Source: an uncultured Enterobacterales bacterium | GTDB lineage: Bacteria; Myxococcota_A; UBA796; UBA2385 | Length of the DNA: 64,000 nt | Direction of reading: 5' to 3' | Assembly: GCA_964599085.1 (NCBI GenBank) | Contig: CAZRFD010000026.1 | Span: 1,982 to 65,981 of the forward strand | Part shown: one piece after another, positions 1-64,000 of the stretch | Position numbering within the stretch: the stretch's first letter is position 1 | Layout of the letters: each line of letters starts with the position of its first letter | The notes under the pieces: generated by a model | Told to the model about the DNA's origin: nothing | What the model saw: only the letters and a program-made list of their open reading frames with translations | The model's database searches: none | Translations under genes and position numbers: made by a program

Positions 1-483
1 TGGCGGCTGCGGGTCTGGGGCGCCTGTGAACAGCCCCTCGAGCTGAGCTGGGACGCGCTGTTGGCCCTGCCGCGCCACGAGACGGTCCAGGACTTCCACT
101 GTGTGACGACCTGGTCGCGCTACGACAACCGCTGGGCCGGCGTGTCGGTGGCCGAGCTGCTGCAGCGGGCGCGGCCCACCTCGGACTGCACCCACGTCCT
201 GGTCCACAGCTACGACGCCGTCGGCTACACGACGAACCTGTCGCTGGACGACTTCGCGCGCCCCGACAACCTCGTCGCCACGCATCACGACGGCGCCCCC
301 CTGACGCCGGAACACGGCGGCCCGGTCCGCCTGGTGGTCCACCACCTCTACGCCTGGAAGAGCTGCAAGTGGCTCGGCGGCATCGAGCTGCTGACCGAGA
401 ACCAGCGGGGCTACTGGGAGGAACGCGGCTACCACGACCACGCCGATCCCTGGCTCGAAGAACGCTACTCCTACCAGGAGTAG
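1..483 (+). CDS. Molybdopterin-dependent oxidoreductase (sulfite-oxidase-family Moco-binding domain protein), 5'-truncated at the window edge
   Basis: Frame 1 is open from nt 1 (WRLRVWGACEQPLELSWDALLALPRHETVQDFHCVTTWSRYDNRWAGVSV...). The HCVT-W-S motif is typical of YedY/MsrP-like Moco domains. The ORF track lists 61..483 from an internal TTG/ATG; stop at 481-483. Confidence 0.6.
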   Translation, partial: WRLRVWGACEQPLELSWDALLALPRHETVQDFHCVTTWSRYDNRWAGVSVAELLQRARPTSDCTHVLVHSYDAVGYTTNLSLDDFARPDNLVATHHDGAPLTPEHGGPVRLVVHHLYAWKSCKWLGGIELLTENQRGYWEERGYHDHADPWLEERYSYQE

Positions 484-491
484 GCGGGCGG

Positions 492-1070
492 CTACTCCCA
501 GCCCCTCTGCACCTCGAAGACGCCGCGCCAGGTGTCCTTTGGGCCGACGCGCAGCCGGACGACGCCGTCGATGGCGCTGCCAGGCACCGGTCCCCACCAG
601 CGGCTGTCCATGGCACGGTCGCGGTCGTCGGCGAGCAGGTACCAGTGCTCTTCGGGCACCTCGACTGTGTCGCTCGTCCAGAAGGCCGCGGGCTTGCGGA
701 GGAGCACGAGCCAGTTCTTGGCACGCGCCGGCGGCTTGCTCCAGATCACCTCTTGCTGGACGCTGTCTCCGTCGAGCTCGCCCATGTCGGTCTGGCGCAC
801 GCGCTTGCCGTTGACCCGCAGCCCGCCCTCGTCCCAGCGCACCTTGGTGTCGCCGCCCGTCAGGGCGCGACGGAAGATGCGCCGGTCTGGGTCGAGGGGG
901 TCGCGCAGCACGACGATGTCGCCGCGCAGCGGCTGCACCGGCAGGACCACGACGAGGTCGCCCGGCTGCAGGGTCGGGCGCATGTCGTCGCCGCCCACGC
1001 GCCGCACGGTCGCCATCGCTGCGGCGATGACGAGCAGTGCGAGCAGGGCGAGGACCTTGAGCCAGCGCAT
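492..1070 (-). CDS. lepB: Signal peptidase I (S26 family)
   Basis: Internal Met (MRWLKVLALLALLVIAAAMA) begins an N-terminal TM anchor. Contains the S26 boxes RPTLQPGDLVVV and LADDRDRAMDSRWWGPVP. The upstream 70 aa of ORF 492..1280 is an Arg/Pro-rich extension overlapping the divergent intergenic region. Confidence 0.8.
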   Translation of the reverse strand: MRWLKVLALLALLVIAAAMATVRRVGGDDMRPTLQPGDLVVVLPVQPLRGDIVVLRDPLDPDRRIFRRALTGGDTKVRWDEGGLRVNGKRVRQTDMGELDGDSVQQEVIWSKPPARAKNWLVLLRKPAAFWTSDTVEVPEEHWYLLADDRDRAMDSRWWGPVPGSAIDGVVRLRVGPKDTWRGVFEVQRGWE

Positions 1071-1303
1071 GAAGTCCACCTCCGGGCCGGGCTCTATCTG
1101 GAGCCGTGGTGCGTCGCATGAGGAGCCCGCGAGGGCGCGGGGCCAGAGCTTGCCGGATCTCACCGCTCGACACGCATTGTCGCGGCTCGTCTCAATGGGC
1201 GCCACGCGGCCGGGCACGGTGCTACCGTCGGGACGTCCCTCGGCGAGCGTGCCAGCCAGGGCACGCCGGAGGATGCGCACCGAGTCGACGAGGAGCCTGA
1301 CGG

Positions 1304-4300
1304 ATGCACAGCCTGATCGCCCTGCTGCTCGCGGCTTCGTCCGCGTCGACGGCGCTGGACGTGCTGATCATCGACGACGGCGACAGCAACACCGGCGTGC
1401 TCACCGCCGAGCTGAACGGCCGCGGCCACAGCCTGACGAACTCCGACGATGACCTGGGCTTCACCGAAGACCAGTTCGAGGGCGACGAGGTCGACCTCAC
1501 GACCTTCGACGCCGTCATCTGGCTCGACGGCTTCACGGCGGTGCTCGACGAGATGCCGGACTCGGGCCAGGCCGCGCTGTTGGAATACGTCAACGCCGGC
1601 GGTGGGCTGCTGGTCTTCGGGTCGAGCGGCTACCAGTACGCCGCCTACGACTTCCACGCGACCCTGGCCGACGTGATCCCCCTGCGCAGCGACGTCATCG
1701 GTGACGCCGACGGCACGATCGTCTGCCTCGACGACACCCACCGGGTCGCCGCCGGCTGGGCCCTGGACGAAGAGACGGTGGTGTCCACGGGTGGTATCGG
1801 CGTGGATGCCGCCGCCTCCGGCGACGTGGTCTTCGGGGCGGTGACCAGCGCCGGCGACGTCTATGACGCCATCGTCGTGACGGAGCCGGGGGACGGCCGC
1901 AGCGTGCAGTACGCGTTCTGGGGCAACGCCACGGCCGCGGGCGCGGACTTCGAGACCGACTGGGCCGACGACGCCATCAGCGACCTCGTGGAGAACGGGC
2001 TGCAGTGGGTGGTCCAGCGTCCGCCGGAGGTCACCATCACCGCGTCCTGGACCGTCGGCGCCGGCGGGACGCGCACGCTGACCCCGACCAGCGCCTACGA
2101 CCCCGACGGTGGCAGCGTGACCCTGTCGTGGGACGTGGGCGGGGACGGCACCGAAGACGGCACCGGCGACAGCTTCGACTTCGTCGCGACGGACTACGAC
2201 GGGCCCACCGAAGAGACAGTGGTCCTCACCGTCACCGACGACGAGGGCGAGTCCAGCTCGGCGACGGCGACGGTCACCATCAACAACACCGCGCCGGTCA
2301 TCGACGAGGTCCCCGCCCCCGATGTCGTCGACGAGGGGAGCGACCAGGAGCTGACGCTGCTGTTCAGCGACGTCGAGTCGGCCGACACGCACGTCGTGAG
2401 CTGGGACTTCGGCGACGGGGACACGGCTGAGGGCAACCCCATCACCCACGCCTGGGTTGACGAGGGGCGCTACACCGTCACCGTGTCCGTCACCGATGAC
2501 GATGGCGGCACCGACAGCGCCGTGTTCACCCAGTCGGTCACCAACGTCGACCCGGCGCTGTCCGGCGACCCCGATCCCACCGCCACCCAGGGCGCACTGT
2601 GGAGCTTCACCCCCACGGTCGAAGACCCGGGAGTGGACGACGTGCTGACCTTCGGGGGGACCTGGCCCCCCGACGCCGAGCTCGATCCGGACACGGGCAC
2701 GCTGACCTGGACGCCGGGCAGCGACGCCGTCGGCCTGGAGCACACCTTCGTCCTGACCGTCTCGGACGGGGATGGCGGGGAAGACGCCATGAGCTGGACG
2801 GTCACGGTCGAGCTCGACGACGTCGACGGCGACGGCATGAGCGACTCCTGGGAGGACAGCTACGGCCTGGACCCGACCGACCCCGACGACGCCGCCGAGG
2901 ACCCCGACGGCGACGGGCGGACCAACCTCGACGAGTTCACCGGCGACAGTGACCCGACGACCTACGAGGGCCCCTCGCTGCCCACCCTGATCTCCCCCAT
3001 CGCCGACGAAGAGGTCGACGACCCCACGCCGATGCTCACCATCGGCAACGCCGACGCACCGCTGGGCCAGTCGGTCAGCTACAGCTTCTACGTCTACAGC
3101 GACGCCGAGCTCACCGACCTCGTCGCCTCCGTCACCGATCGGCGGGGCGGCAACTCCGGGCAGACCACCTGGACGATCACCGGTGTGAGCCTCAGCGAGA
3201 ATGCCGACTACTGGTGGACCGCCAGCGCCGCGGATGAGTACGTCGAGACGGCCACCGTTGACCCTGCCGAGAGCTTCTTCGTCAACATCGTCAACGAAGC
3301 CCCCGACGCCCCCGAGCTGTCGACCCCCTTCGACGGCGGCATCGCCGAGAGCCTGACCCCCCAGCTCGTGCTTTACGAGTCCAGCGACCCCGACCGGGAC
3401 CCGCTCACCTACAGCATCGAGATCACGGACGAGGCCGGCACGGCCTTGACGACGACCTCGGGGCTGACGGGGGACGGCAGCACGGTGGCCTGGGTGCCTG
3501 ATGTCGTGCTCAGCGACGAGACGACCTACTGCTGGACGGCGCGCGCCGTCGACGACGAGGGTCTGGAGAGCCCCGCCGCGACGCAGGCCTGCTTCTTCGT
3601 GGACCTGGAGAACGACCCGCCGACGATGCCCACCATCGTGGACCCGGCCGACGATGGCTTCGTGCAGACGCTGTCTCCCACCATCACCGTCGAAGACGGC
3701 GTCGACCCGGAGGGGCGGGCGACCATCGAGGAGTTCCAGCTCGACGTCAGCGACGCCTTCGACTCCGAGCTGCTCCAGATCGGGCAGGTCGACGTCGACG
3801 ACGACGGCACCAGCTCCTGGGTTCCACCCGAGCTGCTCACCGAGGACACGCGCTGGTACCTGCGGGTGCGCTGCAACGACGGCGGCGCGGCCAGCGACTG
3901 GGCCACCAGCTCGTTTGTGGTCTCCGCCGACAACGCCGCTCCCTCCATCCCCGAGCTGCTGTCGCCAGCGAAGGGCGACGAGGTGACAGACGCCCCCGGG
4001 CTGACGGTGGCCAACGCCACCGACCCGGAAGCCCGCGTCCTGACCTACGACTTCCGCGTGCTCGACCGCGCCGGCCAGGTGATCACCGAGACCAGCGGTG
4101 TGGCCGAGGGCAGCGACGGCGAGACGAGCTGGACCGCCGCCAGCCTGCCGACTGGCGTGTACACCTGGAGCGCGAGGAGCGTGGACGAGGACGGCGGCGA
4201 GAGTGAGTGGGCGCAGGCCGTGGTCTTCGCGGTGAGCGACGGAGGCGCCACCACGCCCCCCGGCGACGACACCGGTGGCGGGGGGCCTGGCTATGAAGCC

Positions 4301-4417
4301 CCCGCCATCGCGGGTGAGGGCTGCTCCTGCGCCAGTGGGGGCGGCGCGCCGCGCGGCCTCGCGGGCCTGGTCCTCGTGTCAGGGGCCCTGCTGGGCTTGC
4401 TCCGCCGTCGACGCTGA
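1304..4417 (+). CDS. Large secreted cell-surface protein with GATase1/ThuA-like N-terminal domain, PKD domains, thrombospondin-type-3-like Asp repeats, and MYXO-CTERM-type C-terminal sorting tail
   Basis: GAGGAG 8 nt upstream of the ATG; signal peptide MHSLIALLLAASSASTA. PKD motif WDFGDGDTAEGNPITHAWVDEGRYTVTVSVTDDDGGTDS. TSP3-like repeat DDVDGDGMSDSWEDSYGLDPTDPDDAAEDPDGDGRTNLDEF. C-terminal GEGCSCASGGGAPRGLAGLVLVSGALLGLLRRRR* (Cys-rich motif, hydrophobic helix, Arg cluster). Confidence 0.85.
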   Translation: MHSLIALLLAASSASTALDVLIIDDGDSNTGVLTAELNGRGHSLTNSDDDLGFTEDQFEGDEVDLTTFDAVIWLDGFTAVLDEMPDSGQAALLEYVNAGGGLLVFGSSGYQYAAYDFHATLADVIPLRSDVIGDADGTIVCLDDTHRVAAGWALDEETVVSTGGIGVDAAASGDVVFGAVTSAGDVYDAIVVTEPGDGRSVQYAFWGNATAAGADFETDWADDAISDLVENGLQWVVQRPPEVTITASWTVGAGGTRTLTPTSAYDPDGGSVTLSWDVGGDGTEDGTGDSFDFVATDYDGPTEETVVLTVTDDEGESSSATATVTINNTAPVIDEVPAPDVVDEGSDQELTLLFSDVESADTHVVSWDFGDGDTAEGNPITHAWVDEGRYTVTVSVTDDDGGTDSAVFTQSVTNVDPALSGDPDPTATQGALWSFTPTVEDPGVDDVLTFGGTWPPDAELDPDTGTLTWTPGSDAVGLEHTFVLTVSDGDGGEDAMSWTVTVELDDVDGDGMSDSWEDSYGLDPTDPDDAAEDPDGDGRTNLDEFTGDSDPTTYEGPSLPTLISPIADEEVDDPTPMLTIGNADAPLGQSVSYSFYVYSDAELTDLVASVTDRRGGNSGQTTWTITGVSLSENADYWWTASAADEYVETATVDPAESFFVNIVNEAPDAPELSTPFDGGIAESLTPQLVLYESSDPDRDPLTYSIEITDEAGTALTTTSGLTGDGSTVAWVPDVVLSDETTYCWTARAVDDEGLESPAATQACFFVDLENDPPTMPTIVDPADDGFVQTLSPTITVEDGVDPEGRATIEEFQLDVSDAFDSELLQIGQVDVDDDGTSSWVPPELLTEDTRWYLRVRCNDGGAASDWATSSFVVSADNAAPSIPELLSPAKGDEVTDAPGLTVANATDPEARVLTYDFRVLDRAGQVITETSGVAEGSDGETSWTAASLPTGVYTWSARSVDEDGGESEWAQAVVFAVSDGGATTPPGDDTGGGGPGYEAPAIAGEGCSCASGGGAPRGLAGLVLVSGALLGLLRRRR

Positions 4418-4460
4418 CCCTCTCGCTGACCGAGCCGTGCCCGCGGGTAGGATTGCGCCC

Positions 4461-5228
4461 ATGAAGATCGCTGCCGTCCAGTACCGCCCGCCCCACGGGC
4501 GCCCGGCCCGAGCCCGCAAGGACCTCGCCCGCCGCGTGCGCGCTGCGGTCGAAGCCGGCGCCCGCCTCGTCGTGCTGCCGGAGATGGCGACCACCGGCTA
4601 TGTCTGGCCGGACGCCGACGCCCTCCGCCCCCACGCCGAGCCCGCCCACGGTCCGACCCTGGACGCGCTCCGCCAGGCGGCACAGGCCGGCGGCGGCGCC
4701 TGGGTGGTCTGCGGCTTCGCCGAGCGGGCCGACGACGGGACCCTGTTCAACAGCGCGCTCGTGCTGCGCCCCGACGGCGAGCTGGGGGCCTGCTACCGGA
4801 AGGTGCTGCTCTACGACCTGGACCGGACGTGGGCCCAGCCGGGACGCCAGCGTGTGATCCTGCCGACCACCTTCGGCAGCGTGGCGCCGGCCATCTGCAT
4901 GGATCTCAACGACGACCGGTTCACCACCTGGCTGCACATGACCACGCCGGACATCCTGGCCTTCTGCACCAACTGGGTGGAGGAGGGAGAAGACGTCCAC
5001 GCCTGGTGGCGGCTGCGCCTGCGGGGGTGGCGGGGCTGGCTGGTAGCGGCCAACCGGTGGGGAGAAGAGGCCGGCACGCGGTTCTCGGGGCGGTCGGCCA
5101 TCCTGGCCCCGGGCGGCGCGCTGGCGGCCACGGCCGACGCCGAGGGTGACGCGATCCTCCTCGTCGAGACGGAGGACTTCGTGCGGCCCCTCGACGAGAC
5201 CGATCCCGACCTGGCCCGCTGGAGCTGA
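4461..5228 (+). CDS. Carbon-nitrogen hydrolase (nitrilase superfamily)
   Basis: Start MKIAAVQYRP is typical of the CN-hydrolase N-terminus. Catalytic E in VVLPEMATTGY, K in CYRKVLLYD, and C in AICMDLND. The ORF-track start at 4275 would overlap the upstream gene's 3' end, so the internal ATG at 4461 is preferred. Confidence 0.8.
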   Translation: MKIAAVQYRPPHGRPARARKDLARRVRAAVEAGARLVVLPEMATTGYVWPDADALRPHAEPAHGPTLDALRQAAQAGGGAWVVCGFAERADDGTLFNSALVLRPDGELGACYRKVLLYDLDRTWAQPGRQRVILPTTFGSVAPAICMDLNDDRFTTWLHMTTPDILAFCTNWVEEGEDVHAWWRLRLRGWRGWLVAANRWGEEAGTRFSGRSAILAPGGALAATADAEGDAILLVETEDFVRPLDETDPDLARWS

Positions 5229-5252
5229 TTGGGTCGTGCCCGCGCGCGAAGC

Positions 5253-5552
5253 TCAGCAACCTCCCGGGTCGAGGTCTCCGGCCGCGATCTCCCAGCGCAG
5301 GCCGCGGCTGGCCACGGCTTCCGCGCAGGATCCGGTCACCGTGTAGGCCTCCAGCAGGCTGCTGGTGCCGGTGTCCAGGGTGGGCAGCTCGATCTGGACG
5401 AAGGTCGAGGGTGGCAGCTCGGCTCCAGCGAGGAGGTCGGTCTCGGCCCGGTCGAACACCGCGGTCACCACGACATCGGTCTGGTTGACGATGACCATCC
5501 CGCTGTCGTGGCTGCATCCGGTGAGCGCCCACAGCAGCAGCGCCATCGGCAT
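5253..5552 (-). CDS. Small putative lipoprotein
   Basis: MPMALLLWALTGCSHDSG gives a signal peptide plus lipobox (LTGC). 99 aa, no recognisable domain. Confidence 0.45.
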   Translation of the reverse strand: MPMALLLWALTGCSHDSGMVIVNQTDVVVTAVFDRAETDLLAGAELPPSTFVQIELPTLDTGTSSLLEAYTVTGSCAEAVASRGLRWEIAAGDLDPGGC

Positions 5553-5733
5553 GCTGCTGCGCTGCGCTTCCCGGGGGGGCATCGGATCTCCTCGCTCATC
5601 TTCAAGGTAGACCTGGGACCATCGCGTCGCCCCGACCGTTTGTCACGGAATGTCGTGCGTCGGCTCGCACGCTTGTCGGGCGGCAGCGCCTGTGGTGCGG
5701 CGGCCGGGAGTGCGGACCCGCCGCGGGCGGTCG

Positions 5734-7182
5734 TCAGCGCGACAGCCAGCCCTTGCGGTGCAGGCGCTTGACCTCTGCGCGGGCGCGGGCGAGGTCGTCT
5801 TCGAGCCGGGCGCGCATGTCGTCGGAGGCGGCCAGCTCGGCGTTCTTCTTCTCTACATCCGCTTGCAGCGAGGCGATCCGCTCGTTGGCCGTCTCCAGGT
5901 CGTCGGCGGCCTGGGCGGAGCGGGCGCCGAGCACCGTGATGGCCTGCCGCTTGAAGGAGGCGACCTCGTCGACGGCGCGGGACAGCCGCTCGACCGTCCC
6001 GAGCAGCTGCTGGAGCTGGCCCGTGAGCCGGGCGACCTCCTGGCGCTTGGCGACGGCTTCGGCTTCGGCCCGGGCAGCGCGGTCGTCGGCCGCGATGGCG
6101 CGGGCGTCGGCGGCGGCGGCCCGGGCGGCGAGGTCGGCGGCGCGGCTCAGCGGACCGGGGGGCGCCCGGTGCGATGCGGGCGCGTCGAGCCAGTCGACGA
6201 GGGAGGCGGCACAGGCGGCCGCGCTGCGCTGGCGGGCCAGGGCCCGGGCGGCCTTGGCACACGCGCGGAGCGCGCTCCCCCCTGCCGCCACGTCGTCGAG
6301 GACAGCGTCCAGGACGTCTTCGATGTCTCCGGCCCAGGCGGCGCCGGCCAGGGCTTCGTCCACGGCGGAGTCCGCGGCACAGAGCACGGGCAGCCCGGCG
6401 GCGAGGTAGTCGGCGTGGCGGAAGCCCAGGGCGAGCTGGCGTTCGGGGTTGTCGGCCATCCAGTCCAGGGCGGCCGTGGCCCCGGCCCAGGCCTTCTGCA
6501 GCGCGTCCCAGGGCAGGGTCCCGGCGCGCTCCAGGCGGGGGTGGTCGGGGAGGCTGTCGGCATCGCCGTACCAGCGCACGCTGCCGATGCCGCGGCGGTC
6601 GAGGTGGGCCAGCACGCGGTCGAGGCCCTCCCGCGGATCGGCCCAGGGCCAGGCCTGTCCCCCGCCGACGAAGACCGGGGAGGCGGGCCAGCGATGCCGC
6701 AGCGGCTCGCGGCTGGCGATGGGGACCAGCAGGGTCGGGTCGCGGCGCACGTCGACCCCGGCCAAGGCGAGCACACCGAGCCAGGACCAGCGCTGCCGCG
6801 GGCTGCTCACCAGGAAGACGTCGCCGGCGGCGAGCGCGCGCAGCACCGCCGGCGCCGCTTCCGCGAGGGCGCCCTGGAAGGGAGCCTCCAGGAGCCGGGG
6901 CGCGTACAGGTCGACGGCGAGGGGCTTGCCCAGCACGGCGAGCGCGGGCGCGTCCTCGAGCTGCACGCAGACGACGGCGTCCGGGCCCCGCGCCGTCGCC
7001 TTGCGCACGAGGTCGGCGGGCGAGGCGAAGCCGCCGGGCTCGTCCTGATCGCGGGCCAGGTAGCACACGTCGAGGCCGGCCTGCTGCAGCCCCCGGCCGA
7101 GCTGCCAGGCGCGGATCCCGCCGCCGCTCGCCGGGCGGCCGGTGGCGGGGAGGCTTCCGTGGTGGACGACGAGGATGCGCAT
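5734..7182 (-). CDS. Glycosyltransferase (GT-B fold, GT1/GT4-like) with ~150-aa C-terminal coiled-coil extension
   Basis: N-terminal MRILVVHHGSLPATG...GGG and central GT-B sugar-donor region. C-terminus (ARAEAEAVAKRQEVARLTGQLQQLL...LQADVEKKNAELAAS...RARAEVKRLHRKGW) is heptad-like, Ala/Glu/Arg-rich coiled coil. Chosen over overlapping Arg-rich ORFs in other frames. Confidence 0.75.
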   Translation of the reverse strand: MRILVVHHGSLPATGRPASGGGIRAWQLGRGLQQAGLDVCYLARDQDEPGGFASPADLVRKATARGPDAVVCVQLEDAPALAVLGKPLAVDLYAPRLLEAPFQGALAEAAPAVLRALAAGDVFLVSSPRQRWSWLGVLALAGVDVRRDPTLLVPIASREPLRHRWPASPVFVGGGQAWPWADPREGLDRVLAHLDRRGIGSVRWYGDADSLPDHPRLERAGTLPWDALQKAWAGATAALDWMADNPERQLALGFRHADYLAAGLPVLCAADSAVDEALAGAAWAGDIEDVLDAVLDDVAAGGSALRACAKAARALARQRSAAACAASLVDWLDAPASHRAPPGPLSRAADLAARAAAADARAIAADDRAARAEAEAVAKRQEVARLTGQLQQLLGTVERLSRAVDEVASFKRQAITVLGARSAQAADDLETANERIASLQADVEKKNAELAASDDMRARLEDDLARARAEVKRLHRKGWLSR

Positions 7183-7245
7183 CGACGAGGAGCGTACCAG
7201 CCGCGCCCCACCTCAACCGCGCCCAGCGCGGTAGCTTGAGACCCG

Positions 7246-9393
7246 ATGCCCTCTGCCCGCCGAAGCCGCCGTGACCTGCTGCGCGACTGCGCGATGTACC
7301 TGTCGCGCCGCCTGGGCCGCGGCCTGGCGCCTCCCGACCGGGTCAGCGTCAACCTCACCCTGCGCTGCAACCTGCACTGCACGATGTGCACGACCTGCTA
7401 CGACAGCCCGGAGCTGTCCACCGACGAGGTCAAGGGCATCATCGACCAGACGGCGGCCTGGGGGGTGGAGGTCTTCAACCCGCTGGGCGGCGAGCCCTTC
7501 ATGCGCGCCGACATCGAGGAGATCCTCGCCTACGCCGTGGCCCGGGGCTTCTACGTCACCGTGACCACCAACGGCACCTTGATCACGGAGAAGCGGGCGC
7601 GGGCCATCGCCGCGATCCCGGCGGACCGCCTGCACGTCAACATCAGCCTCGACGGCGACGAGGCCGCCAACGACGCCATCCGCGGGGCGGGCATGTGGAG
7701 GCGGGCGATCACCGGCTACCAGCGGATCCGCGCTGCCGACGCCGCCGCGGGCAACAGCCGCCGCAAGATCCTCGCCAACAGCATCCTGCACGCCGGCGTG
7801 CTCGACCGCTTCGAGGCCATCCTCGACCAGCAGGCCGCGCTCGGCTTCGACGGCGTGCAGATCCTCAACCTGTTCCGCGCCGGTCCGGACGTGCCCGCCG
7901 AGAGCCGCGCGCTGTGGTTCTCCGGCGATCAGCTCGACACGCTCGACGCGCTGGCCGGGCGCCTCGCCCAACGCGCCGAGACCCAGGGGCCCGCCGGCTA
8001 CCGGATCCAGAACGACCCGGGCGCGCTCCGCAAGATCCCGCGGTACTACCGCGACGAGCTGGGACCGCTGGAGGCGCCCTGCTGGGCTGGCTTCAAGGAG
8101 CTGTACATCAACGCCGACGGCGCCGCGATCATGTGCGACGGCCAGCTCGACTTCCTCAAAGGCAGCTTCGGCAGCGTCCGTGAGCAGACCCTGCGCCAGC
8201 TCTGGAGCAGCCCGCTGCTCGCAGAGCGGCGCGCCGTGGTGAAGGCCTGCACGACACCGTGCATCCAGGACTGCTACCTGCGGCAGCAGAGCGACTCGGG
8301 GCGGGAGCTGGTGGCCGACGCCGGACGCCTCGCCGCCGACCAGCTCCGGGCCCGGGTCGCGCGCCTGCGCCGCCGGGTGGAGCACGTGGACGGGGCGGTC
8401 CTGCGGCTGGAGCTGAGCGACGTGACCGACGCGCCCGCGCCGGGCTGCACGACCCCCATGTCCCGCTGGGAGCGCCTGGTGGAGGGGCTGCCGCAGGCCC
8501 CCTCGGCCGAGACCTGGGGTGCGCTGCGCGACCGTGGCTACCTCGACTTCGGGCGGGGCTTCATGGGCTTCGAGATCGTGCGCGCCGTCTGTGCGGACCT
8601 CGTGACGGCGCGCCTGCGCTTCGACACGCTGGCGCTGCGGTGGCGCGGCGAGCCGCTGCTGCACGGCGAGATCGAGCCGATCCTCTCCCACCTGCTCGAC
8701 CACGTGGCGAGGGGCGAGGTGGCGGGTCGGCTGCGCCTGGAGACGAGCGGCCGCTTCTACACCGACCCGCTGCTGGCCCTGGCCGGGCGCCCCGTGCCGC
8801 AGGACATCGTCGTCGACCTGGACCGCTGGGCCGGCTTCGATGGCGGCGGGGCATGGACGCCTGCCGCCGGGCTGCCCCCGGCGCTGCCCCGGCTCGAAGC
8901 CCTGGCCGGGCCCCACACCCGCATCCTGCTGACGGTCCGAGCGACCGCCGACACCGACGCAGCCGCGCTCCGAGCGCTGCGTCCACGCTACGCTCTCGCT
9001 GCGGGCCGCTACCCGGACACGGGCGACCGGGTCATCTTCGCCCGTCGGACCGACCACGATCACTTCCTGGCCAACCGCGACGCCAGGGCCGCGCTCGCTG
9101 CGGTGGCCGACGCCTGGGGAGTCCCCGTAGACCTCGGTGACGAGGACGGCCCGCGGCGCTGCGTTGCGCCTCGGCGCACCCCCACCGTGAGCTGGGACGC
9201 CAAGATCACGCTGTGTCCCCGAGACGTGCAGCTCCAGCAGCGGGTGGGCGAGGTGACCAGTGGCCGCCTCTCCGAGGTGTGGCGGGGCCCCGACCTGGAG
9301 GCCGCCCGGCGGCAGTGTGACGGCAGCGGTGTCCCCGACCGCGCGCTGTGTCGGGACTGCCCGTGGCCGTGGAGTCCGAACCTGCCGGGCTAG
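7246..9393 (+). CDS. Radical SAM / SPASM-domain protein, tandemly duplicated (second radical-SAM-like half has lost the CxxxCxxC cluster motif)
   Basis: First half: CNLHCTMCTTC (Cx3Cx2C), GGEPF, TVTTNGTLI, then SPASM-like cysteines (CWAGF...IMCDG...ACTTPCIQDCY). Second half (from about aa 400): FEIVRAVCADLV...GEPLLHGE...LETSGRF but no Cx3Cx2C, followed by a second SPASM-like tail (RRCVAP...AKITLCPRD...CDGSG...CRDCPW). Possible alternative start at M17 (MYLSRRLG). Confidence 0.8.
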   Translation: MPSARRSRRDLLRDCAMYLSRRLGRGLAPPDRVSVNLTLRCNLHCTMCTTCYDSPELSTDEVKGIIDQTAAWGVEVFNPLGGEPFMRADIEEILAYAVARGFYVTVTTNGTLITEKRARAIAAIPADRLHVNISLDGDEAANDAIRGAGMWRRAITGYQRIRAADAAAGNSRRKILANSILHAGVLDRFEAILDQQAALGFDGVQILNLFRAGPDVPAESRALWFSGDQLDTLDALAGRLAQRAETQGPAGYRIQNDPGALRKIPRYYRDELGPLEAPCWAGFKELYINADGAAIMCDGQLDFLKGSFGSVREQTLRQLWSSPLLAERRAVVKACTTPCIQDCYLRQQSDSGRELVADAGRLAADQLRARVARLRRRVEHVDGAVLRLELSDVTDAPAPGCTTPMSRWERLVEGLPQAPSAETWGALRDRGYLDFGRGFMGFEIVRAVCADLVTARLRFDTLALRWRGEPLLHGEIEPILSHLLDHVARGEVAGRLRLETSGRFYTDPLLALAGRPVPQDIVVDLDRWAGFDGGGAWTPAAGLPPALPRLEALAGPHTRILLTVRATADTDAAALRALRPRYALAAGRYPDTGDRVIFARRTDHDHFLANRDARAALAAVADAWGVPVDLGDEDGPRRCVAPRRTPTVSWDAKITLCPRDVQLQQRVGEVTSGRLSEVWRGPDLEAARRQCDGSGVPDRALCRDCPWPWSPNLPG

Positions 9394-9493
9394 CGTTGTT
9401 CGGCACCGAACAGTGTAAGGCGTTGTGGAGTGCTGCGGGCTTCCAGCCGAACACGGGTAGGCTATCGTCGCCGAACGCTGTTCGGCAGCCGCG
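9394..9493. terminator. Convergent intergenic region with two near-identical palindromes (TGTTCGGCACCGAACA and GCCGAACGCTGTTCGGC) plus a half-site; probable bidirectional terminator or protein-binding site
   Basis: Seen directly between the converging stops of the radical-SAM gene (9393) and the NACHT gene (9494). GTTCGG/CCGAAC arms recur three times within about 90 nt. Coordinates approximate. Confidence 0.35.
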
Positions 9494-11437
9494 TCAACCC
9501 CTGGTGTGCGGGGGGCGCAGCAGGCCGTCCTCGGGCGTGTAGCAGACGCCGTGTTCGTCGACGACGCGCCACTGCAGCCCATGCGGGATCCGGTCGACGT
9601 CGGTGTCGACCAGGAAGACCGTGCGGGCGATCGGTGCCGGTGCCGGCTGCGGACTGCCCAGCAGTGGGGCGAGGGTGCCGACGTCGGGGCGCTGGCAGAG
9701 GTAGATGGCGGCGATGTCGGGGGAGGGGACCGACAGTGCTGCGCCGGGGGGGAGCTCCGCGACCCGCGTGGCGTCGGCGACGACCCAGTCCGGCCAGGCG
9801 TCGCCGTCGTCGCCACCGCGGAGGCGCCAGACATCGCTGTACACCTCGGCGAGGCGGAGGTGTTCGAGGCGGCGGGCCGCCCGCTCGGCGAACAGCTCGT
9901 CGCCGAGGCGGGCGGCGAGCGCGGGCTGTTCGTCGCCCAGCACGTCGAGGAGGAGGGCGACGGTGGTGCCGCCGGCCGACCGGAAGATCCACCGGCGCAG
10001 CTCGCCGGCTGCGCGGTCGGCGCGGGCCGGGTCCGCCCAGGCCGCCCGCAGGCGATCGAGGAAGGCCGAGGCGGCGAGCCAGTCCTGCAGCAGCAGGTGG
10101 GCGAAGGCCACGCGGTCGTGGTCGCGGGGGACCAGCAGGCCCGAGCGGCGCACGGTCCCGTCGAGCAGGGCCCGGGCGACACCGTCGGGGTCGGTGGGAT
10201 GCCCCGCCGCGGTCACCAGCCTGTCGGCGTGGCGCGAGATGGTCTGCCGCGCGCGCTCGCGGGACCAGGTGGTGCCCACCTGGAGCTGGTCGACCGGGTC
10301 GTCGTCGGTGCCGCTGGACGAGTCCAGGGCCGTGCCGTCGAGGTCCGCGATGTCGGCGCGGCTGGCCCCCCACACCCGACGGCGGTTCATGGTCAGCGCC
10401 AGCTCCTGCAGGAGCCGGCGGCGGGCGGAGAGCGACAGTGCCGCGACGAGGGCCGGTCCGGTCTCGACGAGCACGGCGTCGACGACGCGGCCGAGGAGCT
10501 CGCTGCGACGCCGGGGCAGCAGGCCGAAGCGTCGATGGACCAGCGCCAGCAGCGTGAGAAGCAGCGGGTTGCCGGCGACGAAGGCCATGCCGGGGTCGGC
10601 GTCGATGGCCGACAGCAGCGCCGAGGAGAGGCGGTCGGCGTCATCGGGCGTGCGCCAGCGGTGCCAGCGCAGCGTCAGGGCGGCCCGGGCCTGGGGCGAC
10701 AGCGGCGTGATGCGGGCGGTGACGAGGTCGGTCGCCGTGGCGCCCTCGGCCAGGGGGACCTCGGCGGTGCCGCGCGGACGACTGGTGAGCAGGAAGCTGG
10801 ACCGTGGGTAGCGGGCCATGCCGTCGAGCAAGGCGGCGCGGAGTCCGCGGCGGAGCGTGGTGTCGGCCACCTCGTCCCAGCCATCGACCAGCATCATGAG
10901 CTGGCCGGCAGCACCCATGGCGTCGATCCGCTCCCGCAGCCCCGCGGGCCAGTCGGGGGCAGCGCTGAGCAGGCCGACCAGGGCGTCCCAGGTGTCGGTG
11001 TCGTCGGTGATCGGCAGATCGCGGAGGATGATCGGCAGCGGGATCAGGACGCCGATGCGCGCGTGCAGGGCGTTGCGGGCACGCTCGGCCAGCGTCCAGG
11101 ACAGCCACTGCACGAAGGTGGACTTGCCGGTGCCGGCGGTGCCCAGCAGCAGCACCCGCTTCCGGGCGGCCACCAGCAGCTCAAGCTGGTCGGTGCGGCC
11201 GCGGCGGGTGCCTCCATCGCCACCGGGCTGCTCCCAGTCCACGGAGGGCGGCACGTAGAGCTGGTCGATGGGGAAGTCTGCCCGCTCGTCGGCCCGGTCC
11301 AGGGCCAGCGTGTTGACGGTGCGGAAGCGCCGCCGCAGGGCGAGCAACCACGCGAGCACGGGCTCGTCGTTGTCCCGGTCGAGGAAGCGGTCGTACTCGG
11401 CCGGGGCGACGGGAGGCAGGGGCGGCCAGGTCGTCAC
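9494..11437 (-). CDS. NACHT-family STAND NTPase (no recognisable effector or repeat-sensor domain)
   Basis: GTG start overlaps the KAP gene stop (GTGA). Walker A VLLLGTAGTGKST, Walker B LMMLVDGWDEV, sensor-1 FLLTSRP, NACHT winged-helix motif VAFAHLLLQDWLAA. About 95 aa precede the P-loop and about 200 aa of unassigned C-terminus follow. ORF-track N-terminal extension (9494..12010) rejected because it overlaps the upstream KAP gene. Confidence 0.8.
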   Translation of the reverse strand: MTTWPPLPPVAPAEYDRFLDRDNDEPVLAWLLALRRRFRTVNTLALDRADERADFPIDQLYVPPSVDWEQPGGDGGTRRGRTDQLELLVAARKRVLLLGTAGTGKSTFVQWLSWTLAERARNALHARIGVLIPLPIILRDLPITDDTDTWDALVGLLSAAPDWPAGLRERIDAMGAAGQLMMLVDGWDEVADTTLRRGLRAALLDGMARYPRSSFLLTSRPRGTAEVPLAEGATATDLVTARITPLSPQARAALTLRWHRWRTPDDADRLSSALLSAIDADPGMAFVAGNPLLLTLLALVHRRFGLLPRRRSELLGRVVDAVLVETGPALVAALSLSARRRLLQELALTMNRRRVWGASRADIADLDGTALDSSSGTDDDPVDQLQVGTTWSRERARQTISRHADRLVTAAGHPTDPDGVARALLDGTVRRSGLLVPRDHDRVAFAHLLLQDWLAASAFLDRLRAAWADPARADRAAGELRRWIFRSAGGTTVALLLDVLGDEQPALAARLGDELFAERAARRLEHLRLAEVYSDVWRLRGGDDGDAWPDWVVADATRVAELPPGAALSVPSPDIAAIYLCQRPDVGTLAPLLGSPQPAPAPIARTVFLVDTDVDRIPHGLQWRVVDEHGVCYTPEDGLLRPPHTRG

Positions 11438-12813
11438 CGGGGCCGCTCCTCTCCGAGGTCCGCGGCTTCGACGGGGGCGGTCGGTGCGGGCGCTGGCGCG
11501 GCGCTGCGGCGAGTCGGCTCCCGACCCTGGAGCAGGCGGTACAGCTCCTGCTGGCGCGGGGTGGGGTGTCGCCGGACGAGGCGCGCGGCCCGAAACACCG
11601 ACACGTCCCCGGGATCGTGGAAGGTGGTGCCTTCTTCCGCCGTGAGCAGCGCGGTCCCGGTCGCGGGGTCCGCGGGTGCGATCCGGTCGGGCACGGTCAG
11701 CCCGGCGAAGACCGCGTGCCGGCGCTTCAGCACGGGCCCCTCTTCCGAGAACGCGTGGATCTCGGCCCAGAAGGCGGGGTTGGCTTCCAGCACCCGGTAG
11801 ATGGCGGGGTGGAAGGTCTGCAGCGCCTGGATGGTGCTGGCCAGCGAGATGTCGGGCGCTGCCCCGCCGAAGGTCCGGCGGTAGCCGTCGACGCGGCCGT
11901 GCAGCTCGACCATGAAGCGCTTGAGCTTGCGGGGGTTGGGCGGGAGGAAGTCCAGCGCGTCCTGGAGTTGGGCGATCTGCGCAGCGGCGCCGTCGCCGTC
12001 CGGCCAGCACGCCGACAGCAGGGGGCGCAGGTCGGGGGCCAGCGGCAGCGAGCGGACCGACTGGAAGAGCTTGTCGCTGTACTCGGCGGCGTCCAGCTCG
12101 GCCCGGGCCAGGCTGGCGGCGTCCGCGGCCGGGAAGAGCTTGCGCTGCAGGGCGCGGACGACGGCGCGCCGGTCGGCGGCGATCACGAAGACGCAGTTGT
12201 CGGCGTTGAGGTAGAGCTTGAGCCCCTCCAGCAGGCGGACGACGGCGTCGTCCCCGCAGCGGTCCAGGTCGTCGATCAGCACCACCAGCTTGCTGTGGTC
12301 GTCGGTCAGGGCGGCGATGGCCTGCTGGAAGGCGCTGCGGAAGGCTTCGCTGGTGAGCGGCACCGCGAAGCTGGACTGCTCGATGCGCTCGCCCTCGGCC
12401 CGGGCCGTCGCCACGACACCGTCGCGCTTGCTGCCGAGGCCTGAGAGCGTGTTGGCGAGGTCTTCGAGGAGGCGCAGGCCGGTGTAGGCCGTCACCGTGC
12501 TGAGCTTGCCGGCTTCATCCCAGGCCCGCCGCGACAGCGCGAGCTGGTCGCGGATGGAGTGGAGGAGCGCGACGGCCGGCTGGGCCTCGAACTGGTGGCG
12601 CCAGGCTTCGAAGAAGACGACCGTGCACTTGCGCGAGGTGTGGGGCAGCCGTTCGCCGAGCATGCGCAGGAAGCTGGTCTTGCCCGCACCCCAGTCGCCG
12701 TGGATGCCGAGCACGTAGGGGGGCGTGCAGGTGGCGATGAGATCGGCGATCTCGTCGGCGAGGGGGCCGCGGCCGAGGCGGTCTTCTGTCGTCGGTTCGT
12801 CGTTGAGCAGCAC
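11434..12813 (-). CDS. KAP-family P-loop NTPase (PifA / Kidins220 family)
   Basis: GTG start (VLLNDEP...) with GGAG about 9 nt upstream, 23 nt after the upstream gene stop. Walker A LGIHGDWGAGKTSFLRML. KAP-diagnostic Walker B VVLIDDLDRC. The Arg/Pro-rich 233-aa N-terminal extension of ORF 11434..13512 overlaps the upstream gene and is rejected. Confidence 0.8.
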   Translation of the reverse strand: MLLNDEPTTEDRLGRGPLADEIADLIATCTPPYVLGIHGDWGAGKTSFLRMLGERLPHTSRKCTVVFFEAWRHQFEAQPAVALLHSIRDQLALSRRAWDEAGKLSTVTAYTGLRLLEDLANTLSGLGSKRDGVVATARAEGERIEQSSFAVPLTSEAFRSAFQQAIAALTDDHSKLVVLIDDLDRCGDDAVVRLLEGLKLYLNADNCVFVIAADRRAVVRALQRKLFPAADAASLARAELDAAEYSDKLFQSVRSLPLAPDLRPLLSACWPDGDGAAAQIAQLQDALDFLPPNPRKLKRFMVELHGRVDGYRRTFGGAAPDISLASTIQALQTFHPAIYRVLEANPAFWAEIHAFSEEGPVLKRRHAVFAGLTVPDRIAPADPATGTALLTAEEGTTFHDPGDVSVFRAARLVRRHPTPRQQELYRLLQGREPTRRSAAPAPAPTAPVEAADLGEERPR

Positions 12814-12836
12814 GGCAGGGACTCCAGGCGGGCAAC

Positions 12837-14192
12837 TTACCGCAGCAGCGGCGAGTGGCGCCGCAGGGCGTCGATCTCGCGCAGCAAGGCCTTGTGCCGT
12901 GGGAAGCGGCGGCGCATCGCCATCAGCGGGGCTTCGGCCTGGGGATCGTCGGCGGCGACACCGGCTTCGACGAGGGCGACGGTGAGCGCGCCGATGCGGG
13001 TGTAGGCGTCGCGCGCGCGGGCAGCGATCACGGCGCCGGCGAGCTCGATCAGCTCGTTGGCGGCGGAGATGCGCCAGGCGACGGCGTCGGTCAGCCAGGT
13101 GGGGTGCTGGGCGATCACCCGGTCCATGAGCTGCGACCAGCCGGGCGGGACGGGGTCCGGTGGGCGGGGTCGCCAGCGGCCGTCGTCGTCGGTGGCCCGC
13201 CAGATGCGCGAGACCAGCAGCGCTTCGTCGAGGTCGGCGCGCTGGGTCCCGACCCGCAGCAGGAAGGGGATCACCTGGGTGGCGGGGTGCTGGGTATCGG
13301 TCCACCAGGACCGGCGCTCGGCGGCCTGCAGGCGGGCCAGGGGCAGCTCGGCGTCGCCGCAGAGCAGCTCGATGCGGACCTGCAGGTCGGGGGCGATGGG
13401 GCGCTCGTCGGCGTAGGCGGCCTCCAGCTCCTCGGCGAACAAGCCCCCGGCGTGGGTGCCCGCGGCATCCCAGACCATGCAGAGGCCGGCGGTGCACAGC
13501 CGGGTCCGCCACACCTCGCGCCAGGCGCGGTGGGCGGCGTCGACGCGACCCAGGGCGGCGGCGGCCGTGCCCTCGCGCAGGCGGAGCTGCAGGCGGTGTC
13601 GGGGCCAGTACAGGCTGCGGGCGCCGCTGCTGGCGGCGCGGAGCAGCTCTTCGTGGCGCCCCTCCTCCTGCAGGGCGTCGAGCCAGGCCAGCCAGACGTC
13701 GATCTCGTCCGACTGCCGGGCCAGGCTGGCCAGCCCGTCCGCTCCCAGGTCCAGGCGGAGGGCTTCCCGGAGCAGCCGGCCGCGGTCGGACTCGTGGTGC
13801 CGCCAGCGCCCGCCCCAGTCGCCGAGCGCCCGGGTCCAGCCGGGCAGGGTCGCGGTCAGATCCGGCGGCGGTGCGGGCACGAGCCGGATGACATCGTGCA
13901 GCGACAGCGTGGGGCAGAGGTCCAGCACCTCGAGGAAGGCGCCCTCGATGGCTCGTACGCGCTGGCGCCGCGGGTGATCCTCCCAGGCGGCACGCACGAG
14001 GGCTGCGCTGCAGCGCTTGATGTCGTCTTCGTGGTGGAGCAGCAGGCCGGGCTCGGCGCCGCGCAGGCCGGCGAGGATCGCCGTGGAGATCGACCCGACC
14101 CGTGGCCAGTGCCGCACGCCGATGGCGGACTCCAGCGCGGCAAGGCGTTCGCGGAGGGCCTGCTCCCAGGCCTGGCGGGAGGGGTCCGACAT
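12837..14192 (-). CDS. Hypothetical all-helical protein (Leu/Ala/Arg-rich, TPR/HEAT-like by composition), first gene of the KAP-NACHT operon
   Basis: ATG (MSDPSRQAWEQALRERLAALES...) lies 8 nt after the dapB stop. 451 aa with no recognisable motif. The ORF-track start at 14330 would overlap dapB by 130 nt. Confidence 0.6.
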   Translation of the reverse strand: MSDPSRQAWEQALRERLAALESAIGVRHWPRVGSISTAILAGLRGAEPGLLLHHEDDIKRCSAALVRAAWEDHPRRQRVRAIEGAFLEVLDLCPTLSLHDVIRLVPAPPPDLTATLPGWTRALGDWGGRWRHHESDRGRLLREALRLDLGADGLASLARQSDEIDVWLAWLDALQEEGRHEELLRAASSGARSLYWPRHRLQLRLREGTAAAALGRVDAAHRAWREVWRTRLCTAGLCMVWDAAGTHAGGLFAEELEAAYADERPIAPDLQVRIELLCGDAELPLARLQAAERRSWWTDTQHPATQVIPFLLRVGTQRADLDEALLVSRIWRATDDDGRWRPRPPDPVPPGWSQLMDRVIAQHPTWLTDAVAWRISAANELIELAGAVIAARARDAYTRIGALTVALVEAGVAADDPQAEAPLMAMRRRFPRHKALLREIDALRRHSPLLR

Positions 14193-14200
14193 CGGGCTGC

Positions 14201-14830
14201 TCAGGGGCGGTACAGACCGGGGGGCTGGGTCATGAGCCAGCGCGCGTGGCGCACGGCGCCGATGGCGAAGACCTCGCGTCGGGTGGCGACGTGCTTGAGC
14301 TCGAGCCGCTCGCCTGGACCGGCCAGCCACACGGTGTGCTCGCCGACGGTGTCGCCCAGCCGCAGGCTGTGCCAGGGCACGTCGGGCCGGCCGGTGGCGG
14401 CGATCAGGCGCTTCGCCGTGCCGCTGGGCGCGTCCTTCTTGTGGGCGTGGTGGGCTTCGACCACTTCGATGGACCAGCCCTGTGGCAGCCGCGGGACGAG
14501 CTGCGCGAGGACGTCGGCCAGCAGTGGCACCCCGGCGGAGAAGTTGGGGACGATGGCGACCGGCGCGCGCGCCGCGTAGGCGGCGAGGGCGTCCAGCGGG
14601 AGCGCGCCGGTGGTCCCGACGAGGAGCGCCTGGCCGTCGAGGCGAGCCAGCAGCGCGGCGGTGCCGGCCGCCGAGCTGACGTCGATGACGAGGTCACAGG
14701 GCGGCAGGAAGCCGTCGCGGCCGACGGGGCCGGCGTAGTCTTCGCCCAGCTCGTGGACGATGAGCCGACCGAGGCGGCCGGTGGCGCCGTGTACGGCGAC
14801 CGGCCGACGGTCCTTCTGGGGGCGGGTCAT
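14201..14830 (-). CDS. dapB: 4-hydroxy-tetrahydrodipicolinate reductase (short form)
   Basis: N-terminal NAD(P) fold VAVHGATGRLGRLIV. Signature EAHHAHKKDAPSGTA. 209 aa. Confidence 0.85.
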   Translation of the reverse strand: MTRPQKDRRPVAVHGATGRLGRLIVHELGEDYAGPVGRDGFLPPCDLVIDVSSAAGTAALLARLDGQALLVGTTGALPLDALAAYAARAPVAIVPNFSAGVPLLADVLAQLVPRLPQGWSIEVVEAHHAHKKDAPSGTAKRLIAATGRPDVPWHSLRLGDTVGEHTVWLAGPGERLELKHVATRREVFAIGAVRHARWLMTQPPGLYRP

Positions 14831-14873
14831 GGGAGGCTCCCGGGCGTGGGTCCTTCCCCCTCCCTAAGCGCCC

Positions 14874-15767
14874 CTACTCCAGGCCGTCGAGCAGACCCGC
14901 GGGGGGCGATGCACCGGCCGCCAGGGGAAGCCGGACCGCGGCGTCGCACAGGCCCATGGCCGCCATGCCGGCCTTGACCGGGACGGGGTTGGTGTCCGAG
15001 AACAGCCAGCGCACCACCGGCTGCAGACGCTGGCGCAGCGCGCGCAGGGTCGCGACATCGCCGGTCCGTGCGGCGTCGCACCAGCGGACGGTCATGCGCG
15101 GGGCGAGGTTGCTGACCACGCTGATCACCCCGTGGCCGCCCATGGCGACCAACGGTGCGAAGGTGAAGTCGTCCCCGGACAGCAGGGTCACGGCTGCGCC
15201 GGAGGCGGCCCGCGCTTCGAGGGACTCCAGCAGCTCCAGGCCGTAGCCGACGTCGCCGGTGGCTTCCTTGACCGCGACGACGCCGGGGGTGGCACACAGC
15301 TCGGCGAGCTGGCCACAGGGCAGCCGCTGTCCGGTGCGGCCGGGCACGTGGTAGAGCACGACCGGCAGGCCAGCGGAGCATGCGCGCTGCACGTGGGCGG
15401 CGAGGCCGCGGGGGTTCGGCTTGTTGTAGTAGGGGAAGACGACGAGGCCGGCGTCGACCCCAAGCTCGGCAGCGGCGTCGATGTTGGCGAGGGTGGCGGC
15501 CGTGCTGTTGGAGCCCACGCCGGCGATGACCGGGACCTTGCGGCCGGTCTCTGCGTGGTGGCGCGCCGCGGCGTCCACGGCGGTGCGGACCACGGCGGCC
15601 CACTCGGTCGGTGACAGGGTGGGGGTCTCGCCGGTGGTGCCGCAGGGCACGAGCCCGGCGATCCCGGCGTCGAGCTGGCGGTCGCACAAGGCGCGGGTGG
15701 CGTCGAGGTCGACGTCGCCGGCGCGGAAGGGGGTGACCAGGGCGGTCAGGACGCCGGTGAGCTGCAC
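14874..15767 (-). CDS. dapA: 4-hydroxy-tetrahydrodipicolinate synthase
   Basis: TALVTPF, GTTGE, YNKP, and the active-site lysine in KEATGD. 297 aa. Confidence 0.9.
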   Translation of the reverse strand: MQLTGVLTALVTPFRAGDVDLDATRALCDRQLDAGIAGLVPCGTTGETPTLSPTEWAAVVRTAVDAAARHHAETGRKVPVIAGVGSNSTAATLANIDAAAELGVDAGLVVFPYYNKPNPRGLAAHVQRACSAGLPVVLYHVPGRTGQRLPCGQLAELCATPGVVAVKEATGDVGYGLELLESLEARAASGAAVTLLSGDDFTFAPLVAMGGHGVISVVSNLAPRMTVRWCDAARTGDVATLRALRQRLQPVVRWLFSDTNPVPVKAGMAAMGLCDAAVRLPLAAGASPPAGLLDGLE

Positions 15768-15782
15768 GCCGGACTCCAGGGT

Positions 15783-17153
15783 TCAGAAGGAGACGGTGCT
15801 CTGGAGGCGGACGCCGAAGGCGGTGCTGTCGAAGCCGCCGCCCAGCGTGTCGTCTTCGTAGTTCTTGTAGTACTTGCCGGGGAAGAAGGTCCCGAAGATG
15901 CCCTGCACGCCGAAGTGATCGAAGGGGTTGTAGTCGACCTGCAGGTCGAGCTCGCTGCCGTAGCCCTTGTTGGCGCTGTCGGCTTCCGGCAAGCGGGCGG
16001 CCTGGGCGGCGAACAGGCTGAGCCGGGCGGAGAGGTCGTCACGCACCCGGTAGCCGACGGTCGGCTTGAGGTAGACGGCGTTGGACAGGCCGTTGGCCGT
16101 TCGCACGGCGTCGGTGTTCAACCCCTGGTTGTTGTCGTTGTTCACCGACGCGCCCAGCAGCGGCATGGGCTGCTCGAACATCAGCAGGGCGACATCGAAG
16201 TCCGGGTCGAAGGCGAAGGTGTGGAGCTTCTTGTCGTCGGTGGACTTGTCGCCGCTGGCCAGGCCCAGCCCCACCCCGAAGATCAGCTTGTCGGCGTCGA
16301 CCTGGGCGTCGAGCATGGCGCCGAAGGCGCTGATGCTGACGTCGTTGGCGCCGGTGTCCAGGTCACCGGAGCCGAGCACCGAGGCGAATTCTCCCTCCAC
16401 CCGCACCGGACCGAGGGTGGCCTTGCCCCAGATGTCGCCGATGAACAGGCCGACCTGGTTGCCGTCGTAGTTCTGCCAGCGGTAGGTCCCGTAGCCGCCG
16501 ACGCTGGCCTGTTCGGTGAGGTGGGCGACGCTGGCCGTGACCGAGGGCATGTCGTCGCCCTCGCCCAGGTAGCCCTCGGAGGGGACGCCGTAGGCGCCCA
16601 TGACGTAGAGCGGGCCGGCCTTCCCGGTGAACTGGATGCGGTCTTCGGTGTCGCCTTGGTCGTTGCTGGGATCGTTGCCGGCGTTGAACACCATGCCGGA
16701 CCCCCACTGGACCGGCATCCGCCCGAAGCGCAGGCGTCCGATGTCGTGGAACCAGACTTCTCCCCACAGGCGGGAGAGCTTGATGTTCTGCAGCGTCGCG
16801 GCATCGTCGCCCGTGGTGGGAGGCTGCACGGCCTGGCTGTAGACCAGCGGCAGGTCGGAGCCGGTCGCCAGGTCGGTCATGGTGACCGGCGCGTCGCCCC
16901 AGACCACCGAGGGCAGCAGGTCGAGCTGGGTGTACAGCCCGACGTTTTCGGAGAGCAGGAAGCCCGGGCGCAGGCGCGCCTTGTGTTCGAACCACGACGA
17001 CGATCCGAGGGCGTTCGTGTTCGTGTCCGACAGGGACAGGCTGTTGTAGTAGTGGCCCTCGGCCCGGTAGTGTCCGTCCCAGACGACTTCGACGGCGGCC
17101 GCCGGAGTGCTGGCGAGGAGCGCGAGCGGGAGGAGCATGCGGGGAGCGTTCAT
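15783..17153 (-). CDS. Outer-membrane beta-barrel protein (porin-like), signal-peptide bearing
   Basis: Start at internal Met MNAPRMLLPLALLASTPAAAVEV (signal peptide). Alternating beta-strand pattern; C-terminal ...GVRLQSTVSF with terminal Phe typical of OMPs. Stop 15 nt before dapA start. Confidence 0.7.
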   Translation of the reverse strand: MNAPRMLLPLALLASTPAAAVEVVWDGHYRAEGHYYNSLSLSDTNTNALGSSSWFEHKARLRPGFLLSENVGLYTQLDLLPSVVWGDAPVTMTDLATGSDLPLVYSQAVQPPTTGDDAATLQNIKLSRLWGEVWFHDIGRLRFGRMPVQWGSGMVFNAGNDPSNDQGDTEDRIQFTGKAGPLYVMGAYGVPSEGYLGEGDDMPSVTASVAHLTEQASVGGYGTYRWQNYDGNQVGLFIGDIWGKATLGPVRVEGEFASVLGSGDLDTGANDVSISAFGAMLDAQVDADKLIFGVGLGLASGDKSTDDKKLHTFAFDPDFDVALLMFEQPMPLLGASVNNDNNQGLNTDAVRTANGLSNAVYLKPTVGYRVRDDLSARLSLFAAQAARLPEADSANKGYGSELDLQVDYNPFDHFGVQGIFGTFFPGKYYKNYEDDTLGGGFDSTAFGVRLQSTVSF

Positions 17154-17345
17154 GGGGTCGCTTTGCTCGCGTCGAACGTGCTTGCAGCGCCACCAGGCGC
17201 GAAGCGTGACGGGGGCCCGGAGGGTTAGCCTGCGGACCGGAGTGCGGCAAAGCTGGCCCTGGCTGGGCCGAGCGTCGGCGGCGACGCTCGCGGCACGAGC
17301 CTCCGCCCCGGCTATGATGCGTCGAAGAGGAGGCGGCACGACCTG

Positions 17346-17591
17346 ATGCTCTCGCTGCTCAAGACCCTGTGGCGCGGCTGGAAGGGCTTCGCGCACAAGC
17401 TGGTGGCCGGCCAGAGCTGGTTGCTCATGGCCATCGCCTACATCGTCGCCATGGGCCCGGCGTCGATCTTCATCAAGCTCAACAAGGAACGGCGCCTGGA
17501 CCGCGCACCGGCGGACCCGGGAGCTGCCACCTACGGCCTGACCGTCGAACACCGCCCGCCCGATGTCCGCCGGGCGCAGCGACCCTGGTAG
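17346..17591 (+). CDS. Small hypothetical membrane protein
   Basis: AGGAGG about 12 nt upstream; one predicted TM (SWLLMAIAYIVAMGPASIFI). 81 aa, no homology recognised. Confidence 0.35.
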   Translation: MLSLLKTLWRGWKGFAHKLVAGQSWLLMAIAYIVAMGPASIFIKLNKERRLDRAPADPGAATYGLTVEHRPPDVRRAQRPW

Positions 17592-17657
17592 GGGGCGCGG
17601 GTTGCCAGGCGAGCGGCGCCGCGTCGACGACGCCCCGGGACGTGGCCGTCGGGCCGC

Positions 17658-17846
17658 TCAGATCACCGTGTAGATGAACGGCAGGATGGGCGAGGACTCG
17701 GCGAAGATGATGAAGGCCACCATCAGGGCCAGGACCACCACGATGGGCGTCATCCACCAGGCCTTGTTGTGCACGATGAAGTCGAGGAATTCCCGAGCGA
17801 TGCCCTGGCGTTCGTTGGGGATGATCTCGTTGTTCTCTGCAGACAC
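17658..17846 (-). CDS. Small hypothetical membrane protein (62 aa)
   Basis: GTG start with strong AGGAAG SD 6 nt upstream. Local GC lower than surroundings. Hydrophobic C-terminus WWMTPIVVVLALMVAFIIFAESSPILPFIYTVI. Confidence 0.5.
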   Translation of the reverse strand: MSAENNEIIPNERQGIAREFLDFIVHNKAWWMTPIVVVLALMVAFIIFAESSPILPFIYTVI

Positions 17847-18148
17847 GGAGGGCTTCCTGGAGGGGGCTTCCTGGGGGGAGATCCGTAGCCGGCCGCCACC
17901 GCGACCGGGGCTTCTGTGGGGAGGGTAGCACGGGGGGAAGAGGCTCACAGAGGGGGCTGCCCCGGGATCTTGCGGCGCCCCACCAGCAGCGGCTGGCCAT
18001 CCGGTGGTGCTCGCGGGTCGAGAGCCTGGGGCCACTGCGGGACCCGAGTCGCGCTGGCGGCGCGCGTCCGGGCGCCACACTCGGGGGGTGACAGGCCATC
18101 ACCCCGCCTTGGTGGCGTCGCCGCTCTCTCGAGGCGAGGGGGCCCGGA

Positions 18149-19684
18149 TCAGCCGCCCGGCGGGTCCAGCTCGAAGTGCCCGCCAAGCCGCGGCACGGGC
18201 ACGACCCCGTCGCTCGCTGCGGGGACCCGCCCCGGGAGGTCGGCCTGCCACTGGATCGTGAGCACCGCGGGCTCGCCGCCCGGCCCGAAGACGAGGTCGC
18301 GCTCGATGCCGACGCGACGCAGGTAGGGCGAGAGGTGCTGGTCCCAGGAGGGCGTGGTCTGCAGCGCGCAGGGGATCTCCGGGGCGCTCTGGACTCGCAC
18401 GCGGCCCGGGGGAGCGGCGGCGATGGCTGCGGCGACCGCGCTCATGCCGAGGTCGTCGTCGACGGGGGCCCGCAGCCACTGCTGGGGACAGCCGGGGACC
18501 ACGGCCTGCAAGGGGGCCGGGAGCGTGGGCGAGGGGACCAGCGACCGCCAGGACAGCCAGGCGGCGCCGACGGCCGTCAGACCGGCCAGCGGCCACCGGG
18601 TCCGCCGGTCTTCGACCAGGGCGAGGCCGGCGAGCGCCGCGACGGCCGGTGCCAGGGGAGCGGCGAGGCGGGGGTACTTCTTGGGGACGAGGGCGAGCAG
18701 CAGCATGCCGCCCAGGAGCCAGGCGAGGGCGACGCGTGCGAGGTGGCGGCGGGGGCTGCCGCGGCCCAGGGCCCGCACCCCGGGCAGCGCTGCGAGGCAC
18801 AGCGCCGGGCCGGCGATGATCACGGCCATGGCAGCGGGGTACCAGAGCAGGTGCAGCAGTGGCGAAGCGCCGACGGCGCTGCCGGCGCTCCGCCCTCCAT
18901 AGGCGAGCTGTTCCTGGAGGTGGAGCAGGTACCAGGGGCCGGCGATTGCGCCGGCGACCGCGAAGGCGAGGAGGGCCGGGCGCAGGCTGCGTCGGCCAGC
19001 CTGCACCAGCGCCACGGCGACCGGCGGCCCGGCCAGCAACACGAAGGTCTGCTTGACGAGGAGGCCGCAGCCAAGCGCGGCGCCAAGAGCCAGCGCGCGG
19101 CCCGGAGACGGGCGCTCGGCAGCCCGTACCGCGGTCAGGACGGTGACGGCGACGGCGGCGACGAGCATGCCCTCGGGCATGAAGTGCCGGCTCAGGCCCA
19201 CCGGCAGCGGCAGCAGCGTGGTCAGGCCGGCAGCCAGCAGGCCAGCCCGGCGATCGTGCCGTCCGACGAGCAGGCCGACTGCGCCCGCGGCCACCAGCAC
19301 CCACAGCAGCCCGAGCCCGCGGACGGCGGCAGTGCCTGGCTCGCCGGTCCCGGTGGCCCACCACCAGGCGCCGGTCAGCGCGGCGTACAGCGAGGGGTAG
19401 TCGCCCATGTCGCCCACCCACAGCCGGGAGAGGAAGCCCCCCCAGTCGTGCCCGAGCAGGTCCTCCCGGAACAGCTCGGCGGCGCCGACGTGCCCCTCCT
19501 CGTCCCCGTCCCGGAGGAGGTGGTCGGAGGCGATCCACCACAGGTTGCCGACAGTCCAGGCCACGCCCCACAAGCCCGCGATCAGGCTTGTGGAAAACCT
19601 GTGGGTTCCTGTGGAAGAGTTCGCGGGCGGGGTCACGGTCGGCGCGGGGGGAGGGGTACGGTTGTGCTGTCGACAGCGAGGCAA
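18149..19684 (-). CDS. GT-C family glycosyltransferase (PMT/ArnT-like, GT39/GT83-type)
   Basis: Polytopic; first-loop acidic motif RDGDEEGH after TM1 (LIAGLWGVAWTVGNLWWIA), analogous to the DE motif of PMT/ArnT enzymes. Start ATG 1 nt after the upstream gene stop. Confidence 0.7.
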   Translation of the reverse strand: MPRCRQHNRTPPPAPTVTPPANSSTGTHRFSTSLIAGLWGVAWTVGNLWWIASDHLLRDGDEEGHVGAAELFREDLLGHDWGGFLSRLWVGDMGDYPSLYAALTGAWWWATGTGEPGTAAVRGLGLLWVLVAAGAVGLLVGRHDRRAGLLAAGLTTLLPLPVGLSRHFMPEGMLVAAVAVTVLTAVRAAERPSPGRALALGAALGCGLLVKQTFVLLAGPPVAVALVQAGRRSLRPALLAFAVAGAIAGPWYLLHLQEQLAYGGRSAGSAVGASPLLHLLWYPAAMAVIIAGPALCLAALPGVRALGRGSPRRHLARVALAWLLGGMLLLALVPKKYPRLAAPLAPAVAALAGLALVEDRRTRWPLAGLTAVGAAWLSWRSLVPSPTLPAPLQAVVPGCPQQWLRAPVDDDLGMSAVAAAIAAAPPGRVRVQSAPEIPCALQTTPSWDQHLSPYLRRVGIERDLVFGPGGEPAVLTIQWQADLPGRVPAASDGVVPVPRLGGHFELDPPGG

Positions 19685-19685
19685 T

Positions 19686-21524
19686 TCAGAAGGTCTGGCC
19701 GATCCGCAGAGTTACCCACAGGCCGGCCAGGATCAGACCGGGGAGCAGACTGCGGAGCGCGGCTGCCCGGGGAACGTCCGAGGCGGCGATGGACATGGGG
19801 CCGCAGAGTGCGACGAGCGGCAGGAAGTAGTGGGTAGGGTGGTGGTCGATGGTGCACAGCAGGGTGCTGTAGGCCAGGGCGCCGAGGACGAGGAAGCGGG
19901 TGCCGCGGCGGGCCGGCGTCGACCTGCCCACGCTGGCGAGCAGGGCCAGGAGCCAGGCGCCGCCGGCGTAGCGCAGCCACACCAGGTAGAAGTCGGGGAT
20001 CCGCGGTAGGAGGGAGGTGCCGCTGTAGTCGGCGTGCCAGTGCTCGGGGAAGGTCTCGAACCACAGGATGAACAGCAGATCCTGCATGCCGCCGAGGGCG
20101 ACCACGACGGCCGCGAACACCGCTCCGGCCGCCGCCAGCGCCCACAAGCGGACGAGCCCCCGCCAGGGCGGGCCGTGCCCCGAGACGCGCCAGGCGAGCG
20201 CCAGCAGCGTGGCCAGCACGACCCCCGGCCAGCGCAGCAGGCCGGCGGCGATGCCGAGCAGGGCGAAGCCCATGTGGCGCTCCTCCGCCAGGGCGAGGGC
20301 GACGGCGAGCACCGCTGCGGCGTACAGGCTGTCGGGGAAGTTCGTGCTGCCGGGCTCGAACATCAGGAGGGCGTGGACGGCGACCAGGGCTGGTGGGACC
20401 AGCCAGGCCAGCGGCGGTGCCCGGGGAGCCAGCACCGAGCCGAGGCGGATCCCCGTCAGGCCGACCAGGGTGATGACGCCGAGGAAGAGGAGGTTGTTGG
20501 CGGGGAGATCGGGCTTGCCGAACAGGAGCGTCGTGGCGAGCAGCGGGCTCCAGCCCGGCGGCTGGTTGAGCGTGAACCAGCGCCAGTCGAGGACCTCGCG
20601 GGCCCAGTCCAGGTTCTCGACCTGGTTGAGGATCTGCCAGTAGTGGGTGTAGCGCAGCTCACCGTCGGCGTGGGCCGACCAGACGGCCTCGGTCCCTGGC
20701 AGCAGGTACAGCCGCGCGCCCTCGGCCTGGACCGCAAGCTCCTCGCCCGTCTCCATGTCGACATCGACGGCGAGGGCGGCGGTGCCGGCGTCGAGGTAGC
20801 GTCGCACCGGCGCCTCCTCGCCCTGCTCCATGACGCTGGCCTGTACCGTGGTGTGCTGATCGCCCACGGTGAGCTGGCTGCCCAGCGGCCCTCGGACGGC
20901 GAGGATGATGCGGCCGTGGGCGGGTCCGGCGGCGCGCAGGTGCACCTCGGTCGGGCCGTCGGGGAGGTCGAGGCGGACCGCCCCTGACTCGGGCCAGCCG
21001 AGCGGGTGGACGGCCGCCTGCCAGTCCAGTGCGGGCTCGACGGGCAGGATCTCGTGGCCCTCGTCGGCGGCCCCTTCCAGCCACCAGTAGCCGTCGAGGG
21101 GGCGCAGCAGGTCACCCTGGCGCCACCAGGCCGACAGCAGGACCGCGGCGACGACCGCCGCGCCACCCAGCCACTCACGCCGCGGGGTGGTCGGGCGGGG
21201 AAGGCCGCGGGCCAGCGTGGTGCCCGCCAGCCACCACGAGAGCGTCAGGACCAGCAGACCCCAGGCCGCCAGGTCACCGCGCAGGCCGACCGTGCGCACC
21301 AGCGCGACGTCCAGCCAGGTCGCCGCCGCTGACAGCCAGCAGGCGTCGATGACCACCGCGAGCCCCGTCGTGGACTCCCCTCCGTTGCGGGCCCGCAGCC
21401 AGCGGGCCCAGCCCGAACCCGGGGCCCACATCAGGCCGGGTACGGCGAGCGCTCCGCTCAGCCACCACGGGCCGGAGAGGCCCAGGGCCAGGGCGGTCGC
21501 GATGATGGTGGCCAGCGCGATCAC
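19686..21524 (-). CDS. Polytopic membrane protein with central soluble domain, possible second GT-C-like enzyme
   Basis: GTG start overlaps the cupin stop (GTGA). About 4 N-terminal TMs, then WWLEGAADEGHEILPVEP and a ~200-aa soluble segment, then about 8 further TMs. The ORF-track N-terminal 107 aa (Arg/Pro-rich) overlaps the cupin gene and is rejected. Confidence 0.65.
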   Translation of the reverse strand: MIALATIIATALALGLSGPWWLSGALAVPGLMWAPGSGWARWLRARNGGESTTGLAVVIDACWLSAAATWLDVALVRTVGLRGDLAAWGLLVLTLSWWLAGTTLARGLPRPTTPRREWLGGAAVVAAVLLSAWWRQGDLLRPLDGYWWLEGAADEGHEILPVEPALDWQAAVHPLGWPESGAVRLDLPDGPTEVHLRAAGPAHGRIILAVRGPLGSQLTVGDQHTTVQASVMEQGEEAPVRRYLDAGTAALAVDVDMETGEELAVQAEGARLYLLPGTEAVWSAHADGELRYTHYWQILNQVENLDWAREVLDWRWFTLNQPPGWSPLLATTLLFGKPDLPANNLLFLGVITLVGLTGIRLGSVLAPRAPPLAWLVPPALVAVHALLMFEPGSTNFPDSLYAAAVLAVALALAEERHMGFALLGIAAGLLRWPGVVLATLLALAWRVSGHGPPWRGLVRLWALAAAGAVFAAVVVALGGMQDLLFILWFETFPEHWHADYSGTSLLPRIPDFYLVWLRYAGGAWLLALLASVGRSTPARRGTRFLVLGALAYSTLLCTIDHHPTHYFLPLVALCGPMSIAASDVPRAAALRSLLPGLILAGLWVTLRIGQTF

Positions 21525-21913
21525 GGCACGCCAGCGGCGGGCGGTCCGACCGGCCAGGGCTCGGTGCCCTCGTGGGGGTGGGCGCGGTCGGCGATCGCCA
21601 GGACCAGCGCGGGTCCGTCCAGGGCGAAGAGGGCGTGGGCCTGGCCGGGCTCGACCCGGACGCGCCGGTCGGCGAGCGCGACCTCGGCCCGGGCCCCGGT
21701 CGCGGGGTCCTCGACGACCAGCAGCGCGCGTCCCTGCAGCAGGAGGAACCACTCGCCGCTGTGTCGGTGCAGGTGGTGTCCGCGGGGGTGCCCGGGGCGC
21801 AGCTCGACAGCGTAGACCTCTCCCTCGACCGCCGCCGGCCAGCACTTGATCAGGGCACCGCGCGGGCCTTCGTGACGCTGCACGGCCTCGCTGCGCAGGA
21901 TCAGCGGGCGCAC
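21521..21913 (-). CDS. Cupin-domain protein (sugar epimerase/isomerase-like small barrel)
   Basis: Cupin motifs LRPGHPRGHHLHRHSGEWFLLLQG and VRVEPGQAHAL. Start tentatively the GTG overlapping the epimerase stop by 13 nt; an alternative GTG 27 nt downstream is possible. Confidence 0.6.
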   Translation of the reverse strand: MRPLILRSEAVQRHEGPRGALIKCWPAAVEGEVYAVELRPGHPRGHHLHRHSGEWFLLLQGRALLVVEDPATGARAEVALADRRVRVEPGQAHALFALDGPALVLAIADRAHPHEGTEPWPVGPPAAGVP

Positions 21914-22845
21914 AGGGCCTCCTGTTCCCGGCGGTACCAGGCCAGGGTGTCGAGCAGGGCGGTGTCGAGCTCTTCGTGGGGGAGGGGGCCGATGAGCGCG
22001 TCGGTGGCGCGGTGGTCTCCCCAGAAGGCGTCGACCTCTCCCGGACGGCGCGGCAGCACGCCCGGCTGGTGCAGCGCCGGATCGGCGCCGGCGAGGCGGA
22101 AGATGCGCTGGACCATGTCGTGGACGGAGAGCCGCGGACCGCCGCCGAGGTTCAGCAGGCGGCCGACGCTGTCGGGGTGGGCGGCGACGGCGACGATGCC
22201 GTGGGCGATGGCGTCGACGTGGTTCCACTCGCGGACCTGGCGGCCGTCGGTGGTGGGCAGCGCCTGGCGGGCGAGGGCGGCGCGGCAGGCCGCGGGGATG
22301 AGCCCCCGGGCTTCGCCGGGGCCGAAGGCGCGGAAGGGCCGCACGACCGTGGCGCGCAGGCCGTGGCTGCGGTGCAGACCGAGCACCCAGGTGGTCGCTG
22401 CGGCCTTGAGCGTCGAGTACGGCGAGGTCGGGGAGGCTGGCGCGTCGGGCGAGAACGGCACCGGACCGCCGGCCGACTCTTCGCAGGTGCCGACCTGGAC
22501 GAAGCGGAGATCGAGGTCCAGGGCCGCGCGCGACAGCGCCACGCTGGTGTCCAGGATGCCGGGGCGGAGCGTGTCGTACAGCTGTGGATCGCGCCGGAGA
22601 TCGACGGGGCTGGCGAGGTGCAGGACGACGTCGGGGCGCACGGCGTCGAGGAGGGGGCGGGCGTCGACTGGGAAGCGGGCCGGCCAGGCGTGGACGCCGG
22701 GGGGGCAGGGGCGGCGGTGCTTGGTGCCGTGCACGTCAGCGCCCGCCGCCAGCAGGAGCTGGCAGACGGCCCCACCGAGGAAGCCCGACGCACCCGTGAC
22801 GAGCACGCGACGTTGTCGCCAGGCTTGGGGGCCGGTCCACTGCAC
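21901..22845 (-). CDS. NAD-dependent epimerase/dehydratase (extended SDR)
   Basis: VLVTGASGFLG Rossmann motif; YSTLK catalytic YxxxK. Confidence 0.8.
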   Translation of the reverse strand: MQWTGPQAWRQRRVLVTGASGFLGGAVCQLLLAAGADVHGTKHRRPCPPGVHAWPARFPVDARPLLDAVRPDVVLHLASPVDLRRDPQLYDTLRPGILDTSVALSRAALDLDLRFVQVGTCEESAGGPVPFSPDAPASPTSPYSTLKAAATTWVLGLHRSHGLRATVVRPFRAFGPGEARGLIPAACRAALARQALPTTDGRQVREWNHVDAIAHGIVAVAAHPDSVGRLLNLGGGPRLSVHDMVQRIFRLAGADPALHQPGVLPRRPGEVDAFWGDHRATDALIGPLPHEELDTALLDTLAWYRREQEALCAR

Positions 22846-22863
22846 GGCGGTACTCTACAGCCG

Positions 22864-23598
22864 ATGGCCGGTCCCCTCCGCCCGATCCTGGTGTTGCTGC
22901 TGTGTGCCGGCTGCTCGCTGCACGCCGCGACCGAGGTACACAAGGACAGCGCGCTGGACGACAGCGGCGAGCCGGCGGGCGACACGGGCGCGACGGTGGA
23001 TGGCGGCGACGGGGGCTTGGCCGGAGATGGTGCGGCGAGCGATGGGGCGGCCGAGGACGGCGGGGCGCTGGATCCCGACGACGGTGACGGCGACGGCTGG
23101 ACCGCGGCCGAGGGCGACTGCGACGACGCCGACGCGGCCGTCCACCCCGAGCAGGCCGACGAGTGCGACGGCACCGACAGCGACTGCGACGGCGTCGTGG
23201 ACGAAGACGCACGCGACCACGACCCTACAGAACCCAACGACGATGTCCCCTGGTCGCTGGGCGACCTCTCTTCCGACCCGCAGCTCCAGACCCTGGCCAG
23301 CCTGACGAACGACGACGACGTCGATCGCTTCGACTTCACCTTCGACGACGGCGGCCTCTCCCTGTTCACGCTGACCGTGGCGGTGAGCAACGTGCCGGCG
23401 GGCAGCAGCTACCGGGTCCGCCTCGAGCACCTCGACCGGGGCGAGGTCGTCTACGACGACTCCGGCAGCGGCACGCTGGCGGTGGAGGTGTCGGACACCC
23501 TGCTGCAGGACGACGGCGGCACCTGGGAGCTGACCGTGTCCAGCGAGCACGGCGCCGACTGCGGGGTCGACTACCTGGTGAGCGCGCGGCTGGACTGA
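22864..23598 (+). CDS. Lipoprotein with MopE-like putative metal-binding Cys/Asp motifs
   Basis: MAGPLRPILVLLLCAGCSLH (lipobox LCAGC). DPDDGDGDGWTAAEGDCDDADAAVHPEQADECDGTDSDCDGVVDED resembles the myxobacterial putative metal-binding motif (MopE-type). Confidence 0.7.
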   Translation: MAGPLRPILVLLLCAGCSLHAATEVHKDSALDDSGEPAGDTGATVDGGDGGLAGDGAASDGAAEDGGALDPDDGDGDGWTAAEGDCDDADAAVHPEQADECDGTDSDCDGVVDEDARDHDPTEPNDDVPWSLGDLSSDPQLQTLASLTNDDDVDRFDFTFDDGGLSLFTLTVAVSNVPAGSSYRVRLEHLDRGEVVYDDSGSGTLAVEVSDTLLQDDGGTWELTVSSEHGADCGVDYLVSARLD

Positions 23599-23654
23599 CG
23601 GCGCGCCACGCCCGTGGGTGCCAGAGGGACGCAGCACTCGGCGGAGGCCGGAGG

Positions 23655-24842
23655 TCAGAAGCGCGCCTGGTGTTCGAGCAGCAGGCGCGCTCGTCGGAGG
23701 CTGGCCCGGCTGCGCAGCCAGCGCAGGAGCTGGTCAGTGGCGGCGTCGGTCGTGCCCAGGTCGGCCTGCACGAGGCCGCGGAGGGCTTCGTCGCCGGTCC
23801 CGCGGGTGGCCCAGGCGCGGAGGAGCACGCGGGCCGCCTGGGCGTCCAGGCCGCGCCTCGCCGTCCAGACCACGGGCAGCGCGTCGGGGCTGGCGCTGGC
23901 GCTGCTGCCCCCGCGCAGGACCGCTCCGTCGCTGTGCACGAGGACGAGGACGCCGTCGGGGGCGGCCCGCACGCAGGTGTGTACCCTGGGTGGTGGGAGG
24001 GTCCGATCCAGTGCGCGCGTGGCGGCCGTCAGCCGTCGGGTGCGGCCACGTCGGCCGGCGAGGCGGGCAGCGATGCGCAGGCGGTGACGTTGCTCCAGGA
24101 GCGTGCTGGCCAGCGTCTCGCGCAGCAGTCGGAGGCCGACGGCGGCCGAGGGGGGCGGGTCGGTGGTCCAGGCCAAGGCCAGCGCGCCGACGGGGTGGGC
24201 GCCGGTCGGGTCGAGGGCGGCGACGGCGGTGGCCAGCCCCGACAGGTCCTGGGCGACGGTGCGCCGCCGATCGAAGGGGTCCAACCACAGCAGCCGTGCC
24301 CCACTGGGACCCTCGTGGAGCAGCGCGCCGATGGGCCCGCCGTGGCGCAGGTCCGCGTCATGCAGGCGGCGCAGTCCGTCGAGGCCGGCCCCCAGCAGGC
24401 GGGCCAGGACGCGGCCGTCCGCGGCGTCCTCCACCGGGAGGCGGTCGAGGAGAGGAGCCCCGGGTGCGACCACCCGGATGTGCGGCCAGTCGCCACCCGT
24501 CCGTAGCTCGAGCGCGTGCAGGTGACGCACGCGGCTGGGGGCCAGCTCGAAGCGCCGGCGCATCACGGGGTCGTCGCGCCACCGGGCCCGCAGGCAGCGC
24601 AGCACGACGCGCAGACCGTCGTCGATCCGCCAGGCCTCCCAGGTCGTGGCCAGGGGGTCCACCGCCAGCAGACGGGCGCGCCGGACCCCGTCGATCATCG
24701 GAGGGAGCGCTTCGGTCGCCAGCTCCAGCTCGCGCAGCCACAGGGTCGCGTCGTCGTCGCCCCGATCCGCGGCCGCGCGGCGCTCGGCGGCCAGCCAGGG
24801 GCCGGTCGGCGGCAGGAAGAGGTCGGGGTGGGTTGCGCTCAC
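23655..24842 (-). CDS. Hypothetical protein (possible degenerate kinase-like fold)
   Basis: 395 aa, Leu/Ala/Arg-rich. LHDADLRHGGPIG is reminiscent of a kinase catalytic loop but not diagnostic. Follows murJ by 25 nt on the same strand. Competing Arg-rich plus-strand ORFs rejected. Confidence 0.45.
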   Translation of the reverse strand: MSATHPDLFLPPTGPWLAAERRAAADRGDDDATLWLRELELATEALPPMIDGVRRARLLAVDPLATTWEAWRIDDGLRVVLRCLRARWRDDPVMRRRFELAPSRVRHLHALELRTGGDWPHIRVVAPGAPLLDRLPVEDAADGRVLARLLGAGLDGLRRLHDADLRHGGPIGALLHEGPSGARLLWLDPFDRRRTVAQDLSGLATAVAALDPTGAHPVGALALAWTTDPPPSAAVGLRLLRETLASTLLEQRHRLRIAARLAGRRGRTRRLTAATRALDRTLPPPRVHTCVRAAPDGVLVLVHSDGAVLRGGSSASASPDALPVVWTARRGLDAQAARVLLRAWATRGTGDEALRGLVQADLGTTDAATDQLLRWLRSRASLRRARLLLEHQARF

Positions 24843-24867
24843 GGCAGAGGACTAGCGCACTGAGCCC

Positions 24868-26424
24868 TCAGCGGCCGGCGCGGCGGCGGATCCGTCGTCC
24901 GACCCGTCGTCCGATCATGTCGAGGACCTCGCGGGCTTCGGGCAGGCCGACCGCCAGGATGGCGGCGAGGTAGGTGAGCCCGGCCGTACCGCCGAGCAGC
25001 GCACCCCGCACCAGGGCCGCGTCGGGGAGCGGCGCCAGCCGGTCCAGCAGCGCTGCGGCCGCCACGCCGGCGGCCACGGCGGGCGCGGCGCGCAGGGCGA
25101 AGCCTGCGAAGCCGTCCGCCACCCCGGGGTACTGCCGGCGCAGCAGCAGGATCAGCAGCAGGACGTAGGTGCTCACGGCGCCGGAGCTGGCGACGGCCAG
25201 CCCCACGGTGCCGAATTGGCGGCCCAGCCACCAGTAGGCCGGGTAGGCGACGGCGAGCACGGCGGTCCCGAGCAGCGAGGGCAGCCACGTGCGCCCCTGG
25301 ACGTAGAAGCCACGTGCGACGATGGTCTGGGCCGCCCAGGCCCACAGGGCGAGGCAGAAGATGGTCAGCGCGATTCCGATGTCGCCGTGCTGGTCGTGGG
25401 GAATGCGGCTGCCGTAGATCACCCGGGAGATCTCGGTGCCCGCGGCCGTGAGCACGACCTGTGCCCCCAGGGCCAGGACCAGCATGCGGCGGACGGCGCC
25501 GGCCAGCGTCCGGTAGGCGTCGGCGTGCTTGCCCTCTCCGACGAGGCGCGCGAGCGTGGGGTAGGCGGCGACGCCGGTCGCCAGCCCGAAGACCCCCATC
25601 GGGACCTTCATCAGCTTCTTGGCGTACTCCAGGGTCGCGACCGCCCCCTCGCCGAGCTGCGAGGCTTCTCGCCCGAGCACGGTGTCGTCGAGGGCGATGA
25701 TGCTGAAGGCCAGCATGATCGGCAGGGACCGCCACAGCCAGGCGCGGAGATCGGGGTGTCGCAGCGACAGCACGGGCCGCCAGCGCATGCCGGCCCGCAG
25801 ACAGCCGATCAAGGGCAGCAGGAAGGGGCCCAGCGCGCTGCCCGCGAGCACGCCCCAGGCGAAGCCTCGTGCGCCGGCTTCCGGGCCGCCCACGAGACCG
25901 CCGACGATGATGCCCGTGGCGTACACCAGCGGGGCGAGCGCAGGCAGGGCGTGCCGGTCCTTGGCCTGGAGCGCCGCCGACAGCAGGCCTCCGACCAGGT
26001 GGAAGAGCTGGGCTGGCAGGATGATGCGGGTCAGCAGCACCAGCTCCTGTCTGCCCGCGGCGTCGAGCCCCGGCGCAAAGATCGGCGGCACCACGTGGGG
26101 CACCGCCAGCCACATCCCGGTCCCGACGACGGCGAGGACGGCGAGGATGGCGTTGGCCACGACGCTGAAGCTGGTCCAGGCGCCCGCTTCGTCGTCGCGG
26201 GCGAGGTAGCCCGAGAAGATGGGGATGAAGACGATGCTCAGCGCGCCGCCGGCGAGCAGGTAGTTGAGGAAGTCCGGCAGCCGGAAGGACAGGAAGTAGA
26301 GATCGGCGTCGGTGCCGCCCCCCAGGACCCGGCCGATCACGGCTTCGCGCACGAGGCCGACCACGCGCGAAAGCAGGATGCTCGCGCTCCAGATCGCCGC
26401 GGCGATGCCGATGCGCCGGCTCAT
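24868..26424 (-). CDS. murJ: Lipid II flippase MurJ (MviN)
   Basis: 518 aa, about 14 TM. N-terminal SRRIGIAAAIWSASILLSRVVGLVREAVIGRVLG and overall MOP-superfamily pattern. Confidence 0.85.
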   Translation of the reverse strand: MSRRIGIAAAIWSASILLSRVVGLVREAVIGRVLGGGTDADLYFLSFRLPDFLNYLLAGGALSIVFIPIFSGYLARDDEAGAWTSFSVVANAILAVLAVVGTGMWLAVPHVVPPIFAPGLDAAGRQELVLLTRIILPAQLFHLVGGLLSAALQAKDRHALPALAPLVYATGIIVGGLVGGPEAGARGFAWGVLAGSALGPFLLPLIGCLRAGMRWRPVLSLRHPDLRAWLWRSLPIMLAFSIIALDDTVLGREASQLGEGAVATLEYAKKLMKVPMGVFGLATGVAAYPTLARLVGEGKHADAYRTLAGAVRRMLVLALGAQVVLTAAGTEISRVIYGSRIPHDQHGDIGIALTIFCLALWAWAAQTIVARGFYVQGRTWLPSLLGTAVLAVAYPAYWWLGRQFGTVGLAVASSGAVSTYVLLLILLLRRQYPGVADGFAGFALRAAPAVAAGVAAAALLDRLAPLPDAALVRGALLGGTAGLTYLAAILAVGLPEAREVLDMIGRRVGRRIRRRAGR

Positions 26425-26488
26425 GCCGCGTCCCGTTGGCGCGTGGCAGCGGTCCGGAGGAGTCGCGCGGCCGCCCGCCGCCGCGCGC

Positions 26489-27277
26489 TCACCTGCAGGT
26501 CCAGTCGGCCAGCAAGGTGAGCGAGGGATCGCCGGGTCCCTCGGTCAGCCGGTAGAGCGTGACGCGGCTGCGCGACCAGGCGGCCAGCTCGCGGTGTCCG
26601 TCCCCGTCGAGGTCGGTGGGGGGCAGCACGCGCAGGGTCTCGCAGGCGCCGTCGATGCGGTGCCAGGTCAGCACCTTGCCTGCGTCGACGTCGAGGATCG
26701 CCAGCGCGCCGGTGCAGTCGCGGACCCCGGCGGCGATCAGCACCGGGGGCGCCAGCTCGCGGCGGACCTTCGCGACGCTGCCCAGCTCGACGCCCCGGCC
26801 CTTCGTCGGGTCGGGGGTGGTGACGAGCGGGCTGAACAGGTCGGCTTCGGGCAGCAGCTCGTCGAGTCGCCAAACAGCACGTTCCACGAGGGCGGCGCGG
26901 ACGACTGGCGCGGGCACGATCTCCGGCGTCGGGGACCCGGCGGGTGGGATGATCATCGCCCCGGTCGCCGGGGCGATCCCCTCGCCGCAGGCGCCCTGCT
27001 GGCCGGAGCCGGACAGCGGCACCACCGCGCGCGCGCCGGCCGCGAGGTCGCCGGTCGTCGTGCGGTACCACGACCCGTCCCGCGCCAGGACCGCGCCCCA
27101 GCCTTCTTCGTGACCGACGGCGGCCTGCGGCACGCCGGTTGTGTCGGCGGTCGCCGCCTGGTCGACCCCGGCCTGCACCGCCTTGTCTCTGGTTTGCGGT
27201 GCGCCGACTTCGTCGGGCCCGGTCTGCGGCGCTTGCGCGCACGCGGCGACGAGCAGGAACAGGGATGCGGCCAGCAT
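26489..27277 (-). CDS. Hypothetical lipoprotein
   Basis: MLAASLFLLVAACAQ (lipobox VAAC). Contains a DLDGDGHRELA FG-GAP-like fragment. 262 aa. Confidence 0.6.
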   Translation of the reverse strand: MLAASLFLLVAACAQAPQTGPDEVGAPQTRDKAVQAGVDQAATADTTGVPQAAVGHEEGWGAVLARDGSWYRTTTGDLAAGARAVVPLSGSGQQGACGEGIAPATGAMIIPPAGSPTPEIVPAPVVRAALVERAVWRLDELLPEADLFSPLVTTPDPTKGRGVELGSVAKVRRELAPPVLIAAGVRDCTGALAILDVDAGKVLTWHRIDGACETLRVLPPTDLDGDGHRELAAWSRSRVTLYRLTEGPGDPSLTLLADWTCR

Positions 27278-27310
27278 GCGCGGGCACCTATCACCGCCGG
27301 CTGGCCGCGG

Positions 27311-28156
27311 TCAGCGCTGCCAGCTCACACCGGTCGACAGGCTCCACCCCTTCGAGCTGGCGCTGGCGATGGGGGTGGCGCTGGCCCCAAGCTCCACCGC
27401 CAGCCCGTCCACGATCCGCAGCCCGCCACCGACGCCGGCCTGCACCCACTGCTTGGTGAAGGCGTTGCTCCCCAGGGGCTGTACGCCCATGACGTCGACC
27501 GCCAGCCAGCCCAGCGACCGCTCCCCGCTGCGCGGCGACCAGCCGAGCTGCGCGTGCCAGGGAAGGCTGTCGAGGAGCTGCCGGTCGGGCCGGCTGGAGT
27601 CCCCCAGCCACCACTCCGAGCGGAACTGGTAGCCGGCCTCGAGCGCCGTCCAGCCCTCCAGCCTCCCAACCCGCAGCCCGCGGCCCACTGCGACCAGCGC
27701 CGTGAGGTCCACCTGGCCGTCACCGATCGCCGGGAAGCGCTCACCCAGGCTTCCATAGGCGGAGAGGTCGTTGTTGTCGTAGAGCGGCAGCTTGCTCTTC
27801 ACCGTGAGCGAGACGGGCCACGCGCCGAATTCGTGTCCGGCGCTCAGCCCGAGCTCGGCGTCGCCGAGCGCGCGGTTGGCATAGATCACGTCCCCGTCGA
27901 CGTTTCGCGAGGCAACAAAGGGCAGGTTCAGCACGAGCTGCAGCGGCTTGACGATCCCCACCTCGCCGTAGAGGTGCCAGGTGTTGCCGACGTACCGCGG
28001 GGCGGCCGCTGCGTCGGCGGTCTCTGCCCCGGCCGTCGGGTCGACGTACTCTCCGGCGGCGAAGCGCACGTAGCCGGCCTTGACGTAGGCGTGACCCGGG
28101 TCCTTCACCCACGGACCGGCCTGGGCATCCAGCGTCCAGAGCAGAGCGATCCACAT
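27311..28156 (-). CDS. Outer-membrane beta-barrel protein
   Basis: Internal Met MWIALLWTLDAQA (signal peptide) with GGAGGAAG SD 3 nt upstream. Amphipathic beta-strand pattern. The 56-aa N-terminal extension of the ORF lies in the promoter region and is rejected. Confidence 0.6.
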   Translation of the reverse strand: MWIALLWTLDAQAGPWVKDPGHAYVKAGYVRFAAGEYVDPTAGAETADAAAAPRYVGNTWHLYGEVGIVKPLQLVLNLPFVASRNVDGDVIYANRALGDAELGLSAGHEFGAWPVSLTVKSKLPLYDNNDLSAYGSLGERFPAIGDGQVDLTALVAVGRGLRVGRLEGWTALEAGYQFRSEWWLGDSSRPDRQLLDSLPWHAQLGWSPRSGERSLGWLAVDVMGVQPLGSNAFTKQWVQAGVGGGLRIVDGLAVELGASATPIASASSKGWSLSTGVSWQR

Positions 28157-28292
28157 GCGCTTCCTCCCGAGCGGTCCGCACCTGATGCCGCGATGGTCGC
28201 CCGGCTTCGTGCCGAGGAGCACATCGACGCGCGCTCGCGGGCCCGCTCGCCCCCGTCCCCTGTTCCGCCCCGTCCCGGGGACCGCACCCGGA

Positions 28293-28372
28293 ACGGGAAA
28301 AGGCCGGGCCTCCCGCGAGGCCAAGTGTGGGGGGGGGACGCACTCGGCCGTCAGCGGGAGGTCCCGGCCATA
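28293..28372 (-). terminator. Intrinsic terminator-like structure: 15-bp GC stem (GGCCGGGACCTCCCGC / GCGGGAGGCCCGGCC), ~38-nt loop containing a C9 run, followed by UUUUCC
   Basis: Inverted repeat seen directly, followed on the minus strand by a T tract. About 150-220 nt downstream of the 28517 stop of the lipoprotein gene. Coordinates approximate. Confidence 0.4.
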
Positions 28373-28400
28373 CGACCTGGTAGCCAGGTCCGTCGGAACA
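28293..28400 (-). ncRNA. Candidate ~100-nt small RNA (promoter to terminator) or 3'-UTR/leader element
   Basis: Inferred from the promoter-like hexamers about 30 nt upstream and the terminator-like hairpin plus U tract at its 3' end. No coding potential. Confidence 0.2.
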
Positions 28401-28403
28401 CTC

Positions 28404-28436
28404 GTAGAGTATTTGCTCTTACACTTCCATGCAAGA
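28404..28436 (-). promoter_or_regulatory. Sigma-70-like promoter candidate (TTGCAT-N17-TACTCT) in the only AT-rich patch of the intergenic region
   Basis: Read on the minus strand: TTGCAT ggaagtgtaagagcaaa TACTCT. Local GC is far below the 70% background. Coordinates approximate. Confidence 0.3.
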
Positions 28437-28516
28437 GCAGGGTCTCGCTTTTTTTGCTGGAGGTTCGGGGAGTGATGGTCCCGGCACGGCGAACCGCACC
28501 TGATGTGGCGGGACGC

Positions 28517-31006
28517 CTACTGGTTGAGGGTGTCGCCGTCGCAGTAGGGCGTGCCGTTCTCGTCGCGCTTGTCGTCTTCGAGGTCGGGGTAGGACCACTT
28601 GTCCTTGCGGATCTTGTCGACCTTGAAGCTGCCCTCCACGACCATGACCGAGCTGGACTCGAAGCCCTCGAGCAGGATCTGGAAGTCGCCCTCGGCGGCT
28701 CCGCCCTCTTCGAGGGTCGCGCCGTCCTTGATGCGGATCCACGAGCTGGACACCTCGGCCCAGCCGTCGAGGCCGGCGTCGCGGTCGTCGATGGGCCGCC
28801 AGAAGTTGGATTCCGTGCGGTGCACGAAGGCCGGGTCGCCGTCGATGGCTTCGTCGACGCCCTTGCCCTGCATGGCGACGTGGCTGATCTCCTTGGACCA
28901 GGCGTCGGCGTCGTCCTGGTGGCAGACGTACCCACCCATGTAGTGATCGTCGCAGGAGGTCAGCACCGTCACGGTGCGGTAGCAGGTCTCGTCGCCGTCG
29001 GACGCGATCCAGGTGGCTTCGTAGAAGCCGTCGACGTCCCGATCCAGGGTCGCGGTGCCGTCACCGTTGTCGGCCAGCAGGTCGGCTTCCGGGTCGGAGC
29101 ACCACGGCTGGTACGTCAGGTCCCAGTAGCCGGAGACACTGTCGCCGTCGGGGTCGGTCAGGCCGTTGATCGCGAGGTCGACGGGTTCGCCGGAGGCCGC
29201 CCAGGCGTTCGAGGAGACGTCGCACAGCGGCGGGTTGTTCCGCACGTCGACGACGATCTCGGAGATGCAGGACTCACCCTGTTCGTCGGTGCCCGTCATG
29301 GCGAGGCGGTACTCTCCGCTGCGGTCCGCCGTGAACGAGGCGGCCGATGAGGCCCCCGAGGGGTCGACCATCACGACCTCGGACGCGCTGCCCGAGGGGG
29401 CCGAGGCGATCGCCCAGGAGTAGGTGACATCGGTCCCGTCCGGGTCCACCGCGACGCCGTCGAGCAGGTCGAAGCTGTCGCCGTAGCGCCCCTGGAGCCC
29501 CACACCGGCGCTGCAGTTGGGGGCCTTGCTGGCCGGCGGGCCGTCGGCGGGGTCGTAGACGTCGTAGGTCGTCTGGCTGGCACAGGAGGCGCCGTCTGTG
29601 TCGACGGCTTCCAGGCTGATCGTCCAGTACCCGGTCCAGTCCAGGGGGTAGTCGAGCGAGGGGCCGGCGTCGTCGAAGCTGTCGTCGACGGCTTCGGTGA
29701 CGACGTTGCCGTCGGAGTCGACGACGGGGTCACCGTTCTTGTCGAGCACCGGCGTCTGCCCCTGGACCCGCCAGTTGTAGGTCAGCGCGTCGCCGTCCGG
29801 ATCGCTGGTCAGGCCGGCGTCGAAGGTCGCGGTGGTACCCATGGCCACGGTGTCGCCGGGCAGGGCAAAGCAGTTGGGGACGTGGTTGGGGTCTTCCACC
29901 GTGACGGTGATCTCGTCGAAGCTCGACCAGGCGCCGTCGTTGACGGTCAGCGACACGGTGTAGGTCCCCGGCACATCGGCGACGAAGTCAGCCGTCGGCG
30001 TGTCGACCAGCAGCGAGGCGGCCGAGTCGCCAGGCGCCGACAACGACCAGAAGTAGGTCAGCTCGTCGCCGTCGGGGTCGGTGGAGGCCGTGCCGTCGAG
30101 GCTGACGGTGTCGCCCACGGCAACGTTGAGGTCGCCACCGGCGATGGTGGCCAGCGGCGGGACGTCGTCCCGGCTGGCACCACACTGGTTGCGGTAGTCC
30201 TCGAGCAGGTCGAAGTTGGGACCCTCGCCCGACTCGTCGTAGTTGCCGTAGTCGGTGGGGCGGACCGTGAACTCTTCCGCGGCGAACTTCGCGATGGAGA
30301 AGCCCGCGCTCCAGTCGGTGTTGAAGTACCAGAACACGATGCTGTCGCCCGAGGTCGACGGGTCGACCTGGAAGGAGCCGGCGTTGAGGTAGTAGATCTT
30401 GTTGCCGTCTTCGTCTTCGGACCAGGCATCGCTCCACGACTGGCCGTCGACGTACTCGACAGAAGCGGTGCCGTCGCCGTCGGTGTCGACGCACTCCAGC
30501 GGCGCGAAGTCCGGCTTGATCGAGAAGTTGAAGCGCATGTCCTGGCCGCTGCCCAGCTTGTTGTGCATCGTGAGCTGGAAGTCGCCCTCGCCGTTCATCA
30601 CGGCTTCGCTGCGCCACACGTCGAGGGGCTCGGTCAGGTAGTAGTAGCCGTCGTCCTGGAGGAACTTGTAGTACTGCAGGGCGTCGATCTCGGCGCACTG
30701 GGCGTCGAGCACGTCCTGGTCACAGGCGCTGTCGGCCGGGTCGCAGGCGCCGCCGTAGAACTTGCTGCCGTCGCCGATGGTGTCGCCCTGGCGGGGGCCG
30801 ATGTAGCCGAGCTCGAAGTCGCCGCGGTCTTCATCCCAACCGCGCGCGCAGTCGTAGATGCGGGTGGCGCGTTCGGCGAGGTCGAGCTTGCCCTCGTCCA
30901 CGGTGGCGGAGTTGTTCGCCGCCAGCCAGACGTGCCAGGAGCCGGTGACTTCGGCGTCCTGGGGGGCGCAGCCGGTGAGGAGGAGGGCGAGGAGGATGCT
31001 GGCCAC
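28517..31006 (-). CDS. Large lipoprotein with tandem PKD/Ig-like beta-sandwich domains
   Basis: MASILLALLLTGCAP lipobox. Repeated domain pattern DPDGDxLTYxW...G.YTVSLTVNDG. 829 aa with slightly lower GC than neighbours. Confidence 0.8.
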   Translation of the reverse strand: MASILLALLLTGCAPQDAEVTGSWHVWLAANNSATVDEGKLDLAERATRIYDCARGWDEDRGDFELGYIGPRQGDTIGDGSKFYGGACDPADSACDQDVLDAQCAEIDALQYYKFLQDDGYYYLTEPLDVWRSEAVMNGEGDFQLTMHNKLGSGQDMRFNFSIKPDFAPLECVDTDGDGTASVEYVDGQSWSDAWSEDEDGNKIYYLNAGSFQVDPSTSGDSIVFWYFNTDWSAGFSIAKFAAEEFTVRPTDYGNYDESGEGPNFDLLEDYRNQCGASRDDVPPLATIAGGDLNVAVGDTVSLDGTASTDPDGDELTYFWSLSAPGDSAASLLVDTPTADFVADVPGTYTVSLTVNDGAWSSFDEITVTVEDPNHVPNCFALPGDTVAMGTTATFDAGLTSDPDGDALTYNWRVQGQTPVLDKNGDPVVDSDGNVVTEAVDDSFDDAGPSLDYPLDWTGYWTISLEAVDTDGASCASQTTYDVYDPADGPPASKAPNCSAGVGLQGRYGDSFDLLDGVAVDPDGTDVTYSWAIASAPSGSASEVVMVDPSGASSAASFTADRSGEYRLAMTGTDEQGESCISEIVVDVRNNPPLCDVSSNAWAASGEPVDLAINGLTDPDGDSVSGYWDLTYQPWCSDPEADLLADNGDGTATLDRDVDGFYEATWIASDGDETCYRTVTVLTSCDDHYMGGYVCHQDDADAWSKEISHVAMQGKGVDEAIDGDPAFVHRTESNFWRPIDDRDAGLDGWAEVSSSWIRIKDGATLEEGGAAEGDFQILLEGFESSSVMVVEGSFKVDKIRKDKWSYPDLEDDKRDENGTPYCDGDTLNQ

Positions 31007-31179
31007 GAGGACCTCTCGGAGGCTTGGAGCGAAGCGGTGGGGCGACCGGGCCGGGCAGGGTGGCGCCCGGGGCGCCGGGTGCTCCCCGATGACCCGAAGA
31101 TCCAGTCAGGAAGCGCACACAGGAGTCCCGCGGACCCTGGTGTGGAGACAGCACTGTATAGGGCAGGCCGTCGTCGGGG

Positions 31180-32154
31180 TCAAGCGTGGCCAAGCACGGC
31201 TTGCAGGCCGTCGAGGCTGCTGCCGAAGGCCCACTCCATCCCGAGCTCGGACTCGACGCGCTCGACGCGCAGGCGGCAGCTCGCACGGAACAGCTTGAGG
31301 TTGTCGGGCGTCAGCCGGGGCGTGCGGGGCGTGTGCGACTGGATGCGTTCGTTGAGTTGGGCCGCAAAGTCCTGCGCGTAGCTGGGGATCCACGTCGACC
31401 AGAACCACACGGGTTCGCCGCCGACGAGGCTGTGCACCTTGGCGTAGAACTCCTTGAGGATGACCGGCTCGGTGTCGGCCAGGTTGTAGATCCGGCCGTC
31501 GGTGCCCTTGTCGGCCACGAGCCGCAGCCCGCGCAACGCATCGTCCACGTGGATGGTCGGCACGTAGTTGCGGCCCTCCCCGGGCAGCCGCGCCTTTCCG
31601 GACTTGATCTGGTCGACCAGCATGAAGGGGAAGCCCTCTCCATAGACGGCCGCGAGGCGCACGATCCTGCCGGGCACGCCGCGCTTGTCGCAGGCGTCGA
31701 GCAGGAGCTTCTCGGCGTCCACCTTGCTCTGGCCGTAGCGGGTGTTCGGCTGTGGCGGCATCTCCTCGCCGACGACGAGGCCGCTCCGGTCGCCGTAGAC
31801 CGCGGTGCTGCTGGTGAACACGAGGCTGCTCAGCGAGCCCGTTCCGACGTCGTCGACGGCGGCGAGCAGCCCCTCCATGCCTGCGCGGTTCACGAGGTCA
31901 GGGGTCTGCTTCCCCGGACCGCGCAGCCCGCCGGCCAGGTGGTAGACCACCTCGGCGCCCGCCAGCCCCTCGCGGAGCACCTCGCGCGCCTGCAGGTCAC
32001 CGATGAGGCAGCGCGCGCCGGCGCCCTCGACCACCGCGGCACCCTCGCGGGTGTGGGCGAGGCCCGTCACTTCGTCACCCGCCGCGACGAGCTGCGCGAC
32101 CAGGTGGCGGCCGACCCGGCCATTTGCTCCCGTCACGAAGACGCGACGTCCCAT
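31180..32154 (-). CDS. NAD-dependent epimerase/dehydratase
   Basis: MGRRVFVTGANGRVG Rossmann motif; YGQSK YxxxK. Start 28 nt after the cytochrome gene stop. The 58-aa ORF-track extension rejected. Confidence 0.8.
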   Translation of the reverse strand: MGRRVFVTGANGRVGRHLVAQLVAAGDEVTGLAHTREGAAVVEGAGARCLIGDLQAREVLREGLAGAEVVYHLAGGLRGPGKQTPDLVNRAGMEGLLAAVDDVGTGSLSSLVFTSSTAVYGDRSGLVVGEEMPPQPNTRYGQSKVDAEKLLLDACDKRGVPGRIVRLAAVYGEGFPFMLVDQIKSGKARLPGEGRNYVPTIHVDDALRGLRLVADKGTDGRIYNLADTEPVILKEFYAKVHSLVGGEPVWFWSTWIPSYAQDFAAQLNERIQSHTPRTPRLTPDNLKLFRASCRLRVERVESELGMEWAFGSSLDGLQAVLGHA

Positions 32155-32182
32155 GTGCCCTCCAGGAATCCGAGGGGCTCGC

Positions 32183-33439
32183 CTACCGCGGTTGCCCCCC
32201 GCCTGCCACGGCAGGCCCGAGGTCCAGCGACAGGGTCTGCACCGTGCGGTGGTTCGGCATGTCGGAGAGCCCGTGGTACGCAGCGTTTTCCGGGCTGATC
32301 CGGTAGTGCTCCAGCGACAGCTCGACACTGACGGCGTCGGGCGGCATCACGAAGGGTAGGGACCAGGCGCGATCTTCGCCGGCTGGAATGCGGTTGTCGT
32401 CCAGCTTCAGCGCCACGGGCCACCAGATCCAGCGCTGGCCGATGCGCTCGTCGAGCCCGGCGATGGCGCGGCCGTCGGCGGCCAGGATCCGCACCTGCAG
32501 CAGCAGGTAGCGTTCCGGGTCGCCGGTCGGGACCCGATGGCCGGCGCGGACGTTGTCGAGCACGACCTCCACAGCTGCGCGCTCCCCCGGCGCGACGGGA
32601 GCGGGCAGGTCGATCCGGGCCTCGACCCCGGGCTCCCAGGTGGCCTGCAGCGCGGCCTGTTCCGGTGTCCACGGCGCCTTGGGGATCCGGCTGCCGGGCC
32701 AGAAGTGGCGGCGAGTCTGCCGGACCGGTGCGCCGGGCGCGACGGCCCGCTCGACCACCGGCATGTGGCAGCCCTGGCAGGTCTCGGGGCGCCCGCCGGC
32801 CTCGTACTCCTCGCCGGTCGTGAAGTGGCAGACGAGGGCGTCTTCCAGCCGCACATCGGCCTGGTGGCAGGAGGTACACAGCGCGGGCTCGGACAGCTCG
32901 GGCGCGTAGACCGTGGGGTGCGGCGCCTTGGCGTCCGCATGGGGAGCGGCGATGCCCTCGGGGCGCCAGTGGCAGGTCATGCAGGAGATGCCCTCGTCCT
33001 GCCACGCGGCGTCGAAACGCTCGTTCTCGCTGCGCTCCACGTCACGCACCCCGCGCTCGGGGTCGAAGCGGATCCGCTCGGCCTGCTGGCCGGCCGCCGG
33101 GATGTGGCAGTTCTGGCAGATCCAGGCCACCTCGGGGTCCTTGGCCATCTCCTGCTGGAACTGGCGGTCGGTCCAGGCGTGGGCGTGGGTCGATGCCTGC
33201 CACTCGGCGTAGATCTCGGCGTGACACTGGCCGCAGGCGGCCGCCGAGCTGCCGGTCGTTCCTGGCAGCGGATCATGCAGGGGAGCGCGTGGCTGCCACC
33301 AGAGGCGGTCGGTGAGATCCTCCAGCCGGTCGACGGCGGGTCGACCGGTGTCCCCCGCCCGCCCTGGAGCGGGCCACAGGCCGCAGGAGAGGATGAGGAG
33401 GAGGGAGGCTGTCGTCGAGTGGATGCGCCGTTGGGTCAC
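32183..33439 (-). CDS. Secreted pentaheme c-type cytochrome
   Basis: Signal peptide ASLLLILSCGLWPAPGRA. Five CxxCH motifs: CGQCH, CQNCH, CMTCH, CTSCH, CQGCH. ATGA overlap with the upstream FG-GAP gene. Confidence 0.8.
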   Translation of the reverse strand: MTQRRIHSTTASLLLILSCGLWPAPGRAGDTGRPAVDRLEDLTDRLWWQPRAPLHDPLPGTTGSSAAACGQCHAEIYAEWQASTHAHAWTDRQFQQEMAKDPEVAWICQNCHIPAAGQQAERIRFDPERGVRDVERSENERFDAAWQDEGISCMTCHWRPEGIAAPHADAKAPHPTVYAPELSEPALCTSCHQADVRLEDALVCHFTTGEEYEAGGRPETCQGCHMPVVERAVAPGAPVRQTRRHFWPGSRIPKAPWTPEQAALQATWEPGVEARIDLPAPVAPGERAAVEVVLDNVRAGHRVPTGDPERYLLLQVRILAADGRAIAGLDERIGQRWIWWPVALKLDDNRIPAGEDRAWSLPFVMPPDAVSVELSLEHYRISPENAAYHGLSDMPNHRTVQTLSLDLGPAVAGGGQPR

Positions 33440-35772
33440 TGCTCGTCGGGCGGCAGCGAGCGCTCCGTGCCGACCAGGAGCGTGTCCTGGCGCCAGATCA
33501 GCTCGGGCCGGCCGTCTCCGTCGTAGTCGGTGGGGTGCACCGGCCCAGATATCACCTCGGTGGTGTACCAGCCGAAGGGGGGTGCCAGCGCGCCGCGCAG
33601 CGTGGGCACGACCACGACCTGGCCGTCCGCCGGGTCGGCGACGACAATGTCGAGTGCACCGTCGCCATCGGCGTCGCCGACGTTCATGCGGCCGGTCGCT
33701 TCCAGCGTCAGCACATCGCCCCAGCCCTCGATGCTGATCGTGCCCTCGTTGCGGACCACCTCGTCGATGCCGTCCCGGTCGAGGTCGACGCCGCGGATCT
33801 CGCAGTCGGTGACGTCACAGGCGATCAGCTCGTCGATGGCGTCGCCGTCGGTGTCGGCGTAGTCGATGTCGTCGACCGGGCCGAGATCCCCCTCTTCCTG
33901 GATGCTGACCAGGTAGTTGTACATGACCCAGTGGCCCCCGGTGTCGGCCACGGTGAAGCGCCGCTTGTCGGGGTACTTCTTCTGGGGGTAGCCGCAGGCG
34001 ACCAGCGAACCATCGACGCCGCCCTGGTCCCCCACCACGGGCTCCAGGCCCGTCTCCCCCTCCATCCGGAGGCGGAAGCCCATGTTGGGGTGCGCGTCCT
34101 TGGCGCCGCTGTTGTCGGCGACGACGTACCAGTCTTCGCCACAGTGGGTGAAGTCCAGGACCCGCCCGGTCGCCTGCAGTGGCGCGGCCGGTTGGGGGTC
34201 GTAGATGGGGCCCTCTTCGTCGCTCCAGCTCGCCTGCCAGACCTTCATGGCCGGCGCCCCCCCTTGCAGGCCGAAGCCGACGATGTCGAGGTCGCCGTCT
34301 TCGTCGAGGTCCTCGAGCACGAAGTCCTCGGTGAAGCCCTTGCCCAGCTCCAGCAGGCTGCGGTCCCCCACCGACCAGGTGCCGCCCGGGTCGAACATCC
34401 CGCGGTGGACCACGACTGCGGCGGTGTTGAGGACGGCGACGTCCGCGACCCCGTCCCCGTCGACGTCTCCGACGGCGGTCGGTCCGGCGTCGGCCAGGGC
34501 GCTGTAGCTCTGCAGCACGAAGCTGTCGGCGCTGGCGTCCCAGCGGATCCGGTGCAGCAGGCCGTCCTCCATCAAGAGGAGGTCCGTGGCGCCGTCGTCG
34601 TCGACGTCGGCGAGGTCGGCCCAGATGCGGGCGTAGGACTGCTCGTACTTCTTGTCCTCGTCGAGGATGTAGAACACCACGGACTGTGCGCCGCTGCCGG
34701 GGCTGGCCAGGCCGATGATGTCCTTGACGCCGTCGCCGTCGAGATCGGAGGGAGGCAGCAGCTCGCTGCCGGTGGGGAAGCCGTAGCGGTCGAGCAGCGA
34801 CGGGCTGTTGCCGATCCAGCCGAGCTCGTCGCGCGAGTATCGGTGGAGGTAGCCGGTGATGCTGTCCATGGCCGTGACGTCCGGGCGGCCGTCGGCGTCT
34901 TCGTCGGCGGCGACGAGCGCCATGATGGGGTCGGTGAGATCCAGCGGTGCCACCGGCTCGAAGCCCCAGACGCCGTCGCCCTTGAGCAGCTCGATGCGGC
35001 CGGTCTCGTCGGCGGTCAGGCCGATGACGACGTCGGCGTGCAGGTCGCTGTCGACGTCGGCCACGGACGCGCCGACCACCGTCATGTCGGTGCTCTGCCA
35101 GCCGGCACCCCACGAGTAGCCTCCGCCTGCCCGCCCACGGAGTAGGACGACCTGGTCTTCTCCCCACACGATGAGGTCGCGCACGCCGTCGGAGTCAAGC
35201 TCGGCGGCGCGCATACCGGTGATGACGAAGGGCGGGGTCAGCACGGTCCAGGGCAGCACGCCCTGCGCCGCGGGCATCCACCAGACGGTGTTGTCGCTGG
35301 CGAGCGCCACGCCGCCGGTGCCGCGGGCCATGGCGAAGACGTCTTCGGAGTCGCCGGGTGGGGGGAGGATCGTGTCGAGGGCGAGAGAGGGGGTCGGCGC
35401 GCCCAGGGCGATACCCTGGGCCGAGGTGCCGACGGCGGCGCCGTCTTCCGAGGAGACGGTCGTCACCTCGAAGGGTCCGGGGGCGTCGGCGACGACGCGG
35501 GCGACGGCGTAGCCCTCGCTGTCGAGCTGAAGCTCGCTGTCCTGGAGCGTGACGCCCTCGCCCTGGAGCGCGACGCCGATGGTTCCTCCGGCGACCGACG
35601 CGCCGTACTCGTCCACGAGCCGCACGGGCAGCTCGACCGTGCCCACCCCGGCCCCGCCGGAGATCTCGACGCTCACCGGGCTGCCGCCGTCGATGGCCAC
35701 GAGCTTCGACGTCGGTTCCGCGTCGGGTTCGGTACAGCCCAGCAGGAGGGCGACGAGGAGGGAGGCCGTCAC
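33436..35772 (-). CDS. FG-GAP/VCBS-repeat (integrin-alpha-like beta-propeller) lipoprotein
   Basis: MTASLLVALLLGCTEP lipobox. Repeated DxDGDG-hydrophobic motifs (DLDGDGVKDIIGL, DVDGDGVADVAVL, DLDEDGDLDIVGF, DADGDGALDIVVAD, DYDGDGRPELIW). Confidence 0.8.
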   Translation of the reverse strand: MTASLLVALLLGCTEPDAEPTSKLVAIDGGSPVSVEISGGAGVGTVELPVRLVDEYGASVAGGTIGVALQGEGVTLQDSELQLDSEGYAVARVVADAPGPFEVTTVSSEDGAAVGTSAQGIALGAPTPSLALDTILPPPGDSEDVFAMARGTGGVALASDNTVWWMPAAQGVLPWTVLTPPFVITGMRAAELDSDGVRDLIVWGEDQVVLLRGRAGGGYSWGAGWQSTDMTVVGASVADVDSDLHADVVIGLTADETGRIELLKGDGVWGFEPVAPLDLTDPIMALVAADEDADGRPDVTAMDSITGYLHRYSRDELGWIGNSPSLLDRYGFPTGSELLPPSDLDGDGVKDIIGLASPGSGAQSVVFYILDEDKKYEQSYARIWADLADVDDDGATDLLLMEDGLLHRIRWDASADSFVLQSYSALADAGPTAVGDVDGDGVADVAVLNTAAVVVHRGMFDPGGTWSVGDRSLLELGKGFTEDFVLEDLDEDGDLDIVGFGLQGGAPAMKVWQASWSDEEGPIYDPQPAAPLQATGRVLDFTHCGEDWYVVADNSGAKDAHPNMGFRLRMEGETGLEPVVGDQGGVDGSLVACGYPQKKYPDKRRFTVADTGGHWVMYNYLVSIQEEGDLGPVDDIDYADTDGDAIDELIACDVTDCEIRGVDLDRDGIDEVVRNEGTISIEGWGDVLTLEATGRMNVGDADGDGALDIVVADPADGQVVVVPTLRGALAPPFGWYTTEVISGPVHPTDYDGDGRPELIWRQDTLLVGTERSLPPDEQ

Positions 35773-37487
35773 GGGCGTGCTCCGGGAGGCGTCGGTGTAG
35801 CGGGCAGCCTACCAGCGGGTCCGCGCGCTCGCTCGCGCCGACGTCGGAGCAGGGCGGCGATGGACAGCGGCAGCGTCGTGAAAGCCATTGGCGCGGCGGG
35901 CGCGCTGGCGCAGCCCGTGCCGCTGCTGCTGGACGGCCCAGCGAGGCGGAGCTTGCCCGCGCCGAGGGCGGGGTCCGCGGACTGCCAGCTCTTCGAGTCG
36001 GAGAGCACGTGGCCCCGCAGGCGCGCTGCCGCTTCGAAGGCGTCGATGCCGGGCTCGCTCGACATCATGAGGACCACGGCGGCGGCCACCGACGGTGTGG
36101 CCGCGCTGGTGCCGTAGAAGCCCGTCGGTCCGTAGACGCTGGTCGAGATGCCGTCGGGGCCGGAGATGTCGGGCTTGTCCACGCCGCCGTTGGTGGGGCC
36201 GACGCTGGAGAAGAACTCGGGGCCGTTGTCGGCATAGCCGACCGCCCGCACCGCGCCGACGGTGAGCACCGCGGGGTGGGCGCCGGGATCGGTCACCGAG
36301 CCCGCGGCGATGCCGTGCCAGACCTCGCCGTCGCGGGTGAGCACGTCCATGTCGGCGTCGGGCTGGCCCGCGTGGCGCTCCACCGCGAAGTAGTACCATC
36401 CATCGGCGGGCAGCTCGGCCCGTACCCGCTCCGTCGGGCTGCAGCCGTCGTCGCCGGCGACCTGGCGCCCGTCGCTGTGTCCGAGCACGTCGCCGTCGCC
36501 GTCGAGCAGCCAGGCGTCGAGGTCGGTGCGGCCGCAGGCGCCGAAGTCATCCCAGATGAGCTGCACGCGCTGCACGCCCTCGTGCATCCAGATCGGCAGG
36601 GTCGTGCGGTCGCTGAAGAACTCGTGGAAGCCGTCTGAGTCGGTGTCGTGGAAGCGTCCCCGCCAGTGCTGGTCGGCGTAGTTGCCCGCGCTCGTCACCA
36701 TGAGCACGCCGCCGGCTTCGAGGCGATCCATCAGGGCCGAGACGGGCCCGCTGCCGTCGTAGAAGCTGTTGTTGAAGAAGGACATCGACATGCTGACGAC
36801 GTCGATACCCTCGCGGATCGCCCAGTCGACGGCGTTCTCCAGGCTGGTGACGCCGGCGACCTTGACCAGGTGCAGCTCGACGCCTGGTGCCAGGTCGCTG
36901 ATGATCTGCGCGCAGGCCAGGCCGTGGCTGCCCAGCTCCCACGAGTAGCGGGGGTTGAGGCTGTCGATCGGGACCTGGCAGCTCTTGTGGGCGAAGCAGT
37001 CGTGGGTCTGGAGCGTGCCGACCAGCTCGTCGGTGGCCAGCTCCTCGCCGTACCACTGGACGTCGAAGATGGCGACCTTGACCTTGCTGCCGTCGGGGTA
37101 GCTGCCGTCGAAGCCGGCGTCCTGCCAGGCCGCGACGTGCATGGCGGCTTCGCCCTCCCAGGCGACCCAGTCGCCGAGGCCCTCGAGCGCGTCGCCCTCT
37201 TCGGGCACGGCCTGGGCTTGTGTGGCCGCCAGCTCGTCTTCATCCAGCTCGAAGACCTGCGGGACGCCCAGCTCTTCGACTCGCCAGGGCAGGTCGTCGG
37301 GCGGTGTCAGCAGGACGCTGCCGGTCTCGCTGGTGCAGATGGCGTCGGGCAGATCCGGCACATCCACGCGGACCAGCGACCAGGGATCGACGTCGGCGGG
37401 CGTGGGTGCGCCCTGGGCGCGCGCGCTCCCGCCGAGGCAGCACAGCGCAGCCAGGAGGGCGGAGGGGGCGGGGAGGGTGGTTCGCAT
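35769..37487 (-). CDS. Subtilisin-like serine protease (S8) with MYXO-CTERM-type tail
   Basis: Signal peptide MRTTLPAPSALLAALCCLGGSARA. Asp VAIFDVQ, His HGLACAQI, Ser GTSAATPSVAAAVVLM. Near the C-terminus SGTGCASAPAAPMAFTTLPLSIAALLRRRRE. Stop overlaps the next start (ATGA). Confidence 0.8.
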   Translation of the reverse strand: MRTTLPAPSALLAALCCLGGSARAQGAPTPADVDPWSLVRVDVPDLPDAICTSETGSVLLTPPDDLPWRVEELGVPQVFELDEDELAATQAQAVPEEGDALEGLGDWVAWEGEAAMHVAAWQDAGFDGSYPDGSKVKVAIFDVQWYGEELATDELVGTLQTHDCFAHKSCQVPIDSLNPRYSWELGSHGLACAQIISDLAPGVELHLVKVAGVTSLENAVDWAIREGIDVVSMSMSFFNNSFYDGSGPVSALMDRLEAGGVLMVTSAGNYADQHWRGRFHDTDSDGFHEFFSDRTTLPIWMHEGVQRVQLIWDDFGACGRTDLDAWLLDGDGDVLGHSDGRQVAGDDGCSPTERVRAELPADGWYYFAVERHAGQPDADMDVLTRDGEVWHGIAAGSVTDPGAHPAVLTVGAVRAVGYADNGPEFFSSVGPTNGGVDKPDISGPDGISTSVYGPTGFYGTSAATPSVAAAVVLMMSSEPGIDAFEAAARLRGHVLSDSKSWQSADPALGAGKLRLAGPSSSSGTGCASAPAAPMAFTTLPLSIAALLRRRRERARGPAGRLPATPTPPGARP

Positions 37488-37530
37488 CGGGTCCACGGTA
37501 GCGCGCGGCTGGGGGGGATACACCAGCGCC

Positions 37531-38346
37531 ATGATCCCCACGCCTGCAACGGACCGGTTCGCCGGCCCCTCCGCCCATCGCCTCCGTGTCGTCCACGAGG
37601 GCCTGCTGTCGCTGTGCCTGGAGCGCCGGGGCCGGCCGGTGCGCTTCAACCCGCGCCACCCGCCTGCCGCCGGGGACATCGTCGTCCTCGACTGGTGCTG
37701 GCCCGAGCACCTCCGGGCGGCGCAGGCCGCAGCGGCGGCGGGGCAGCGCTTCGACGTCGTCGCGCCCGAGGCGGTGGGGCGCTGGCTCGTCGATCAGGGT
37801 CTGCCCGCCGACCGGGTCCACGGCAGCGGCTGCAGGATTGACGGCGTCAGCTTCGACCAGCAGCCCTACCAGCCCATCCCCTGGGCCACCCCCATCGAGG
37901 GTGTGCGCAAGCTGCGCTCCGCCGTGGTCCAGCCCGCGCGCGCCGCCCGCCGCCTCGCCAGCCACCGGGGTCTGCCGAGCTGCGCGCCGCAGGTGACCGC
38001 GCTGCGCCTGGCCGACGGCGGTCGCCTCCTGCACCTCAACCTCAGCCTGCACCGCGGCACGCCCGATGACTGGTTGTCGCGGCTGGCCGATGCGCAGGGC
38101 GGGGCGGACTGGGTGTTGGTCGGCTGTGACTTCGAAGAGGACGCCGCCATCGCCGCCCGGCTTCCGCGGCTGGCGGCCCGCACGATCCTGGTCGTCGACC
38201 TCGTCGGCGAGGTGCGGCGCGCCATCGGCATGCCAACGGCGCTGCTCACCCCGCTCGTCGATCAGCTCCGTCGCGACGATCTCGACGCCTACGTGCTGGC
38301 GGCCCACACCAGCTTTCGCTTCGAAACGGGGCCGGACCTGCAATGA
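37531..38346 (+). CDS. Hypothetical protein
   Basis: ATG MIPTPATDRF 43 nt from the divergent S8 protease start. 271 aa, no motif recognised. Confidence 0.5.
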   Translation: MIPTPATDRFAGPSAHRLRVVHEGLLSLCLERRGRPVRFNPRHPPAAGDIVVLDWCWPEHLRAAQAAAAAGQRFDVVAPEAVGRWLVDQGLPADRVHGSGCRIDGVSFDQQPYQPIPWATPIEGVRKLRSAVVQPARAARRLASHRGLPSCAPQVTALRLADGGRLLHLNLSLHRGTPDDWLSRLADAQGGADWVLVGCDFEEDAAIAARLPRLAARTILVVDLVGEVRRAIGMPTALLTPLVDQLRRDDLDAYVLAAHTSFRFETGPDLQ

Positions 38347-38430
38347 ACAGGGCGGCTGTGCGAAGCTCTCGGTGAGCGGCCCGAGTCCGTCGCCAGGGCG
38401 GTCCGCGCATCCGCCACAAGGAGTGAGCAC

Positions 38431-39810
38431 ATGGGTTTCTGGGACACCATCAAGAGCACCGCCGTCGAGCACGGAAAGGCGCAGTTCCTCGACGTCATCG
38501 AGTGGACTGACGACACCCGCGACACCATCGTCTACCGCTTCCCCATCTTCAACAACGCCATCCAGGACGGCGGCAAGCTCGTCGTCCGTGAGGGCCAGGC
38601 GGCCGTCTTCGTCAACGAGGGCACCCTCAGCGACGTCTTCGGCCCGGGCACCTACGAGCTGTCGACCCGCACCAAGGCCATCGCCAGCTTCTTCGAGAGC
38701 ATCAAGTACGCCCTGAACTACCCCTACAAGGGCGACATCTACTTCGTGAACACCCGCCAGTTCACCGACCAGAAGTGGGGCACGCCCAACCCGATCATGA
38801 TGCACGACAAGGAGATCGGGCCGGTCCGCGTCCGGGCCTTCGGCAACTACACCTACAAGGTCACCGACCCGGCCACCTTCCTGCGCGAGATCGTCGGGAC
38901 CTCGGGGCTGTTCACCACCGCCGAGATCAACGGGCAGCTCAAGCGCAAGCTGGTCAGCGGCTTCGCCGACACCCTGGGTGAAGCCGAGATCCCGGTGCTG
39001 CGCCTCGCGGCGTCCTATATGGACCTCGGCGATGCGCTGCGCGAGCGGATCAGCAAGTGGTTCGAGAGCAGCTACGGCATCTCGCTGACCGACTTCGTGG
39101 TCGAGAACGTCAGCCTGCCACCGGAGGTCGAGAAGATGCTGGACAAGCGGTCCAGCATGGGCTTGCTCGGCGACATGAACAAGTACACGCAGTTCCAGAC
39201 CGCCGAAGCCATCGGCAAGATGGCGGACCGCCCGGGCGGTGGCTCCAGCCCCTTCATGGACGCAGGTATGGGGCTGGCCATGGGCAACGTCGTCGGTGGT
39301 GCGGTCGCTGGGGGCTTCGCGGCACCCGGCGGCATGGCCGGCGCAGCACCCCCGCCTCCCCCGGGTGGGGCGCGGCTGCACTACAACGGCCCCGGCGGCC
39401 AGGCGCAGCTCACCGCGCAGGAAGTGGCCCAGCGCGTGGCCCAGGACCGCAACGGCGACCACCACGTGTGGATGCCGGGCTGGCCGGGCTGGAAGCCCTG
39501 GTCGCAGGTCCCCGAGGTCGCCAACCTCGTGCCGCCCCCCGCGGCCGCCCCGCCGCCGCCGCCGGGTGCCGGCGCGAAGCTGCACTACAGCGGCGCCTCG
39601 GGCGGCCAGGAAGAGCTGTCCGTCGCCGAGATCGCGCAGCGGCTCGCCGCCGATCCCGGCGGGCGGCACCTCGTCTGGAAGGCCGGCATGAGCGGCTGGA
39701 CGCCGGCCAAGGACGTCCCCGAAGTCGCCCAGGCACTGGCAGCGGCCGCGCCTCCGCCCCCGCCTCCTCCTGCCGCGGCTCCTCCTCCTCCCCCGATGCC
39801 GGAAGAGTAG
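38431..39810 (+). CDS. SPFH/band-7 family protein with two C-terminal DUF4339 (GYF-like) repeats separated by poly-Pro linkers
   Basis: AAGGAGTG SD. N-terminal SPFH-like region (FLDVIEWTDDTRDTIVYRFP...). Two repeats LHYNGPGGQAQLTAQEVAQRVA...W.PGW..W..V.EV and LHYSGASGGQEELSVAEIAQRLA...W..GMSGW...DVPEV. Several P5-P9 runs. Confidence 0.8.
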   Translation: MGFWDTIKSTAVEHGKAQFLDVIEWTDDTRDTIVYRFPIFNNAIQDGGKLVVREGQAAVFVNEGTLSDVFGPGTYELSTRTKAIASFFESIKYALNYPYKGDIYFVNTRQFTDQKWGTPNPIMMHDKEIGPVRVRAFGNYTYKVTDPATFLREIVGTSGLFTTAEINGQLKRKLVSGFADTLGEAEIPVLRLAASYMDLGDALRERISKWFESSYGISLTDFVVENVSLPPEVEKMLDKRSSMGLLGDMNKYTQFQTAEAIGKMADRPGGGSSPFMDAGMGLAMGNVVGGAVAGGFAAPGGMAGAAPPPPPGGARLHYNGPGGQAQLTAQEVAQRVAQDRNGDHHVWMPGWPGWKPWSQVPEVANLVPPPAAAPPPPPGAGAKLHYSGASGGQEELSVAEIAQRLAADPGGRHLVWKAGMSGWTPAKDVPEVAQALAAAAPPPPPPPAAAPPPPPMPEE

Positions 39811-39913
39811 GCGTCCACAGGGCCGCCAGGGGAGTGCTCCTGGCGGCGGTCGCCTGGCCATGCTCTCCCCGCCGCGGCGCCTGCCCGGCGGGGAGCGTCG
39901 TTGTGGCAGGGCG

Positions 39914-41683
39914 TCAGACCGTGTTGCGCACCGCCAGCTCGTCGAGCTGTGCCGAGTCGACGGTGCTCGGCGAGCCGGCCATCAGATCCTGCGCCGTCGT
40001 CGTCTTGGGGAAGGCGATGACGTCACGGATGTTGTCCGTGCCGGACAGGATCATGACGAGGCGGTCGAAGCCGAAGGCCAGCCCGCCGTGCGGGGGGGCG
40101 CCGTAGCTGAGCGCGTCGAGCAGGAAGCCGAACTTGTGGCGGGCTTCCTCTTCAGACAGCCCGAGCGCCTCGAACACCTTGGCCTGCAGCGCCTGGTCGT
40201 GGATCCGGATGCTCCCGCCGCCGATCTCGTAGCCGTTGCACACGAGGTCGTAGGCGTCCGAGAGCACCTCGCCCATGCGGTCCGTGCCCATGAGCGGGAT
40301 GTGCTCGTCCAGGGGCTTGGTGAAGGGGTGGTGCACGGCGACCCAGCGGCCGGTCTCCTCGTCCTGTTCGAAGGCCGGGAAGGCCGTCACCCACACGAAG
40401 CCGAAGCTGTCGGCGTCGATGAGCTCGAGCTGCTGGGCGACGTGGGAGCGCAGCCGGCCGAGCCCGGTGTGGACGTGGGCGGCGGGCCCGGCGGCGACCA
40501 GCGCGAGGTCTCCGGGGGCTGCGCCGAGCTGATCGAGCAGCGCGGGTTCGACCTTGGAGAGAGGGCCAGACCAGCCGGTGTCGTTGCGCTTGCCCCACAG
40601 CAGGCCACCGAGGCGGTAGCGCTTCACGAACTCGGTCCAGGCATCGATGACCTTGCGGCTGGCCTTGGCGGCGCCCCCGGGGATCACCATGCCCTTGGCG
40701 ATGCCGCCGGCGTCGAGCGCCCCGCGGACCACGCGGAAGCCAGTGTCGCCCCAGGACAGGGCGATGTGCTCGAGATCGAAGCGGACGTCGGGGTTGTCGA
40801 CGCCGTAGCGCGCGATCGCTTCGGCGTAGGACAGCACGTCGATCTCGGGCAGCGTGATGCCCTTGATCTCCTGGAAGAGTGCCGTGACCAGGCCGTCCAT
40901 CAGCTCCTTGACCAGGGGCCAGGTCGCGAAGCTGATCTCGATGTCGATCTGGGTGAACTCCGGCTGGCGATCGGCGCGGAGGTCTTCGTCGCGGAAGCAC
41001 TTGCAGATCTGGAAGTAGCGGTCGAAGCCGGCGATCATCAGGATCTGCTTGAAGATCTGCGGCGACTGCGGCAGCGCGTACCACTCGCCGGGGTGCACGC
41101 GGCTGGGGACGAGGTAGTCGCGGGCGCCCTCGGGGGTGGACTTGTTGAGGATCGGGGTCTCGACCTCGGTGAAGCCGTGGGCGTCGAGGTAGCGGCGCGT
41201 GACCTGGTAGGCCTTGTGGCGCACGAGCAGGCGCTGCTGCATCTCGGGGCGGCGGAGGTCCAGGTACCGATAGGTCAGACGGACCTCTTCGCTGGCGGAG
41301 GCGGCCTTGGCGCTGCCACTGCCGACGACGAAGGGCAGCGGCTTCGTGCTGGACAGCACGGTGACGCGGGTCGCCAGGACCTCGACGGCGCCGGTGGGCA
41401 TGTCGGGGTTGATTGCGCCGGCGTCGCGGGCCATCGCGGTGCCCTCGACCTCGACGACGTACTCCAGGCGCGCCTTCCGTGCGCCCTCCCAGGCGTCGGC
41501 CCCGCAGCGGTCGTCGACGGTCACCTGGGTCAGGCCGTAGCGGTCGCGCACCAACAGGAAGAGGACCCCGCCGTTGTCGCGCACGGAGTCGACCCAGCCC
41601 TGGAGGATGACGGTGGCGCCGGCGTCGGCGGGGCGGAGCGCTCCGCAGTCATGGGTACGGCGAGACAAGCCAGCGGTGGACAT
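39914..41683 (-). CDS. aspS: Aspartate--tRNA ligase
   Basis: N-terminal OB fold VILQGWVDSVRDNGGVLFLLVRDRYG, class-II motifs, and GAD insertion. 589 aa. Confidence 0.9.
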   Translation of the reverse strand: MSTAGLSRRTHDCGALRPADAGATVILQGWVDSVRDNGGVLFLLVRDRYGLTQVTVDDRCGADAWEGARKARLEYVVEVEGTAMARDAGAINPDMPTGAVEVLATRVTVLSSTKPLPFVVGSGSAKAASASEEVRLTYRYLDLRRPEMQQRLLVRHKAYQVTRRYLDAHGFTEVETPILNKSTPEGARDYLVPSRVHPGEWYALPQSPQIFKQILMIAGFDRYFQICKCFRDEDLRADRQPEFTQIDIEISFATWPLVKELMDGLVTALFQEIKGITLPEIDVLSYAEAIARYGVDNPDVRFDLEHIALSWGDTGFRVVRGALDAGGIAKGMVIPGGAAKASRKVIDAWTEFVKRYRLGGLLWGKRNDTGWSGPLSKVEPALLDQLGAAPGDLALVAAGPAAHVHTGLGRLRSHVAQQLELIDADSFGFVWVTAFPAFEQDEETGRWVAVHHPFTKPLDEHIPLMGTDRMGEVLSDAYDLVCNGYEIGGGSIRIHDQALQAKVFEALGLSEEEARHKFGFLLDALSYGAPPHGGLAFGFDRLVMILSGTDNIRDVIAFPKTTTAQDLMAGSPSTVDSAQLDELAVRNTV

Positions 41684-41768
41684 GGAGACCTCCTGCGGCG
41701 CGCGGGCGCCGTCGTGACGGGCCCCGGCCTAACCGCCGCCCATGGCCGCTGTCGCGCTGTCGGGGGGC

Positions 41769-42755
41769 TCAGGGAATGGTGGAGTCGTCGACGTTGACGA
41801 TGGCGAGCGCGCCGGCGTCGGCGTCGGTGACCCAGGCGACCTGGTCGAGGACGTAGATCCCCTCGGGACGGGCCATGCCCGACAGCGCGACCCGGCCCAG
41901 CTCCGTCGGGGCGTCGGGATCGCCGACGTCGAGGACGACGAGCGCGTCGTCGGAGCCGACGTAGAGCCGGTCGTCGATGGCTGCGAGGCCCCAGGCGCTG
42001 CCCGTGGTCCAGGCTCCAGCGGCGACCGGCGCGTCGAGCACCGACACGTCCCATGCCTGCAGGCCAGCGGTGCCCAGCGCCGCCCACAGCACGCCGTCGG
42101 CGGCGAGCAGGCCGGCCCCGGCCCCGCCGACGATGCTGCCTGCGTCAATGGAGGCGCGAACGTCCATGCCGCCGCCCAGGATGTCGACGCGACCGTCGTC
42201 CCGCGCGATGAACTGGCCGCTGTCGTCGAAGGCGATCCCCACGGGCTCGGCCGGATCGTACTCGCCCCACTTGTTCTGCTCGAGGTTGTCGAGGCTGTAG
42301 GTGAGGATGCCCTCCACGACGAGGATGTGGTCCCCGCCCCCCTTGGGGTCCGGTGCCCGCCCGCCGAGCCAGGCCTGGTTGTGGCCCGCGTCGACTGTCA
42401 GCGCCGTCAGGGGGTAGGCGGTCGGGTAGCTGCCGATGATGGACAGGTTGCCCGGGTGGATGACCGCCAGCCCCTGATCTCCCGCGGCGACCTCGACGCG
42501 GCCGGTCTCGCCGTCGACGGCGTGGCACTCGATGTCGACGATGTCCTCGAGCCATGGGTCGAAGAGGTCGGTGCCCGACACCACGTACAGGCCCTGGCCG
42601 CCGGTGCAGACGAAGATCCGTCCGCTGTCGACCCACAGGCTGCTGGCGGCGGGCACCTCCAGCCAGCCGTACTCCTGGCCGAAGGTGACGGTGGGATCGA
42701 GGACATGGCCCTTCGACGGGCCGAGGCAGGCAGACGCGAGGAGCAGGATCAGCAT
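41769..42755 (-). CDS. Beta-propeller (LVIVD-like repeat) lipoprotein
   Basis: MLILLLASACLG lipobox. Repeated L-x-V-x-D segments (ALVVLDVGD, LAIVNVDD, HILVVEGILTYSLDN). Confidence 0.65.
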   Translation of the reverse strand: MLILLLASACLGPSKGHVLDPTVTFGQEYGWLEVPAASSLWVDSGRIFVCTGGQGLYVVSGTDLFDPWLEDIVDIECHAVDGETGRVEVAAGDQGLAVIHPGNLSIIGSYPTAYPLTALTVDAGHNQAWLGGRAPDPKGGGDHILVVEGILTYSLDNLEQNKWGEYDPAEPVGIAFDDSGQFIARDDGRVDILGGGMDVRASIDAGSIVGGAGAGLLAADGVLWAALGTAGLQAWDVSVLDAPVAAGAWTTGSAWGLAAIDDRLYVGSDDALVVLDVGDPDAPTELGRVALSGMARPEGIYVLDQVAWVTDADAGALAIVNVDDSTIP

Positions 42756-42856
42756 GCCGGGATGGTGGCACAGGAGGCGACCGTCGGGGAGGGCGTGCCA
42801 CGTCCTGACGCACCCCTCCGTGATAGCCGCCGCCATCCCGCGACGTGGAGTGCCGC

Positions 42857-43876
42857 ATGTCCGACCCATCCTCGACCCCCTCGACCCCTGACGCCTCCGA
42901 CAAGCCACGCGTGCTGGTGACGGGTGGGCACGGCTTCATCGGCAGCTTCGTCGTGCGCCACCTCGTCTCTCGGGGCTACCCGGTGCGCTGCCTGGTGCGC
43001 AGCAGCAGCCGCACGCACCGCATCGACGCGCTGGGCGTCGACAAGGTCATCGGCGACATCCTCGACCCCGACAGCATCGCCGATGCGATGGATGGCTGCG
43101 AGCTCTGCATCCACCTCGCCGGCATCAGCTCCTATGCCGACATGGACAAGGACTTCGCCCGGCCGACCATCGTCCAGGGCACGCGCAACATCTTCGAGGC
43201 CGCCCTCGCCCGCGGGCTGCGGCGCGTCGTCTACATCAGCAGCGGCATCATCTACGCCAGCCACGACCCTGACCGTGTCTGCGACGAGACCGCCAGCTTC
43301 GAGCTGGAGGGCAGCGGGCTCATCTACGCCGAGTCCAAGCACGAAAACGAGCAGCAGGTCGACGACTTCGTCGGCAGGGGCCTCGACGTCGTCGTCGCCA
43401 TCCCCATGGAGACCTACGGTCCCGAAGACGATGAGTTCCTGACGACCGGCTACCTCAAGGAGGCGATCAACGGCTGGCCGGCCATGGCCACCAAGGGGGG
43501 CACGATGTACGGCCACGTCGACGATGTCGCCGAGGGCATCGTGCTCGCGCTGGAGAAGGGGGGAACCGGCGAGCGCTACATCCTGGGGTCGGAGAACGGC
43601 ACCATCGAGCAGATCATCACGCTGGCCCTGGACGTCGCCGGCAAGCAGAAGAAGGTGCTGGTCATGCCGACCGGCTTGACCCGCTTCGTGGTGCGCTCGC
43701 TGTACAACCTCGGACTGCCAAGCCCCGAGCACCCCAACGCCATCGAGTACGGCACGCTGTATGCGTTCGGAAAGAACGACAAGGCGAAGCGCGAGCTCGG
43801 CTGGAAGCCCCGCTCGGGCCGGGCGGTCCTGGAGGACACGATCCGTTGGCTGCGACAGGCCGGCCACATCAGGTAG
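42857..43876 (+). CDS. NAD-dependent epimerase/dehydratase (HpnA/dihydroflavonol-reductase-like SDR)
   Basis: VLVTGGHGFIGSFVV and YAESK. Confidence 0.8.
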   Translation: MSDPSSTPSTPDASDKPRVLVTGGHGFIGSFVVRHLVSRGYPVRCLVRSSSRTHRIDALGVDKVIGDILDPDSIADAMDGCELCIHLAGISSYADMDKDFARPTIVQGTRNIFEAALARGLRRVVYISSGIIYASHDPDRVCDETASFELEGSGLIYAESKHENEQQVDDFVGRGLDVVVAIPMETYGPEDDEFLTTGYLKEAINGWPAMATKGGTMYGHVDDVAEGIVLALEKGGTGERYILGSENGTIEQIITLALDVAGKQKKVLVMPTGLTRFVVRSLYNLGLPSPEHPNAIEYGTLYAFGKNDKAKRELGWKPRSGRAVLEDTIRWLRQAGHIR

Positions 43877-43972
43877 CCGTCTTTGCGGCGCGCTGCCTCA
43901 GGCGAGCGTTCCGATCAACGGGATGGGCTTGCACGGATCCTGCACATGCCTCGCCGTCTGGTAGGCTCAGGT

Positions 43973-46015
43973 ATGACCCACCGGGATGCGGCGCCTCTGG
44001 CACCAGGCGCGGACGAACCGTCGGAGGGATCGGTGCGTGGCAACGGGGTGGAACAGCTTCAGCCAGACGGCGCGGCCGGCGACGGCGCGGGCGCCGGCCT
44101 CCCGGACGAACGCGACCAGCGCATCGCGGCGCTGGAACAGCGCGTCGCCCTGCTCGAGGCGGTGCTCGAGGGGATGCCCGACCCGCTCTTCGCCAAGGAC
44201 GCGGCGCACCGCTTCGTCTACGTCAACGCGTCGCTGGGGCGGATGATCGGGCATGACCCGCGCGTGATGCTCGGGCGCAGTGACCTGGACTTCTTCCCGC
44301 CGGACCAGGTGGAGGTGTTCTGGGAACGCGACGACCGGGTCCTCGAGTCGGGGGTGGTCGACGCCCACATCGAAGAGATCGAGCATGCCGACGGCGCTGA
44401 GCAGGTGATCGCCACCCGCAAGGCCCGGGCGAGCGGACCCGGTGGGCGCAGCCTCGTCGTCGGCACCATCCGCGATGTCTCCGAGGGCGCGGCCCGCCAC
44501 GCGCAGCGCGACCAGGAGCTGCGCGTCGTCCGCGAGCTGCTGGAGCGGGTCACGCGGCAGGCGCGCATCGGCATCCTGCTGGTCGATCGCAAGGGCTTCG
44601 TACAACACATGTCGGGCCCCGATCTGGCGCGGATGGGCATCAGCACCGGCAACGCCGCCGGCATCCACTTCCACTCCTTCGGTGGGCTCTGGCCAGAAGT
44701 CGTGCCGGCGATCGACGCTGCGCTGCGTGGCCAGAGCCGCAGCCAGGTGCTGCGCTGGCGGGGGCGTGAACGCCAGGTCACCATCTCGCCGGTCTACGAC
44801 GACGGCACGACGCTGTCGGGGGCGGTGCTGTTCAGCGTCGACCTCGCCATCCTCGACGAACAGGAGCGCCGCCGCGTCCACCAGGAACGCATGGACAGCC
44901 TCGGTCGCCTGGCGGGCGGGGTCGCCCACGACCTCAACAACCTGTTGTCCATCGTGATGATGGGCACCAGCACGCTACGGGACGCGCTGTCCGCCGACGA
45001 TCTTCGCGGCGCCGACGACCAGGTGAGCATCCTGGAGCGGTCCGTCGAGCGCGGGGCCCGGCTGTCGCGCCAGCTCGCCTCCTTTGCGCGGCGGCAGGTC
45101 GGTTCGGCGTCGGTCATCGACCTGCACGCCCACCTCCGCCCGGCGCGCGCCTTCCTCGACAGCTTGATCGGCGACGGCGTGCAGCTCGACATCCGGCTCT
45201 GCCCGCAGCCTCCTCGCGTGCGCATCCTCCCCGGGCAGGTCGAGCAGCTCGTCATCAACCTGGCCATGCACGCCGCCGCCGGCGCTCCGGTGGGGAGTCA
45301 CATCATCCTGGAGACCGAGTGCCGGCGGGTCGGCGACGACGCGGAGCTGAGCCCCGGGGACTTCGTCGTGATCCGTGCCATCGACCACGGAGCGCCGCTG
45401 TCGGCGGACCTGCGGGAGCGCGTGTTCGAGCCCTTCTTCGATGCCGGCCGGGGTGGGACCGGCATGGGGCTGGCGACCTGCTATGGCATCGCTCGTCAGG
45501 CCGGGGGGCGCGCGCTGGCGCGGGTGGATGACGAGGGGCGCAACGTCGTCGAGGTCCTGCTGCCTATGACCACCGCCGAGCTGTCGTCGCTCGATGACAG
45601 CGTGATGCTGTCGGAAGCCCGCACGCGCACGGGACGCATCCTGCTCGCCGAGGACGAACCCCTGCTGCGGGGGCAGCTCACCGAGCTGCTGCGGACGGCG
45701 GGACACCTCGTCGTGGGCTTCGCGGATGGCCGCGGGGCGGCGGCGTGGTTCGATGCCCACTCCACCGACGTGGATCTCGTCGTCAGCGACGTCGTCATGC
45801 CGGAGCTGTCCGGCAGCGAGCTGGCGCGGCACCTCGACGGACGCGTGCCGATCCTGCTGATGTCGGGATTTGCGGGCGACGACACCGACGCGCTGTCGTC
45901 GCTGCCAGGGGTCGCCGACGTGCTCGCCAAGCCCGTGCGCCCCGACATCCTGCTCCGGGCCGTGCAGATGATCCTCGCCCGCAGGCACCTTCAGCGAAGC
46001 AGCAGCCGGCGCTGA
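43973..46015 (+). CDS. Hybrid sensor histidine kinase (PAS - PAS - HisKA - HATPase - REC)
   Basis: H-box GGVAHDLNNLL. ATP lid DHGAPLSADLRERVFEPFFDAGRGGTGMGLATCYG. C-terminal receiver ILLAEDEPLL...DLVVSDVVMPELSG...LAKP. Start ambiguous (43946 or 43973). Confidence 0.8.
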   Translation: MTHRDAAPLAPGADEPSEGSVRGNGVEQLQPDGAAGDGAGAGLPDERDQRIAALEQRVALLEAVLEGMPDPLFAKDAAHRFVYVNASLGRMIGHDPRVMLGRSDLDFFPPDQVEVFWERDDRVLESGVVDAHIEEIEHADGAEQVIATRKARASGPGGRSLVVGTIRDVSEGAARHAQRDQELRVVRELLERVTRQARIGILLVDRKGFVQHMSGPDLARMGISTGNAAGIHFHSFGGLWPEVVPAIDAALRGQSRSQVLRWRGRERQVTISPVYDDGTTLSGAVLFSVDLAILDEQERRRVHQERMDSLGRLAGGVAHDLNNLLSIVMMGTSTLRDALSADDLRGADDQVSILERSVERGARLSRQLASFARRQVGSASVIDLHAHLRPARAFLDSLIGDGVQLDIRLCPQPPRVRILPGQVEQLVINLAMHAAAGAPVGSHIILETECRRVGDDAELSPGDFVVIRAIDHGAPLSADLRERVFEPFFDAGRGGTGMGLATCYGIARQAGGRALARVDDEGRNVVEVLLPMTTAELSSLDDSVMLSEARTRTGRILLAEDEPLLRGQLTELLRTAGHLVVGFADGRGAAAWFDAHSTDVDLVVSDVVMPELSGSELARHLDGRVPILLMSGFAGDDTDALSSLPGVADVLAKPVRPDILLRAVQMILARRHLQRSSSRR

Positions 46016-46121
46016 TCGCCAGGCCGCGGCGCCCCCCCGGCGCTACGAAGCCACGGCACGCTGTCAGCACACACCCAGCGGTGCGGCGCAGGAACAGGGC
46101 GGCAGGCCGCCTCCCCGCCCG

Positions 46122-49100
46122 TCAGTGGTTCTCGCTGTTGTCCGCAGCGTTCGAGCAGTTGACGTCGTCGGCGTCTACGCTACCGTCGCTGTCGTTGTCG
46201 ACACCGTCGTTGCACGCCGCCCCCGCCGGGTCGAAGCCGTCGTCTTCGTCTTCGACCCACACCGAGGTGCAGATGGGGTCGTCGAGGTCGGTCCAGCCGT
46301 CGCTGTCGTTGTCGAGCCCGTCGTTGCACTGGGTCGAGGGGTCGACCTCTGACTTGGTCGAGCCCGTCAGGCAGCCGGGGTCGTCGGCGTCGATGAAGCC
46401 GTCGGCGTCATCGTCGACGCCGTTGTTGCACTCCCCGCCCGCCAGGCCGTCGTCCTCGAACAGCTCGTCTGCCGAGGCGCAGACCGGATCGTCGGTGTCG
46501 GTCCAGCCGTCGCCGTCGTTGTCCAGCCCGTCGCTGCACTCCGGCGTGTGGGTCTCGTCGTCATCAAACGCGGTCGCACAGCCGGGGTCTTCGGCGTCGA
46601 CGAGGGAGTCGGCGTCGTCGTCCGTGAGGTTGTTGCAGGTGAAGCTGGCTTCTTCTCCGATCTCGGTCGTGCCCCAGGCGCAGTCGGGATCGTCGGTGTC
46701 GACCCAGCCGTCACCGTCGTCGTCGCTGCCGTTGCTGCACTCACCCGTGTCGCCGTCGCTCTCCGCGTTGTCGAGGGCGTCCACGCAGTCGACGTCGTCG
46801 GCGTCCGTCGCGCCGTCGCGATCGTTGTCGAGGCCGTCGTTGCACTCGGTGTCGCCGTGGCCGGCTTCGGCGGTGGCCGCGACGCAGTCGGGGTCGTCGG
46901 TGTCGATCCAACCGTCCGCGTCGTTGTCGCTGCCGTCGGAGCAGCTCGACGCCAGGTCGGCTTCCGACGTGTCGTCGCCGCTCAGGCAGCCGCTGTCGTC
47001 GGCGTCGATGAGCCCATCGCCGTCGTCGTCGAGGGCGTTGTTGCAGGCGAAGCTGGTGAACCCGAGCTCTTCGCCCCAGATCCCGCAGTCGGGATCGTCG
47101 TCGTCGGCCCAGCCGTCGTCGTCGTTGTCCGTGCCGTCGTCACAGGGCATGGCGTGGCTGGACTCCGAGTTGTCGTAGCCGTCGACGCAGTCAGTGTCGT
47201 CGGCGTCGATGGCGCCGTCCACGTCGTTGTCCAGCCCATCCGAGCACGCGGTGTCGGTCCGGGTGCCGTCTTCGGCGGCACCGTCCAGGCAGTCCGTGTC
47301 CGAGCTGTCGATCCAGCCGTCACCGTCGTCGTCGGAGCGGTTGCTGCAGCTCAGGCTGCTCGACTCTTCGTCGTCGTCGAGTGAGTCGTCGCAGTCGATG
47401 TCCCGCGAGTCGACGTCGCCGTCGGCGTCGTTGTCGATGAAGTCGTTGCAGGCATAGCCGCTGATGCCGGCTTCTCCACCGTAGATCCAGCAGTCCACGT
47501 CGTAGTCGTCGGTCCAGCCGTCGCCGTCGTCGTCGACACCGTTGTCGCAGGAGCTGGCGACCAGGGCGGTCTCGGTGTCTTCCCAGGGCACGTCGCAGTC
47601 GGGGTCGTCGGCGTCGATGGCGCCGTCGCCGTCGTTGTCCAGCTCGTCGTTGCAGGCGAAGCTGGTGAAGCCGAGCTCGTTGCCGCCGGTGAGGCAGTCG
47701 AGATCGTCGGCGTCCACCCATCCGTCGCCGTCGTCGTCTTCGCCGTTGGCGCAGTCATCGGCATCCGGGTCTTCGACCGGATCGGAGGCGGACTCGCAGC
47801 CGGTGTCCCACGCGTCGTAGACGAAGTTGCCGTCGTTGTCGATGCCGTCGTTGCACTCACCCGTTCCGAAGCCGCGCTCGGTGATGCCGCCGGCGTCGCA
47901 GTCGGGGTCGTCGAGGTCGGTCCAGCCATCCCCGTCGTTGTCGGTGGCGTCTTCGCACTGGCCGAGGTCTTCGTCGTCGACCAGGCCGTCGGTGCAGGCA
48001 GGGTCCAGCGAGTCGATGAAGCCGTCGCCGTCGTTGTCGACGAAGTCGTTGCACTCGGTGTCCTCGAGCGCACCGTCCTCGACGCCGAAGGCACAGTCGG
48101 GATCGTCGCCATCCACCCAGCCGTCGAGGTCGTTGTCGGCCCCGTCGGCGCAGGTGTCGGTCGACTCGGCCTCGAGGGTGTCCGAGGCGTCCTGGCAGTC
48201 GAGGTCCTCGCCGTCGATGGCGTCGTCGAGGTCGTCGTCGATGCCGTTGTTGCACTCGGTGTCGCCGTAGCCGACCTCTGCGTCGCCGCTGGCGCAGTCG
48301 GGATCATTGGCGTCGATCCAGCCGTCGCCGTCGTTGTCCAGCTCGTCTTCACAGTCTGTGATCGGCGAGCTCTCGTCGTCGTCGTAGCCGTCGGTGCAGC
48401 CAGGGTCGTCGGCGTCGACGAGGCCGTTGCCGTCGTTGTCGTTGCCGTCGTTGCACTCGTAGACCGACGTCGCCGGGGATTCGGTGCTGGTGTCGTAGTC
48501 AGCGAAGCAGGCCGGGTCGTCGAGGTCGGCCCAGCCGTCGCCGTCGTTGTCGACACCGTCGCCGCAGGCGGCGTCGCCCTCGTAGTCGTCGCTGCCGTCG
48601 CTGCAGTCGACGTCGTCGGCGTCCACCGAGCCATCCTTGTCGTCGTCGACGCCGTTGTTGCAGGCGTAGCTGGTGTCGATGTCGACTTCTTCGTCGCCGC
48701 TGCTGCAGTCGGGATCGTCGGCGTCGGTCCAGCCGTCGTCGTCATCATCGAGGCCATTGTGGCAGGCGTCGACCTCGGCGTCGTCGGCAGCTTCCAGGCA
48801 GTCGGGATCGACGGTGTCGATGGCGCCGTCGCCGTCGTTGTCGCTGCCGTCGTTGCACTCGGTGCTGCCGAAGCCCGCTTCGGCGTCACCGGTCACGCAG
48901 TCGGGGTCGCTGCTGTCGATCCAGCCGTCACCATCGTCGTCTTCGCCGTTGGTGCACTGGTCGACCTCGTCGTCGTCGCTGGCGCTGCTGCAGCCGGAGT
49001 CTTCGGAGTCGACCGCCCCGTCGCCGTCGTCGTCGACGCCGTTGTTGCACTGGGGCCCGTCGGTGTCGAAGCCCAGCTCGTTGGCGCCGCTGCTGCAGTC

Positions 49101-50408
49101 GGGGTCGTCGGCGTCGACCCAGCCGTCGCCGTCGTTGTCTTCGGCGTCGTTGCAGTCGTCGGCCTCGATCCGGTCGTCGGCGCTGGTGCAGTCCGGGTCC
49201 AGGGCATCGATCAAGCTGTCGCCGTCGTTGTCGATCCCGTCGCTGCACTGGGTCGTGGCTTCGAAGCCGCCCTCGTCATCGCCATAGGGACTGTCGCAGC
49301 CCAGGTCGTCGAGGTCGGTCCAGCCGTCCCCGTCGTTGTCGAGCTCGTCTTCGCAGGCGTTGAGCTCTGTGTCGTCGAAGGCGTCTTCACAGGCCGGGTC
49401 GTCGGCGTCGATGTCGCCGTCGTCGTCGTTGTCGACGCCGTCGTTGCACTCGGTGCTGCCGTAGCCGACCTCGTCGTCGCCGCCGTCGGCGCAGTCGGGA
49501 TCGTCCATGTCGATGTAGCCGTCGCCGTCGTCGTCGAGCTCGTTCTCGCACGGGGGCGAGGACTCGTCGTCGTCGAGTGCGCTGTCACAGTGCGGGTCGT
49601 CGCCGTCGATGTACCCGTCGCTGTCGTTGTCGACGCCGTCGTTGCACTGCGAGCTGCCGTAGCCCAGCTCTTCATCGCCGACGCCACAGTCGGGGTCGGC
49701 GAGGTCGGTCCAGCCGTCGCCGTCGTCGTCTTCGCCGTTGTCGCAGGGGCTGCTCTCGACGTCGTCGGTCGGGCCGTCGCAGTCGGGGTCGTCAACATCG
49801 ACCAGTCCGTCGTCGTCGTTGTCCAGACCGTCGTTGCACTCTGTGTCGCCGTAGCCGAGCTCTTCATCGCCCAGATCGCAGTCGGGGTCGTCGGCGTCGG
49901 TGTAGCCGTCGCCGTCATCGTCTTCGCCGTTCTCGCACATCGTGATCGGGTCGTCGAGGAGAGCGAGCGGGATGGTGACATCGACGACCTGGTCGGTCTG
50001 GAAGGACAGCGGACCGTAGGTCTCGGACTGCAGGGTCTGCGTCGTGCCCTGCCACCCCTGGACGGAGAGGGCGAAGGGGGAGTCGTTGTCGCCGGCCGCC
50101 AGCTCGATGACCGGGAAGCCCGAGGAGGCCACGATGAAGTGGACCACCAGCTCCAGGTCGTCGTCGTCTTCGATGGCGTTCGCCAGCGAGCTGCGGCTGT
50201 CGAGCTCGCCGGCTTCCAGCGGGTTGCCCGACGCGTCGACGTAGGGTTCGCTGGGATCGAGGATCAGGTAGAGATCGTCTGTGGCTTCGGCGATGGCGGC
50301 GTCGTCGCCGTCGAAGCTGATCTTGATCGTGGTGCGCGGATCCGGTGGCTGCTTGCAGGCGGCCAGGGCCAGGATGACGGGAAGGGTCACGGCGAGCTGT
50401 CGAGTCAT
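46122..50408 (-). CDS. Giant lipoprotein made of ~45 tandem Cys/Asp-rich repeats (C-x-D/N-G-x-D-(D/N)-D-G-D-G-x-x-D-x-x-D-P-D-C; thrombospondin-type-3 / MopE-like Ca2+/metal-binding)
   Basis: Start MTRQLAVTLPVILALAACKQPPD (lipobox LAAC), ATGA overlap with the upstream PEGA gene. From about aa 230 to 1428 alternating units CDNGEDDDGDGWTDLADPDC and ECNDGVDNDxDGxIDxDDPxC. Overlapping plus-strand poly-Ser/Ala ORFs are antisense artefacts. Confidence 0.8.
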   Translation of the reverse strand: MTRQLAVTLPVILALAACKQPPDPRTTIKISFDGDDAAIAEATDDLYLILDPSEPYVDASGNPLEAGELDSRSSLANAIEDDDDLELVVHFIVASSGFPVIELAAGDNDSPFALSVQGWQGTTQTLQSETYGPLSFQTDQVVDVTIPLALLDDPITMCENGEDDDGDGYTDADDPDCDLGDEELGYGDTECNDGLDNDDDGLVDVDDPDCDGPTDDVESSPCDNGEDDDGDGWTDLADPDCGVGDEELGYGSSQCNDGVDNDSDGYIDGDDPHCDSALDDDESSPPCENELDDDGDGYIDMDDPDCADGGDDEVGYGSTECNDGVDNDDDGDIDADDPACEDAFDDTELNACEDELDNDGDGWTDLDDLGCDSPYGDDEGGFEATTQCSDGIDNDGDSLIDALDPDCTSADDRIEADDCNDAEDNDGDGWVDADDPDCSSGANELGFDTDGPQCNNGVDDDGDGAVDSEDSGCSSASDDDEVDQCTNGEDDDGDGWIDSSDPDCVTGDAEAGFGSTECNDGSDNDGDGAIDTVDPDCLEAADDAEVDACHNGLDDDDDGWTDADDPDCSSGDEEVDIDTSYACNNGVDDDKDGSVDADDVDCSDGSDDYEGDAACGDGVDNDGDGWADLDDPACFADYDTSTESPATSVYECNDGNDNDGNGLVDADDPGCTDGYDDDESSPITDCEDELDNDGDGWIDANDPDCASGDAEVGYGDTECNNGIDDDLDDAIDGEDLDCQDASDTLEAESTDTCADGADNDLDGWVDGDDPDCAFGVEDGALEDTECNDFVDNDGDGFIDSLDPACTDGLVDDEDLGQCEDATDNDGDGWTDLDDPDCDAGGITERGFGTGECNDGIDNDGNFVYDAWDTGCESASDPVEDPDADDCANGEDDDGDGWVDADDLDCLTGGNELGFTSFACNDELDNDGDGAIDADDPDCDVPWEDTETALVASSCDNGVDDDGDGWTDDYDVDCWIYGGEAGISGYACNDFIDNDADGDVDSRDIDCDDSLDDDEESSSLSCSNRSDDDGDGWIDSSDTDCLDGAAEDGTRTDTACSDGLDNDVDGAIDADDTDCVDGYDNSESSHAMPCDDGTDNDDDGWADDDDPDCGIWGEELGFTSFACNNALDDDGDGLIDADDSGCLSGDDTSEADLASSCSDGSDNDADGWIDTDDPDCVAATAEAGHGDTECNDGLDNDRDGATDADDVDCVDALDNAESDGDTGECSNGSDDDGDGWVDTDDPDCAWGTTEIGEEASFTCNNLTDDDADSLVDAEDPGCATAFDDDETHTPECSDGLDNDGDGWTDTDDPVCASADELFEDDGLAGGECNNGVDDDADGFIDADDPGCLTGSTKSEVDPSTQCNDGLDNDSDGWTDLDDPICTSVWVEDEDDGFDPAGAACNDGVDNDSDGSVDADDVNCSNAADNSENH
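46400..49950 (-). repeat. Intragenic tandem array of ~75-bp (25-aa) Asp/Cys-rich repeat units
   Basis: Repeats seen in translation; DNA-level identity is imperfect (degenerate codons). Coordinates approximate. Confidence 0.7.
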
Positions 50409-51514
50409 GGCACGTCCACCACGATGTCCCCGGCGGGGATGGGGTCGGGAATTGTAGCGTTGTAGGCGATGATGCCGCCGGTTGTTCCGGCCGCCGCGAC
50501 GGCGCCGGCGCCCGCCCAGAAGGCCCAGGAACGGGTCAGTGGCGTGTAGGCCTTGAGCTCGGCGCGGTCGTCGCTGAGCTTCGCCTTCCACCAGGCACCG
50601 CCGGTCTCGGGGATCTCGATGCGCGCTTCGACCGACTGGGCGCCTGGCGCCGAGACCGACAGCGTGTAGCGACCGCGCTCGAGCTCGGGCAGGCGCACGC
50701 TGCGCCCCGCGCCGACCTGGACGCCGTTGAGGCGCACGGTCGCGTCGTTGTCGTTGGTCTTGACCGTGAGACCGGCGCCCGACTCGGACAGGCGGACGTT
50801 GACGACCCCCTTGCTGCCGTCGGTGGTGTCGACGGTGCGGAGGATCGTGGCGTAGCCCTTCATGTCGAGGAGGACCTGGTGCATGCCGGGATCGATGCCC
50901 TCGAGCTGGACCGGGGTCTGGCCGACGCCGCGTCCGTCGAGGAAGACCTCGGCGCCCTCGGGGCGTGACGTGACGCTGAACCGGCCGCTGCTGCTCTCGA
51001 GCTGTTCGACCAGCAGCAGGTTCTTGCCCGGCTGGAAGTCGAACTCACCGTCGTCTGGTTCGTGGGCCGGTGCTTCCAGGTGCCACTTGTAGGTGCCCGG
51101 CTCGAGCTGGCGCAGCCGCACCGGCGTGGGGTACTCGTCCCTTCCGTTGAGCGTGAGCACAGCACCCGCCGGATCGACCACGAACTCGACCGTGCCGCCG
51201 CCCGGGAGCAGGTCTGCGGCCAGCTCGGTCGTCCGACCACGGCTGATGTTCACGCGGCGCACGAAGGGGTCGTAGTGGTCCGCAGCCACGCGGACCGTGT
51301 GGCTGCCCTGCGCGACGTAGGTCGTGATCGGTGCGTCGCCGAGGAGCTCGTTGTCGACGTAGACGACCGCGCCCTGGACGGGGGCGGTCACTCGCAGCAT
51401 GCCCGTGTCGTCTGCGTGGGCTGGCGCTTCCGTGGCGGCCAGCGTCGCGGCAAGGGGCAGCGCGATGAGGGTCGGGAGGAGGAGGACGCGGAGGGCAGAG
51501 GTCAGTGAGCGCAT
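50405..51514 (-). CDS. PEGA-domain protein (secreted, C-terminal TM)
   Basis: Signal peptide MRSLTSALRVLLLPTLIALPLAATLAA. PEGA motif SRPEGAEVFLDGRGVGQTPV with three further PEGA-like beta-sandwich repeats. C-terminal WAFWAGAGAVAAAGTTGGIIAY TM. Confidence 0.75.
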   Translation of the reverse strand: MRSLTSALRVLLLPTLIALPLAATLAATEAPAHADDTGMLRVTAPVQGAVVYVDNELLGDAPITTYVAQGSHTVRVAADHYDPFVRRVNISRGRTTELAADLLPGGGTVEFVVDPAGAVLTLNGRDEYPTPVRLRQLEPGTYKWHLEAPAHEPDDGEFDFQPGKNLLLVEQLESSSGRFSVTSRPEGAEVFLDGRGVGQTPVQLEGIDPGMHQVLLDMKGYATILRTVDTTDGSKGVVNVRLSESGAGLTVKTNDNDATVRLNGVQVGAGRSVRLPELERGRYTLSVSAPGAQSVEARIEIPETGGAWWKAKLSDDRAELKAYTPLTRSWAFWAGAGAVAAAGTTGGIIAYNATIPDPIPAGDIVVDVP

Positions 51515-51635
51515 CGGGCTGTGGCCGTCGGTGAGGGGAGGAGCCGCGGCGAGGAAGGCGGCACACCCTGGAGGATCTCGCGAGGAGCTCGCGACCGTCG
51601 GAGGGTAGCAGAGCAGGTGCGCCTGCTCCACCTCG

Positions 51636-53465
51636 TCAACGGGTCGGGTGGAGGATTCGCACGTCGCCCTGGCGCAGGGTGACGCGCCGGGCATCCAGCC
51701 ACTCCAAGAGGGGGATGGCCATCCGGCGTGACAGGCCGCTGAGATCCTTGAAGTCGGAGGTGCTCAACGAGCCCGTGGCGTCGAGGTGCGCTCGGACGCG
51801 GGCCACGAGCGTGTCGAGTCGGGCGCCGGTGACCGCGCGGTCGGCGACGCGGTGCACGCGGCCATCGCCGACGAGGAGCATGAAGGCGTCGGCGTCGTCC
51901 GCCATCAGCGGGGCGACGGGTGTACCGTCGAGGCCGGCGGCGTCCACGGACGCCAGCATCCGGTCGAGCAGCGCCTGTTGGGCAGCATCGGGGCGCACCT
52001 GGAAGCCGGGGGCCCGGATGATCGGTCCATCCAGCTCGATGCGACCGCGCTCGGCTGCGCTCGCCACCAGATCGTCGAAGGCGCGGTCCCCGAGGTGGCG
52101 CAGCGGGCCGCGGCGCAGGTCACGACGTGGGGCGCCCGGTGTCAGCGGGCGCTCGGCATGCCAGGCCTGCACCGCCGTGACCAGCTCGTCGGTGAGCTTG
52201 TTCCAGGTGTCGGCGTGGACCACGCGATCACCGAGGGGGACGCCATCGGTGATGCCGTGGAGCTCCACCTCCACCGGCGACAGCCCCCGGCGCCCTGCGC
52301 GGGCGAGCAGCACGCCGACCTCGCCGCGACCGTGCTGCGCCAGCTCGTCTGCGACCCGGGCATGGTCGCGGTGCCGGGCGCGCGGCGACCAGGGGTCGAC
52401 GACCTGGCCGCCGCCGAGGGTCTCCACGGGACTCTCGCGCCGGAGCACGAAGCGATCGTGCGGGAGGACCACGATGGGCGTGTCGGTCCGGAGCTGGATG
52501 AGGTGGTCGCGGCCGGGCACCAGGCCGTCGTCGGTGTCCAGCACGCTGCACACGGCCATCACCTCCGCGGTGCCGACGAGCAGGCGCACGCGTGCGCCGT
52601 GGTCGAGGTGCGGCGCGCCGGAGAGGTGGCGGTAGCGGGCGTCGATGACGCTGGCGAGGGGGACCGCGCCAGGCGTGAGCACCACCTGGCCGCGGGCGAG
52701 GTCGTCGCGCTCGATCCCGGCGAGGTTCAGCGCGGTCCGCTGACCGGCCTGGCTGCCGTCGACGCCCTGGCCGTGGACCTGGACGCCGCGCACCCGTGCC
52801 TTGAGGCCGGCGGGCTGGATCTCGACCTCGTCACCGTCGCGGACCTGTCCCGATCGCACGGTGCCGGTCACCACCGTGCCGAAGCCCCGCTGGACGAAGG
52901 CGCGATCGATGGGCAGCCGGAAGGGGCCCGCGCTGCTCCGTTCCGTAGGATCGAGCTCCGCCAGCGCGCCGCGCAGCGGGTCCAGGCCCTGGGGCTCGCC
53001 ACCCGGGGGAGAGGCCGTGGCGATGATCGGCGCGCCCGCGAGGAAGGTGCCGGCGACGGCGTCTTCGACGTCCATCGTGGCCAGCTCGAGCATCTCCTCG
53101 TCCACCTGGTCTGCCATCGTCAGCGCGACGACCCCCTGTTCCACGCCGAGGAGCTGGAGGATGTCGAGGTGCTCGCGGGTCTGGGGCATCACGCCCTCGA
53201 CCGCGCTCACGCAGAGCATCACCGCATCCAGCCCCGTGGCCCCCGCGATCATGGTCCGCACGAGGCGCTCGTGACCGGGCACGTCGACGAAGCTGAGGCG
53301 GCGCCCGCCCGGCAGCTCCAGGGCGGTGAAGCCCAGGGCGATCGTGATGCCGCGCGAGCGCTCTTCCGGGAGGCGGTCGAGGTCCACGCCGGTCAGCGTG
53401 CGCACCAGGCTGGTCTTGCCGTGGTCGATGTGGCCGGCGGTTCCGATGACGAAGTGGCGGGCCAT
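51636..53465 (-). CDS. selB: Selenocysteine-specific elongation factor SelB
   Basis: MARHFVIGTAGHIDHGKTSL (G1), DVPGHE (G3), ALTMADQVDEE (degenerate NKxD typical of SelB), long C-terminal winged-helix region. ORF-track N-terminal 73 aa rejected. Confidence 0.85.
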   Translation of the reverse strand: MARHFVIGTAGHIDHGKTSLVRTLTGVDLDRLPEERSRGITIALGFTALELPGGRRLSFVDVPGHERLVRTMIAGATGLDAVMLCVSAVEGVMPQTREHLDILQLLGVEQGVVALTMADQVDEEMLELATMDVEDAVAGTFLAGAPIIATASPPGGEPQGLDPLRGALAELDPTERSSAGPFRLPIDRAFVQRGFGTVVTGTVRSGQVRDGDEVEIQPAGLKARVRGVQVHGQGVDGSQAGQRTALNLAGIERDDLARGQVVLTPGAVPLASVIDARYRHLSGAPHLDHGARVRLLVGTAEVMAVCSVLDTDDGLVPGRDHLIQLRTDTPIVVLPHDRFVLRRESPVETLGGGQVVDPWSPRARHRDHARVADELAQHGRGEVGVLLARAGRRGLSPVEVELHGITDGVPLGDRVVHADTWNKLTDELVTAVQAWHAERPLTPGAPRRDLRRGPLRHLGDRAFDDLVASAAERGRIELDGPIIRAPGFQVRPDAAQQALLDRMLASVDAAGLDGTPVAPLMADDADAFMLLVGDGRVHRVADRAVTGARLDTLVARVRAHLDATGSLSTSDFKDLSGLSRRMAIPLLEWLDARRVTLRQGDVRILHPTR

Positions 53466-53585
53466 GGAGGCACTCGTGCGGGGCGGCTGGGTGAAGCGAC
53501 TGCGGCGGCAGGGTAGCCTGTCGGTGGCCCGACCGGTCCCGGAGCTCCCGGGGGCGTCGCCGCCACCAAAGAGGAGCCGAACCCC

Positions 53586-54062
53586 ATGACCGCCGAGACC
53601 GACGCGCAGGCCACCGCCGGAGACGAGTGGGAGTACGAGCTGCGCATGCCCGACGGCATGCTCGCCGGGCTGTACCACGTCCACGATCTCCAGGCGCGGC
53701 TCTACGTCGGGGCCATCGATCGCGAGTGCTCGGTGCGCCGACCCGCCCCGGGCCCGGCCTGGCCCGGTGACTCGGCGCGGGCCGGCCCGTGGCAGCCCCT
53801 GTGGTCGATCCCGGCGCTGGCCACGGTGATGGAGCTGCTCGGCATGGAGACGACCCCGGCCGCCGACAAGCGCCAGATCGCGAAGTGGCAGAAGTCCGAC
53901 GACGTCGTCGATGGCGACGCCACCCAGCCCTCGCTGTCCCGAGTGGACCTGCCGGTCGTGGAGCCACCTGCGCCGCCGGCTCGCCCGGTCCTGCCGTTGA
54001 TCATCGGCACGGTCGTGCTGTTGCTGGTCCTGCTCGTGATCGGGCTTGTCCTGGCCAGCTGA
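53586..54062 (+). CDS. Hypothetical C-terminally membrane-anchored protein (possible GYF/DUF4339-like N-terminal domain)
   Basis: AGAGGAG SD. N-terminal GDEWEYELRMPDGMLAGLYHVHDLQARLYVGAID. Pro-rich linker and C-terminal TM LPLIIGTVVLLLVLLVIGLVLAS. Confidence 0.55.
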   Translation: MTAETDAQATAGDEWEYELRMPDGMLAGLYHVHDLQARLYVGAIDRECSVRRPAPGPAWPGDSARAGPWQPLWSIPALATVMELLGMETTPAADKRQIAKWQKSDDVVDGDATQPSLSRVDLPVVEPPAPPARPVLPLIIGTVVLLLVLLVIGLVLAS

Positions 54063-54065
54063 AGC

Positions 54066-55019
54066 TCAGCCGCGGGTCAGCCGGCGGAAGACCTCTTCCA
54101 GGTTCGTCTTCTCGCGACCCAGCTCCACCAGGCGCAGCCCGCGACTCGCGGCCAGCTCGAACAGCGATGCGCGGACATCGCAGTCGGCGAGGACCTCGAA
54201 GGCGAGCCACTCGGGGCGCTCGGCCTCGACATCGGCCACCCGACGGACGCCATCCATGGCATCGATGGCGCTGCGAACGGCGTCGCGTCCCAGCGCCACG
54301 CTGCCAGCCGCAAAGGTCGCGTGGACCAGCAGGCCACCCTGCTCGCGCGTCGTCACCTCGGCGGTAGCGCCGTCGGCGACGAGCCGGCCCTGGTGGATGA
54401 TGATCACGCGGTCGCAGGTCGCCTGGACCTCGCTGAGGATGTGGGTGGACAGCAGGACCGTGCGGCGGCGCCCCAGCTCGCGGATCAGGTTGCGGATCTC
54501 GACGATCTGGTTCGGGTCGAGCCCGGTCGTGGGCTCGTCGAGGACGAGGATGGGAGGGGAGTGGAGCAGCGCCTGGGCGAGGCCGACGCGCTGGCGGTAG
54601 CCCTTGGACAGCTCGCCGATGCGCTGGCCGAGGCGAGGCAGGATCCCGCACTGCTCGGCGACGCGGTGCTGGGCGGCCGCGCGTTCTGCGGGACCCAGCC
54701 CGCGGATCCGGCCGACGTAGTCGAGGTAGTCGCCCACCCGCATGTCGGTGTAGAGCGGGGCGTTCTCCGGCAGGTAGCCCAGGTGGCGGCGGGCCTGGAG
54801 GCTGTCGACGAGCACGTCGTGGCCCTTGATCGTCGCCGAGCCGCCGGTTGGCGCGATGAAGCCCGTCAGGATCTTCATGGCGGTGCTCTTGCCTGCGCCG
54901 TTGGGGCCGAGGAAGCCGACGACCTCGCCCTCGGAGATCTCGAAGCTGATCCCCTTGAGCGCGCGCAGCTCGCCGTAGGTCTTCTGGAGGTCGTCCACCC
55001 GGATCGCTGGCATCGGCAT
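54066..55019 (-). CDS. ABC transporter ATP-binding protein (ABC-2/GldA-like)
   Basis: Walker A GPNGAGKST, signature LSKGYRQRV, Walker B ILVLDEPTTGLD, H-loop STHIL. Start MPMPAIRVDDLQKTYG (first or second ATG, 55019/55013). The 258-aa ORF-track extension rejected. Confidence 0.8.
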   Translation of the reverse strand: MPMPAIRVDDLQKTYGELRALKGISFEISEGEVVGFLGPNGAGKSTAMKILTGFIAPTGGSATIKGHDVLVDSLQARRHLGYLPENAPLYTDMRVGDYLDYVGRIRGLGPAERAAAQHRVAEQCGILPRLGQRIGELSKGYRQRVGLAQALLHSPPILVLDEPTTGLDPNQIVEIRNLIRELGRRRTVLLSTHILSEVQATCDRVIIIHQGRLVADGATAEVTTREQGGLLVHATFAAGSVALGRDAVRSAIDAMDGVRRVADVEAERPEWLAFEVLADCDVRASLFELAASRGLRLVELGREKTNLEEVFRRLTRG

Positions 55020-55088
55020 CCCCTGCGGCCGCCCTCCTATCGGGTCAACCAGTGGTTGCGTTAGCTGGTCGGCGCCACAGAGAGCGCC

Positions 55089-56021
55089 ATGTCCGAAGTC
55101 GAGCCCGAGATCTCCCCCGTAGAGAAGTCCGCCAACGGGCACGCCCGCCCCGAAGATCGCGCCTTGCGCTCCGAGCGGATCCGCCTGGAGCACCGGCTGC
55201 TCCGGCGGGTCGGCCAGGCCAGCCGCGACTTCGGCCTCATCGAGCCGGGCGACCGGATCATGGTCTGCATGTCGGGGGGCAAGGACTCCTACGCCATGGC
55301 CTGGCTGCTCCGGGCCGTGCAGCGCAAGGTGCCGTTCCAGTTCGACATGATCTGCGTGAACCTGGACCAGGGCCAGCCGGGCTTCGAGGGCCACCGCCTG
55401 GCGGCCTGGCTCGACGAGCAGGGACTGCAGCGCCGCATGCTGTCCAAGGACACCTACAGCATCGTCACGTCGATGATCCCCGAGGGGCGCACCTACTGCA
55501 GCCTGTGCAGCCGGCTGCGGCGCGGTGTGCTGTACGACGCCGCTGTGGAGCTTGGCTGCAACAAGCTCGCCCTTGGCCACCACCGCGACGACATCATCGA
55601 GACCGTGCTGCTCAACCTCCTGTACGCCGGGCAGGTCAAGGCGATGCCGCCCAAGCTGGTGAGCGACGATGGGCGCAACACGCTCATCCGCCCGCTGGCC
55701 TACTGCGACGAAGCGGACATCGCCCGCCTCTCCGACCTGCTGGCCTTCCCCATCCTGCCCTGCGACCTCTGCGGCAGCCAGGAACACCTCCACCGCAAGA
55801 AGGTGAAGGCGCTCATCGCGGGGCTACAGGCCGACAACGACAAGGTGCGGGGCAACATCTTCGCCGCGCTGAGCAACGTCGTTCCCAGCCACCTGCTGGA
55901 CCAGGACCTGCGGCGGCGCTGCGTGCTGGACCCCCAGAGTGGTGCGCCCGTGGTGGATGACGCAGAGGGCGCAGCGGGCACGGGGGGCTTCATGGACGAG
56001 CTGGAGGCCGCGCTGCGCTGA
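55089..56021 (+). CDS. ttcA: tRNA 2-thiocytidine(32) synthetase TtcA (PP-loop ATPase)
   Basis: PP-loop CMSGGKDS; CxxC pairs (CSLCSRL, CDLCGS). 310 aa. Confidence 0.85.
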   Translation: MSEVEPEISPVEKSANGHARPEDRALRSERIRLEHRLLRRVGQASRDFGLIEPGDRIMVCMSGGKDSYAMAWLLRAVQRKVPFQFDMICVNLDQGQPGFEGHRLAAWLDEQGLQRRMLSKDTYSIVTSMIPEGRTYCSLCSRLRRGVLYDAAVELGCNKLALGHHRDDIIETVLLNLLYAGQVKAMPPKLVSDDGRNTLIRPLAYCDEADIARLSDLLAFPILPCDLCGSQEHLHRKKVKALIAGLQADNDKVRGNIFAALSNVVPSHLLDQDLRRRCVLDPQSGAPVVDDAEGAAGTGGFMDELEAALR

Positions 56022-56134
56022 GCAAGGGGACGCGGGCCCGCCCGGTCTCGGCGCGCTCACGCGGTGGCGCCCCCCGAACGCAACACCGCCCGGCTCGGAG
56101 GCCGGGCGGCAGGGCTCTCACGGCTGTGGGCAGC

Positions 56135-57972
<1,838 letters not shown>

Positions 57973-57973
<1 letters not shown>

Positions 57974-60879
57974 CAGTTGAACTCCCCGCGAAGGCCGAAC
58001 TGGAAGAACCGGGGCGACTGCCGGCTGGTGGGCCGGCCCCAGTAGGGCTCGCCGTTGCTGTCGGTGTAGACGCCCTCACCGTCGGTGTCCCCGTAGCGGG
58101 TGTCGACGCCGAGCACGGTGCGGTCGTTGAAGACGTTGAAGCACTCTGCCGTGAGGTCCCAGGTGGACCGACCGACCGCCAGCGTCAGACCGGCCTTGAG
58201 GTCGGTGCGGCTGTACATCGGCGTGCGGTAGGTGCCGTCGATGGGGTCCTGGGCGTTCGTCCAGCTTCCGTCGTAGCTGTTGTAGTACAGCTTGCGGTAC
58301 GGGAAGCCGCTGCTGGCTTCCATCGACCAGCCGAACAGGAAGCCGAGTGACGTCGTGTCGGAGAGGCTGGCCGCTTCCGGATCGCGGTAGGAGCCGGCGA
58401 TCTTGAGGTTGTGCGGCACGTCGTAGGGCTGCAGGCCGACGTCGACTTCGTTCTGGGTGTAGTTGTCCATCACGCCGCTGGCCAGCGCCGTGGTGTTGCC
58501 CTGGTAGAAGCCGTAGGCGTGGCTCCAGGTGTAGTTGGCCACCATGCCCCAGTGGTCGTCGAACTGGCGGTTCGCCTGGACTTCGATGGCCGTGTACTTG
58601 TTGAAGTTCTCATCGGGGGTGCGCATGCGGTAGACCGCGCTGCTGCTGCCGTTGCGGCCGCCGATGACGCTGGTGCCGTCGTCGTTCCAGATGAGGTTGA
58701 CCTCGTCGTCTTCCCACCGGTTGTTCGTCTCTTCGTAGACGAAGGTCAGGTCGAGGCCCCAGCCGTCGCCGAGGTCGCGGGACAGGCCGATGTCGAACTC
58801 GTCGGAGTGCGGGGTGACGAGGTCGTCGGCCAGCAGGAAGTAGCCAGCGGTCGACGCCGCGCCGGGCACCCACTCCTGCCGGTCTTCGTCCCAGGAGTAG
58901 CTGGTGTAGCCGGTGTCGGTGTCGGCCAGCGTGTCGGCGATGGCCAGGTAGCCCGGGTCGTAGAAGCGACCGTAGTAGGCGTGGGCGCTGGTCTTGCCGT
59001 CACCCGTCAGGTCGTAGGCCAGGCCGAAGCGCGGCGCGAAGTCGACCGACGAGTAGATCTTGTGGGACTTGAAGTCCGGGTCGAAGAACGGCCGGTTGTT
59101 CAGCGCGCTGTAGTCCATGCGCACGCCGGGCCGGATGGTCAGGCGCGGGACAGGCTGCCAGACATCCTGGATGTAGGCGGCGAACAGCGTGCCGGCGACA
59201 TGCGACTCGTACTGGCTGTTGTAGATGTAGAGCTGGGAGGGCTCGTAGCAGGACGGGTCGTTGGGGTCGCAGTCTGCGCCCGGTTCGTAGTAGGCCAGAC
59301 CCGAGGTGTCGGGGTCGGCGCCCTGCTCTGCTTCGGTCTCGGGGCCGACACCGGGGAAGGAGGAGTTGGCCTGGAGCAGCTCCAGGTTGACGCCGGCCTT
59401 GGCCTGGTGATCACCGAGGGCTTCGAAGAGCTGCGTGATGCTGCTGGAGACGGAGTGCCGGTTGCGGTAGCTGGCCGAGCCGTAGGGTTCGGGGCCATAG
59501 GAGAAGCCGCTGTTGCTGAACCAGCCGGGTTCGGAGTAGCCGTAGTTGTTGGCCGGGTCGCACTGGTCCCACTGGCCGCGCTTGCACCACAGTTCCTGGA
59601 TGGGGACGGTGACGATCTGGCTGCGCTGGGTGAAGGCTTCGGTCTGGACGATGGTGTTGCTGCCGGGCGTCCAGGTGTGGCTGAGGCTGGCCATCCAGCC
59701 GCCCTGCTTCCACCACTCTTCGCCGCTGGGCAGGGTGTAGATGTCCTGCGTGCTGTTCTCGATGCTGGTCGGGTCAGCCTGGAAGTGGGCCGAGATGCGG
59801 TGGGCGACGCTGGGCGACCAGGTGAGCTTGGCGAAGTAGTACTGGCTGTTCCAGTACCGGGGCGCCATGGGTTCGTCGCGGCCGATCTCTTCGGGCACCG
59901 TCTGCTCGTAGTCGCTGCGGTTCATCTGGAAGCTGGTGAAGAACCAGAGCTTGTCCTTGATGATCGGGCCGCCGATGTTCGCAGCCGCCGACAGGTCGAA
60001 GTAGGTGATGTCGTCCTGGTTCTCTTCTTCGGGCAGCTTCTTGTAGATGCGGGTGGCTTCGCTGCTGTAGAGGACCTGGAGGTCACCCTCGAACTCGTTG
60101 CCGCCCGAGCGGGTGACGACGTTGACGACACCGCCCAGCGCGCGGCCGTGTTCGGCGTCGAGGCCACCGGTCAGCACCTGGACTTCTTCGATGGCGTCGA
60201 AGTTCATGTTGTTGCTGAACGTGCCCGTCAGCGGGTCGGTCGAGTTGACGCCGTCGATGAAGTACTGGTTCTGGGTGTAGCTGCCGCCGCGCATGTTGGC
60301 GTTGCCCGAACCGTTGTCGACGACACCCGGCGAGAAGTTCGTCGCCGACTGGTAGTCGCGGCCGGAGTTCGGGATGTCGCGGAGCATCTCCTTGGTGAGC
60401 ACGAGGCCGGTGCGGGTCGTCGTGGTGTCCACCGTCGGCTTCTCGTCGACGATCACGATCTCTTCGCCGGCTTCCTGCAGCTTCAGTTCGGCTTCCATCT
60501 GGGCTTCGCGGCCGGCGTAGACCCGCAGCGTGCTGATGGACTTGCTGAAGCCCGGCTTGATGATCTCGACCTTGTAGTCGCCGACCGGCAACGCCAGGAA
60601 GCGGAAGTCGCCGTCGGCGTTGGTCTCGGTCGAGCGGCCACCCTGGAGGTTGTCGCTGGTGATGTTGACCACGGCGCCGGGGATGCCCAGGCCGTCGGCG
60701 TCGACGACCGTGCCGCGGATCTGACCGGTCAGGTCGGCGGCGCGGGCTTCCAGGCTGGCGGTCGCCAGCGTGGTCACGAGACCGACGCCCGGTGTGGCCA
60801 GCAGCACCGGCACGAGCAGGCGCGCCAGCGATACGGAGCGGGCGGGGGGCGAAGGATGAGTCTGCGTCAGCTTCTGCAT
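57973..60879 (-). CDS. TonB-dependent outer-membrane receptor with N-terminal carboxypeptidase-regulatory-like domain
   Basis: Signal peptide. ADLTGQIRGTVVDADGLGIPGAVVNITSDN...GDFRFLALPVGDYKV (CarbopepD_reg-like). Plug then 22-strand barrel-length C-terminus ending FQFGLRGEFN. Confidence 0.8.
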
Positions 60880-61024
60880 GGAGGGACCTCTGGGCTCCAA
60901 GGAGCGCGTCCGGACCTACTCTATGGGGCCCCGATCCGCAACCGCGTCGCGGGCGTCTTCTTGGATGGAGGTGTCGCCGGATCGGGCCGCGTTAGTGCCT
61001 GCGGCGCGGATCTCTGGAGGGCTG

Positions 61025-61804
61025 ATGCGCATCACCACGTGGAACGTCAACTCCGTCCGGGCGCGGCTGCCGCGCCTGTTGGCTTGGGTTGACCGGCACC
61101 AACCGGACGTGCTCTGCCTCCAGGAGCTGAAGTGCACCGACGAGCAGTTTCCGCGTGCTCCCTTCGCCGAGCGTGGCTACCACGTGGAGGTCTTCGGGCA
61201 GAAGGCGTGGAACGGTGTGGCCATCGCCACCCGCAGCGTCCCCGACGAAGTGCTCCGCGACGTTCCCATTGCAGGTGATCCCGACGCCCGCGGCCTGAGC
61301 GTCGTCGTCGACGACGTGCGCATCGTCGACCTCTACGTGGTCAACGGCCGAACGGTCGGCCACGAGCAGTACACGCGGAAGCTGGCGTGGCTGGACGCGC
61401 TGGTGGCGTGGCTCGACGCGCACAGCAGCCCCGACGAGCTGCTCTGCGTCTGTGGGGACTTCAACATCGCGCCGGAAGACATCGACACCTGGGACGCCGA
61501 AGCCTGGCGCGAGCGCATCCTCTGTTCGACACCGGAACGGGAGCGCTTCCAGGCGCTGCTGGACTGGGGGCTGATCGACAGCTTCCGCCAGTTCGACGAT
61601 CGTGCGGGCTCCTACACCTGGTGGGACATGCGCACGCGGGGCTTCGAGCGCGGCCAGGGGCTGCGTATCGACCACCTGCTTGTCACCGAGGGCCTGCTGG
61701 AAGCCGCGCTCGACTGCGAGATCGACGTGGAGGAGCGGGGGCTCGATCACCCCGACGCCAAGCCCAGCGACCACGCCCCGGTCACGCTGACGCTGGAGGA
61801 CTGA
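61025..61804 (+). CDS. xthA: Exodeoxyribonuclease III (AP endonuclease)
   Basis: MRITTWNVNSVRARL, LCLQELK, VCGDFNIAPEDID, SYTWWDMR, RIDHLLV. Confidence 0.85.
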   Translation: MRITTWNVNSVRARLPRLLAWVDRHQPDVLCLQELKCTDEQFPRAPFAERGYHVEVFGQKAWNGVAIATRSVPDEVLRDVPIAGDPDARGLSVVVDDVRIVDLYVVNGRTVGHEQYTRKLAWLDALVAWLDAHSSPDELLCVCGDFNIAPEDIDTWDAEAWRERILCSTPERERFQALLDWGLIDSFRQFDDRAGSYTWWDMRTRGFERGQGLRIDHLLVTEGLLEAALDCEIDVEERGLDHPDAKPSDHAPVTLTLED

Positions 61805-62997
61805 TGGCCTGGCGGGGCATCGGGCCAGCCCTCGATGCGGCCACGGACGGCGACCGGATCACCCTTTGGGGGCGCGTGGAGGGTGGCGCCTTCGTCGACG
61901 CGACGGGCGTCGTCGTCCTGGGCGGCCAGGTGTTGCATGAGGGGGCGGTGGGGATGGTGCAGGGGCGGCTGCATGCCGGCGTCCTGCAGGTAGAGCGGGC
62001 CGAGCTGCGCCCCGCGGCGGGGCGGGCGGGGCTGGGGCGTGACCCCCATCTCGTCGCCGCTCGCTTTGCGATGGTGGCTCGCCTCAGGTCGTCGCTGCAG
62101 GCCCGCGGCTACCAGGAGGTCGACACCCCGCTGCTGTTGGAGGCTGCAGGGACGGATCCCTTCATCGACCCTGTCCCGGCGCGCCTCGCGCCGACCTGGA
62201 ACCCGATGGCCCCGGAAGGCACCGCCTGGCTGCACACCAGCCCCGAGCTGGAGCTCAAGCGGCTGTTGGCCCTCGGCTTCCCGGCAATCTTCCAGGTCGG
62301 CCACGTCTTCCGGCAGGGGGACCTCTCCCCGTGGCATGAACCCGAGTTCACCATGGCGGAGTGGTATCGCGTCGGCTGGGGCGCGACCGAGCTGGGCGCG
62401 GAGGTCGCCGAGCTGGCCTGCTTGCTGCTCGATCGCTCTGCGGACAGCCTCCAGGTCCGGACGGTCGCGGATCTGTGTGAGGAGTACGTCGGCGTCGACG
62501 TGCTGGCCCTGCAAGAGGGAGATGCTCTGTCGCGGGCCCTCGGCGGACCGCCGGAGCCCTTCGTGCATGCCTTCTCGCGGCTGTGGGTCGACGCAGTGGA
62601 GCCGCGCCTCGCAGGACTCGGCGCGGTGTTGGTCACCCGCTGGCCGGCCGCGCTGTCGATGCTCGCGCGCCTGGACCCGGGCGACCCGCGCGTCGCGCTG
62701 CGCTTCGAGCTGGTCGTCGACGGCGTCGAGCTGGCCAACGGCTTCGAGGAGCTGACAGACCCCGTGGAGCAGCGCGCCCGCTTCGACGCCGACCGCCGGC
62801 TCCGGGCCGCCGAGGGCCAGCCGGACATGCCCGTGCCGGAGCGCTTCATCGCCGCGCTCGAGGCCGGGATCCCGCCCTGCGCCGGCGTCGCCCTGGGGGT
62901 CGACCGGCTGGTGGCGCTCTCGTTGTCGACGTCGTCGCTGGCGGACTGCCTGGCCAGCCCCGCGGCCGTACGCTTCGCGAGGCTTCAGGGCAGGTAG
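61804..62997 (+). CDS. epmA: Lysyl-tRNA-synthetase class-II paralogue (EpmA/GenX-like EF-P lysyl ligase) with residual N-terminal OB-like segment
   Basis: ATG overlaps the xthA stop (TGATG). Class-II core: TSPELELKRLLALGFPAIFQVGHVFRQGD, HEPEFTMAEWY, ELANGFEEL, GVALGVDRL. About 90-aa N-terminus (RITLWGRVEGGAFVDATGVVVLGGQV) resembles a truncated anticodon-binding OB fold. Confidence 0.7.
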   Translation: MAWRGIGPALDAATDGDRITLWGRVEGGAFVDATGVVVLGGQVLHEGAVGMVQGRLHAGVLQVERAELRPAAGRAGLGRDPHLVAARFAMVARLRSSLQARGYQEVDTPLLLEAAGTDPFIDPVPARLAPTWNPMAPEGTAWLHTSPELELKRLLALGFPAIFQVGHVFRQGDLSPWHEPEFTMAEWYRVGWGATELGAEVAELACLLLDRSADSLQVRTVADLCEEYVGVDVLALQEGDALSRALGGPPEPFVHAFSRLWVDAVEPRLAGLGAVLVTRWPAALSMLARLDPGDPRVALRFELVVDGVELANGFEELTDPVEQRARFDADRRLRAAEGQPDMPVPERFIAALEAGIPPCAGVALGVDRLVALSLSTSSLADCLASPAAVRFARLQGR

Positions 62998-63365
62998 TGT
63001 CGCAGCAGCTCGGTCAGGGCATGCAGGTGCACGGGCTTGCTGACCAGCGGCAGGATCTGCAGCCCGCGCTGACGCCAGTCGTCGAGCAGCGAGGTCGTCT
63101 CGGGACCGCCCCAGCCCGTCAGCGGCAGCAGCGGTGCGGCGCAGCCAAGCCGGGCCAGCCACGCCAGCAGCTCTCCGGGTGGCAGCGTGCCGAGGGTCAG
63201 GTCCAGGACCACCAGGGCCGGCTCGGCCGTGGCCAGCGCCGCTTCCAGCGACCGGAGATCGCTGGCCTCGGCCAGCGCGAAGCCGGCACGGCTGGCGGAG
63301 CGACCCACCAGCATGCGGATGGTGGGGTCGTCTTCGACGATCAAGGCGAGGGGTGCCTCTGGCAT
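62985..63365 (-). CDS. Single-domain response regulator (REC only)
   Basis: MPEAPLALIVEDDPTIRML...LVVLDLTLG...LVSKP. 126 aa. 3' end overlaps the epmA-like 3' end by 13 nt (convergent). Confidence 0.7.
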   Translation of the reverse strand: MPEAPLALIVEDDPTIRMLVGRSASRAGFALAEASDLRSLEAALATAEPALVVLDLTLGTLPPGELLAWLARLGCAAPLLPLTGWGGPETTSLLDDWRQRGLQILPLVSKPVHLHALTELLRHYLP

Positions 63366-63539
63366 CGGGCGGCCGGTCCGTTCGGACGAGAGGGGGAGGG
63401 GAGCCCGGGGGGCCCCGAGCGACGGGACGGAGTGCCCCATAGCCGCCGTCATCGCGGGCCGGCAAGACCGGTTCGGGTCGGTCGCGCTCGGCAGCCGCGC
63501 CGATGCGGACCAGGGCGCGTCACCGGGTACACGTAGGCG

Positions 63540-63900
63540 ACGTGGCGCGGCTTGCCCACGATGTGGGGGTGGGGGGGGGGGAAGCTCACCGAGCTGCCTC
63601 CCGCGATGCAGCGTTCGAGACACATCGCGGACCGCGAGGGTGCGAGGGCGCCAATTCGCGGGGGCGCGAGGGTGTGAGGGTGCGGGTCGCTTCACAAGTC
63701 GGGGGGGGGGGCTGGCACAGCCCCCCGCAGTGGTGACGCCGCGCTCGAGCTGGGGGAGGCGCGAGTCGCGTCGCTCGCGACACAAGTCGGGGGGCTGGCG
63801 CAGCCCCACCAGGCCCGGGCCGAGGGCGCGAGTCCGCGAAGTCCGCGCGTCCGCGAGGCCGCGAGGCCGCGAGGCCTGAGGGCGCGAAGGTGTCGCTTGC
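63540..63900. repeat. Repeat-rich GC intergenic region: two G11 homopolymers, two copies of a ~30-bp hairpin repeat (CACAAGTCGGGGGG..CTGGCRCAGCCCC), GCGAGGGTG iterations and (CCGCGAGG)x3
   Basis: Seen directly. Coordinates approximate. Confidence 0.55.
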
Positions 63901-64000
63901 GTCAGGGCTTCATGCGCATTGTTGCCGGGGGCGGTGGCGCCGCGGTCAGCGCGCCGCCGTCGCGCTCAGCGTGTCGGCCATGGTGCTCCAGGAGCGGTCC

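Follow-up and report, generated by a model that had tools for sequence, protein, structure and literature searches.

A radical SAM protein of uncultured Myxococcota-type bacteria with an intact SPASM-type half and a pseudo-radical-SAM/twitch half

The roles of the extra domains and clusters in SPASM/twitch radical SAM (rSAM) enzymes are still debated. These enzymes form a very large share of the rSAM superfamily, about 165,000 genes, with many RiPP maturases among the SPASM enzymes characterised so far (PMC9012708). The strict SPASM motif is CX9-15GX4C-gap-CX2CX5CX3C-gap-C, with seven Cys residues and two auxiliary clusters (PMC6231123). The FO synthase FbiC, a CofG-CofH fusion, carries two different rSAM domains in one polypeptide, both of which are active and each of which makes a 5'-dA radical (PMC11917521). 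The twitch rSAM dehydrogenase BtrN (PDB 4M7T/4M7S) has a truncated SPASM domain with one auxiliary cluster and four Cys residues flanking a beta-hairpin and following alpha-2'. The haloarchaeal 'pseudo-SAM/SPASM protein' family TIGR04347 is, judging from its name, presumably a precedent for an rSAM/SPASM-like protein without a working SAM-cluster motif. A search of the literature on tandem, pseudo or degenerate rSAM domains returned nothing relevant.

The window analysed here is a stretch of 64,000 nucleotides from an uncultured myxobacterium. The coding ORF at 7246..9393 on the plus strand encodes 715 aa between an ATG start and a TAG stop, and its codon-position GC (0.74/0.53/0.94) identifies it as the coding frame; a 989-aa antisense ORF was dismissed as a high-GC shadow. 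The AF2 model of the protein had a pLDDT of 87 and a pTM of 0.72. A sequence-only reading had described a two-half architecture in this ORF, and the translation bore it out. An intact rSAM core with a SPASM-type extension (residues ~30-345) was followed by a second rSAM-fold module (~379-715), and a long linker helix (residues 352-375; 8299..8370, plus strand), assigned by DSSP of the AF2 model, lay between them. All motifs quoted earlier were located, namely CNLHCTMCTTC (41-51), GGEPF (81-85) and TNGTL (108-112) in the first half and GEPLLHGE (468-475), LETSGRF (498-504) and CRDC (702-705) in the second. Pfam SPASM (PF13186) matched two stretches of the protein with 61.2 bits against a cut-off of 21.5. 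More than 300 full-length homologues were found, and an assembly or fusion artefact was rejected because over 100 independent MAGs contain the same full-length architecture. An Rfam scan of 5-12 kb of the window gave no match, and neither did a search of 7000-9700 for promoter and terminator consensus sequences.

The N-terminal half resembled SkfB, SuiB, CteB, PqqE and MftC in that a Cys-rich Fe-S extension comes after the rSAM core, and its best fold and sequence matches lay among the SPASM/twitch RiPP maturases. Pfam Radical_SAM (PF04055) covered residues 35-164 (7348..7737, plus strand) with an E value of 1.4e-17 and 64.8 bits, compared to a gathering cut-off of 29.5. This core includes GGE (81-83), TNGT (108-111) and SLDG (134-137), and G81, G82, E83, T107, N109, T111, S134, D136 and G137 were invariant in a 35-sequence alignment. 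The SAM-cluster motif C41-X3-C45-X2-C48 is joined by an extra invariant C51 (7366..7398, plus strand), and the resulting CX3CX2CX2C pattern was kept in 185 of the 200 family members that are 520 aa or longer. With C41, C45, C48, GGE and TNGT all in place, the first half was confirmed as a complete rSAM core. About 30 residues precede this core, and the AF2 model places a single helix there (residues 8-23).

The SPASM-type extension of the N-half (residues 279-343; 8080..8274, plus strand) was delimited by the PF13186 stretch and by invariant columns. Its five invariant Cys follow the pattern C279-X12-G-X4-C297 ... C335-X3-C339-X3-C343. The seven-Cys SPASM tail proposed earlier did not survive the Cys count, which gave these five in the N-half and four conserved ones in the C-half. 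Compared to the strict SPASM motif, CX12GX4C fits the first part, but the remainder is CX3CX3C and not CX2CX5CX3C...C (PMC6231123). Further differences from the SPASM/twitch RiPP maturases are the extra C51, the appended second rSAM-fold module and the lack of both an N-terminal RRE and an adjacent precursor in this 715-aa protein. In Foldseek, the N-half matched SkfB, SuiB, CteB, BlsE and anSME at E 1e-13, and its best PDB sequence matches included the sugar-modifying BlsE (2e-9) and AbmM (9e-7).

Named rSAM families were then compared by NCBIfam. Partial matches of the N-half core to AhbC (85 bits), NirJ (84), AhbD (79.5) and PqqE (77) would suit a cofactor or tetrapyrrole-type maturase (NirJ/AhbC/AhbD/PqqE/MftC-like) with pathway partners elsewhere in the genome. 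However, these scores are far under the curated cut-offs (265-650 bits), most of them cover the generic rSAM core at ~33-170, those families are single-domain, and nir, ahb, pqq and mft genes were absent from the window and from six annotated related loci. None of the cut-offs of the named equivalogs (MftC, PqqE, NirJ, AhbC/AhbD, W-cofactor maturase and HpnH) was reached, with MftC closest at 98.2 bits against 265 and the others 5-10 fold under theirs. We regard such a role as very improbable. The models TIGR04347 (82.4 bits against a cut-off of 525, residues 33-168) and TIGR04321 'spiro-SPASM' (49 bits against 250) also matched only partially, and both matches fell on the intact N-half, not on the dead half; the proteins of these two families are single-module and belong to other phyla.

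The C-half begins with a pseudo-rSAM partial barrel (residues ~379-630; 8380..9135, plus strand), a partial (beta/alpha)6 barrel homologous to rSAM cores. An rSAM+twitch fold was assigned by hhalign (95.5%), and the predicted C-half fold had a pLDDT of 89.9. The earlier proposal of a pseudo-rSAM second half held up: the module is homologous and structurally similar to rSAM+twitch enzymes and has no SAM-cluster Cys, and no match to an RRE, a methyltransferase or another non-rSAM domain was obtained. An NCBIfam search with the C-half alone gave no match.

In the alignments, the degenerate cluster loop LRLELSDVTDAPAPGCTTP (residues 386-404; 8401..8457, plus strand) pairs with LELTNxCNLxCxHC of intact relatives. 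The three-Cys motif after beta-1 is absent, as had been claimed, and within the lost loop, LRLELSDVTDAPAPGC (residues 386-401), the sole Cys left is C401. AVCADLV had been taken for the replaced cluster site, but it aligns with helix alpha-1 and was ruled out. The mid-barrel motifs LDAxxxxTY and FQFIV are also degraded compared to intact relatives. Since the SAM-cluster triad is lost, the C-half of this protein is, judged from its alignment, unable to generate radicals. The GGE-type motif is retained as WRGEPLLHGE (residues 466-475; 8641..8670, plus strand), with FWLGEPLLHP as its counterpart in standalone relatives. A near-invariant, family-specific motif, RDRGYLDFGRGFMG (residues 428-441; 8527..8568, plus strand), comes after an insertion of ~30 aa that is missing from the standalone relatives. 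Its family form is RDxGYLDFGRGFMG, the columns R428, F435, R437, G438, F439 and G441 are invariant, and the motif is kept even in truncated variants.

The barrel is followed by a twitch-type Fe-S domain (9160..9360, plus strand) with C639, C657, C702 and C705, defined by profile alignment to BtrN and by Pfam; C691 in the same region is an extra Cys that is not conserved. The C-half profile matched BtrN with an E value of 1.3e-7 at 18% identity. The four Cys align with the four twitch-region Cys of BtrN, which indicates a candidate fully Cys-ligated, BtrN-like cluster site. Pfam SPASM was detected in 22 of 22 C-halves, and the C-half of the 715-aa protein alone scored 28.6 bits. In contrast to BtrN, the C-half has no CX3CX2C SAM cluster and is placed behind another complete rSAM enzyme; lacking this motif, it cannot itself be a BtrN-like dehydrogenase.

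A tandem duplication had been proposed for the two halves. BLASTP of one half against the other gave only a marginal match (E 0.002 over the GEP...TxG region), and profile methods were therefore needed. The C-half profile scored 66-136 bits against standalone intact rSAM/twitch enzymes and ~18 bits on average against its own N-halves, while the N-half profile averaged 32 bits against the standalone enzymes. The profile scores thus place the halves in different rSAM lineages, and duplication in situ was rejected. Because the C-half is far closer to the standalone family than to the N-half, the 715-aa protein is best read as two distinct rSAM/SPASM-twitch lineages joined in one gene.

The nearest relatives of the C-half are an uncharacterised standalone rSAM/twitch subfamily of ~370 aa (P0149, P0154, P0158 and P0162), retrieved by the C-half profile at E 1e-30 to 1e-15. 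They share LELT/S, FWxGEPLLHPxF, xTNG, C..WK.P..WDG..T.C..D and C..C.xP.SxN with the C-half. In contrast to the C-half, their CX3CX2C and mid-barrel SAM-binding motifs are preserved, and both the ~30-aa insertion and GRGFMG are missing. This subfamily occurs in multi-rSAM clusters, some with glycan genes, and also includes tandem doubles (P0143 and P0145) and a GT4 fusion (P0207). Both copies are intact in the doubles, unlike in the 715-aa protein.

The fused family was found only in uncultured Myxococcota-type MAGs, covering 114 species genomes. The state of the second cluster loop was scored in 200 members, each of at least 520 aa. CX3CX2C was present in 2, CXCX4C in 98, one or two Cys in 20, and 77 were Cys-less. 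The 715-aa protein, with its single C401, belongs to the one-or-two-Cys group, as do its closest relatives. In the relatives P0390 (L073) and P0391 the C-half has retained CX3CX2C, and CXCX4C is a possible cluster binder. These two states, together with the precedent of two active domains in FbiC (PMC11917521), are what could be cited for both halves being catalytic, with two radical-generating sites and a non-canonical cluster site in the C-half. The single loop Cys and the degraded mid-barrel motifs speak against this for the 715-aa protein; its second domain has lost the SAM cluster, unlike those of FbiC, to which it has no specific sequence relationship. Two working sites are hardly credible here, short of a cluster built with non-Cys ligands.

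Loss has gone further in parts of the family. One subclade has no twitch Cys, and one clade has a C-half shortened to ~170-190 aa. Whatever the C-half does can therefore be dispensed with or replaced in some lineages, and relaying electrons through its cluster is excluded as the general function. These repeated independent losses, including the Cys-less loops, and the slower evolution of the N-half in three of four comparisons would fit a decaying remnant without a function of its own, tolerated after fusion in what is effectively a single-domain rSAM enzyme. Against this, dN/dS compared to the closest relative (L007) was 0.137 over the C-half and 0.06 within its twitch region, values that point to purifying selection on the C-half. 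Its fold is also confidently predicted (pLDDT ~90), LELSD, RDxGYLDFGRGFMG, WRGEPLLHPE and SWDGK occur in all variants, even those with a truncated C-half, and no member wholly without a C-half was seen among the homologues examined. A mere remnant is thus rather improbable.

The sequence-only reading had also raised RiPP maturation while noting no precursor gene within 100 nt. The latter was correct: the flanks at 7183-7245 (63 nt) and 9394-9493 (100 nt) contain no plausible small gene. For the former, no positive evidence was obtained. In a RiPP or protein maturase, the N-half would modify, for example cross-link, a ribosomal peptide or a protein whose gene lies elsewhere, with the pseudo-rSAM half taking the place of the RRE as peptide binder. 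This agrees with the prevalence of RiPP maturases among characterised SPASM enzymes (PMC9012708), with the top fold matches SkfB, SuiB, CteB and ChlB, and with a mycofactocin maturase as the best NCBIfam partial match (98 bits). That the best structural matches are RiPP maturases also counts against the reading favoured below. However, the 715-aa protein gave no RRE or PqqD-like match even with a threshold of E<=1, and the stretch before the core is only ~30 residues long. In an adjacent-gene search, no conserved small ORF was found beside the gene at 86 related loci, where the downstream neighbour varies (HSP20, Flp, DapB and unknown genes). The cut-offs of the peptide-maturase equivalogs were all missed widely, and the conserved partner gene is GT-like. 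We consider RiPP or protein maturation unlikely.

This partner is the divergent neighbour at 5734..7182 on the minus strand, which encodes 482 aa with a GT-B-like N-terminal region (~1-340) and a C-terminal coiled coil. The two genes are separated by a 63-nt intergenic region (7183..7245), presumed to be a shared promoter region, in which no match to a sigma-70 consensus was found. The neighbour was present at 61 of the 86 related loci and at 37 of 41 loci of the >=48% clade with at least 2.5 kb on both sides. In the ~40% clade it was present at 5 of 9 loci, and it was also missing from a few well-flanked loci; no other common neighbour was found in this clade except occasional GT-like genes and a small cytochrome c. 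In L088, the GT-B-like gene sits downstream of the rSAM gene in the same direction, and the linkage has outlasted this rearrangement. Synteny around the rSAM gene includes the housekeeping genes DapB and DHDPS, and conservation of the linkage is therefore partly plain shared ancestry. Clustering the neighbouring ORFs de novo gave a noisy result, owing to shadow ORFs at high GC; the GT-like gene, DapB, DHDPS and a ~455-aa unknown were the only recurrent neighbours it brought out.

The assignment of the partner as GT-B-like is weak. The 482-aa protein itself had no Pfam match, while its relatives carry PF13524 or weak GT4/GT1 matches. Among 5.8e9 proteins, 120 homologues were found, all in the same lineage and many with PF13524, and in a PDB search the family profile had a UDP-glucose glucosyltransferase as a weak GT-B match (E 0.005).

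What the analysis shows is the two-half architecture, the homology behind each half, the absence of the Cys triad from the second, purifying selection, an origin by fusion and the linkage to the neighbouring gene. For the function, we lean, by a modest degree, towards a two-module fused rSAM enzyme in which a live N-half and a non-catalytic C-half partner act on a non-peptide substrate together with the GT-B-like neighbour. The N-terminal module (~30-345) would be the catalyst, and its five invariant Cys and C51 would carry at least one auxiliary cluster. The C-terminal module (~379-715) descends from the intact rSAM/twitch family of multi-rSAM gene clusters, and has lost the SAM-cluster triad but kept the barrel fold, GEPLLHP, RDxGYLDFGRGFMG and the twitch cluster site. 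This module may serve the N-half as a non-catalytic partner that assists in holding the substrate or presenting it, and the twitch cluster, where present, may relay electrons. The substrate is probably a sugar, a glycan or an envelope-linked compound that would be handled with the coiled-coil neighbour.

A broader proposal, which we hold as speculative and doubtful, is that the family forms a natural time series of rSAM active-site death in a fused hetero-rSAM enzyme. It would run from the double-active state, with CX3CX2C in both halves (P0390 and P0391), through CXCX4C, the one-Cys state of the 715-aa protein and the Cys-less state to twitch-less and truncated forms. The dead half would be an obligatory pseudoenzyme partner throughout, and with the GT-B-like coiled-coil partner the enzyme would, in uncultured Myxococcota, alter a glycan or envelope component by a so far undescribed radical-mediated modification.

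The fusion of a live and a dead rSAM module provides a ready-made comparative system, since relatives span every intermediate state: both halves putatively active, a modified three-Cys loop, a loop without Cys, loss of the twitch cluster, and truncation. This series allows one to ask what an rSAM barrel and a twitch cluster do without radicals, for example whether they act as a scaffold, cradle the substrate or relay electrons. As the organisms are uncultured, the practical impact is limited at present. For annotators, such genes should not be labelled RiPP maturases by default, because the partner is GT-like and the parent subfamily lies in multi-rSAM clusters, some with polysaccharide genes.

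Several carbohydrate-related genes were seen around these proteins and serve, with the conserved GT-like neighbour and the BlsE and AbmM matches, as hints to the substrate. The GT4 fusion P0207 adjoins Wzy_C and an ABC-2 transporter, P0162 shares its cluster with DegT and an epimerase, and a GT2 gene is two genes away from P0154. In the window itself, PMT_2, MurJ and epimerase genes are located 9-25 kb from the rSAM gene.

The open reading frame at 7246–9393 on the forward strand was defined by ORF and codon-position GC analysis and encodes a 715-aa radical SAM (rSAM) fusion protein. G+C across the window was 66–76%, and the codon-position GC of the frame (0.74/0.53/0.94) was typical for a high-GC genome, indicating a real gene. 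A longer antisense ORF (7213–10182) was rejected by codon-position GC as a shadow ORF.

Every motif quoted by the sequence-only reading was present in the translation. Pfam Radical_SAM matched residues 35–164 (E 1.4e-17) and SPASM matched two stretches, best at 279–343. The N-half is thus a complete rSAM domain with a SPASM-type tail, and it would carry out the radical chemistry. The tail had been described as containing seven cysteines; five were counted (279, 297, 335, 339, and 343), all invariant among 35 aligned family members. The strict SPASM motif has seven cysteines, CX9-15GX4C-gap-CX2CX5CX3C-gap-C (PMC6231123). C279-X12-G-X4-C297 matches its first element, whereas the remainder is CX3CX3C. 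An extra cysteine, C51 (7396–7398), immediately follows the SAM motif, giving CX3CX2CX2C in 185 of 200 members. Because the tail has just five cysteines, C51 is a possible auxiliary-cluster ligand.

No NCBIfam equivalog came near its cut-off against the window protein; the best was mycofactocin maturase (98 bits, cut-off 265), followed by AhbC, NirJ, AhbD, and PqqE. The protein was therefore placed outside the named equivalogs, and it likewise fell outside the strict seven-Cys SPASM proteins and the RRE-dependent RiPP maturases. It would work like a SPASM/twitch rSAM enzyme.

The two halves of the window protein were marginally similar by BLASTP (E 0.002). Profile-profile comparison, based on the 35 members, matched them end to end over 269 columns (95.5% probability, E 1.5e-8). 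A profile of 22 C-halves matched BtrN in the PDB (E 1.3e-7), aligning C639, C657, C702, and C705 with the four cysteines of its twitch region. These conserved tail cysteines form a twitch pattern; C691 is an additional, non-conserved one. Pfam SPASM was detected in all 22 C-halves and Radical_SAM weakly in three. AlphaFold models were confident for the full length (pLDDT 87, pTM 0.72) and for the C-half alone (pLDDT 89.9, pTM 0.90). Together, these results identify the C-half as an rSAM partial barrel with a twitch-type Fe-S domain, upholding the proposed rSAM/SPASM-like repeat without CX3CX2C; an RRE, a methyltransferase, or another auxiliary fold is ruled out. The lost cluster loop is LRLELSDVTDAPAPGCTTP (residues 386–404), which the alignments place directly opposite the N-half CNLHCTMC and the LELTNxCNLxCxHC of intact relatives. 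AVCADLV (447–453), previously taken as the replaced site, aligns with helix alpha-1 instead. The C-half is therefore a homologous, well-folded rSAM/twitch module that lacks the rSAM catalytic motif and the radical-generating cluster. We are highly confident in this architectural part of the interpretation.

The origin of the gene was examined with a C-half profile search over 1.8 billion representative proteins. After the family itself, the next matches were standalone proteins of approximately 340–410 aa with an intact CX3CX2C. They share FWxGEPLLHPxF, xHTNG, C.G.WKSP..WDG..T.CTRD, and C..C.IP.S.N with the C-half. The C-profile scored 63–136 bits (mean 80) against 64 of these proteins, compared to a mean of 32 bits for the N-profile and approximately 18 bits for the C-profile against the family's own N-halves. 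The halves thus derive from different rSAM lineages, and the gene arose by fusion rather than by the tandem duplication first suggested. Relative to this parent subfamily, the C-half acquired approximately 30 extra residues behind the former cluster loop together with a near-invariant RDxGYLDFGRGFMG, and the window protein's C-half lost the mid-barrel LDAxxxxTY and FQFIV.

At 90% identity, the family forms over 300 clusters, and it was found in 114 of 185,579 species-representative genomes. All carriers are MAGs from uncultured organisms with the label Myxococcota or 'Deltaproteobacteria'; where another taxon is named, the label appears automatic or erroneous. Across 200 members measuring 520 aa or longer, the C-half loop was canonical CX3CX2C in two (P0390, the rSAM of locus L073, and P0391) and CXCX4C (DVCPCDWEGC) in 98. 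It retained two cysteines in 3, one in 17, including the window protein, and none in 77; the LELSD motif was not located in 3. The CXCX4C form is a conserved non-canonical three-Cys loop at the former SAM-cluster site, homologous to window 8401–8457. Two of its three cysteines are gone in the window protein. When N-halves were placed on a neighbour-joining tree, the window protein grouped with L007, L001, L008, and L009 in a subclade nested within a CXCX4C clade, so this loss is recent. The twitch cysteines are gone in another subclade (L022–L026). In a clade of 540–573-aa proteins (L067, L069, L074–L082, L085, and L086), the C-half is cut to a remnant of approximately 170–190 aa that retains LELSD, RDxxYLDFGRGF, WRGEPLLHP, and SWDG. 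The cluster site was lost repeatedly. L073 also retains the mid-barrel VDAFGKDAY and FQFLV and, with its canonical loop, may still be double-active.

Compared to L007 (86% identical), the two halves had nearly equal dN/dS (N-half 0.138, C-half 0.137), and the twitch region was lower at 0.06. In more distant pairs the C-half was under weaker constraint (0.38–0.43 versus 0.25–0.33), with dS approximate at such GC3. The C-half is under purifying selection and not drifting neutrally. It would be a non-catalytic partner of the N-half and may serve as a substrate cradle or scaffold; electron relay through the twitch cluster is conceivable where that cluster is present.

Cluster-less rSAM-like proteins have a precedent in TIGR04347. 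A fusion of two rSAM domains is known in FbiC (PMC11917521). Our literature search found no account of a live and dead rSAM fusion with a comparable graded series. The family should interest radical SAM and pseudoenzyme specialists, with impact limited until its substrate is known.

The divergent upstream gene (5734–7182, opposite strand, 63 nt away) encodes a 482-aa protein without a Pfam match, whose C-terminal third is a coiled coil. Just 120 clusters of its family were found among 5.8 billion proteins, and all belong to the same lineage. PF13524 Glyco_trans_1_2 is frequent in it, and its profile weakly matched GT-B glucosyltransferases (E 0.005). This GT-like neighbour occurred in 61 of 86 related loci, mostly in divergent orientation near -1.5 kb. 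When only loci flanked by 2.5 kb or more on both sides were counted, it was found in 37/41 of the ≥48% clade and 5/9 of the ~40% clade. It is shifted by 1.4–4 kb in L004 and L005 and lies directly downstream on the same strand in the distant L088, so the pairing survives rearrangement. The rSAM gene is linked to the GT-like gene. DapB, DHDPS, and an unknown protein of approximately 455 aa are likewise common neighbours, so neighbour conservation partly reflects plain synteny.

A RiPP or cofactor maturase role had also been suggested. The absence of a precursor gene within 100 nt was confirmed, as flanks of 63 and 100 nt cannot hold one. No RRE, conserved small ORF, or cofactor-pathway genes were found with the gene or in related loci, and no equivalog cut-off was approached, which argues against this role. 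A sugar, glycan, or envelope compound is a more likely substrate than a peptide, although we propose it only tentatively. This is suggested by the GT-like partner, by the presence of two sugar-modifying proteins, BlsE and AbmM, among the N-half's best PDB sequence matches, and by glycan genes near parent-subfamily members. Some of their clusters contain DegT, epimerase, ABC transporter, or GT2 genes. Furthermore, P0207 (L094 2304–4688, 794 aa) fuses a parent-subfamily rSAM/twitch protein to a GT4 glycosyltransferase, and its gene adjoins Wzy_C and an ABC-2 transporter gene.

The best NCBIfam match of the parent subfamily was TIGR04317 (86 bits, cut-off 380). Its members are encoded in rSAM/SPASM clusters of five to eight genes (L089 and L091), and P0143 and P0145 are predicted double-active tandems. 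Standalone C-half relatives occur in unusually dense rSAM arrays at L091 1–8000, which has approximately eight consecutive rSAM/SPASM genes, one B12-binding, and at L089 3366–10129. These arrays are putative multi-rSAM pathways. The proposed partner role of the C-half would parallel such clusters, whose rSAM proteins presumably cooperate. Several of the L091 units are split into an approximately 260-aa rSAM gene and an approximately 100-aa SPASM gene. A similar split pair (284 and 89 aa) lies at L088 19242–20365, 7 kb from the family gene.

The rSAM gene is alone on its strand; the NACHT gene downstream is convergent and terminates 100 nt away. The spacer (9394–9493) contains nested palindromes, GTTCGGCACCGAAC and GCCGAACGCTGTTCGGC, folding as a long hairpin (-46.5 kcal/mol, z-score only -1.7). 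Rfam gave no match to this spacer; the hairpin may be a bidirectional terminator. On the reverse strand, 9494–14150 encodes a NACHT NTPase (9494 to ~11300), a KAP-family P-loop NTPase (11434 to ~12650) matching PADLOC PDC-S20 (4e-20) and QatA (7e-18), and a 437-aa ORF (12837 to ~14150). These separate the rSAM gene from DapB, which directly follows the rSAM gene in L002 and L006. The segment resembles a lineage-specific insertion carrying defence-like NTPases. Two loci of the ~40% clade have a gene for a small c-type cytochrome immediately downstream of the fusion (L068 13017–13394 and L087 12353–12844).

An envelope/glycan gene neighbourhood extends over 18149–32328, with a PMT_2 GT-C glycosyltransferase (18149–19684), NAD epimerases (21901–22845 and 31180–32328), a MurJ flippase (24868–26424), and a PKD-domain protein (28517–31006). 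A 1489-aa ORF (46122–50591, reverse strand) has good coding statistics and no Pfam match. SelB, the selenocysteine-specific elongation factor, is encoded at 51636–53684 on the reverse strand, indicating that the organism makes selenoproteins.

What the first reader, a model, noticed from the sequence alone, without database searches (positions are those of the whole stretch)
9494..14192. Three-gene operon: helical protein + KAP-family P-loop NTPase + NACHT STAND NTPase, a candidate undescribed two-NTPase defence or signalling system
Seen in sequence: three co-directional genes. The first is an all-helical hypothetical protein (12837..14192). The second is a protein with the KAP-diagnostic GxxxxGKT and hhhhDDLDRC motifs (11434..12813). 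The third carries full NACHT signatures (Walker A/B, TSRP, FxHxxxQDWLAA; 9494..11437). The KAP stop and NACHT start overlap as GTGA. The KAP gene starts 23 nt after the first gene, with GGAG upstream. Established knowledge: the KAP family includes PifA, the F-plasmid phage-T7 exclusion protein. Bacterial NACHT proteins (bNACHT / Avs-like STANDs) are antiviral. Inference: a combined KAP + NACHT + helical-partner module is not a described defence system. Neither NTPase carries a recognisable effector (nuclease, protease, TIR, etc.) or repeat sensor, so the helical protein may supply the sensor or scaffold in trans.
Basis: partly seen in the sequence, partly recalled or inferred. Interest (0 to 1): 0.85.

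Follow-up and report, generated by a model that had tools for sequence, protein, structure and literature searches.

The report
Conserved KAP plus NACHT-LRR gene pair
The three genes are real, but only two of them (a KAP ATPase and an NLR-like NACHT protein) form a conserved, translationally coupled pair found in many bacterial phyla. This pair is probably an undescribed immune module, while the "helical" gene belongs to the neighbouring lysine-biosynthesis operon.

Summary

The three-gene interpretation fails. The helical protein is a TPR-like solenoid with few relatives. It always lies directly after dapA-dapB in a lineage-specific syntenic block, and three relatives have it without KAP or NACHT; one has a Phd/PIN toxin-antitoxin pair at that position.

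KAP+NACHT is a conserved two-gene cassette. I found about 23 distinct loci from at least seven phyla, including cultured Gemmata obscuriglobus. In each, a short soluble KAP gene (about 400-510 aa) is followed at once by a homologous NACHT gene, often with a 4-nt overlap. Only the dapAB lineage has the helical gene alongside. Fifty-nine longer, more distant KAPs have no NACHT neighbour.

Most partner NACHT proteins carry C-terminal leucine-rich repeats, which is true NLR architecture. The window copy has lost nearly all of them.

Neither PADLOC nor NCBIfam models the pair, and no searched paper describes it.

Indirect evidence favours an immune role: family membership, presence/absence variation, fast NACHT evolution, composition shifts and occasional RM/TA/recombinase neighbours. 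No function has been tested.

The parts
9494..11437 (-). NACHT (STAND) NTPase gene, 647 aa. It has a short N-terminal region of about 85 aa, a full NBD-HD1-WHD-HD2 module, and a C-terminal tail of about 120 aa that is an LRR-depleted remnant.
   Evidence: Pfam NACHT E=1e-11. The AF2 core has pLDDT 75-95, and the best Foldseek PDB matches are NLRC4, NOD2, NLRP3 and NAIP5. Orthologues sit next to KAP in about 23 loci.
11120..11143 (-). NACHT Walker A (G99-S106, GTAGTGKS)
   Evidence: Invariant columns G99, G102, G104, K105 and S106 in the alignment of 16 partner NACHTs.
10871..10885 (-). NACHT Walker B (D185-E189, DGWDE)
   Evidence: Invariant D185, G186, D188 and E189.
10097..10099 (-). Conserved winged-helix histidine H447 (FAHLLLQDW). 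It is the counterpart of the NLRC4 H443-type autoinhibition residue.
   Evidence: Invariant H447. The equivalence to NLRC4 H443 is inferred from the motif position and from the Kibby et al. preprint.
11434..12813 (-). Short soluble KAP-family P-loop NTPase gene, 459 aa
   Evidence: Pfam KAP_NTPase E=1e-28. No hydrophobic segment is present (maximum 19-residue Kyte-Doolittle score 1.12). More than 120 close clusters exist, and all 11 that I checked are NACHT-paired.
12673..12699 (-). KAP Walker A (G39-S47, GDWGAGKTS)
   Evidence: Invariant G39, D40, W41, G42, G44, K45 and S47 in 17 KAPs.
12256..12273 (-). KAP Walker B / family signature (D181-C186, DDLDRC)
   Evidence: Invariant D181-C186.
11434..11437 (-). 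GTGA overlap of the KAP stop codon and the NACHT start codon (translational coupling)
   Evidence: The same 4-nt overlap occurs in L012, L013, L015, L016, L021 and L183.
12837..14192 (-). CONTEXT, not part of the module: TPR-like all-helical protein (451 aa) that ends the dapA-dapB syntenic block
14201..15782 (-). CONTEXT: dapB (14201..14830) and dapA (14874..15782), immediately upstream and co-directional
   Evidence: Pfam DapB_C E=4.6e-30 and DHDPS E=2.4e-69.

Best explanation
The functional unit is a two-gene cassette. A short, soluble KAP-family NTPase gene is translationally coupled to a downstream gene for an NLR-like NACHT NTPase. In most family members the NACHT protein ends in leucine-rich repeats.

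In this genome's lineage the cassette sits at a synteny break just after a conserved dapA-dapB-TPR operon. The helical TPR-like gene belongs to that operon, not to the cassette.

The most likely function is a nucleotide-switch conflict (anti-phage or anti-mobile-element) system. The proposed steps, all inferred, are:
1. The NACHT C-terminal repeat region senses an invader-derived ligand.
2. The NACHT module exchanges nucleotide and oligomerises.
3. Because it has no N-terminal effector domain, it signals through its obligate KAP partner. KAP acts either as the executor or as a gating co-switch, comparable to sensor/helper NLR pairs.

The window copy keeps all catalytic motifs in both proteins but has lost nearly all of its LRRs.

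Shown here: gene structure, family membership, conserved pairing, LRRs in the family, and independence from the helical gene. Inferred: the immune role, the physical complex and the direction of signalling.
For: Pairing:
- Every full-length short KAP found in GTDB genomes has a homologous NACHT ORF starting at or overlapping its stop (10 of 10 evaluable). None of 59 longer, more distant KAPs does.
- More pairs come from metagenomes (L103-L107, L111) and from look-ups (L011-L013).
- Gemmata obscuriglobus has the pair (L183).
- The reciprocal check holds: P0013, the best hit to the window NACHT outside its own cluster in the protein database, is a NACHT-LRR preceded by a KAP.
- KAP and NACHT identities co-vary across loci.
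- Junctions are 4-nt overlaps or very short gaps.

Helical gene independence.

LRRs in partner NACHTs: LRR_4 down to E=7.7e-45 and LRR_6 at E=1.5e-36.

Full NACHT fold resembling animal NLRs.

Indirect support for a conflict role:
- KAP matches PDC-S20, QatA and PifA models.
- Single-gene KAP proteins fused to putative effector regions are antiphage, and the one tested needs Walker B (preprint 10.1101/2025.10.07.681051).
- Bacterial NACHT proteins are antiphage (Kibby et al. preprint).
- Related genomes differ in presence or absence at the same site, and L008/L009 carry a Phd/PIN TA pair there.
- A 203-nt deletion splits the NACHT gene in one of two loci that are 98% identical over most of the aligned DNA.
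- NACHT evolves faster (51-62% identity) than dapB (68-80%) and the helical gene (64-78%) in the same genome pairs.
- The cassette's GC3 deviates from its neighbours in L106, L012 and L020.
- L020 has a type I RM system plus a FitA/PIN pair directly upstream, L013 has a serine recombinase downstream, and L181 has DUF433/DUF5615 nearby.
Against: - There is no experimental evidence for any function.
- Most neighbours of the cassette are housekeeping genes, and no strong defence-island enrichment appeared in about 13 contexts.
- The paired subfamily was not found on IMG/VR viral contigs or PLSDB plasmids.
- Neither protein has a recognisable effector domain.
- In the window the cassette's GC3 matches its neighbours, and it seems to have been inherited vertically for a long time in this lineage. 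This is also compatible with a domesticated cellular role.
- The window's C-terminal sensor region could not be modelled (pLDDT below 50).
Confidence: 0.6

Rival explanations
1. One reading: a three-gene system in which the helical protein supplies a sensor or scaffold in trans to the two NTPases.
For: The three genes are co-directional and tightly spaced. The order helical-KAP-NACHT recurs in four resolved related loci: the window/L001, L005/L006, L010 and L185. The helical protein is TPR-like, a fold often used as a STAND sensor. The NACHTs of this lineage are LRR-poor.
Against: The helical gene is kept at similar conservation in relatives that lack KAP/NACHT (L002, L003, L007-L009). It is always coupled to dapB, with an 8-nt gap or a 4-nt overlap. 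No helical homologue occurs at any KAP-NACHT locus screened outside this lineage. This includes the LRR-poor L012 and L013. No conserved third gene was found across the family.
Confidence: 0.05
2. KAP+NACHT is a non-immune cellular signalling or regulatory NTPase pair, for example for stress or developmental signalling in bacteria with complex lifestyles.
For: Neighbours are mostly housekeeping genes. The pair has been resident for a long time, apparently by vertical descent, downstream of dapAB in this lineage. It is absent from the phage and plasmid collections searched. Hosts are mainly Planctomycetota, Myxococcota-like, Desulfobacterota and Actinomycetota. No effector domain is present.
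Against: Neither protein has a DNA-binding or other output domain. Distribution is patchy and genomic contexts are not conserved. Close relatives differ in presence, and one allele is decayed. The sensor protein evolves quickly and its LRR number varies. Both domain families have experimentally supported anti-phage members.
Confidence: 0.2
3. Two independent single-gene defence proteins that merely happen to be adjacent in a defence hotspot.
For: Single-gene KAP and single-gene bNACHT defence proteins both exist.
Against: The same orthologous pair, in the same order and with stop/start overlap, recurs in about 23 loci from at least seven phyla with unrelated flanks. Identities co-vary between the two genes. 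Neither protein has its own effector domain.
Confidence: 0.03
4. The window copy is a degenerating remnant that has lost its LRR sensor and no longer functions as the ancestral system did.
For: It has the shortest C-terminus of the family. Pfam finds no LRR, and the orthologue L005 carries an extra LRR-like segment of about 60 aa that the window lacks. Decay is seen elsewhere: the NACHT is split in L016 and the KAP is split in L025.
Against: Both ORFs are intact, with all invariant catalytic residues. GC3 of 0.93-0.94 shows that the coding signature is maintained. The last 70 aa or so are conserved with L005.
Confidence: 0.12

Closest known systems
Bacterial NACHT (bNACHT) / NLR-related antiphage proteins (Kibby et al.; preprint 10.1101/2022.07.19.500537), including the LRR-bearing bNACHT16
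   Same: Both have a central NACHT module with Walker A/B, a TSR sensor motif and the WHD histidine. The fold is closest to NLRC4, NOD2 and NLRP3. C-terminal repeat sensors, including LRRs, occur in the family.
   Different: [quoted passage not shown] Here there is no N-terminal effector, and there is an obligate, translationally coupled KAP partner. No PADLOC or NCBIfam NACHT model matches beyond the P-loop.
KAP-family defence proteins: PifA (F plasmid), QatA of QatABCD, PADLOC candidate PDC-S20, and single-gene KAP-effector fusions (preprint 10.1101/2025.10.07.681051)
   Same: All share the KAP P-loop domain with the GxWGxGKT and DDLDRC signatures. Matches are PDC-S20 at E=5.6e-32, QatA at E=1.3e-31 and PifA at E=2.4e-20. 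Dependence on Walker B has been shown for a KAP defence protein.
   Different: Only the N-terminal half aligns. The QatA equivalog score is 121 bits against a cut-off of 600, and no qatBCD genes are present. The protein has no transmembrane helices, no fused effector region and only about 450 aa. Its partner is a NACHT, which none of those systems has.
Genetically linked sensor/helper NLR pairs of eukaryotes (NAIP-NLRC4; plant paired NLRs). This is a functional analogy only.
   Same: Two linked STAND-like NTPases, one of which carries the LRR sensor. The NACHT fold resembles NLRC4 and NAIP5.
   Different: The partner is a KAP NTPase, not a second NLR. No interaction or hierarchy has been shown. 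No evolutionary relationship between the pairings is implied.
STAND/KAP-centred conflict systems of Kaur, Burroughs, Iyer & Aravind (eLife 2020, 2021)
   Same: They share the theme of NTP-dependent conflict systems enriched in bacteria with complex lifestyles. KAP is recognised there as a possible central NTPase.
   Different: In those systems KAP displaces the STAND NTPase as an alternative, and the systems rely on EAD/Death-like adaptor domains and separate effectors. Here KAP and NACHT co-occur as a pair, with no adaptor or effector genes.

Membership tests
NACHT clade of STAND NTPases (Pfam PF05729) | Profile match above the curated threshold | tested here: met
   45.4 bits against a cut-off of 26.7, E=1e-11, covering 2-165 of 167 profile positions.
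NACHT clade of STAND NTPases (Pfam PF05729) | Walker A GxxGxGKS/T, Walker B DGxDE, sensor-1 TSR and the conserved WHD histidine | tested here: met
   GTAGTGKS, DGWDE, TSRP and FAH447. These residues are invariant across partner NACHTs.
NACHT clade of STAND NTPases (Pfam PF05729) | NBD-HD1-WHD-HD2 fold | tested here: met
   AF2 core pLDDT is 75-95. Foldseek aligns about 500 columns to NLRC4, NOD2, NLRP3 and NAIP5, with E as low as 1.6e-11.
NLR architecture (NACHT + C-terminal LRR) | Leucine-rich repeats C-terminal to the NACHT module | tested here: inconclusive
   Met for family members L019-L023, L025, L181 and L183. For the window protein, Pfam finds no LRR. The C-terminus is modelled at pLDDT below 50. 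A repeat HMM built from L021 was too specific to decide. By eye, only one or two CC-type LRR-like units are visible, conserved with L005.
bNACHT / Avs antiviral STAND proteins | Effector domain fused to the STAND module (nuclease, protease, TIR, SIR2 and others) | tested here: not met
   The N-terminal 85 aa or so match no Pfam, PADLOC or NCBIfam domain. The same holds in 10 partner NACHTs.
bNACHT / Avs antiviral STAND proteins | Protection against phage on expression | not testable with these tools
   This needs an experiment.
KAP family P-loop NTPases (Pfam PF07693) | Profile match above threshold, with the GxWGxGKT and hhhhDDLDRC signatures | tested here: met
   100.9 bits against a cut-off of 20, covering 2-287 of 293 profile positions. 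Signature residues are invariant.
KAP family P-loop NTPases (Pfam PF07693) | Transmembrane helices inserted in or flanking the P-loop domain (typical of many KAPs but not universal) | tested here: not met
   No 19-residue window has a Kyte-Doolittle score above 1.6; the maximum is 1.12.
QatABCD | QatA equivalog score, plus qatB, qatC (QueC-like) and qatD (TatD) neighbours | tested here: not met
   NCBIfam QatA scores 121 bits against a cut-off of 600. The neighbours are NACHT, a TPR-like gene, dapB and a radical SAM gene.
PADLOC PDC-S20 (single-gene KAP candidate) | Full-length match to a PDC-S20 model | tested here: not met
   Only residues 5-221 align to positions 13-233 of 464 (110 bits). 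Other paired KAPs score 71-108 bits, mostly with partial coverage.
PifA | Full-length similarity to the 720-position PifA model | tested here: not met
   70.7 bits, covering only positions 14-234 of 720.

The most novel reading that the evidence does not exclude
KAP+NACHT-LRR is a previously undescribed two-component bacterial NLR immune system that spans several phyla. A true NACHT-LRR receptor without its own effector domain would signal through an obligate soluble KAP NTPase. This would be a prokaryotic counterpart of sensor/helper NLR pairs and a new output route for bacterial NLRs.
Probability: 0.35. Interest if true: 0.8.

Novelty: new variant of a known kind. Interest (0 to 1): 0.62.

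Why it matters
Bacterial NLR-related proteins are studied as the evolutionary roots of animal and plant innate immune receptors. Those characterised so far are mostly single polypeptides that carry their own effector domain.

A widespread cassette that pairs an effector-less NACHT-LRR with a dedicated second NTPase would add a two-protein signalling logic to bacterial NLR biology. It would also give soluble KAP NTPases a concrete partner and role. It would also supply bacterial examples of NACHT-LRR architecture, one of them in the cultured organism Gemmata obscuriglobus.

For genome annotation, the pair is currently invisible to PADLOC v2 and NCBIfam. A two-gene rule (short KAP followed by NACHT) would capture at least about 120 protein clusters.

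Tried and rejected
- The three-gene unit was rejected on comparative synteny.
- I searched for a conserved third gene with an all-against-all BLAST of 85 neighbours from 14 loci. Only one cross-locus match appeared, a divergent 2-TM protein shared by L011 and L013. There is no family-wide third component.
- Defence-island enrichment: aggregated Pfam and PADLOC scans of neighbours gave mostly housekeeping families. One type I RM system, PIN toxins and one recombinase were the exceptions. This is suggestive but not strong.
- Phage or plasmid carriage: IMG/VR gave only distant unpaired KAPs. PLSDB gave only QatA-like N-terminal matches, and the NACHT gave no hit.
- Solved structures by sequence: none for KAP or NACHT.
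The permitted alignment left residues 528-647 at pLDDT below 50.
- An LRR-unit HMM built from L021 was too clade-specific, missing even the genuine LRRs of L019 and L025. It therefore says nothing about the window.
- The promoter/terminator scan found nothing usable in this 74% GC DNA.
Full report
**1. The observation**

The window has about 74% GC, so long spurious ORFs are common. Codon-position GC separates real frames from these. The three proposed genes have GC3 of 0.93-0.94 and GC2 of 0.50-0.54.

The translations contain every motif reported. Pfam gives NACHT at E=1e-11 for 9494..11437 and KAP_NTPase at E=1e-28 for 11434..12813. Nothing matches 12837..14192. The GTGA stop/start overlap and the 23-nt spacer with GGAG are both present.

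The helical ATG lies 8 nt after the stop of dapB (14201..14830), and dapB follows dapA (14874..15782) on the same strand.

The window matches a JGI metagenome contig with the same gene order. The gene upstream of dapA gives a sub-threshold match to TIGR04551. Relatives are labelled only as uncultured 'Deltaproteobacteria' or 'Alphaproteobacteria' MAGs. A Myxococcota-like origin is plausible but I did not establish it.

**2. The helical gene belongs to the dapAB block, not to the NTPases**

A word-indexed search of 5.8 billion proteins found only 11 homologues, at 59-100% identity. Every contig I could read shows the same syntenic block: PMT_2 glycosyltransferase, DUF5989, an 81-aa gene, a 456-aa gene, dapA, dapB, then the helical gene. 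One relative (L005/L006) lacks a called dapA. The helical gene starts within a few bases of the dapB stop, or overlaps it by 4 nt.

KAP and NACHT follow it in the window/L001, L005/L006, L010 and L185. They do not follow it in three other relatives:
- In L002 the next gene is an opposite-strand AhpC-like gene.
- In L003 the next gene is on the opposite strand.
- In L008/L009 a PhdYeFM antitoxin and a PIN toxin occupy that position.

Synteny ends after the helical gene in all of them. The helical gene is therefore the last gene of a conserved core block, and what follows it is variable.

**3. KAP+NACHT is a conserved two-gene cassette**

The KAP has more than 1,300 database relatives. Look-ups of relatives outside the dapAB lineage show KAP followed at once by NACHT, in unrelated surroundings:
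- L012: KAP plus a 752-aa NACHT.
- L013/L014: KAP plus a 667-aa NACHT, followed by a serine recombinase and a DUF3854 gene.
- L011: KAP plus a NACHT cut by the contig end.

I scanned one genome per GTDB species with the KAP alignment and ran HMMs for KAP, NACHT and the helical protein on all ORFs. Every locus with a full-length short KAP has a homologous NACHT ORF at or overlapping the KAP stop: L015-L017 and L019-L025, which is 10 of 10 evaluable. The labelled hosts include Deltaproteobacteria, Desulfobacter, Spirochaetota, Planctomycetota/Phycisphaerales, Actinomycetota, Hydrogenedentota and Gammaproteobacteria.

None of the 59 more distant KAPs has a NACHT neighbour. Their ORFs are mostly about 600-700 aa, and they match mainly the N-terminal part of the profile. 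Helical homologues occur only in the dapAB lineage.

Further pairs came from the metagenome scan (L103-L107, L111). The check also holds from the NACHT side. P0013, the best hit to the window NACHT outside its own cluster in the protein database, is a NACHT-LRR preceded by a 493-aa KAP.

Members sampled across the top 120 KAP hits are all paired (11 of 11): P0039, P0040, P0042, P0044, P0045, P0050, P0053, P0079=L019, P0113=L183, P0144=L103 and P0149=L017. For four of them, the link to a locus rests on matching contig lengths. P0113 is from cultured Gemmata obscuriglobus UQM 2246.

Junctions are 4-nt overlaps in the window, L012, L013, L015, L016, L021 and L183, and very short gaps in most others. 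KAP and NACHT identities co-vary across loci. No third gene is conserved across the family.

**4. Anatomy of the two proteins**

KAP:
- It is about 400-510 aa long.
- Walker A (GDWGxGKTS), Walker B (DDLDRC) and an NPRxxKR motif are invariant.
- A conserved C-terminal region of about 150 aa lies outside the Pfam model.
- It has no hydrophobic segment, so it is soluble, unlike classical transmembrane KAPs.

NACHT:
- A short N-terminal region of about 85 aa has no recognisable effector domain.
- The P-loop, DGxDE, TSR and WHD histidine are invariant.
- The model covers NBD-HD1-WHD-HD2 and aligns best with NLRC4, NOD2, NLRP3 and NAIP5.

At the C-terminus, partners in L019-L023, L025, L181 and L183 carry leucine-rich repeats. 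Pfam gives LRR_4 down to E=7.7e-45 and LRR_6 at E=1.5e-36. L021 has twelve near-identical 23-residue cysteine-containing repeats. The family is therefore NACHT-LRR, the architecture of true NLRs.

The sub-clade holding the window, L005, L012 and L013 is LRR-poor. L012 and L005 still show LxxLxLxxC/N patterns with a 23-residue period, while the window has the shortest tail. Whether the window keeps one or two vestigial units could not be settled.

**5. What it probably does**

No function has been tested; the following is inference. The points below favour a conflict (immune) role.
- Both domain families have experimentally supported antiphage members: bNACHT proteins and KAP proteins, whose activity depends on Walker B.
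- The KAP resembles the PADLOC PDC-S20, QatA and PifA models.
- The cassette is patchily distributed and its genomic contexts are not conserved.
- Related genomes differ in presence or absence at one site, and a toxin-antitoxin pair occupies that site in one relative.
- In a pair of loci that are 98% identical over most of the aligned DNA, one NACHT is split by a 203-nt deletion.
- NACHT diverges faster than dapB and the helical gene in the same genome pairs.
- The cassette's GC3 differs from its neighbours in L106, L012 and L020.
- L020 has a type I RM system and a FitA/PIN pair directly upstream, L013 has a recombinase downstream, and L181 has DUF433/DUF5615 nearby.

These points count against it.
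- Most neighbours are housekeeping genes.
- The paired subfamily is absent from IMG/VR and PLSDB at the sensitivity used.
- No effector domain is recognisable in either protein.
- The cassette has been resident for a long time, apparently by vertical descent, in the window's lineage.

My proposed mechanism has low to moderate confidence. The repeat region senses a ligand and the NACHT oligomerises. The translationally coupled KAP then acts as executor or as a gating co-switch. This is an analogy to sensor/helper NLR pairs and does not imply homology of the pairing.

**6. Comparison with known systems and novelty**

- It is not QatABCD. The QatA score is 121 bits against a cut-off of 600, and there are no qatBCD genes.
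- It is not PifA or PDC-S20, because only the N-terminal half aligns.
- It is not a typical bNACHT or Avs, because it has no fused effector and does have an obligate partner. [quoted passage not shown]
- The Aravind-group papers treat KAP as an alternative to the STAND NTPase, not as its partner.
- Full-text searches for KAP together with NACHT or bNACHT found no description of the pair.

The paper library lacks many subscription-journal articles, and I could not run current DefenseFinder models. 'Undescribed' is therefore provisional.

I rate it a new variant of a known kind: known domains in a new, conserved two-protein arrangement.

**7. Verdict**

- The three-gene interpretation is not supported.
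- The core idea of an undescribed two-NTPase module is supported in narrower and better-defined form, as a KAP plus NACHT-(LRR) cassette.
- Confidence that the cassette is a real conserved unit is about 0.9.
- Confidence that it is an immune system is about 0.55.
- Confidence in the specific signalling model is about 0.25.

Noticed in passing
window 12837-15782 (-); L002-L010, L185: A lineage-specific TPR-like gene is always coupled to dapB (8-nt gap or 4-nt overlap) at the end of a conserved block: PMT_2, DUF5989, an 81-aa gene, a 456-aa gene, dapA, dapB. Only 11 close homologues exist. Its function and its link to lysine/DAP or envelope biosynthesis are unknown.
   Followed up: partly
L008 2151-2776; L009 3858-4483: In one relative, the position right after the helical gene that KAP+NACHT occupies in the window holds a PhdYeFM antitoxin and a PIN toxin. 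The site behaves as a hotspot for accessory conflict genes.
   Followed up: partly
L011 9271-10053 (-); L013 29-853 (-); L015 7244-8026 (-): A gene of about 240-270 aa lies directly upstream of KAP on the opposite strand. By eye, its product has two hydrophobic helices. It is 63-64% identical between L011 and L013, although the other readable neighbours differ. It may be a clade-specific membrane accessory, possibly an effector, of the cassette.
   Followed up: partly
L016 9356-11871 versus L103 9356-12058: Two Desulfobacter-like loci are 98% identical in nucleotide sequence over most of the aligned region, but a 203-nt deletion splits the NACHT gene in L016. In L025 the KAP is split into two ORFs. 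Some cassettes are decaying.
   Followed up: partly
L021, NACHT residues about 635-906: Twelve near-identical 23-residue cysteine-containing LRR units (TNLxxLDLSxCTGVTDLxPLAxL) are present. This suggests recent repeat expansion or homogenisation in an actinobacterial NACHT-LRR.
   Followed up: no
window 9394-9493: The 100-nt spacer between the convergent NACHT and radical SAM genes holds two short palindromes built on GCCGAAC/GTTCGGC. They could form a bidirectional terminator without a T tract, or be a REP-like element.
   Followed up: no
window 7246-9393 (+): A 715-aa radical SAM/SPASM protein is encoded convergently with the NACHT gene. Next to it, at 5734-7182 (-), is a 482-aa protein with no family match. 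This may be a peptide-maturation locus.
   Followed up: no
window 46122-51044 (-): A stop-to-stop ORF of 1,640 codons encodes a product with 25% aspartate (410 of 1,640 residues). The region has strong negative AT skew (-0.30 to -0.38). It is probably a calcium-binding repeat protein.
   Followed up: no
L026-L034, L095-L096: The unpaired KAPs, about 430-670 aa and mostly from Firmicutes and gut MAGs, include two on IMG/VR viral contigs. They may be of the kind shown to be antiphage as KAP-effector fusions in the 2025 preprint.
   Followed up: no

Follow-up and report, generated by a model that had tools for sequence, protein, structure and literature searches.

To our knowledge, nearly all characterized bacterial NLR-related proteins carry their effector in the same polypeptide as the rest of the molecule. 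Bacterial NACHT proteins have been shown experimentally to be antiphage, and one of them, bNACHT01, is described as lying outside any operon (Kibby et al., bioRxiv 10.1101/2022.07.19.500537); experimental antiphage activity has also been reported for KAP NTPase proteins (PMC13552941). The locus described here lies in a window of 64,000 nucleotides (the whole stretch of DNA that was analyzed) and consists of a KAP gene followed by a gene for a 647-aa NACHT protein. In the literature searched (the supplementary tables of key surveys lay outside that search) we found no description of a KAP-NACHT pair, and relative to that literature the two-gene module is new; the NACHT superfamily itself is already known. 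We consider it probable that the 647-aa NACHT forms the NLR-like half of a KAP-NACHT module that is conserved and coupled in translation, with its sensor reduced to an LRR remnant, and that it signals to KAP. The genes and the elements at their junction are as follows.

11434..12813, minus strand: KAP-family P-loop NTPase gene, 459 aa, soluble, without an extra domain, adjoining the NACHT gene on its upstream side.
11446..11454, minus strand: RBS-like GGAGAGGAG, within the end of the KAP gene, 8 nt ahead of the GTG that starts NACHT.
11434..11437, minus strand: GTGA, in which the stop codon of KAP overlaps the start codon of NACHT, read from the sequence.
9494..11437, minus strand: NACHT (NLR-like STAND) gene, 647 aa, with a GTG start at 11437 and the stop at 9494-9496.

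The LRR-bearing bNACHT forms, such as bNACHT16, have in common with this protein the NACHT NOD, Walker A and B, the sensor Arg, and the WHD His, and relatives within its clade carry a C-terminal LRR; the 647-aa NACHT differs in having no fused effector and in being obligately paired with a KAP gene. The bNACHT01-like clade 14 (SNaCT), which we compared by description only, resembles it in length (~600 to 650 aa), in having no recognizable effector, and in a short, non-repeat-looking C-terminus. The 647-aa NACHT differs in being KAP paired and in having a tail that can be aligned with LRR units, and the proteins nearest to it are themselves LRR bearing and KAP paired, which argues against clade 14 membership. 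Animal NLRs (NLRC4, NOD2, and NLRP3) were the best structural matches and have the NBD-HD1-WHD-HD2 order in common with it, followed by an LRR in clade members, but sequence identity was ~11 to 15%, the 647-aa NACHT has no CARD/PYD adaptor, and the clade LRR is internalin type with 22-residue units, of which the 647-aa NACHT keeps a remnant only.

With the defense KAPs (PifA, QatA of QatABCD, the PADLOC candidate PDC-S20, and EF_KAP of PMC13552941) the partner has the KAP_NTPase domain in common, and its PADLOC and NCBIfam matches to PDC-S20, QatA, and PifA were at the domain level only. It differs from them in lacking a TM insert and a large fused region of unknown function and in being paired with a NACHT gene, an arrangement reported for none of those systems. 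Assignment to QatABCD was rejected, the QatA equivalog NF041923 scoring 118.8 bits against a cut-off of 600 and QatB, QatC (QueC-like), and QatD (TatD) being absent, as was assignment to the Avs families (no fused nuclease, protease, or other effector, no TPR-like or other characterized sensor, and no PADLOC Avs match at E ≤ 0.01). No PADLOC model matched the NACHT partner, and with nothing from PADLOC or NCBIfam for NACHT beside the domain-level KAP matches, the locus was not assigned to a known defense system.

No frameshift or premature stop was present in the NACHT ORF, and third-position GC (GC3) of the frame was 0.94 and was maintained up to the stop codon, so that the entire ORF, including its C-terminus, reads as real coding sequence. 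The regions of the protein are given below.

Residues 1-93 (11159..11437, minus strand): N-terminal alpha/beta extension of the NOD, conserved in the clade; not an effector domain.
Residues 94-260 (10658..11158, minus strand): nucleotide-binding domain, Pfam PF05729 NACHT, with Walker A G99-T107 (K105), Walker B D185/D188/E189, and R220.
Residues 261-460 (10058..10657, minus strand): HD1 and winged-helix domain, with RRSGLL (430-435) and FAHLLLQDW (H447).
Residues 461-540 (9818..10057, minus strand): HD2-like helical subdomain that joins WHD and sensor, named HD2 because it follows the WHD.
Residues 541-647 (9497..9817, minus strand): apparent degenerate LRR remnant, from alignment to orthologue LRR units; approximate units VVADATRVAELP (551-562), IAAIYLCQRPDVGTLAPLLG (575-594), and RTVFLVDTDVDRIPHGL (604-620), with QWRVVDEHGVCY as the conserved tail after the last of them.

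The Pfam NACHT match, at 45.4 bits (cut-off, 26.7; 1e-11), covered residues 94-260, the P-loop GTAGTGKST spans residues 99-107, and 200 aa remain after H447 of the WHD motif FAHLLLQDW. Pfam, NCBIfam, and PADLOC profiles found no domain besides NACHT, and the isolated N- and C-terminal pieces gave no profile match even at E ≤ 10. In a 56-sequence clade alignment the columns G99, G102, G104, K105, D185, G186, D188, E189, and R220 were invariant, as were R431, G433, L434, F445, and H447; the profile score, Walker A and B, the sensor Arg, and the WHD His all place the protein in the NACHT clade of STAND NTPases. A single-sequence AF2 model reached a pLDDT of only 39, and the 56-sequence alignment was used as input instead. 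The resulting model (mean pLDDT, 79; pTM, 0.79) was confident over HD1 and the WHD except for loop 372-387, and in Foldseek searches the whole model matched NLRC4 (4kxf), NOD2 (5irm), and NLRP3 with E values of ~1e-9 to ~1e-11 (around 3e-11), which together give the protein an NBD-HD1-WHD-HD2 fold. The 647-aa NACHT is an intact yet reduced member of a known superfamily and not a new kind of protein.

The identical protein in public collections is P0001. DNA 100% identical to the locus was found on a JGI contig (L004/L005), which is therefore uninformative for dN/dS, and the other orthologues (~50% amino acid identity) are too diverged for meaningful dS. Orthologous loci (L086/L087, L095, and L096) were 58 to 72% identical in KAP, 48 to 59% in NACHT, and 64 to 80% in the flanking genes, and their NACHT ORF was open over all recovered sequence, with three of the four contigs ending inside the gene.

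KAP matched Pfam KAP_NTPase (PF07693) with 100.9 bits (cut-off, 20; 1e-28), contains the Walker A motif GDWGAGKTS and the Walker B motif LIDDLDRC, and shares 32% identity with the KAP encoded just ahead of P0002, the nearest NACHT homologue in the first search. TM helices in or near the NTPase domain are common, although not universal, in the KAP family. No TM segments were found here, the maximum 19-residue Kyte-Doolittle mean being 1.12 to 1.29 across four partner KAPs. Searches by sequence found no solved structural relative of KAP, and neither KAP nor the NACHT protein has a recognizable toxic or enzymatic effector domain beyond the NTPase. The GTGA overlap suggests, from the arrangement of the reading frames, that translation of the two genes is coupled, and most related KAP-NACHT loci likewise have a −4 overlap or only a few nucleotides between the two genes.

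We defined the module as a KAP of this subfamily directly upstream of NACHT, on the same strand and either overlapping it or separated from it by a few nucleotides, together with a NACHT in which fewer than ~135 aa precede the P-loop. The locus studied has all of these features, and the same layout was present in 15 genome loci (KAP lay directly upstream of NACHT in 15 of the 23 closest) and, reciprocally, in 61 of 63 metagenome loci of the KAP subfamily, in which NACHT lay directly downstream. KAP and NACHT were the only genes common to the 17 loci compared. There were ~410 metagenome matches to the pair across many phyla, and the pair was present on four IMG/VR viral contigs. In two loci (L143 and L173) the NACHT ORF downstream of KAP is truncated, to 227 and 332 aa.

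The length of the N-terminus followed the pairing. Among 80 genome loci, 75 to 132 aa preceded the P-loop in all 15 paired NACHTs versus 150 to 600 aa in all but 2 or 3 of the 65 unpaired ones. Three KAP-less relatives (L007, L011, and L015) carry an N-terminal Metallophos or DUF4062 fusion and nest within the paired clade in a neighbor-joining tree, which is crude and without support values. At the level of gene order and domain content, these comparisons show the gene pairing and the exchange of KAP for a fused effector, and they make KAP the obligate partner of the NACHT gene in the module; KAP seems to take the place of the N-terminal effector that NACHT lacks. By the same kind of comparison, no effector is fused in the family, and NACHT usually ends in an internalin-type LRR or another sensor of ~500 aa.

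The tripartite STAND layout, with an N-terminal effector or adaptor fused to the NOD, was not found in the 647-aa NACHT, in which 93 aa precede the NBD and Pfam gave nothing on the N-terminal residues at E ≤ 10. This stretch is conserved across the clade from residue ~11 to 30 on, BLASTP and phmmer alignments to most relatives begin at query residues 5 to 30, and effector-fused relatives still match the protein from residue ~30. AF2 pLDDT was 77 to 97 for residues 11-70 and dropped to 58 at residues 71-80. Judged by this conservation and predicted fold, the N-terminal ~95 aa is an intrinsic part of the NOD in the clade and no empty stub. The initial annotation had counted ~95 aa before the P-loop and ~200 aa after the winged helix and had seen no nuclease or protease motif, all of which was borne out by the motif positions and the profile searches. 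It was also right that there is no N-terminal effector domain, and the correction needed there is that the ~95 aa is conserved and confidently folded. Its suggestion that an effector or output role is split onto KAP gains support from the reciprocal pairing, from the short N-termini (15 of 15 paired versus ~2 of 65 unpaired), and from the fusions in KAP-less relatives.

The roles might be reversed, KAP acting as sensor or regulator and NACHT, as an oligomer, serving as executor or scaffold, which we regard as unlikely but as deserving some weight. If KAP senses, NACHT could lose most of its LRR in a lineage, and the 647-aa NACHT is indeed nearly LRR-less, yet the pair is kept in four diverged relatives. 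A region of ~150 aa at the C-terminus of KAP has no assigned function, and the KAP proteins that have been studied experimentally depend on the NTPase as well as on an attached region whose function is unknown (PMC13552941). However, in most members NACHT retains a long and variable C-terminal region, LRR or other, at the usual position of a STAND sensor, KAP diverges more slowly than NACHT between the orthologues, and the domains with which KAP swaps are those in the N-terminal effector position, not C-terminal ones.

The 200 residues after the WHD His are the shortest such region among 47 complete paired NACHTs (median, 434, and minimum, 262, in the other 46). Homology of P0002 and P0003 to the 647-aa NACHT reaches residues 503 to 522, and pLDDT was 84 to 91 up to residue 510, 73 at residues 511-520, and low beyond ~520. 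From the position after the WHD, in a model that aligns as a whole with NLRC4 and NOD2, ~80 of the 200 C-terminal residues belong to the NACHT module as HD2. Beyond HD2, residues ~575 to 626 align with LxLxxCxxxxDLxPL units of the orthologues L086 and L096, and in this alignment IAAIYLCQRPDVGTLAPLLG of the query falls on LAAIYIMGCPAVSTLASLSG and LRALYLVDCPGIVDLTPLGN. L086 is longer by 68 residues, among them one additional LRR unit; the tail WRVVDEHGxCY is kept between the two proteins, and identity over the final 30 aligned residues is 63%, above the protein average. An HMM of the clade LRR unit scored 15.8 bits on L096 (reached by 0 of 200 shuffles), 3.9 bits on L086 (3 of 200), and a weak 2.5 bits on the 647-aa NACHT (1 of 200). 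The AF2 model of residues 541-647 had a beta-alpha-beta pattern at a pLDDT of 35 to 59.

Similarity searches with the same region were negative. Pfam detected no LRR in the C-terminus of the 647-aa NACHT at E ≤ 10, nor in the tails of L086 and L096; BLASTP of the C-terminus against the P0002 LRR was not significant, phmmer and BLASTP against 170 homologues gave no significant match, and exhaustive phmmer found no homologue extending past residue ~520. LRR_4 was present in 36 of the 55 closest homologues, and the clade LRR profile, with 22-residue units, matches internalins. With the tail aligning to internalin-type LRR units of orthologues, the last ~100 aa looks like a degenerate LRR remnant and not like a new domain, by transitive orthology and with a weak direct profile score; the 647-aa NACHT is the shortest complete member seen.

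Decay is one alternative, in which loss of the LRR abolished sensing and NACHT is nonfunctional or becoming a pseudogene. The extreme shortness of the C-terminus, the truncated ORFs after KAP in L143 and L173, and altered clade-typical residues beside Walker A (LGDPGSGKS to LGTAGTGKS) would fit it. We nevertheless hold it improbable: the frame is uninterrupted with its GC3 sustained to the stop, every invariant catalytic position and the GTGA coupling to KAP are retained, the ORFs of L086, L095, and L096 are open in the recovered sequence at ~50% divergence, and the end of the protein remains well conserved with L086. Similarly low odds attach to a reading of residues ~541 to 647 as a compact domain with no relation to LRRs, a new kind of sensor or tether much like the SNaCT of bNACHT01-type proteins. 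Short, non-repeat C-terminal extensions do occur in bacterial NACHTs (Kibby et al., bioRxiv 10.1101/2022.07.19.500537), and the absence of Pfam or profile matches, the end of all phmmer homologues by residue ~520, and the tail conserved with L086 would agree with such a domain; against it, the region is collinear with recognizable clade-type LRR units in L096 and L086, the nearest relatives carry LRRs rather than short extensions, and the beta-alpha-beta secondary structure has an LRR-like register.

Several earlier proposals for this region change accordingly. The reported absence of LRR periodicity stands for profile tools but not for the alignment with LRR units in L086 and L096; a sensor split off onto another protein finds no support, most clade members bearing a C-terminal LRR themselves; and the C-terminal 200 aa, suggested as possibly a new domain, appears instead to consist of HD2 and a shrunken tail orthologous to LRR units. 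The initial annotation had also named a truncated pseudogene of a longer homologue as an outcome that would overturn it. A shortened derivative is what we found; a pseudogene is at odds with the intact catalytic motifs and the open orthologue ORFs.

The surroundings of KAP-NACHT are housekeeping genes (dapA, dapB, AspRS, SelB, and a TonB-dependent receptor) and not a defense island; the neighbors of KAP are dapB, a 451-aa gene, NACHT, and a radical SAM gene. The slot that the pair occupies is variable and holds a Phd/PIN toxin-antitoxin pair in one relative. The 451-aa helical protein, to which part of the function had earlier been ascribed, is very improbable as the sensor or effector of a three-gene system, for although its gene is co-oriented with KAP, 23 nt away on the upstream side, and keeps this arrangement in L086/L087, L095, and L096, it is absent from all KAP-NACHT loci outside that lineage, sits after dapB (59 to 67% identity) in relatives without the pair, and is more conserved (64 to 78% between orthologous loci) than the pair, as a core gene flanking an insertion slot would be. 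Its distribution and its conservation after dapB (59 to 78%) make it a lineage core gene beside that slot and outside the KAP-NACHT system.

The reading that we favor, an NLR-like NACHT signaling to KAP, can be put as a sequence of steps. In this lineage the LRR sensor appears to have been shortened by loss of units to a degenerate remnant of ~100 aa, with ~2 to 3 units and the conserved tail. At rest, the C-terminal remnant and HD2 would hold the ADP-bound NOD closed; a trigger, most plausibly a protein of a phage or other invader, would bind and open it, and ATP-dependent oligomerization of NACHT would follow. The oligomer would then engage the KAP NTPase, which would supply the output given in cis by the N-terminal Metallophos or DUF4062 domain of sister proteins. 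We infer this direction of signaling, the trigger, and a defense role, whether antiphage or in other conflicts. The variable slot, the viral contigs, and the antiphage activity of other KAP and NACHT proteins give the pair the character of a conflict system. More tentatively, and short of an even chance, KAP-NACHT may be a widespread two-NTPase immune module whose bacterial NLR signals in trans, its target being a soluble KAP ATPase and not a fused effector.

If this is true, KAP-NACHT would be a naturally occurring case of the effector-NOD-sensor design divided between two proteins, and KAP NTPases, whose defense role was long suspected and has been shown only recently, would gain a defined signaling partner. 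Since the module has no recognizable toxic domain, finding its output might uncover an effector mechanism of a new kind. The NLR half would work with an LRR of 2 to 3 degenerate units, either as a minimal LRR sensor or with sensing passed to KAP, and the naturally minimized 647-aa NACHT is useful for asking how much of an LRR is required for autoinhibition and sensing by a NACHT switch.

Frame analysis of the window (G+C, ~72%) resolved a run of genes on the minus strand that ends with the NACHT gene, which is convergent with a radical SAM/SPASM gene, with 100 nt between the two stop codons:

14874-15767, minus strand, dapA
14201-14830, minus strand, dapB
12837-14192, minus strand, gene for a 451-aa protein without a Pfam match
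11434-12813, minus strand, KAP-family NTPase gene
9494-11437, minus strand, NACHT gene under study
7246-9393, plus strand, radical SAM/SPASM gene (715 aa)

The radical SAM/SPASM protein is long for its family, and many rSAM maturase models match only its N-terminal ~170 to 320 aa. The product of the dapB-like gene is only 209 aa long, and the DapB_N profile is matched from position 68 to 124 alone, so that either the N-terminal Rossmann part is short or the start is miscalled; dapB is annotated at 207 to 214 aa in relatives. A 589-aa protein encoded 5' of dapA (15783-17552, minus strand) has no Pfam match and a partial match to NCBIfam TIGR04551 (123 bits versus a cutoff of 300). A 1489-aa ORF (46122-50591, minus strand) has no Pfam match at E ≤ 1e-5 and sits in the strongest AT-skew stretch of the window (-0.30 to -0.38).

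The NACHT ORF has a GC3 of 0.94 up to its stop and encodes 647 aa. Its GTG start, preceded 8 nt 5' by GGAGAGGAG, overlaps the KAP stop codon (GTGA), which suggests translational coupling of the two genes. NACHT was the sole Pfam match of the protein (residues 94 to 260; 45.4 bits); PADLOC and NCBIfam scans gave no further matches, and neither terminal piece (N-terminal 93 aa; C-terminal 167 aa) had a match at E ≤ 10 when searched alone. The initial annotation, which described a NACHT protein lacking both an effector and sensor repeats, was therefore correct for profile tools but overstated. Its lengths of ~95 aa ahead of the P-loop and ~200 aa beyond the winged-helix motif were confirmed. The only matches to a word-indexed query against 5.8 billion proteins were one identical copy and 20 distant NACHTs, the latter all longer (763 to 1129 aa) and carrying LRR, FGE-sulfatase, HEAT, or other domains. 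Exhaustive phmmer against 1.84 billion cluster representatives gave 7464 matches, at best 36% identical, and in the best 150 of these no best-scoring stretch extended past about query residue 520. In most homologues the match started at query residues 5 to 30 and at a similar position in the homologue, with ~75 to 134 aa ahead of the P-loop (196 to 452 in a few), so that a short N terminus is the norm for the clade.

The clade consensus runs from HGYIRFLGLPxL..PDVPIxxLYVEP through the NACHT motifs to RRSGLLLPRG..FAFxHLSFQEYFAA, a helical stretch, and LRR repeats, the last being tandem 22-residue units (LxxLxxLxLxxxxxxDLxPL). Pfam LRR_4 was found in 36 of the 55 closest homologues, and the repeat portion of the clade profile hit internalins. 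The query keeps every catalytic position that is invariant in the clade (G99, G102, G104, K105, D185, D188, E189, R220, and H447), showing that the NACHT switch is intact; the query protein is a genuine NACHT-clade STAND. An AF2 model built from the clade alignment (mean pLDDT, 79; pTM, 0.79) was confident for about residues 11 to 520 and poor beyond. Because this model matches NLRC4, NOD2, and NLRP3 (E, ~1e-9 to 1e-11), residues ~461 to 540 are read as a predicted HD2 subdomain, which would leave a true C-terminal extension of ~105 to 125 residues.

The suggestion that missing functions are split onto co-operonic genes was right about the KAP NTPase. P0002, a 763-aa NACHT-LRR protein and the closest homologue that the first search returned, has a 493-aa KAP NTPase upstream, separated by a 3-nt gap and 32% identical to the window KAP. 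Among 80 genome loci collected with the clade profile, a related KAP lay directly upstream in 15, all within the 23 closest; when the ORFs of 17 paired loci were all compared with one another, KAP and NACHT were the only shared genes. The 15 paired NACHTs have 75 to 132 aa ahead of the P-loop, versus ~170 to 613 aa in the 65 unpaired ones, except at loci L020 (124 aa), L045 (152 aa), and L057 (cut by the contig end). In the reverse scan, metagenome contigs were searched with a KAP alignment (410 matches), and 63 of the best 80 loci extended 600 nt or more beyond the 3' end of KAP; the NACHT followed KAP directly in 61 of these 63, most often overlapping it by 4 nt or starting a few nucleotides after it. 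Partner KAPs are uniformly ~460 to 520 aa, without an additional Pfam domain and, in the four checked, without a TM segment. These data showed that NACHT pairing with a soluble KAP NTPase is obligate. The pair occurs in MAGs of Planctomycetota, Acidobacteriota, Verrucomicrobiota, Proteobacteria, Spirochaetia, and Armatimonadota. Four IMG/VR contigs predicted to be viral or prophage also carry it; ~1.1 kb separates it from a contig end in L177 to L179, and in L180 it is internal, a placement compatible with candidate prophage-borne cargo.

The 451-aa "helical protein," put forward as a further partner, was rejected as a system component. Outside contigs with the order dapB-451-aa gene-KAP-NACHT, it was found in none of the other KAP-NACHT loci examined, and it is kept after dapB in relatives lacking KAP-NACHT (loci L088, L089, and L091 to L094). 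Being 59 to 78% identical among relatives, without a Pfam match and always directly after dapA-dapB, it is a lineage core gene with a possible connection to the dap genes. The variable slot downstream of it holds KAP-NACHT in the window (9494-12813) and in four contigs, a PhdYeFM/PIN toxin-antitoxin pair in L092 to L094 (L092, 2151-2776), and unrelated genes in L088 (9604-10764) and L089, and it resembles a small accessory-gene hotspot.

Several unpaired close relatives carry N-terminal fusions, namely, Metallophos (L007) or DUF4062 (L011, L015, and L024); L018, L019, and L027 have N-terminal regions of ~250 aa without a domain assignment. A rough NJ tree of the NOD grouped the paired proteins into one clade, with L007 and the L011/L015 pair nested within it; this nesting suggests that KAP in trans and an effector in cis have been exchanged at least twice. 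In these nested relatives, N-terminal effector-type domains replace KAP.

The C-terminal ~100 residues of the window NACHT had no match in the databases searched. Homologues of the 451-aa gene (59 to 78% identity) led to contigs of related organisms, four of which, representing three distinct relatives (L086/L087, L095, and L096), have the order dapB-451-aa gene-KAP-NACHT. Their NACHTs are clear orthologues of the window protein (identity: NACHT, 48 to 59%; KAP, 58 to 72%; 451-aa protein, 64 to 78%; DapB, 76 to 80%); the ORFs are cut off by the contig ends, a probable reason for their absence from the protein search results. The L096 NACHT ends in textbook clade-type LRR units (LAFVRCPALTDLGPLAGAGELRALYLVDCPGIVDLTPLGN), with LRVVELHGCHQLARFDDLPHLAAIYIMGCPAVSTLASLSG as the counterpart in L086, and IAAIYLCQRPDVGTLAPLLG and RTVFLVDTDVDRIPHGL of the window align with the LRR units of both. 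L086 has 68 additional residues in this region, including one further unit. A clade LRR-unit HMM scored the tails of L096, L086, and the window at 15.8, 3.9, and 2.5 bits, reached by 0, 3, and 1 of 200 shuffles, respectively. The low-confidence AF2 C terminus contains strand-helix-strand elements (575 to 580, 586 to 593, 604 to 610, and 623 to 626). The window and L086 share the tail WRVVDEHGxCY, with 63% identity over the last 30 aligned residues. The proposal that the C-terminal 200 aa form a new domain is thus unsupported: by transitive orthology, the C terminus beyond HD2 is likely an LRR sensor worn to two or three degenerate units plus a conserved tail.

With 200 aa after the WHD His, the window NACHT is the shortest compared with 46 complete KAP-paired NACHTs (median, 434 aa; range, 262 to 557 aa). 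A subgroup of paired NACHTs (L017, L028, L112, L115, L119, L136, L146, L150, L155, L168, and L170) has 477 to 535 aa after the WHD, none matching the clade LRR unit, which suggests a different C-terminal sensor in the same two-gene family; the sensor region therefore varies within the family, and repeat gain and loss contribute to this variation. At L143 and L173, the NACHT ORF after KAP is just 227 and 332 aa, respectively, and these may be frameshifted or decaying copies.

Among known systems, a tripartite STAND was ruled out for the window NACHT, in which profile tools recognize no effector or repeat; nor is it classed as Avs-like. The KAP is not QatA (118.8 bits versus a cutoff of 600; no QatBCD). 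The window NACHT resembles bNACHT01-type proteins with a short C-terminal extension (bioRxiv 10.1101/2022.07.19.500537) in size but differs in its relatives and gene pairing. PADLOC v2 has no model for the NACHT partner, and no description of the KAP-NACHT gene pair was found in the literature searched; the large STAND surveys may list it.

Antiphage activity has been shown experimentally for bacterial NACHTs (bioRxiv 10.1101/2022.07.19.500537) and for KAP NTPases (PMC13552941), and neither protein of the pair has a recognizable toxic domain. By analogy with these activities and with general STAND/NLR behavior, the C-terminal region would keep the ADP-bound NOD closed until freed by a trigger; NACHT oligomerization would then engage KAP, which would supply the output. 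The reverse wiring, with KAP as the sensor and the NACHT oligomer as executor or scaffold, appears less likely to us; it would make LRR loss in the window lineage easier to understand. Taken alone, the NACHT gene represents a reduced form within a known superfamily, and the conserved KAP-NACHT module is the more interesting result.

Follow-up and report, generated by a model that had tools for sequence, protein, structure and literature searches.

A conserved structured RNA with a C-rich apical loop upstream of an outer-membrane barrel and murJ operon, a candidate small RNA of uncultured high-GC bacteria

Introduction

What is encoded by the spacer that separates a large lipoprotein gene from an operon for an outer-membrane protein and MurJ in an uncultured high-GC bacterium? 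A preliminary description of this locus had pointed to a promoter-like pair and a long-stem terminator on the minus strand, which together would delimit a non-coding transcript of ~100 nt, and had offered the alternative that the hairpin terminates the lipoprotein gene while the promoter drives the downstream operon through an attenuator. Almost nothing is known about the regulatory RNAs of uncultured high-GC Myxococcota-like lineages, and an element placed directly ahead of genes for an outer-membrane channel and the lipid II flippase is a candidate regulator of the cell envelope. Here, the window means the whole 64,000-nt stretch of DNA that was analysed, and positions are counted from its first letter.

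Results

The locus and its conservation in relatives

The genes around the element all lie on the minus strand, and the spacer between the lipoprotein gene and the barrel gene is 360 nt long:

28517..31006, minus strand: upstream gene, an 829-aa lipoprotein with PKD domains (Pfam PKD families; TAG stop codon at 28519-28517)
27311..28156, minus strand: downstream gene, a 281-aa outer-membrane beta-barrel (ATG at 28156, with GGGAGGA ahead of the start)
26421-27287, minus strand: 288-aa open reading frame after the barrel gene
24868-26424, minus strand: murJ, after the 288-aa open reading frame (TIGR01695 equivalog match)

The names first given to the downstream genes were borne out. AlphaFold models the 281-aa protein as a beta-barrel with 13 strand segments and an internal helix (pLDDT 89.9), in keeping with its label as an outer-membrane protein, and the TIGR01695 equivalog match upholds the label murJ. 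The nearest structures found with Foldseek are FapF, a protein of amyloid secretion, and the COG4313 channels (TM ~0.6, 11-12% identity), which we take to be 12-stranded; no Pfam or NCBIfam family matched the barrel protein. Its homologs form at least 47 clusters, none of them informatively named. The AT-rich patch noted at the outset is also real, positions 28396-28455 being the 60-nt stretch of lowest GC in the window (43% vs a mean of 71.6%) and positions 28367-28466 the 100-nt stretch of lowest GC. A search for known RNA genes found no tRNA or tmRNA gene.

Relatives were collected through the barrel protein and a 21-mer of the 3' arm of the hairpin, from a genome collection (L001 and L002), from metagenomes (L003 and L006) and via homologous proteins (L007-L019), and the source records label the loci as Deltaproteobacteria, Oligoflexia, Myxococcota or Proteobacteria MAGs. 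Conservation in related genomes, which had been proposed as a check, was found: the element is present in full in 14 loci including the window (13 further copies), an additional copy in L002 is cut by the contig end, and all copies are syntenic. The element always lies between the lipoprotein gene and the barrel gene, on the same strand and 55-160 nt upstream of the latter, with murJ following, in a conserved gene order of multihaem cytochrome, epimerase, lipoprotein, barrel, hypothetical protein and MurJ. A lipoprotein ortholog precedes it wherever upstream sequence is present, that is, everywhere but in the truncated L002. The barrel proteins of the element-bearing loci are 40-75% identical, with L018 at 40%. 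When the window is compared with L001, the alignable part of the spacer begins at the -35 region and stops at the tail, with a nearly identical hairpin and different flanks, and across the loci the flanking intergenic DNA has diverged beyond alignment around conserved promoter elements, 5' hairpin and long hairpin.

The operon also occurs without the element. In L010 (GCA_020632755.1, labelled Alphaproteobacteria) the gene order is the same, the corresponding gap at 2970-3001 measures 30 nt and no element was found in 6.9 kb; the element is thus not needed as a part of the operon, and in this lineage it was either lost or moved. It is likewise absent from L017, which is not syntenic. A covariance model of the element (see below) found only the syntenic copy in the window and in each locus, the next best match having E = 0.29, and with one copy per 64-kb window or homologous locus the element does not show the distribution of a dispersed repeat of the REP or MITE-like kind. 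A pattern scan of viral contigs returned no match to the element, and a link to phages or mobile elements was discarded on that ground. Two groundwater metagenome contigs (L004 at 1161-1181 and L005 at 286-306) carry only the exact 21-mer CTCGCGGGAGGCCCGGCCTTT, with lower GC and with neither a 5' arm nor a model match, and are probably chance matches of a self-complementary GC-rich string.

The lipoprotein itself differs in size between loci. It has 820-829 aa and PKD domains in the window, L007 and L013, and its counterpart in other loci, L009, L011, L012 and L014-L019 among them, has 408-530 aa and no Pfam match, a length contrast that suggests gain or loss of a PKD module.

A structured RNA on the gene strand

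The core of the element is a long hairpin that is followed by a pyrimidine-rich tail:

28302..28369, minus strand: long hairpin of 68 nt, the core of the family, identified by covariance model, compensatory changes and G-U strand bias
28369-28354 with 28316-28302, minus strand: lower stem P1, GGCCGGGACCTCCCGC paired with GCGGGAGGCCCGGCC, 15 pairs and one bulged A at 28362
28349-28341 with 28327-28319, minus strand: upper stem P2, 9 bp, above an asymmetric internal loop
28340-28328, minus strand: apical loop of 13 nt, with C9 at 28337-28329
28291..28301, minus strand: 3' tail UUUUCCCGUUC, the presumed termination site (TTTT at 28301-28298, then CC)

The 15-bp inverted repeat followed by UUUUCC that had been reported at this place is present as described, but it forms only the base of the longer 68-nt hairpin. 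The 116-nt stretch that contains this hairpin and a smaller one on its 5' side folds at -65.9 kcal/mol (z = -5.6, 200 shuffles). Folded alone, each copy adopts the same shape (z -4.4 to -7.2), and the long hairpin is very stable across copies, at about -45 to -55 kcal/mol.

A covariance model, R1, which we built from the 14 copies, gives them 68-98 bits when the gene strand is read and 16-27 bits for the opposite strand. In the R1 alignment of the long hairpin, which was fitted to the structure of the model and so favours the pairing figures, 98.3% of the cells are standard pairs. Double changes are seen in eight pairs, and covariation in 6 of the 7 pairs of the upper stem; these values were reached in none of 500 shuffles, controls with slid partners were paired to 37-52%, and MAFFT, used as an independent aligner, led to the same result. 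The gene strand has 16 G-U cells and the opposite strand 3, which identifies the gene strand as the RNA strand. From copy to copy the C run ranges between 7 and 10, and the apical and internal loops contain insertions and deletions, which excludes conserved coding. We regard it as virtually certain that the minus strand carries a conserved structured RNA element.

A conserved putative promoter and a small 5' hairpin

Upstream of the long hairpin, the spacer contains the following features:

28448..28458, minus strand: A-rich tract AGCAAAAAAAG, a possible, weakly indicated UP-like element 14 nt upstream of the -35 hexamer
28429..28434, minus strand: -35-like hexamer TTGCAT
28428-28412, minus strand: promoter spacer of 17 nt
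28406..28411, minus strand: -10-like hexamer TACTCT
28391..28401, minus strand: predicted transcript start, ~28401-28399 from spacing only, and single-stranded 5' end GUGUUCCGACG
28374..28390, minus strand: small 5' hairpin GACCUGG-CUA-CCAGGUC, 4 nt upstream of the long hairpin and absent from the preliminary description
28370..28373, minus strand: linker GUAU, in which the T directly ahead of GGCC is invariant in 14 copies

The TTGCAT-17 nt-TACTCT pair was found as first described, on the minus strand at 28434-28406. As a single sequence it makes a weak promoter, since each hexamer agrees with the consensus at three of six positions, and a consensus promoter scan of 27500-29500 called none. 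The pattern TTG-N20-TANNNT has one match in 64 kb, counting both strands, and that match is at the element; 0.71 are expected by chance, so the promoter does not stand above chance in the single sequence, whereas in the comparative data it does. With one such match per 64 kb, most promoters of this 72% GC organism are evidently unlike the E. coli consensus.

Ten of the 14 loci have TTG-N19-21-TA at a distance of 55-82 nt ahead of the hairpin, and in the remaining 300 kb of the collected sequences the pattern has a frequency of 0.019 per 110 nt; because the copies are related, its recurrence in ten of them counts as conservation and not as ten independent events. In the five closest copies CTTGC and the TA of the -10 hexamer are invariant, and the spacer and the DNA upstream vary, a pattern that reads, from sequence, as the footprint expected of a promoter. 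The positions homologous to the -10 hexamer are TACCTG, TACACT, TACACT, TAGAAT, TAAGGT, TAGCCT, TATCAC, TAAGAT and TAGCAG. In the window, L001, L006 and L007 the sequence GTGT follows at exactly 4 nt after the -10 hexamer, and this fixed distance is the reason for which we would place the transcript start near 28401-28399. The A-rich tract reads AGCATAAAAAG in L001 and is not evident in more distant copies.

All ten promoter-bearing copies have a 5' hairpin of 5-9 bp at the same place, and its sequence and loop differ between copies, UUCG and GCGA tetraloops among them; in L001 it is enlarged by an insertion. That a hairpin of differing sequence has been kept in all ten argues that the stretch is transcribed and that the structure matters. 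The four remaining copies have no recognisable promoter. L014 and L018 possess longer structured 5' regions, and in L015 and L016 the hairpin begins 51 and 24 nt, respectively, past the lipoprotein stop codon, which leaves no room for a promoter, so that the lipoprotein transcript would have to supply the RNA there as its 3' end, unless a start lies inside that gene. For the window, we consider it likely that the RNA has a promoter of its own.

A palindrome, TGCTCTTGCA-N6-TGTAAGAGCA, overlaps the -35 hexamer at 28414-28439. Its counterpart in L001, CGCTTGCG-N6-CGTAAGCG, shows two compensatory differences with a G-U pair kept. We rejected TGCTCTTGCA/TGTAAGAGCA as a feature of the family, as it is absent in L003, L006, L007, L009 and the more distant copies; it may be a lineage-specific operator.

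The apical C run and the lower stem

The motif GUC(7-10) is kept in 13 of the 14 copies, in loops of 12-16 nt. The exception, L003, has ACCUCCC in place of the C run, which is an anti-Shine-Dalgarno string and would fit a role at ribosome-binding sites. In every individual fold the loop is unpaired, and the stem below it covaries, the unpaired apical C run thus being more conserved than the neighbouring stem, as in a C-rich seed loop.

Further down, the lower 12 bp are almost invariant across the copies, as is the bulge (13 A, 1 U). In the invariant part, GGCCGGG-A-CCUCC is paired with GGAGGCCCGGCC to form a helix that is anti-SD/SD-like and has one bulged A. Twelve invariant pairs are more than a seed displayed in a loop would need, and they hint at a protein partner or at a second pairing.

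We searched for targets among the start regions of the neighbouring genes and found no consistent complementarity to the loop or the 5' end across the loci; as no ortholog scores consistently, the neighbouring genes were set aside as targets.

The 3' tail

Positions 1-7 of the tail hold a pyrimidine in nearly all 14 copies, the exceptions being A in L003 and G in L015, L016 and L018. For an intrinsic terminator we required a GC-rich stem and, immediately behind it, a U tract with at least 5 U in 8 positions. The GC-rich stem is present, but the tail here has only 4 U before CC, most copies have only 3-4 consecutive U and the tract is interrupted in about half of them (UCCCUUCU and similar). 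A terminator scan called none at this place, the apical loop exceeding 8 nt and the tract containing only 4 T. The short or interrupted U tract makes efficient termination uncertain. Several loci have hairpins just past the lipoprotein stop codon that we considered as separate terminators and discarded, their energies being mostly no better than those of shuffles.

Directly after the U tract, CCCGUUCCG can pair with CGGAACAGG, 21 nt downstream (28259-28297), and the 5' end of the predicted RNA contains GUUCCG as well (28399-28394). L001 and L009 keep CCCGUUC in the tail, and in neither is the downstream pairing partner evident.

Discussion

A new family, probably within the C-rich-loop class

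At gathering thresholds, Rfam 15, one of the checks suggested at the outset, gave no match in the window or in 16 homologous loci, for 6C, sX13, RsaE and other C-rich small RNAs as for all other families, and permissive scans of three copies returned only chance-level matches to miRNAs and snoRNAs (E 0.016 to 8.5), far below the thresholds. With no Rfam 15 match for the window copy or its homologs, the element is a new RNA family, one that by its design falls within the known class of small RNAs with C-rich loops, which is a functional class and not a homology family. In one recent paper on ncRNA discovery, we looked for Myxococcota, murJ and C-rich motifs without a hit.

In layout, the closest known system is RepG (HPnc5490) of Helicobacter pylori, whose terminator hairpin has a C/U-rich loop for pairing to the homopolymeric G-repeat of an mRNA leader (PMC8295292). 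Both RNAs have two stem-loops and carry the C run in the loop of the 3' terminator or terminator-like hairpin; they share no similarity in sequence or model, their hosts differ in phylum and GC, and the hairpin described here is much longer and has an invariant lower stem. The 6C RNA of Actinobacteria, whose loops with at least 6 C bind G-rich mRNA sites without a chaperone (PMC6486639), resembles our element in its high-GC host and in the C runs in the loops of its stem-loops, but it has two C-rich loops vs one here, it comes from an unrelated lineage and the permissive Rfam scan gave no 6C match. In sX13 of Xanthomonas (PMC3771888) and GsrN of Caulobacter (PMC5869019), apical C-rich loops of 4-6 C base-pair to G-rich motifs that lie close to translation starts or at the mRNA 5' end, and no part of GsrN is more conserved than its C-rich loop (PMC5869019). 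The apical C-rich loop is what our element shares with these two; sX13 differs in its three loops, GsrN has its C loop in a 5' hairpin and an EcfG type of promoter that is not seen here, and neither gives a model match. Enterobacterial small RNAs derived from 3' UTRs, of the CpxQ, SroC and DapZ type, share the terminator with the protein gene upstream. The L015 and L016 copies, close behind the stop codon and without their own promoter, are similar to these, whereas 10 of the 14 copies, including that of the window, differ from them by a conserved putative promoter in the spacer.

A candidate base-pairing small RNA

Because the promoter elements, the 5' hairpin and the long hairpin have been kept together at syntenic sites, we favour the reading as a small RNA, and by analogy with the systems above this anatomy (promoter, short free 5' end, 5' hairpin, stable 3' hairpin with a pyrimidine tail and conserved unpaired C run) is most likely that of a base-pairing small RNA with a seed in its C-rich loop. 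The non-coding transcript of ~100 nt, running from the promoter to the long stem, that had been proposed for this spacer is likewise favoured by the comparative evidence, namely the conservation of the unit, the compensatory changes and the strand-specific G-U pairs.

In the scheme that we propose, a promoter of the sigma-70 type (-35 at 28434-28429, -10 at 28411-28406) would start a transcript near 28401 made up of a short unpaired 5' end, a small hairpin that would protect it and the long GC-rich hairpin, and this transcript would probably end at the pyrimidine-rich tail, at ~28297, to give an RNA of ~105 nt. The long hairpin would display the unpaired loop GUCCCCCCCCC, and this C-rich loop could serve as the seed for G-rich stretches, either Shine-Dalgarno-like or G-repeat, in mRNAs elsewhere in the genome, the translation or stability of which would be altered by the pairing. 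The hairpin may in addition terminate transcription that arrives from the upstream lipoprotein gene, and in some relatives the same RNA would be the 3' end of the lipoprotein mRNA, without a promoter of its own. We rate the scheme as a whole, an independent minus-strand small RNA gene with a C-loop seed that pairs with G-rich mRNA sites, as having an even chance of being right, and action in trans through the C loop, taken by itself, as conceivable but slightly doubtful.

The explanation that comes next is the one offered from the start as the alternative, in which the element acts in cis as a leader or attenuator. The barrel-murJ operon would then be transcribed from the promoter at 28434-28406, with the RNA as its 5' leader, and the hairpin, as a partial terminator or as a processing or stability element, would set the share of transcription that gets through to the operon, possibly modulated by a factor that recognises the invariant stem. 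MurJ is generally essential, and its gene needs transcription from somewhere. The constant strand and the constant placement 55-160 nt ahead of the barrel gene speak for such a leader, as does the weak U tract, which makes read-through likely (transcription from this promoter or from the lipoprotein gene may supply the operon), and no other sigma-70-like promoter was found between hairpin and start codon in 12 loci. This last point is weak evidence, however, because the sigma-70-like pattern is nearly absent from the window (one match in 64 kb), and the search for a separate sigma-70-like promoter of the barrel gene was uninformative for the same reason. No antiterminator pairing was seen, and when the whole intergenic region is folded nothing but the same hairpins comes out, with no partner that would compete for the terminator arms. 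An attenuator or riboswitch would call for mutually exclusive pairings or a conserved pocket, and here the long hairpin is very stable and the bases of its internal loop vary, so that nothing in it looks like a ligand pocket. Among the unpaired positions it is instead the apical C run that is conserved, a typical feature of seeds; the leader from hairpin to start codon is conserved in neither sequence nor length, and L010 runs the operon without the element. We hold a leader or attenuator to be unlikely.

The small RNA might act through a protein and not through mRNA. As a protein-binding or sponge RNA, its lower stem and poly-C loop would be recognised by a protein (a KH-type poly(C) binder, Rho, RNase III or a FinO/ProQ-like protein) and would not form an mRNA seed. 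An invariant 12-bp helix with a conserved bulge is indeed unusual for base-pairing small RNAs, and no mRNA target came to light among the neighbouring genes, but no candidate gene for a partner is linked to the element in the loci, and a base-pairing role of C-rich loops is well documented (PMC6486639, PMC3771888). We consider this explanation quite unlikely. A further reading, which we rate as a long shot, treats the 12-bp anti-SD/SD-like helix with its bulge and the poly-C terminator loop as one dedicated recognition module, either a RepG-like sensor of G-repeats or an element that binds a protein or RNA polymerase and governs read-through into the envelope operon; if true, it would be a regulatory device undescribed for this phylum.

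That the element is only an intrinsic terminator or a 3'-end stabiliser of the lipoprotein gene, with promoter hexamers that arose by chance in the AT-richer spacer, is very improbable: the hairpin does follow the lipoprotein gene in every locus, at 24-51 nt past the stop codon in L016 and L015, and joins a GC-rich stem to a pyrimidine tail, but terminator stems normally drift in sequence and here 12 bp and the loop are invariant across loci whose proteins are only 40% identical, TTG-N-TA and the 5' hairpin are conserved between stop codon and hairpin in 10 of 14 loci, and in 12 of 14 the hairpin lies as far as 94-188 nt past the stop.

The family, with 14 sequences, support from covariation and a working covariance model, is usable for RNA databases and for the annotation of MAGs. 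The candidate small RNA would extend the design of a C-rich loop directed against a G-rich site to another phylum, and the invariant lower stem sets a concrete puzzle; neither amounts to a new principle.

Within the window, the loop finds its closest complements outside itself in two plus-strand G11 runs, at 63571-63581 and 63701-63711, which are the only other long homopolymers of the window. The runs lie in a repeat-rich intergenic stretch of 540 nt (63366-63910) upstream of a minus-strand gene for a response-regulator-like protein (start at ~63365), and the direct repeats of this stretch comprise ACAAGTCGGGGGG..CTGGC(A/G)CAGCCCC, which occurs twice, and CGCGAGGC in tandem.
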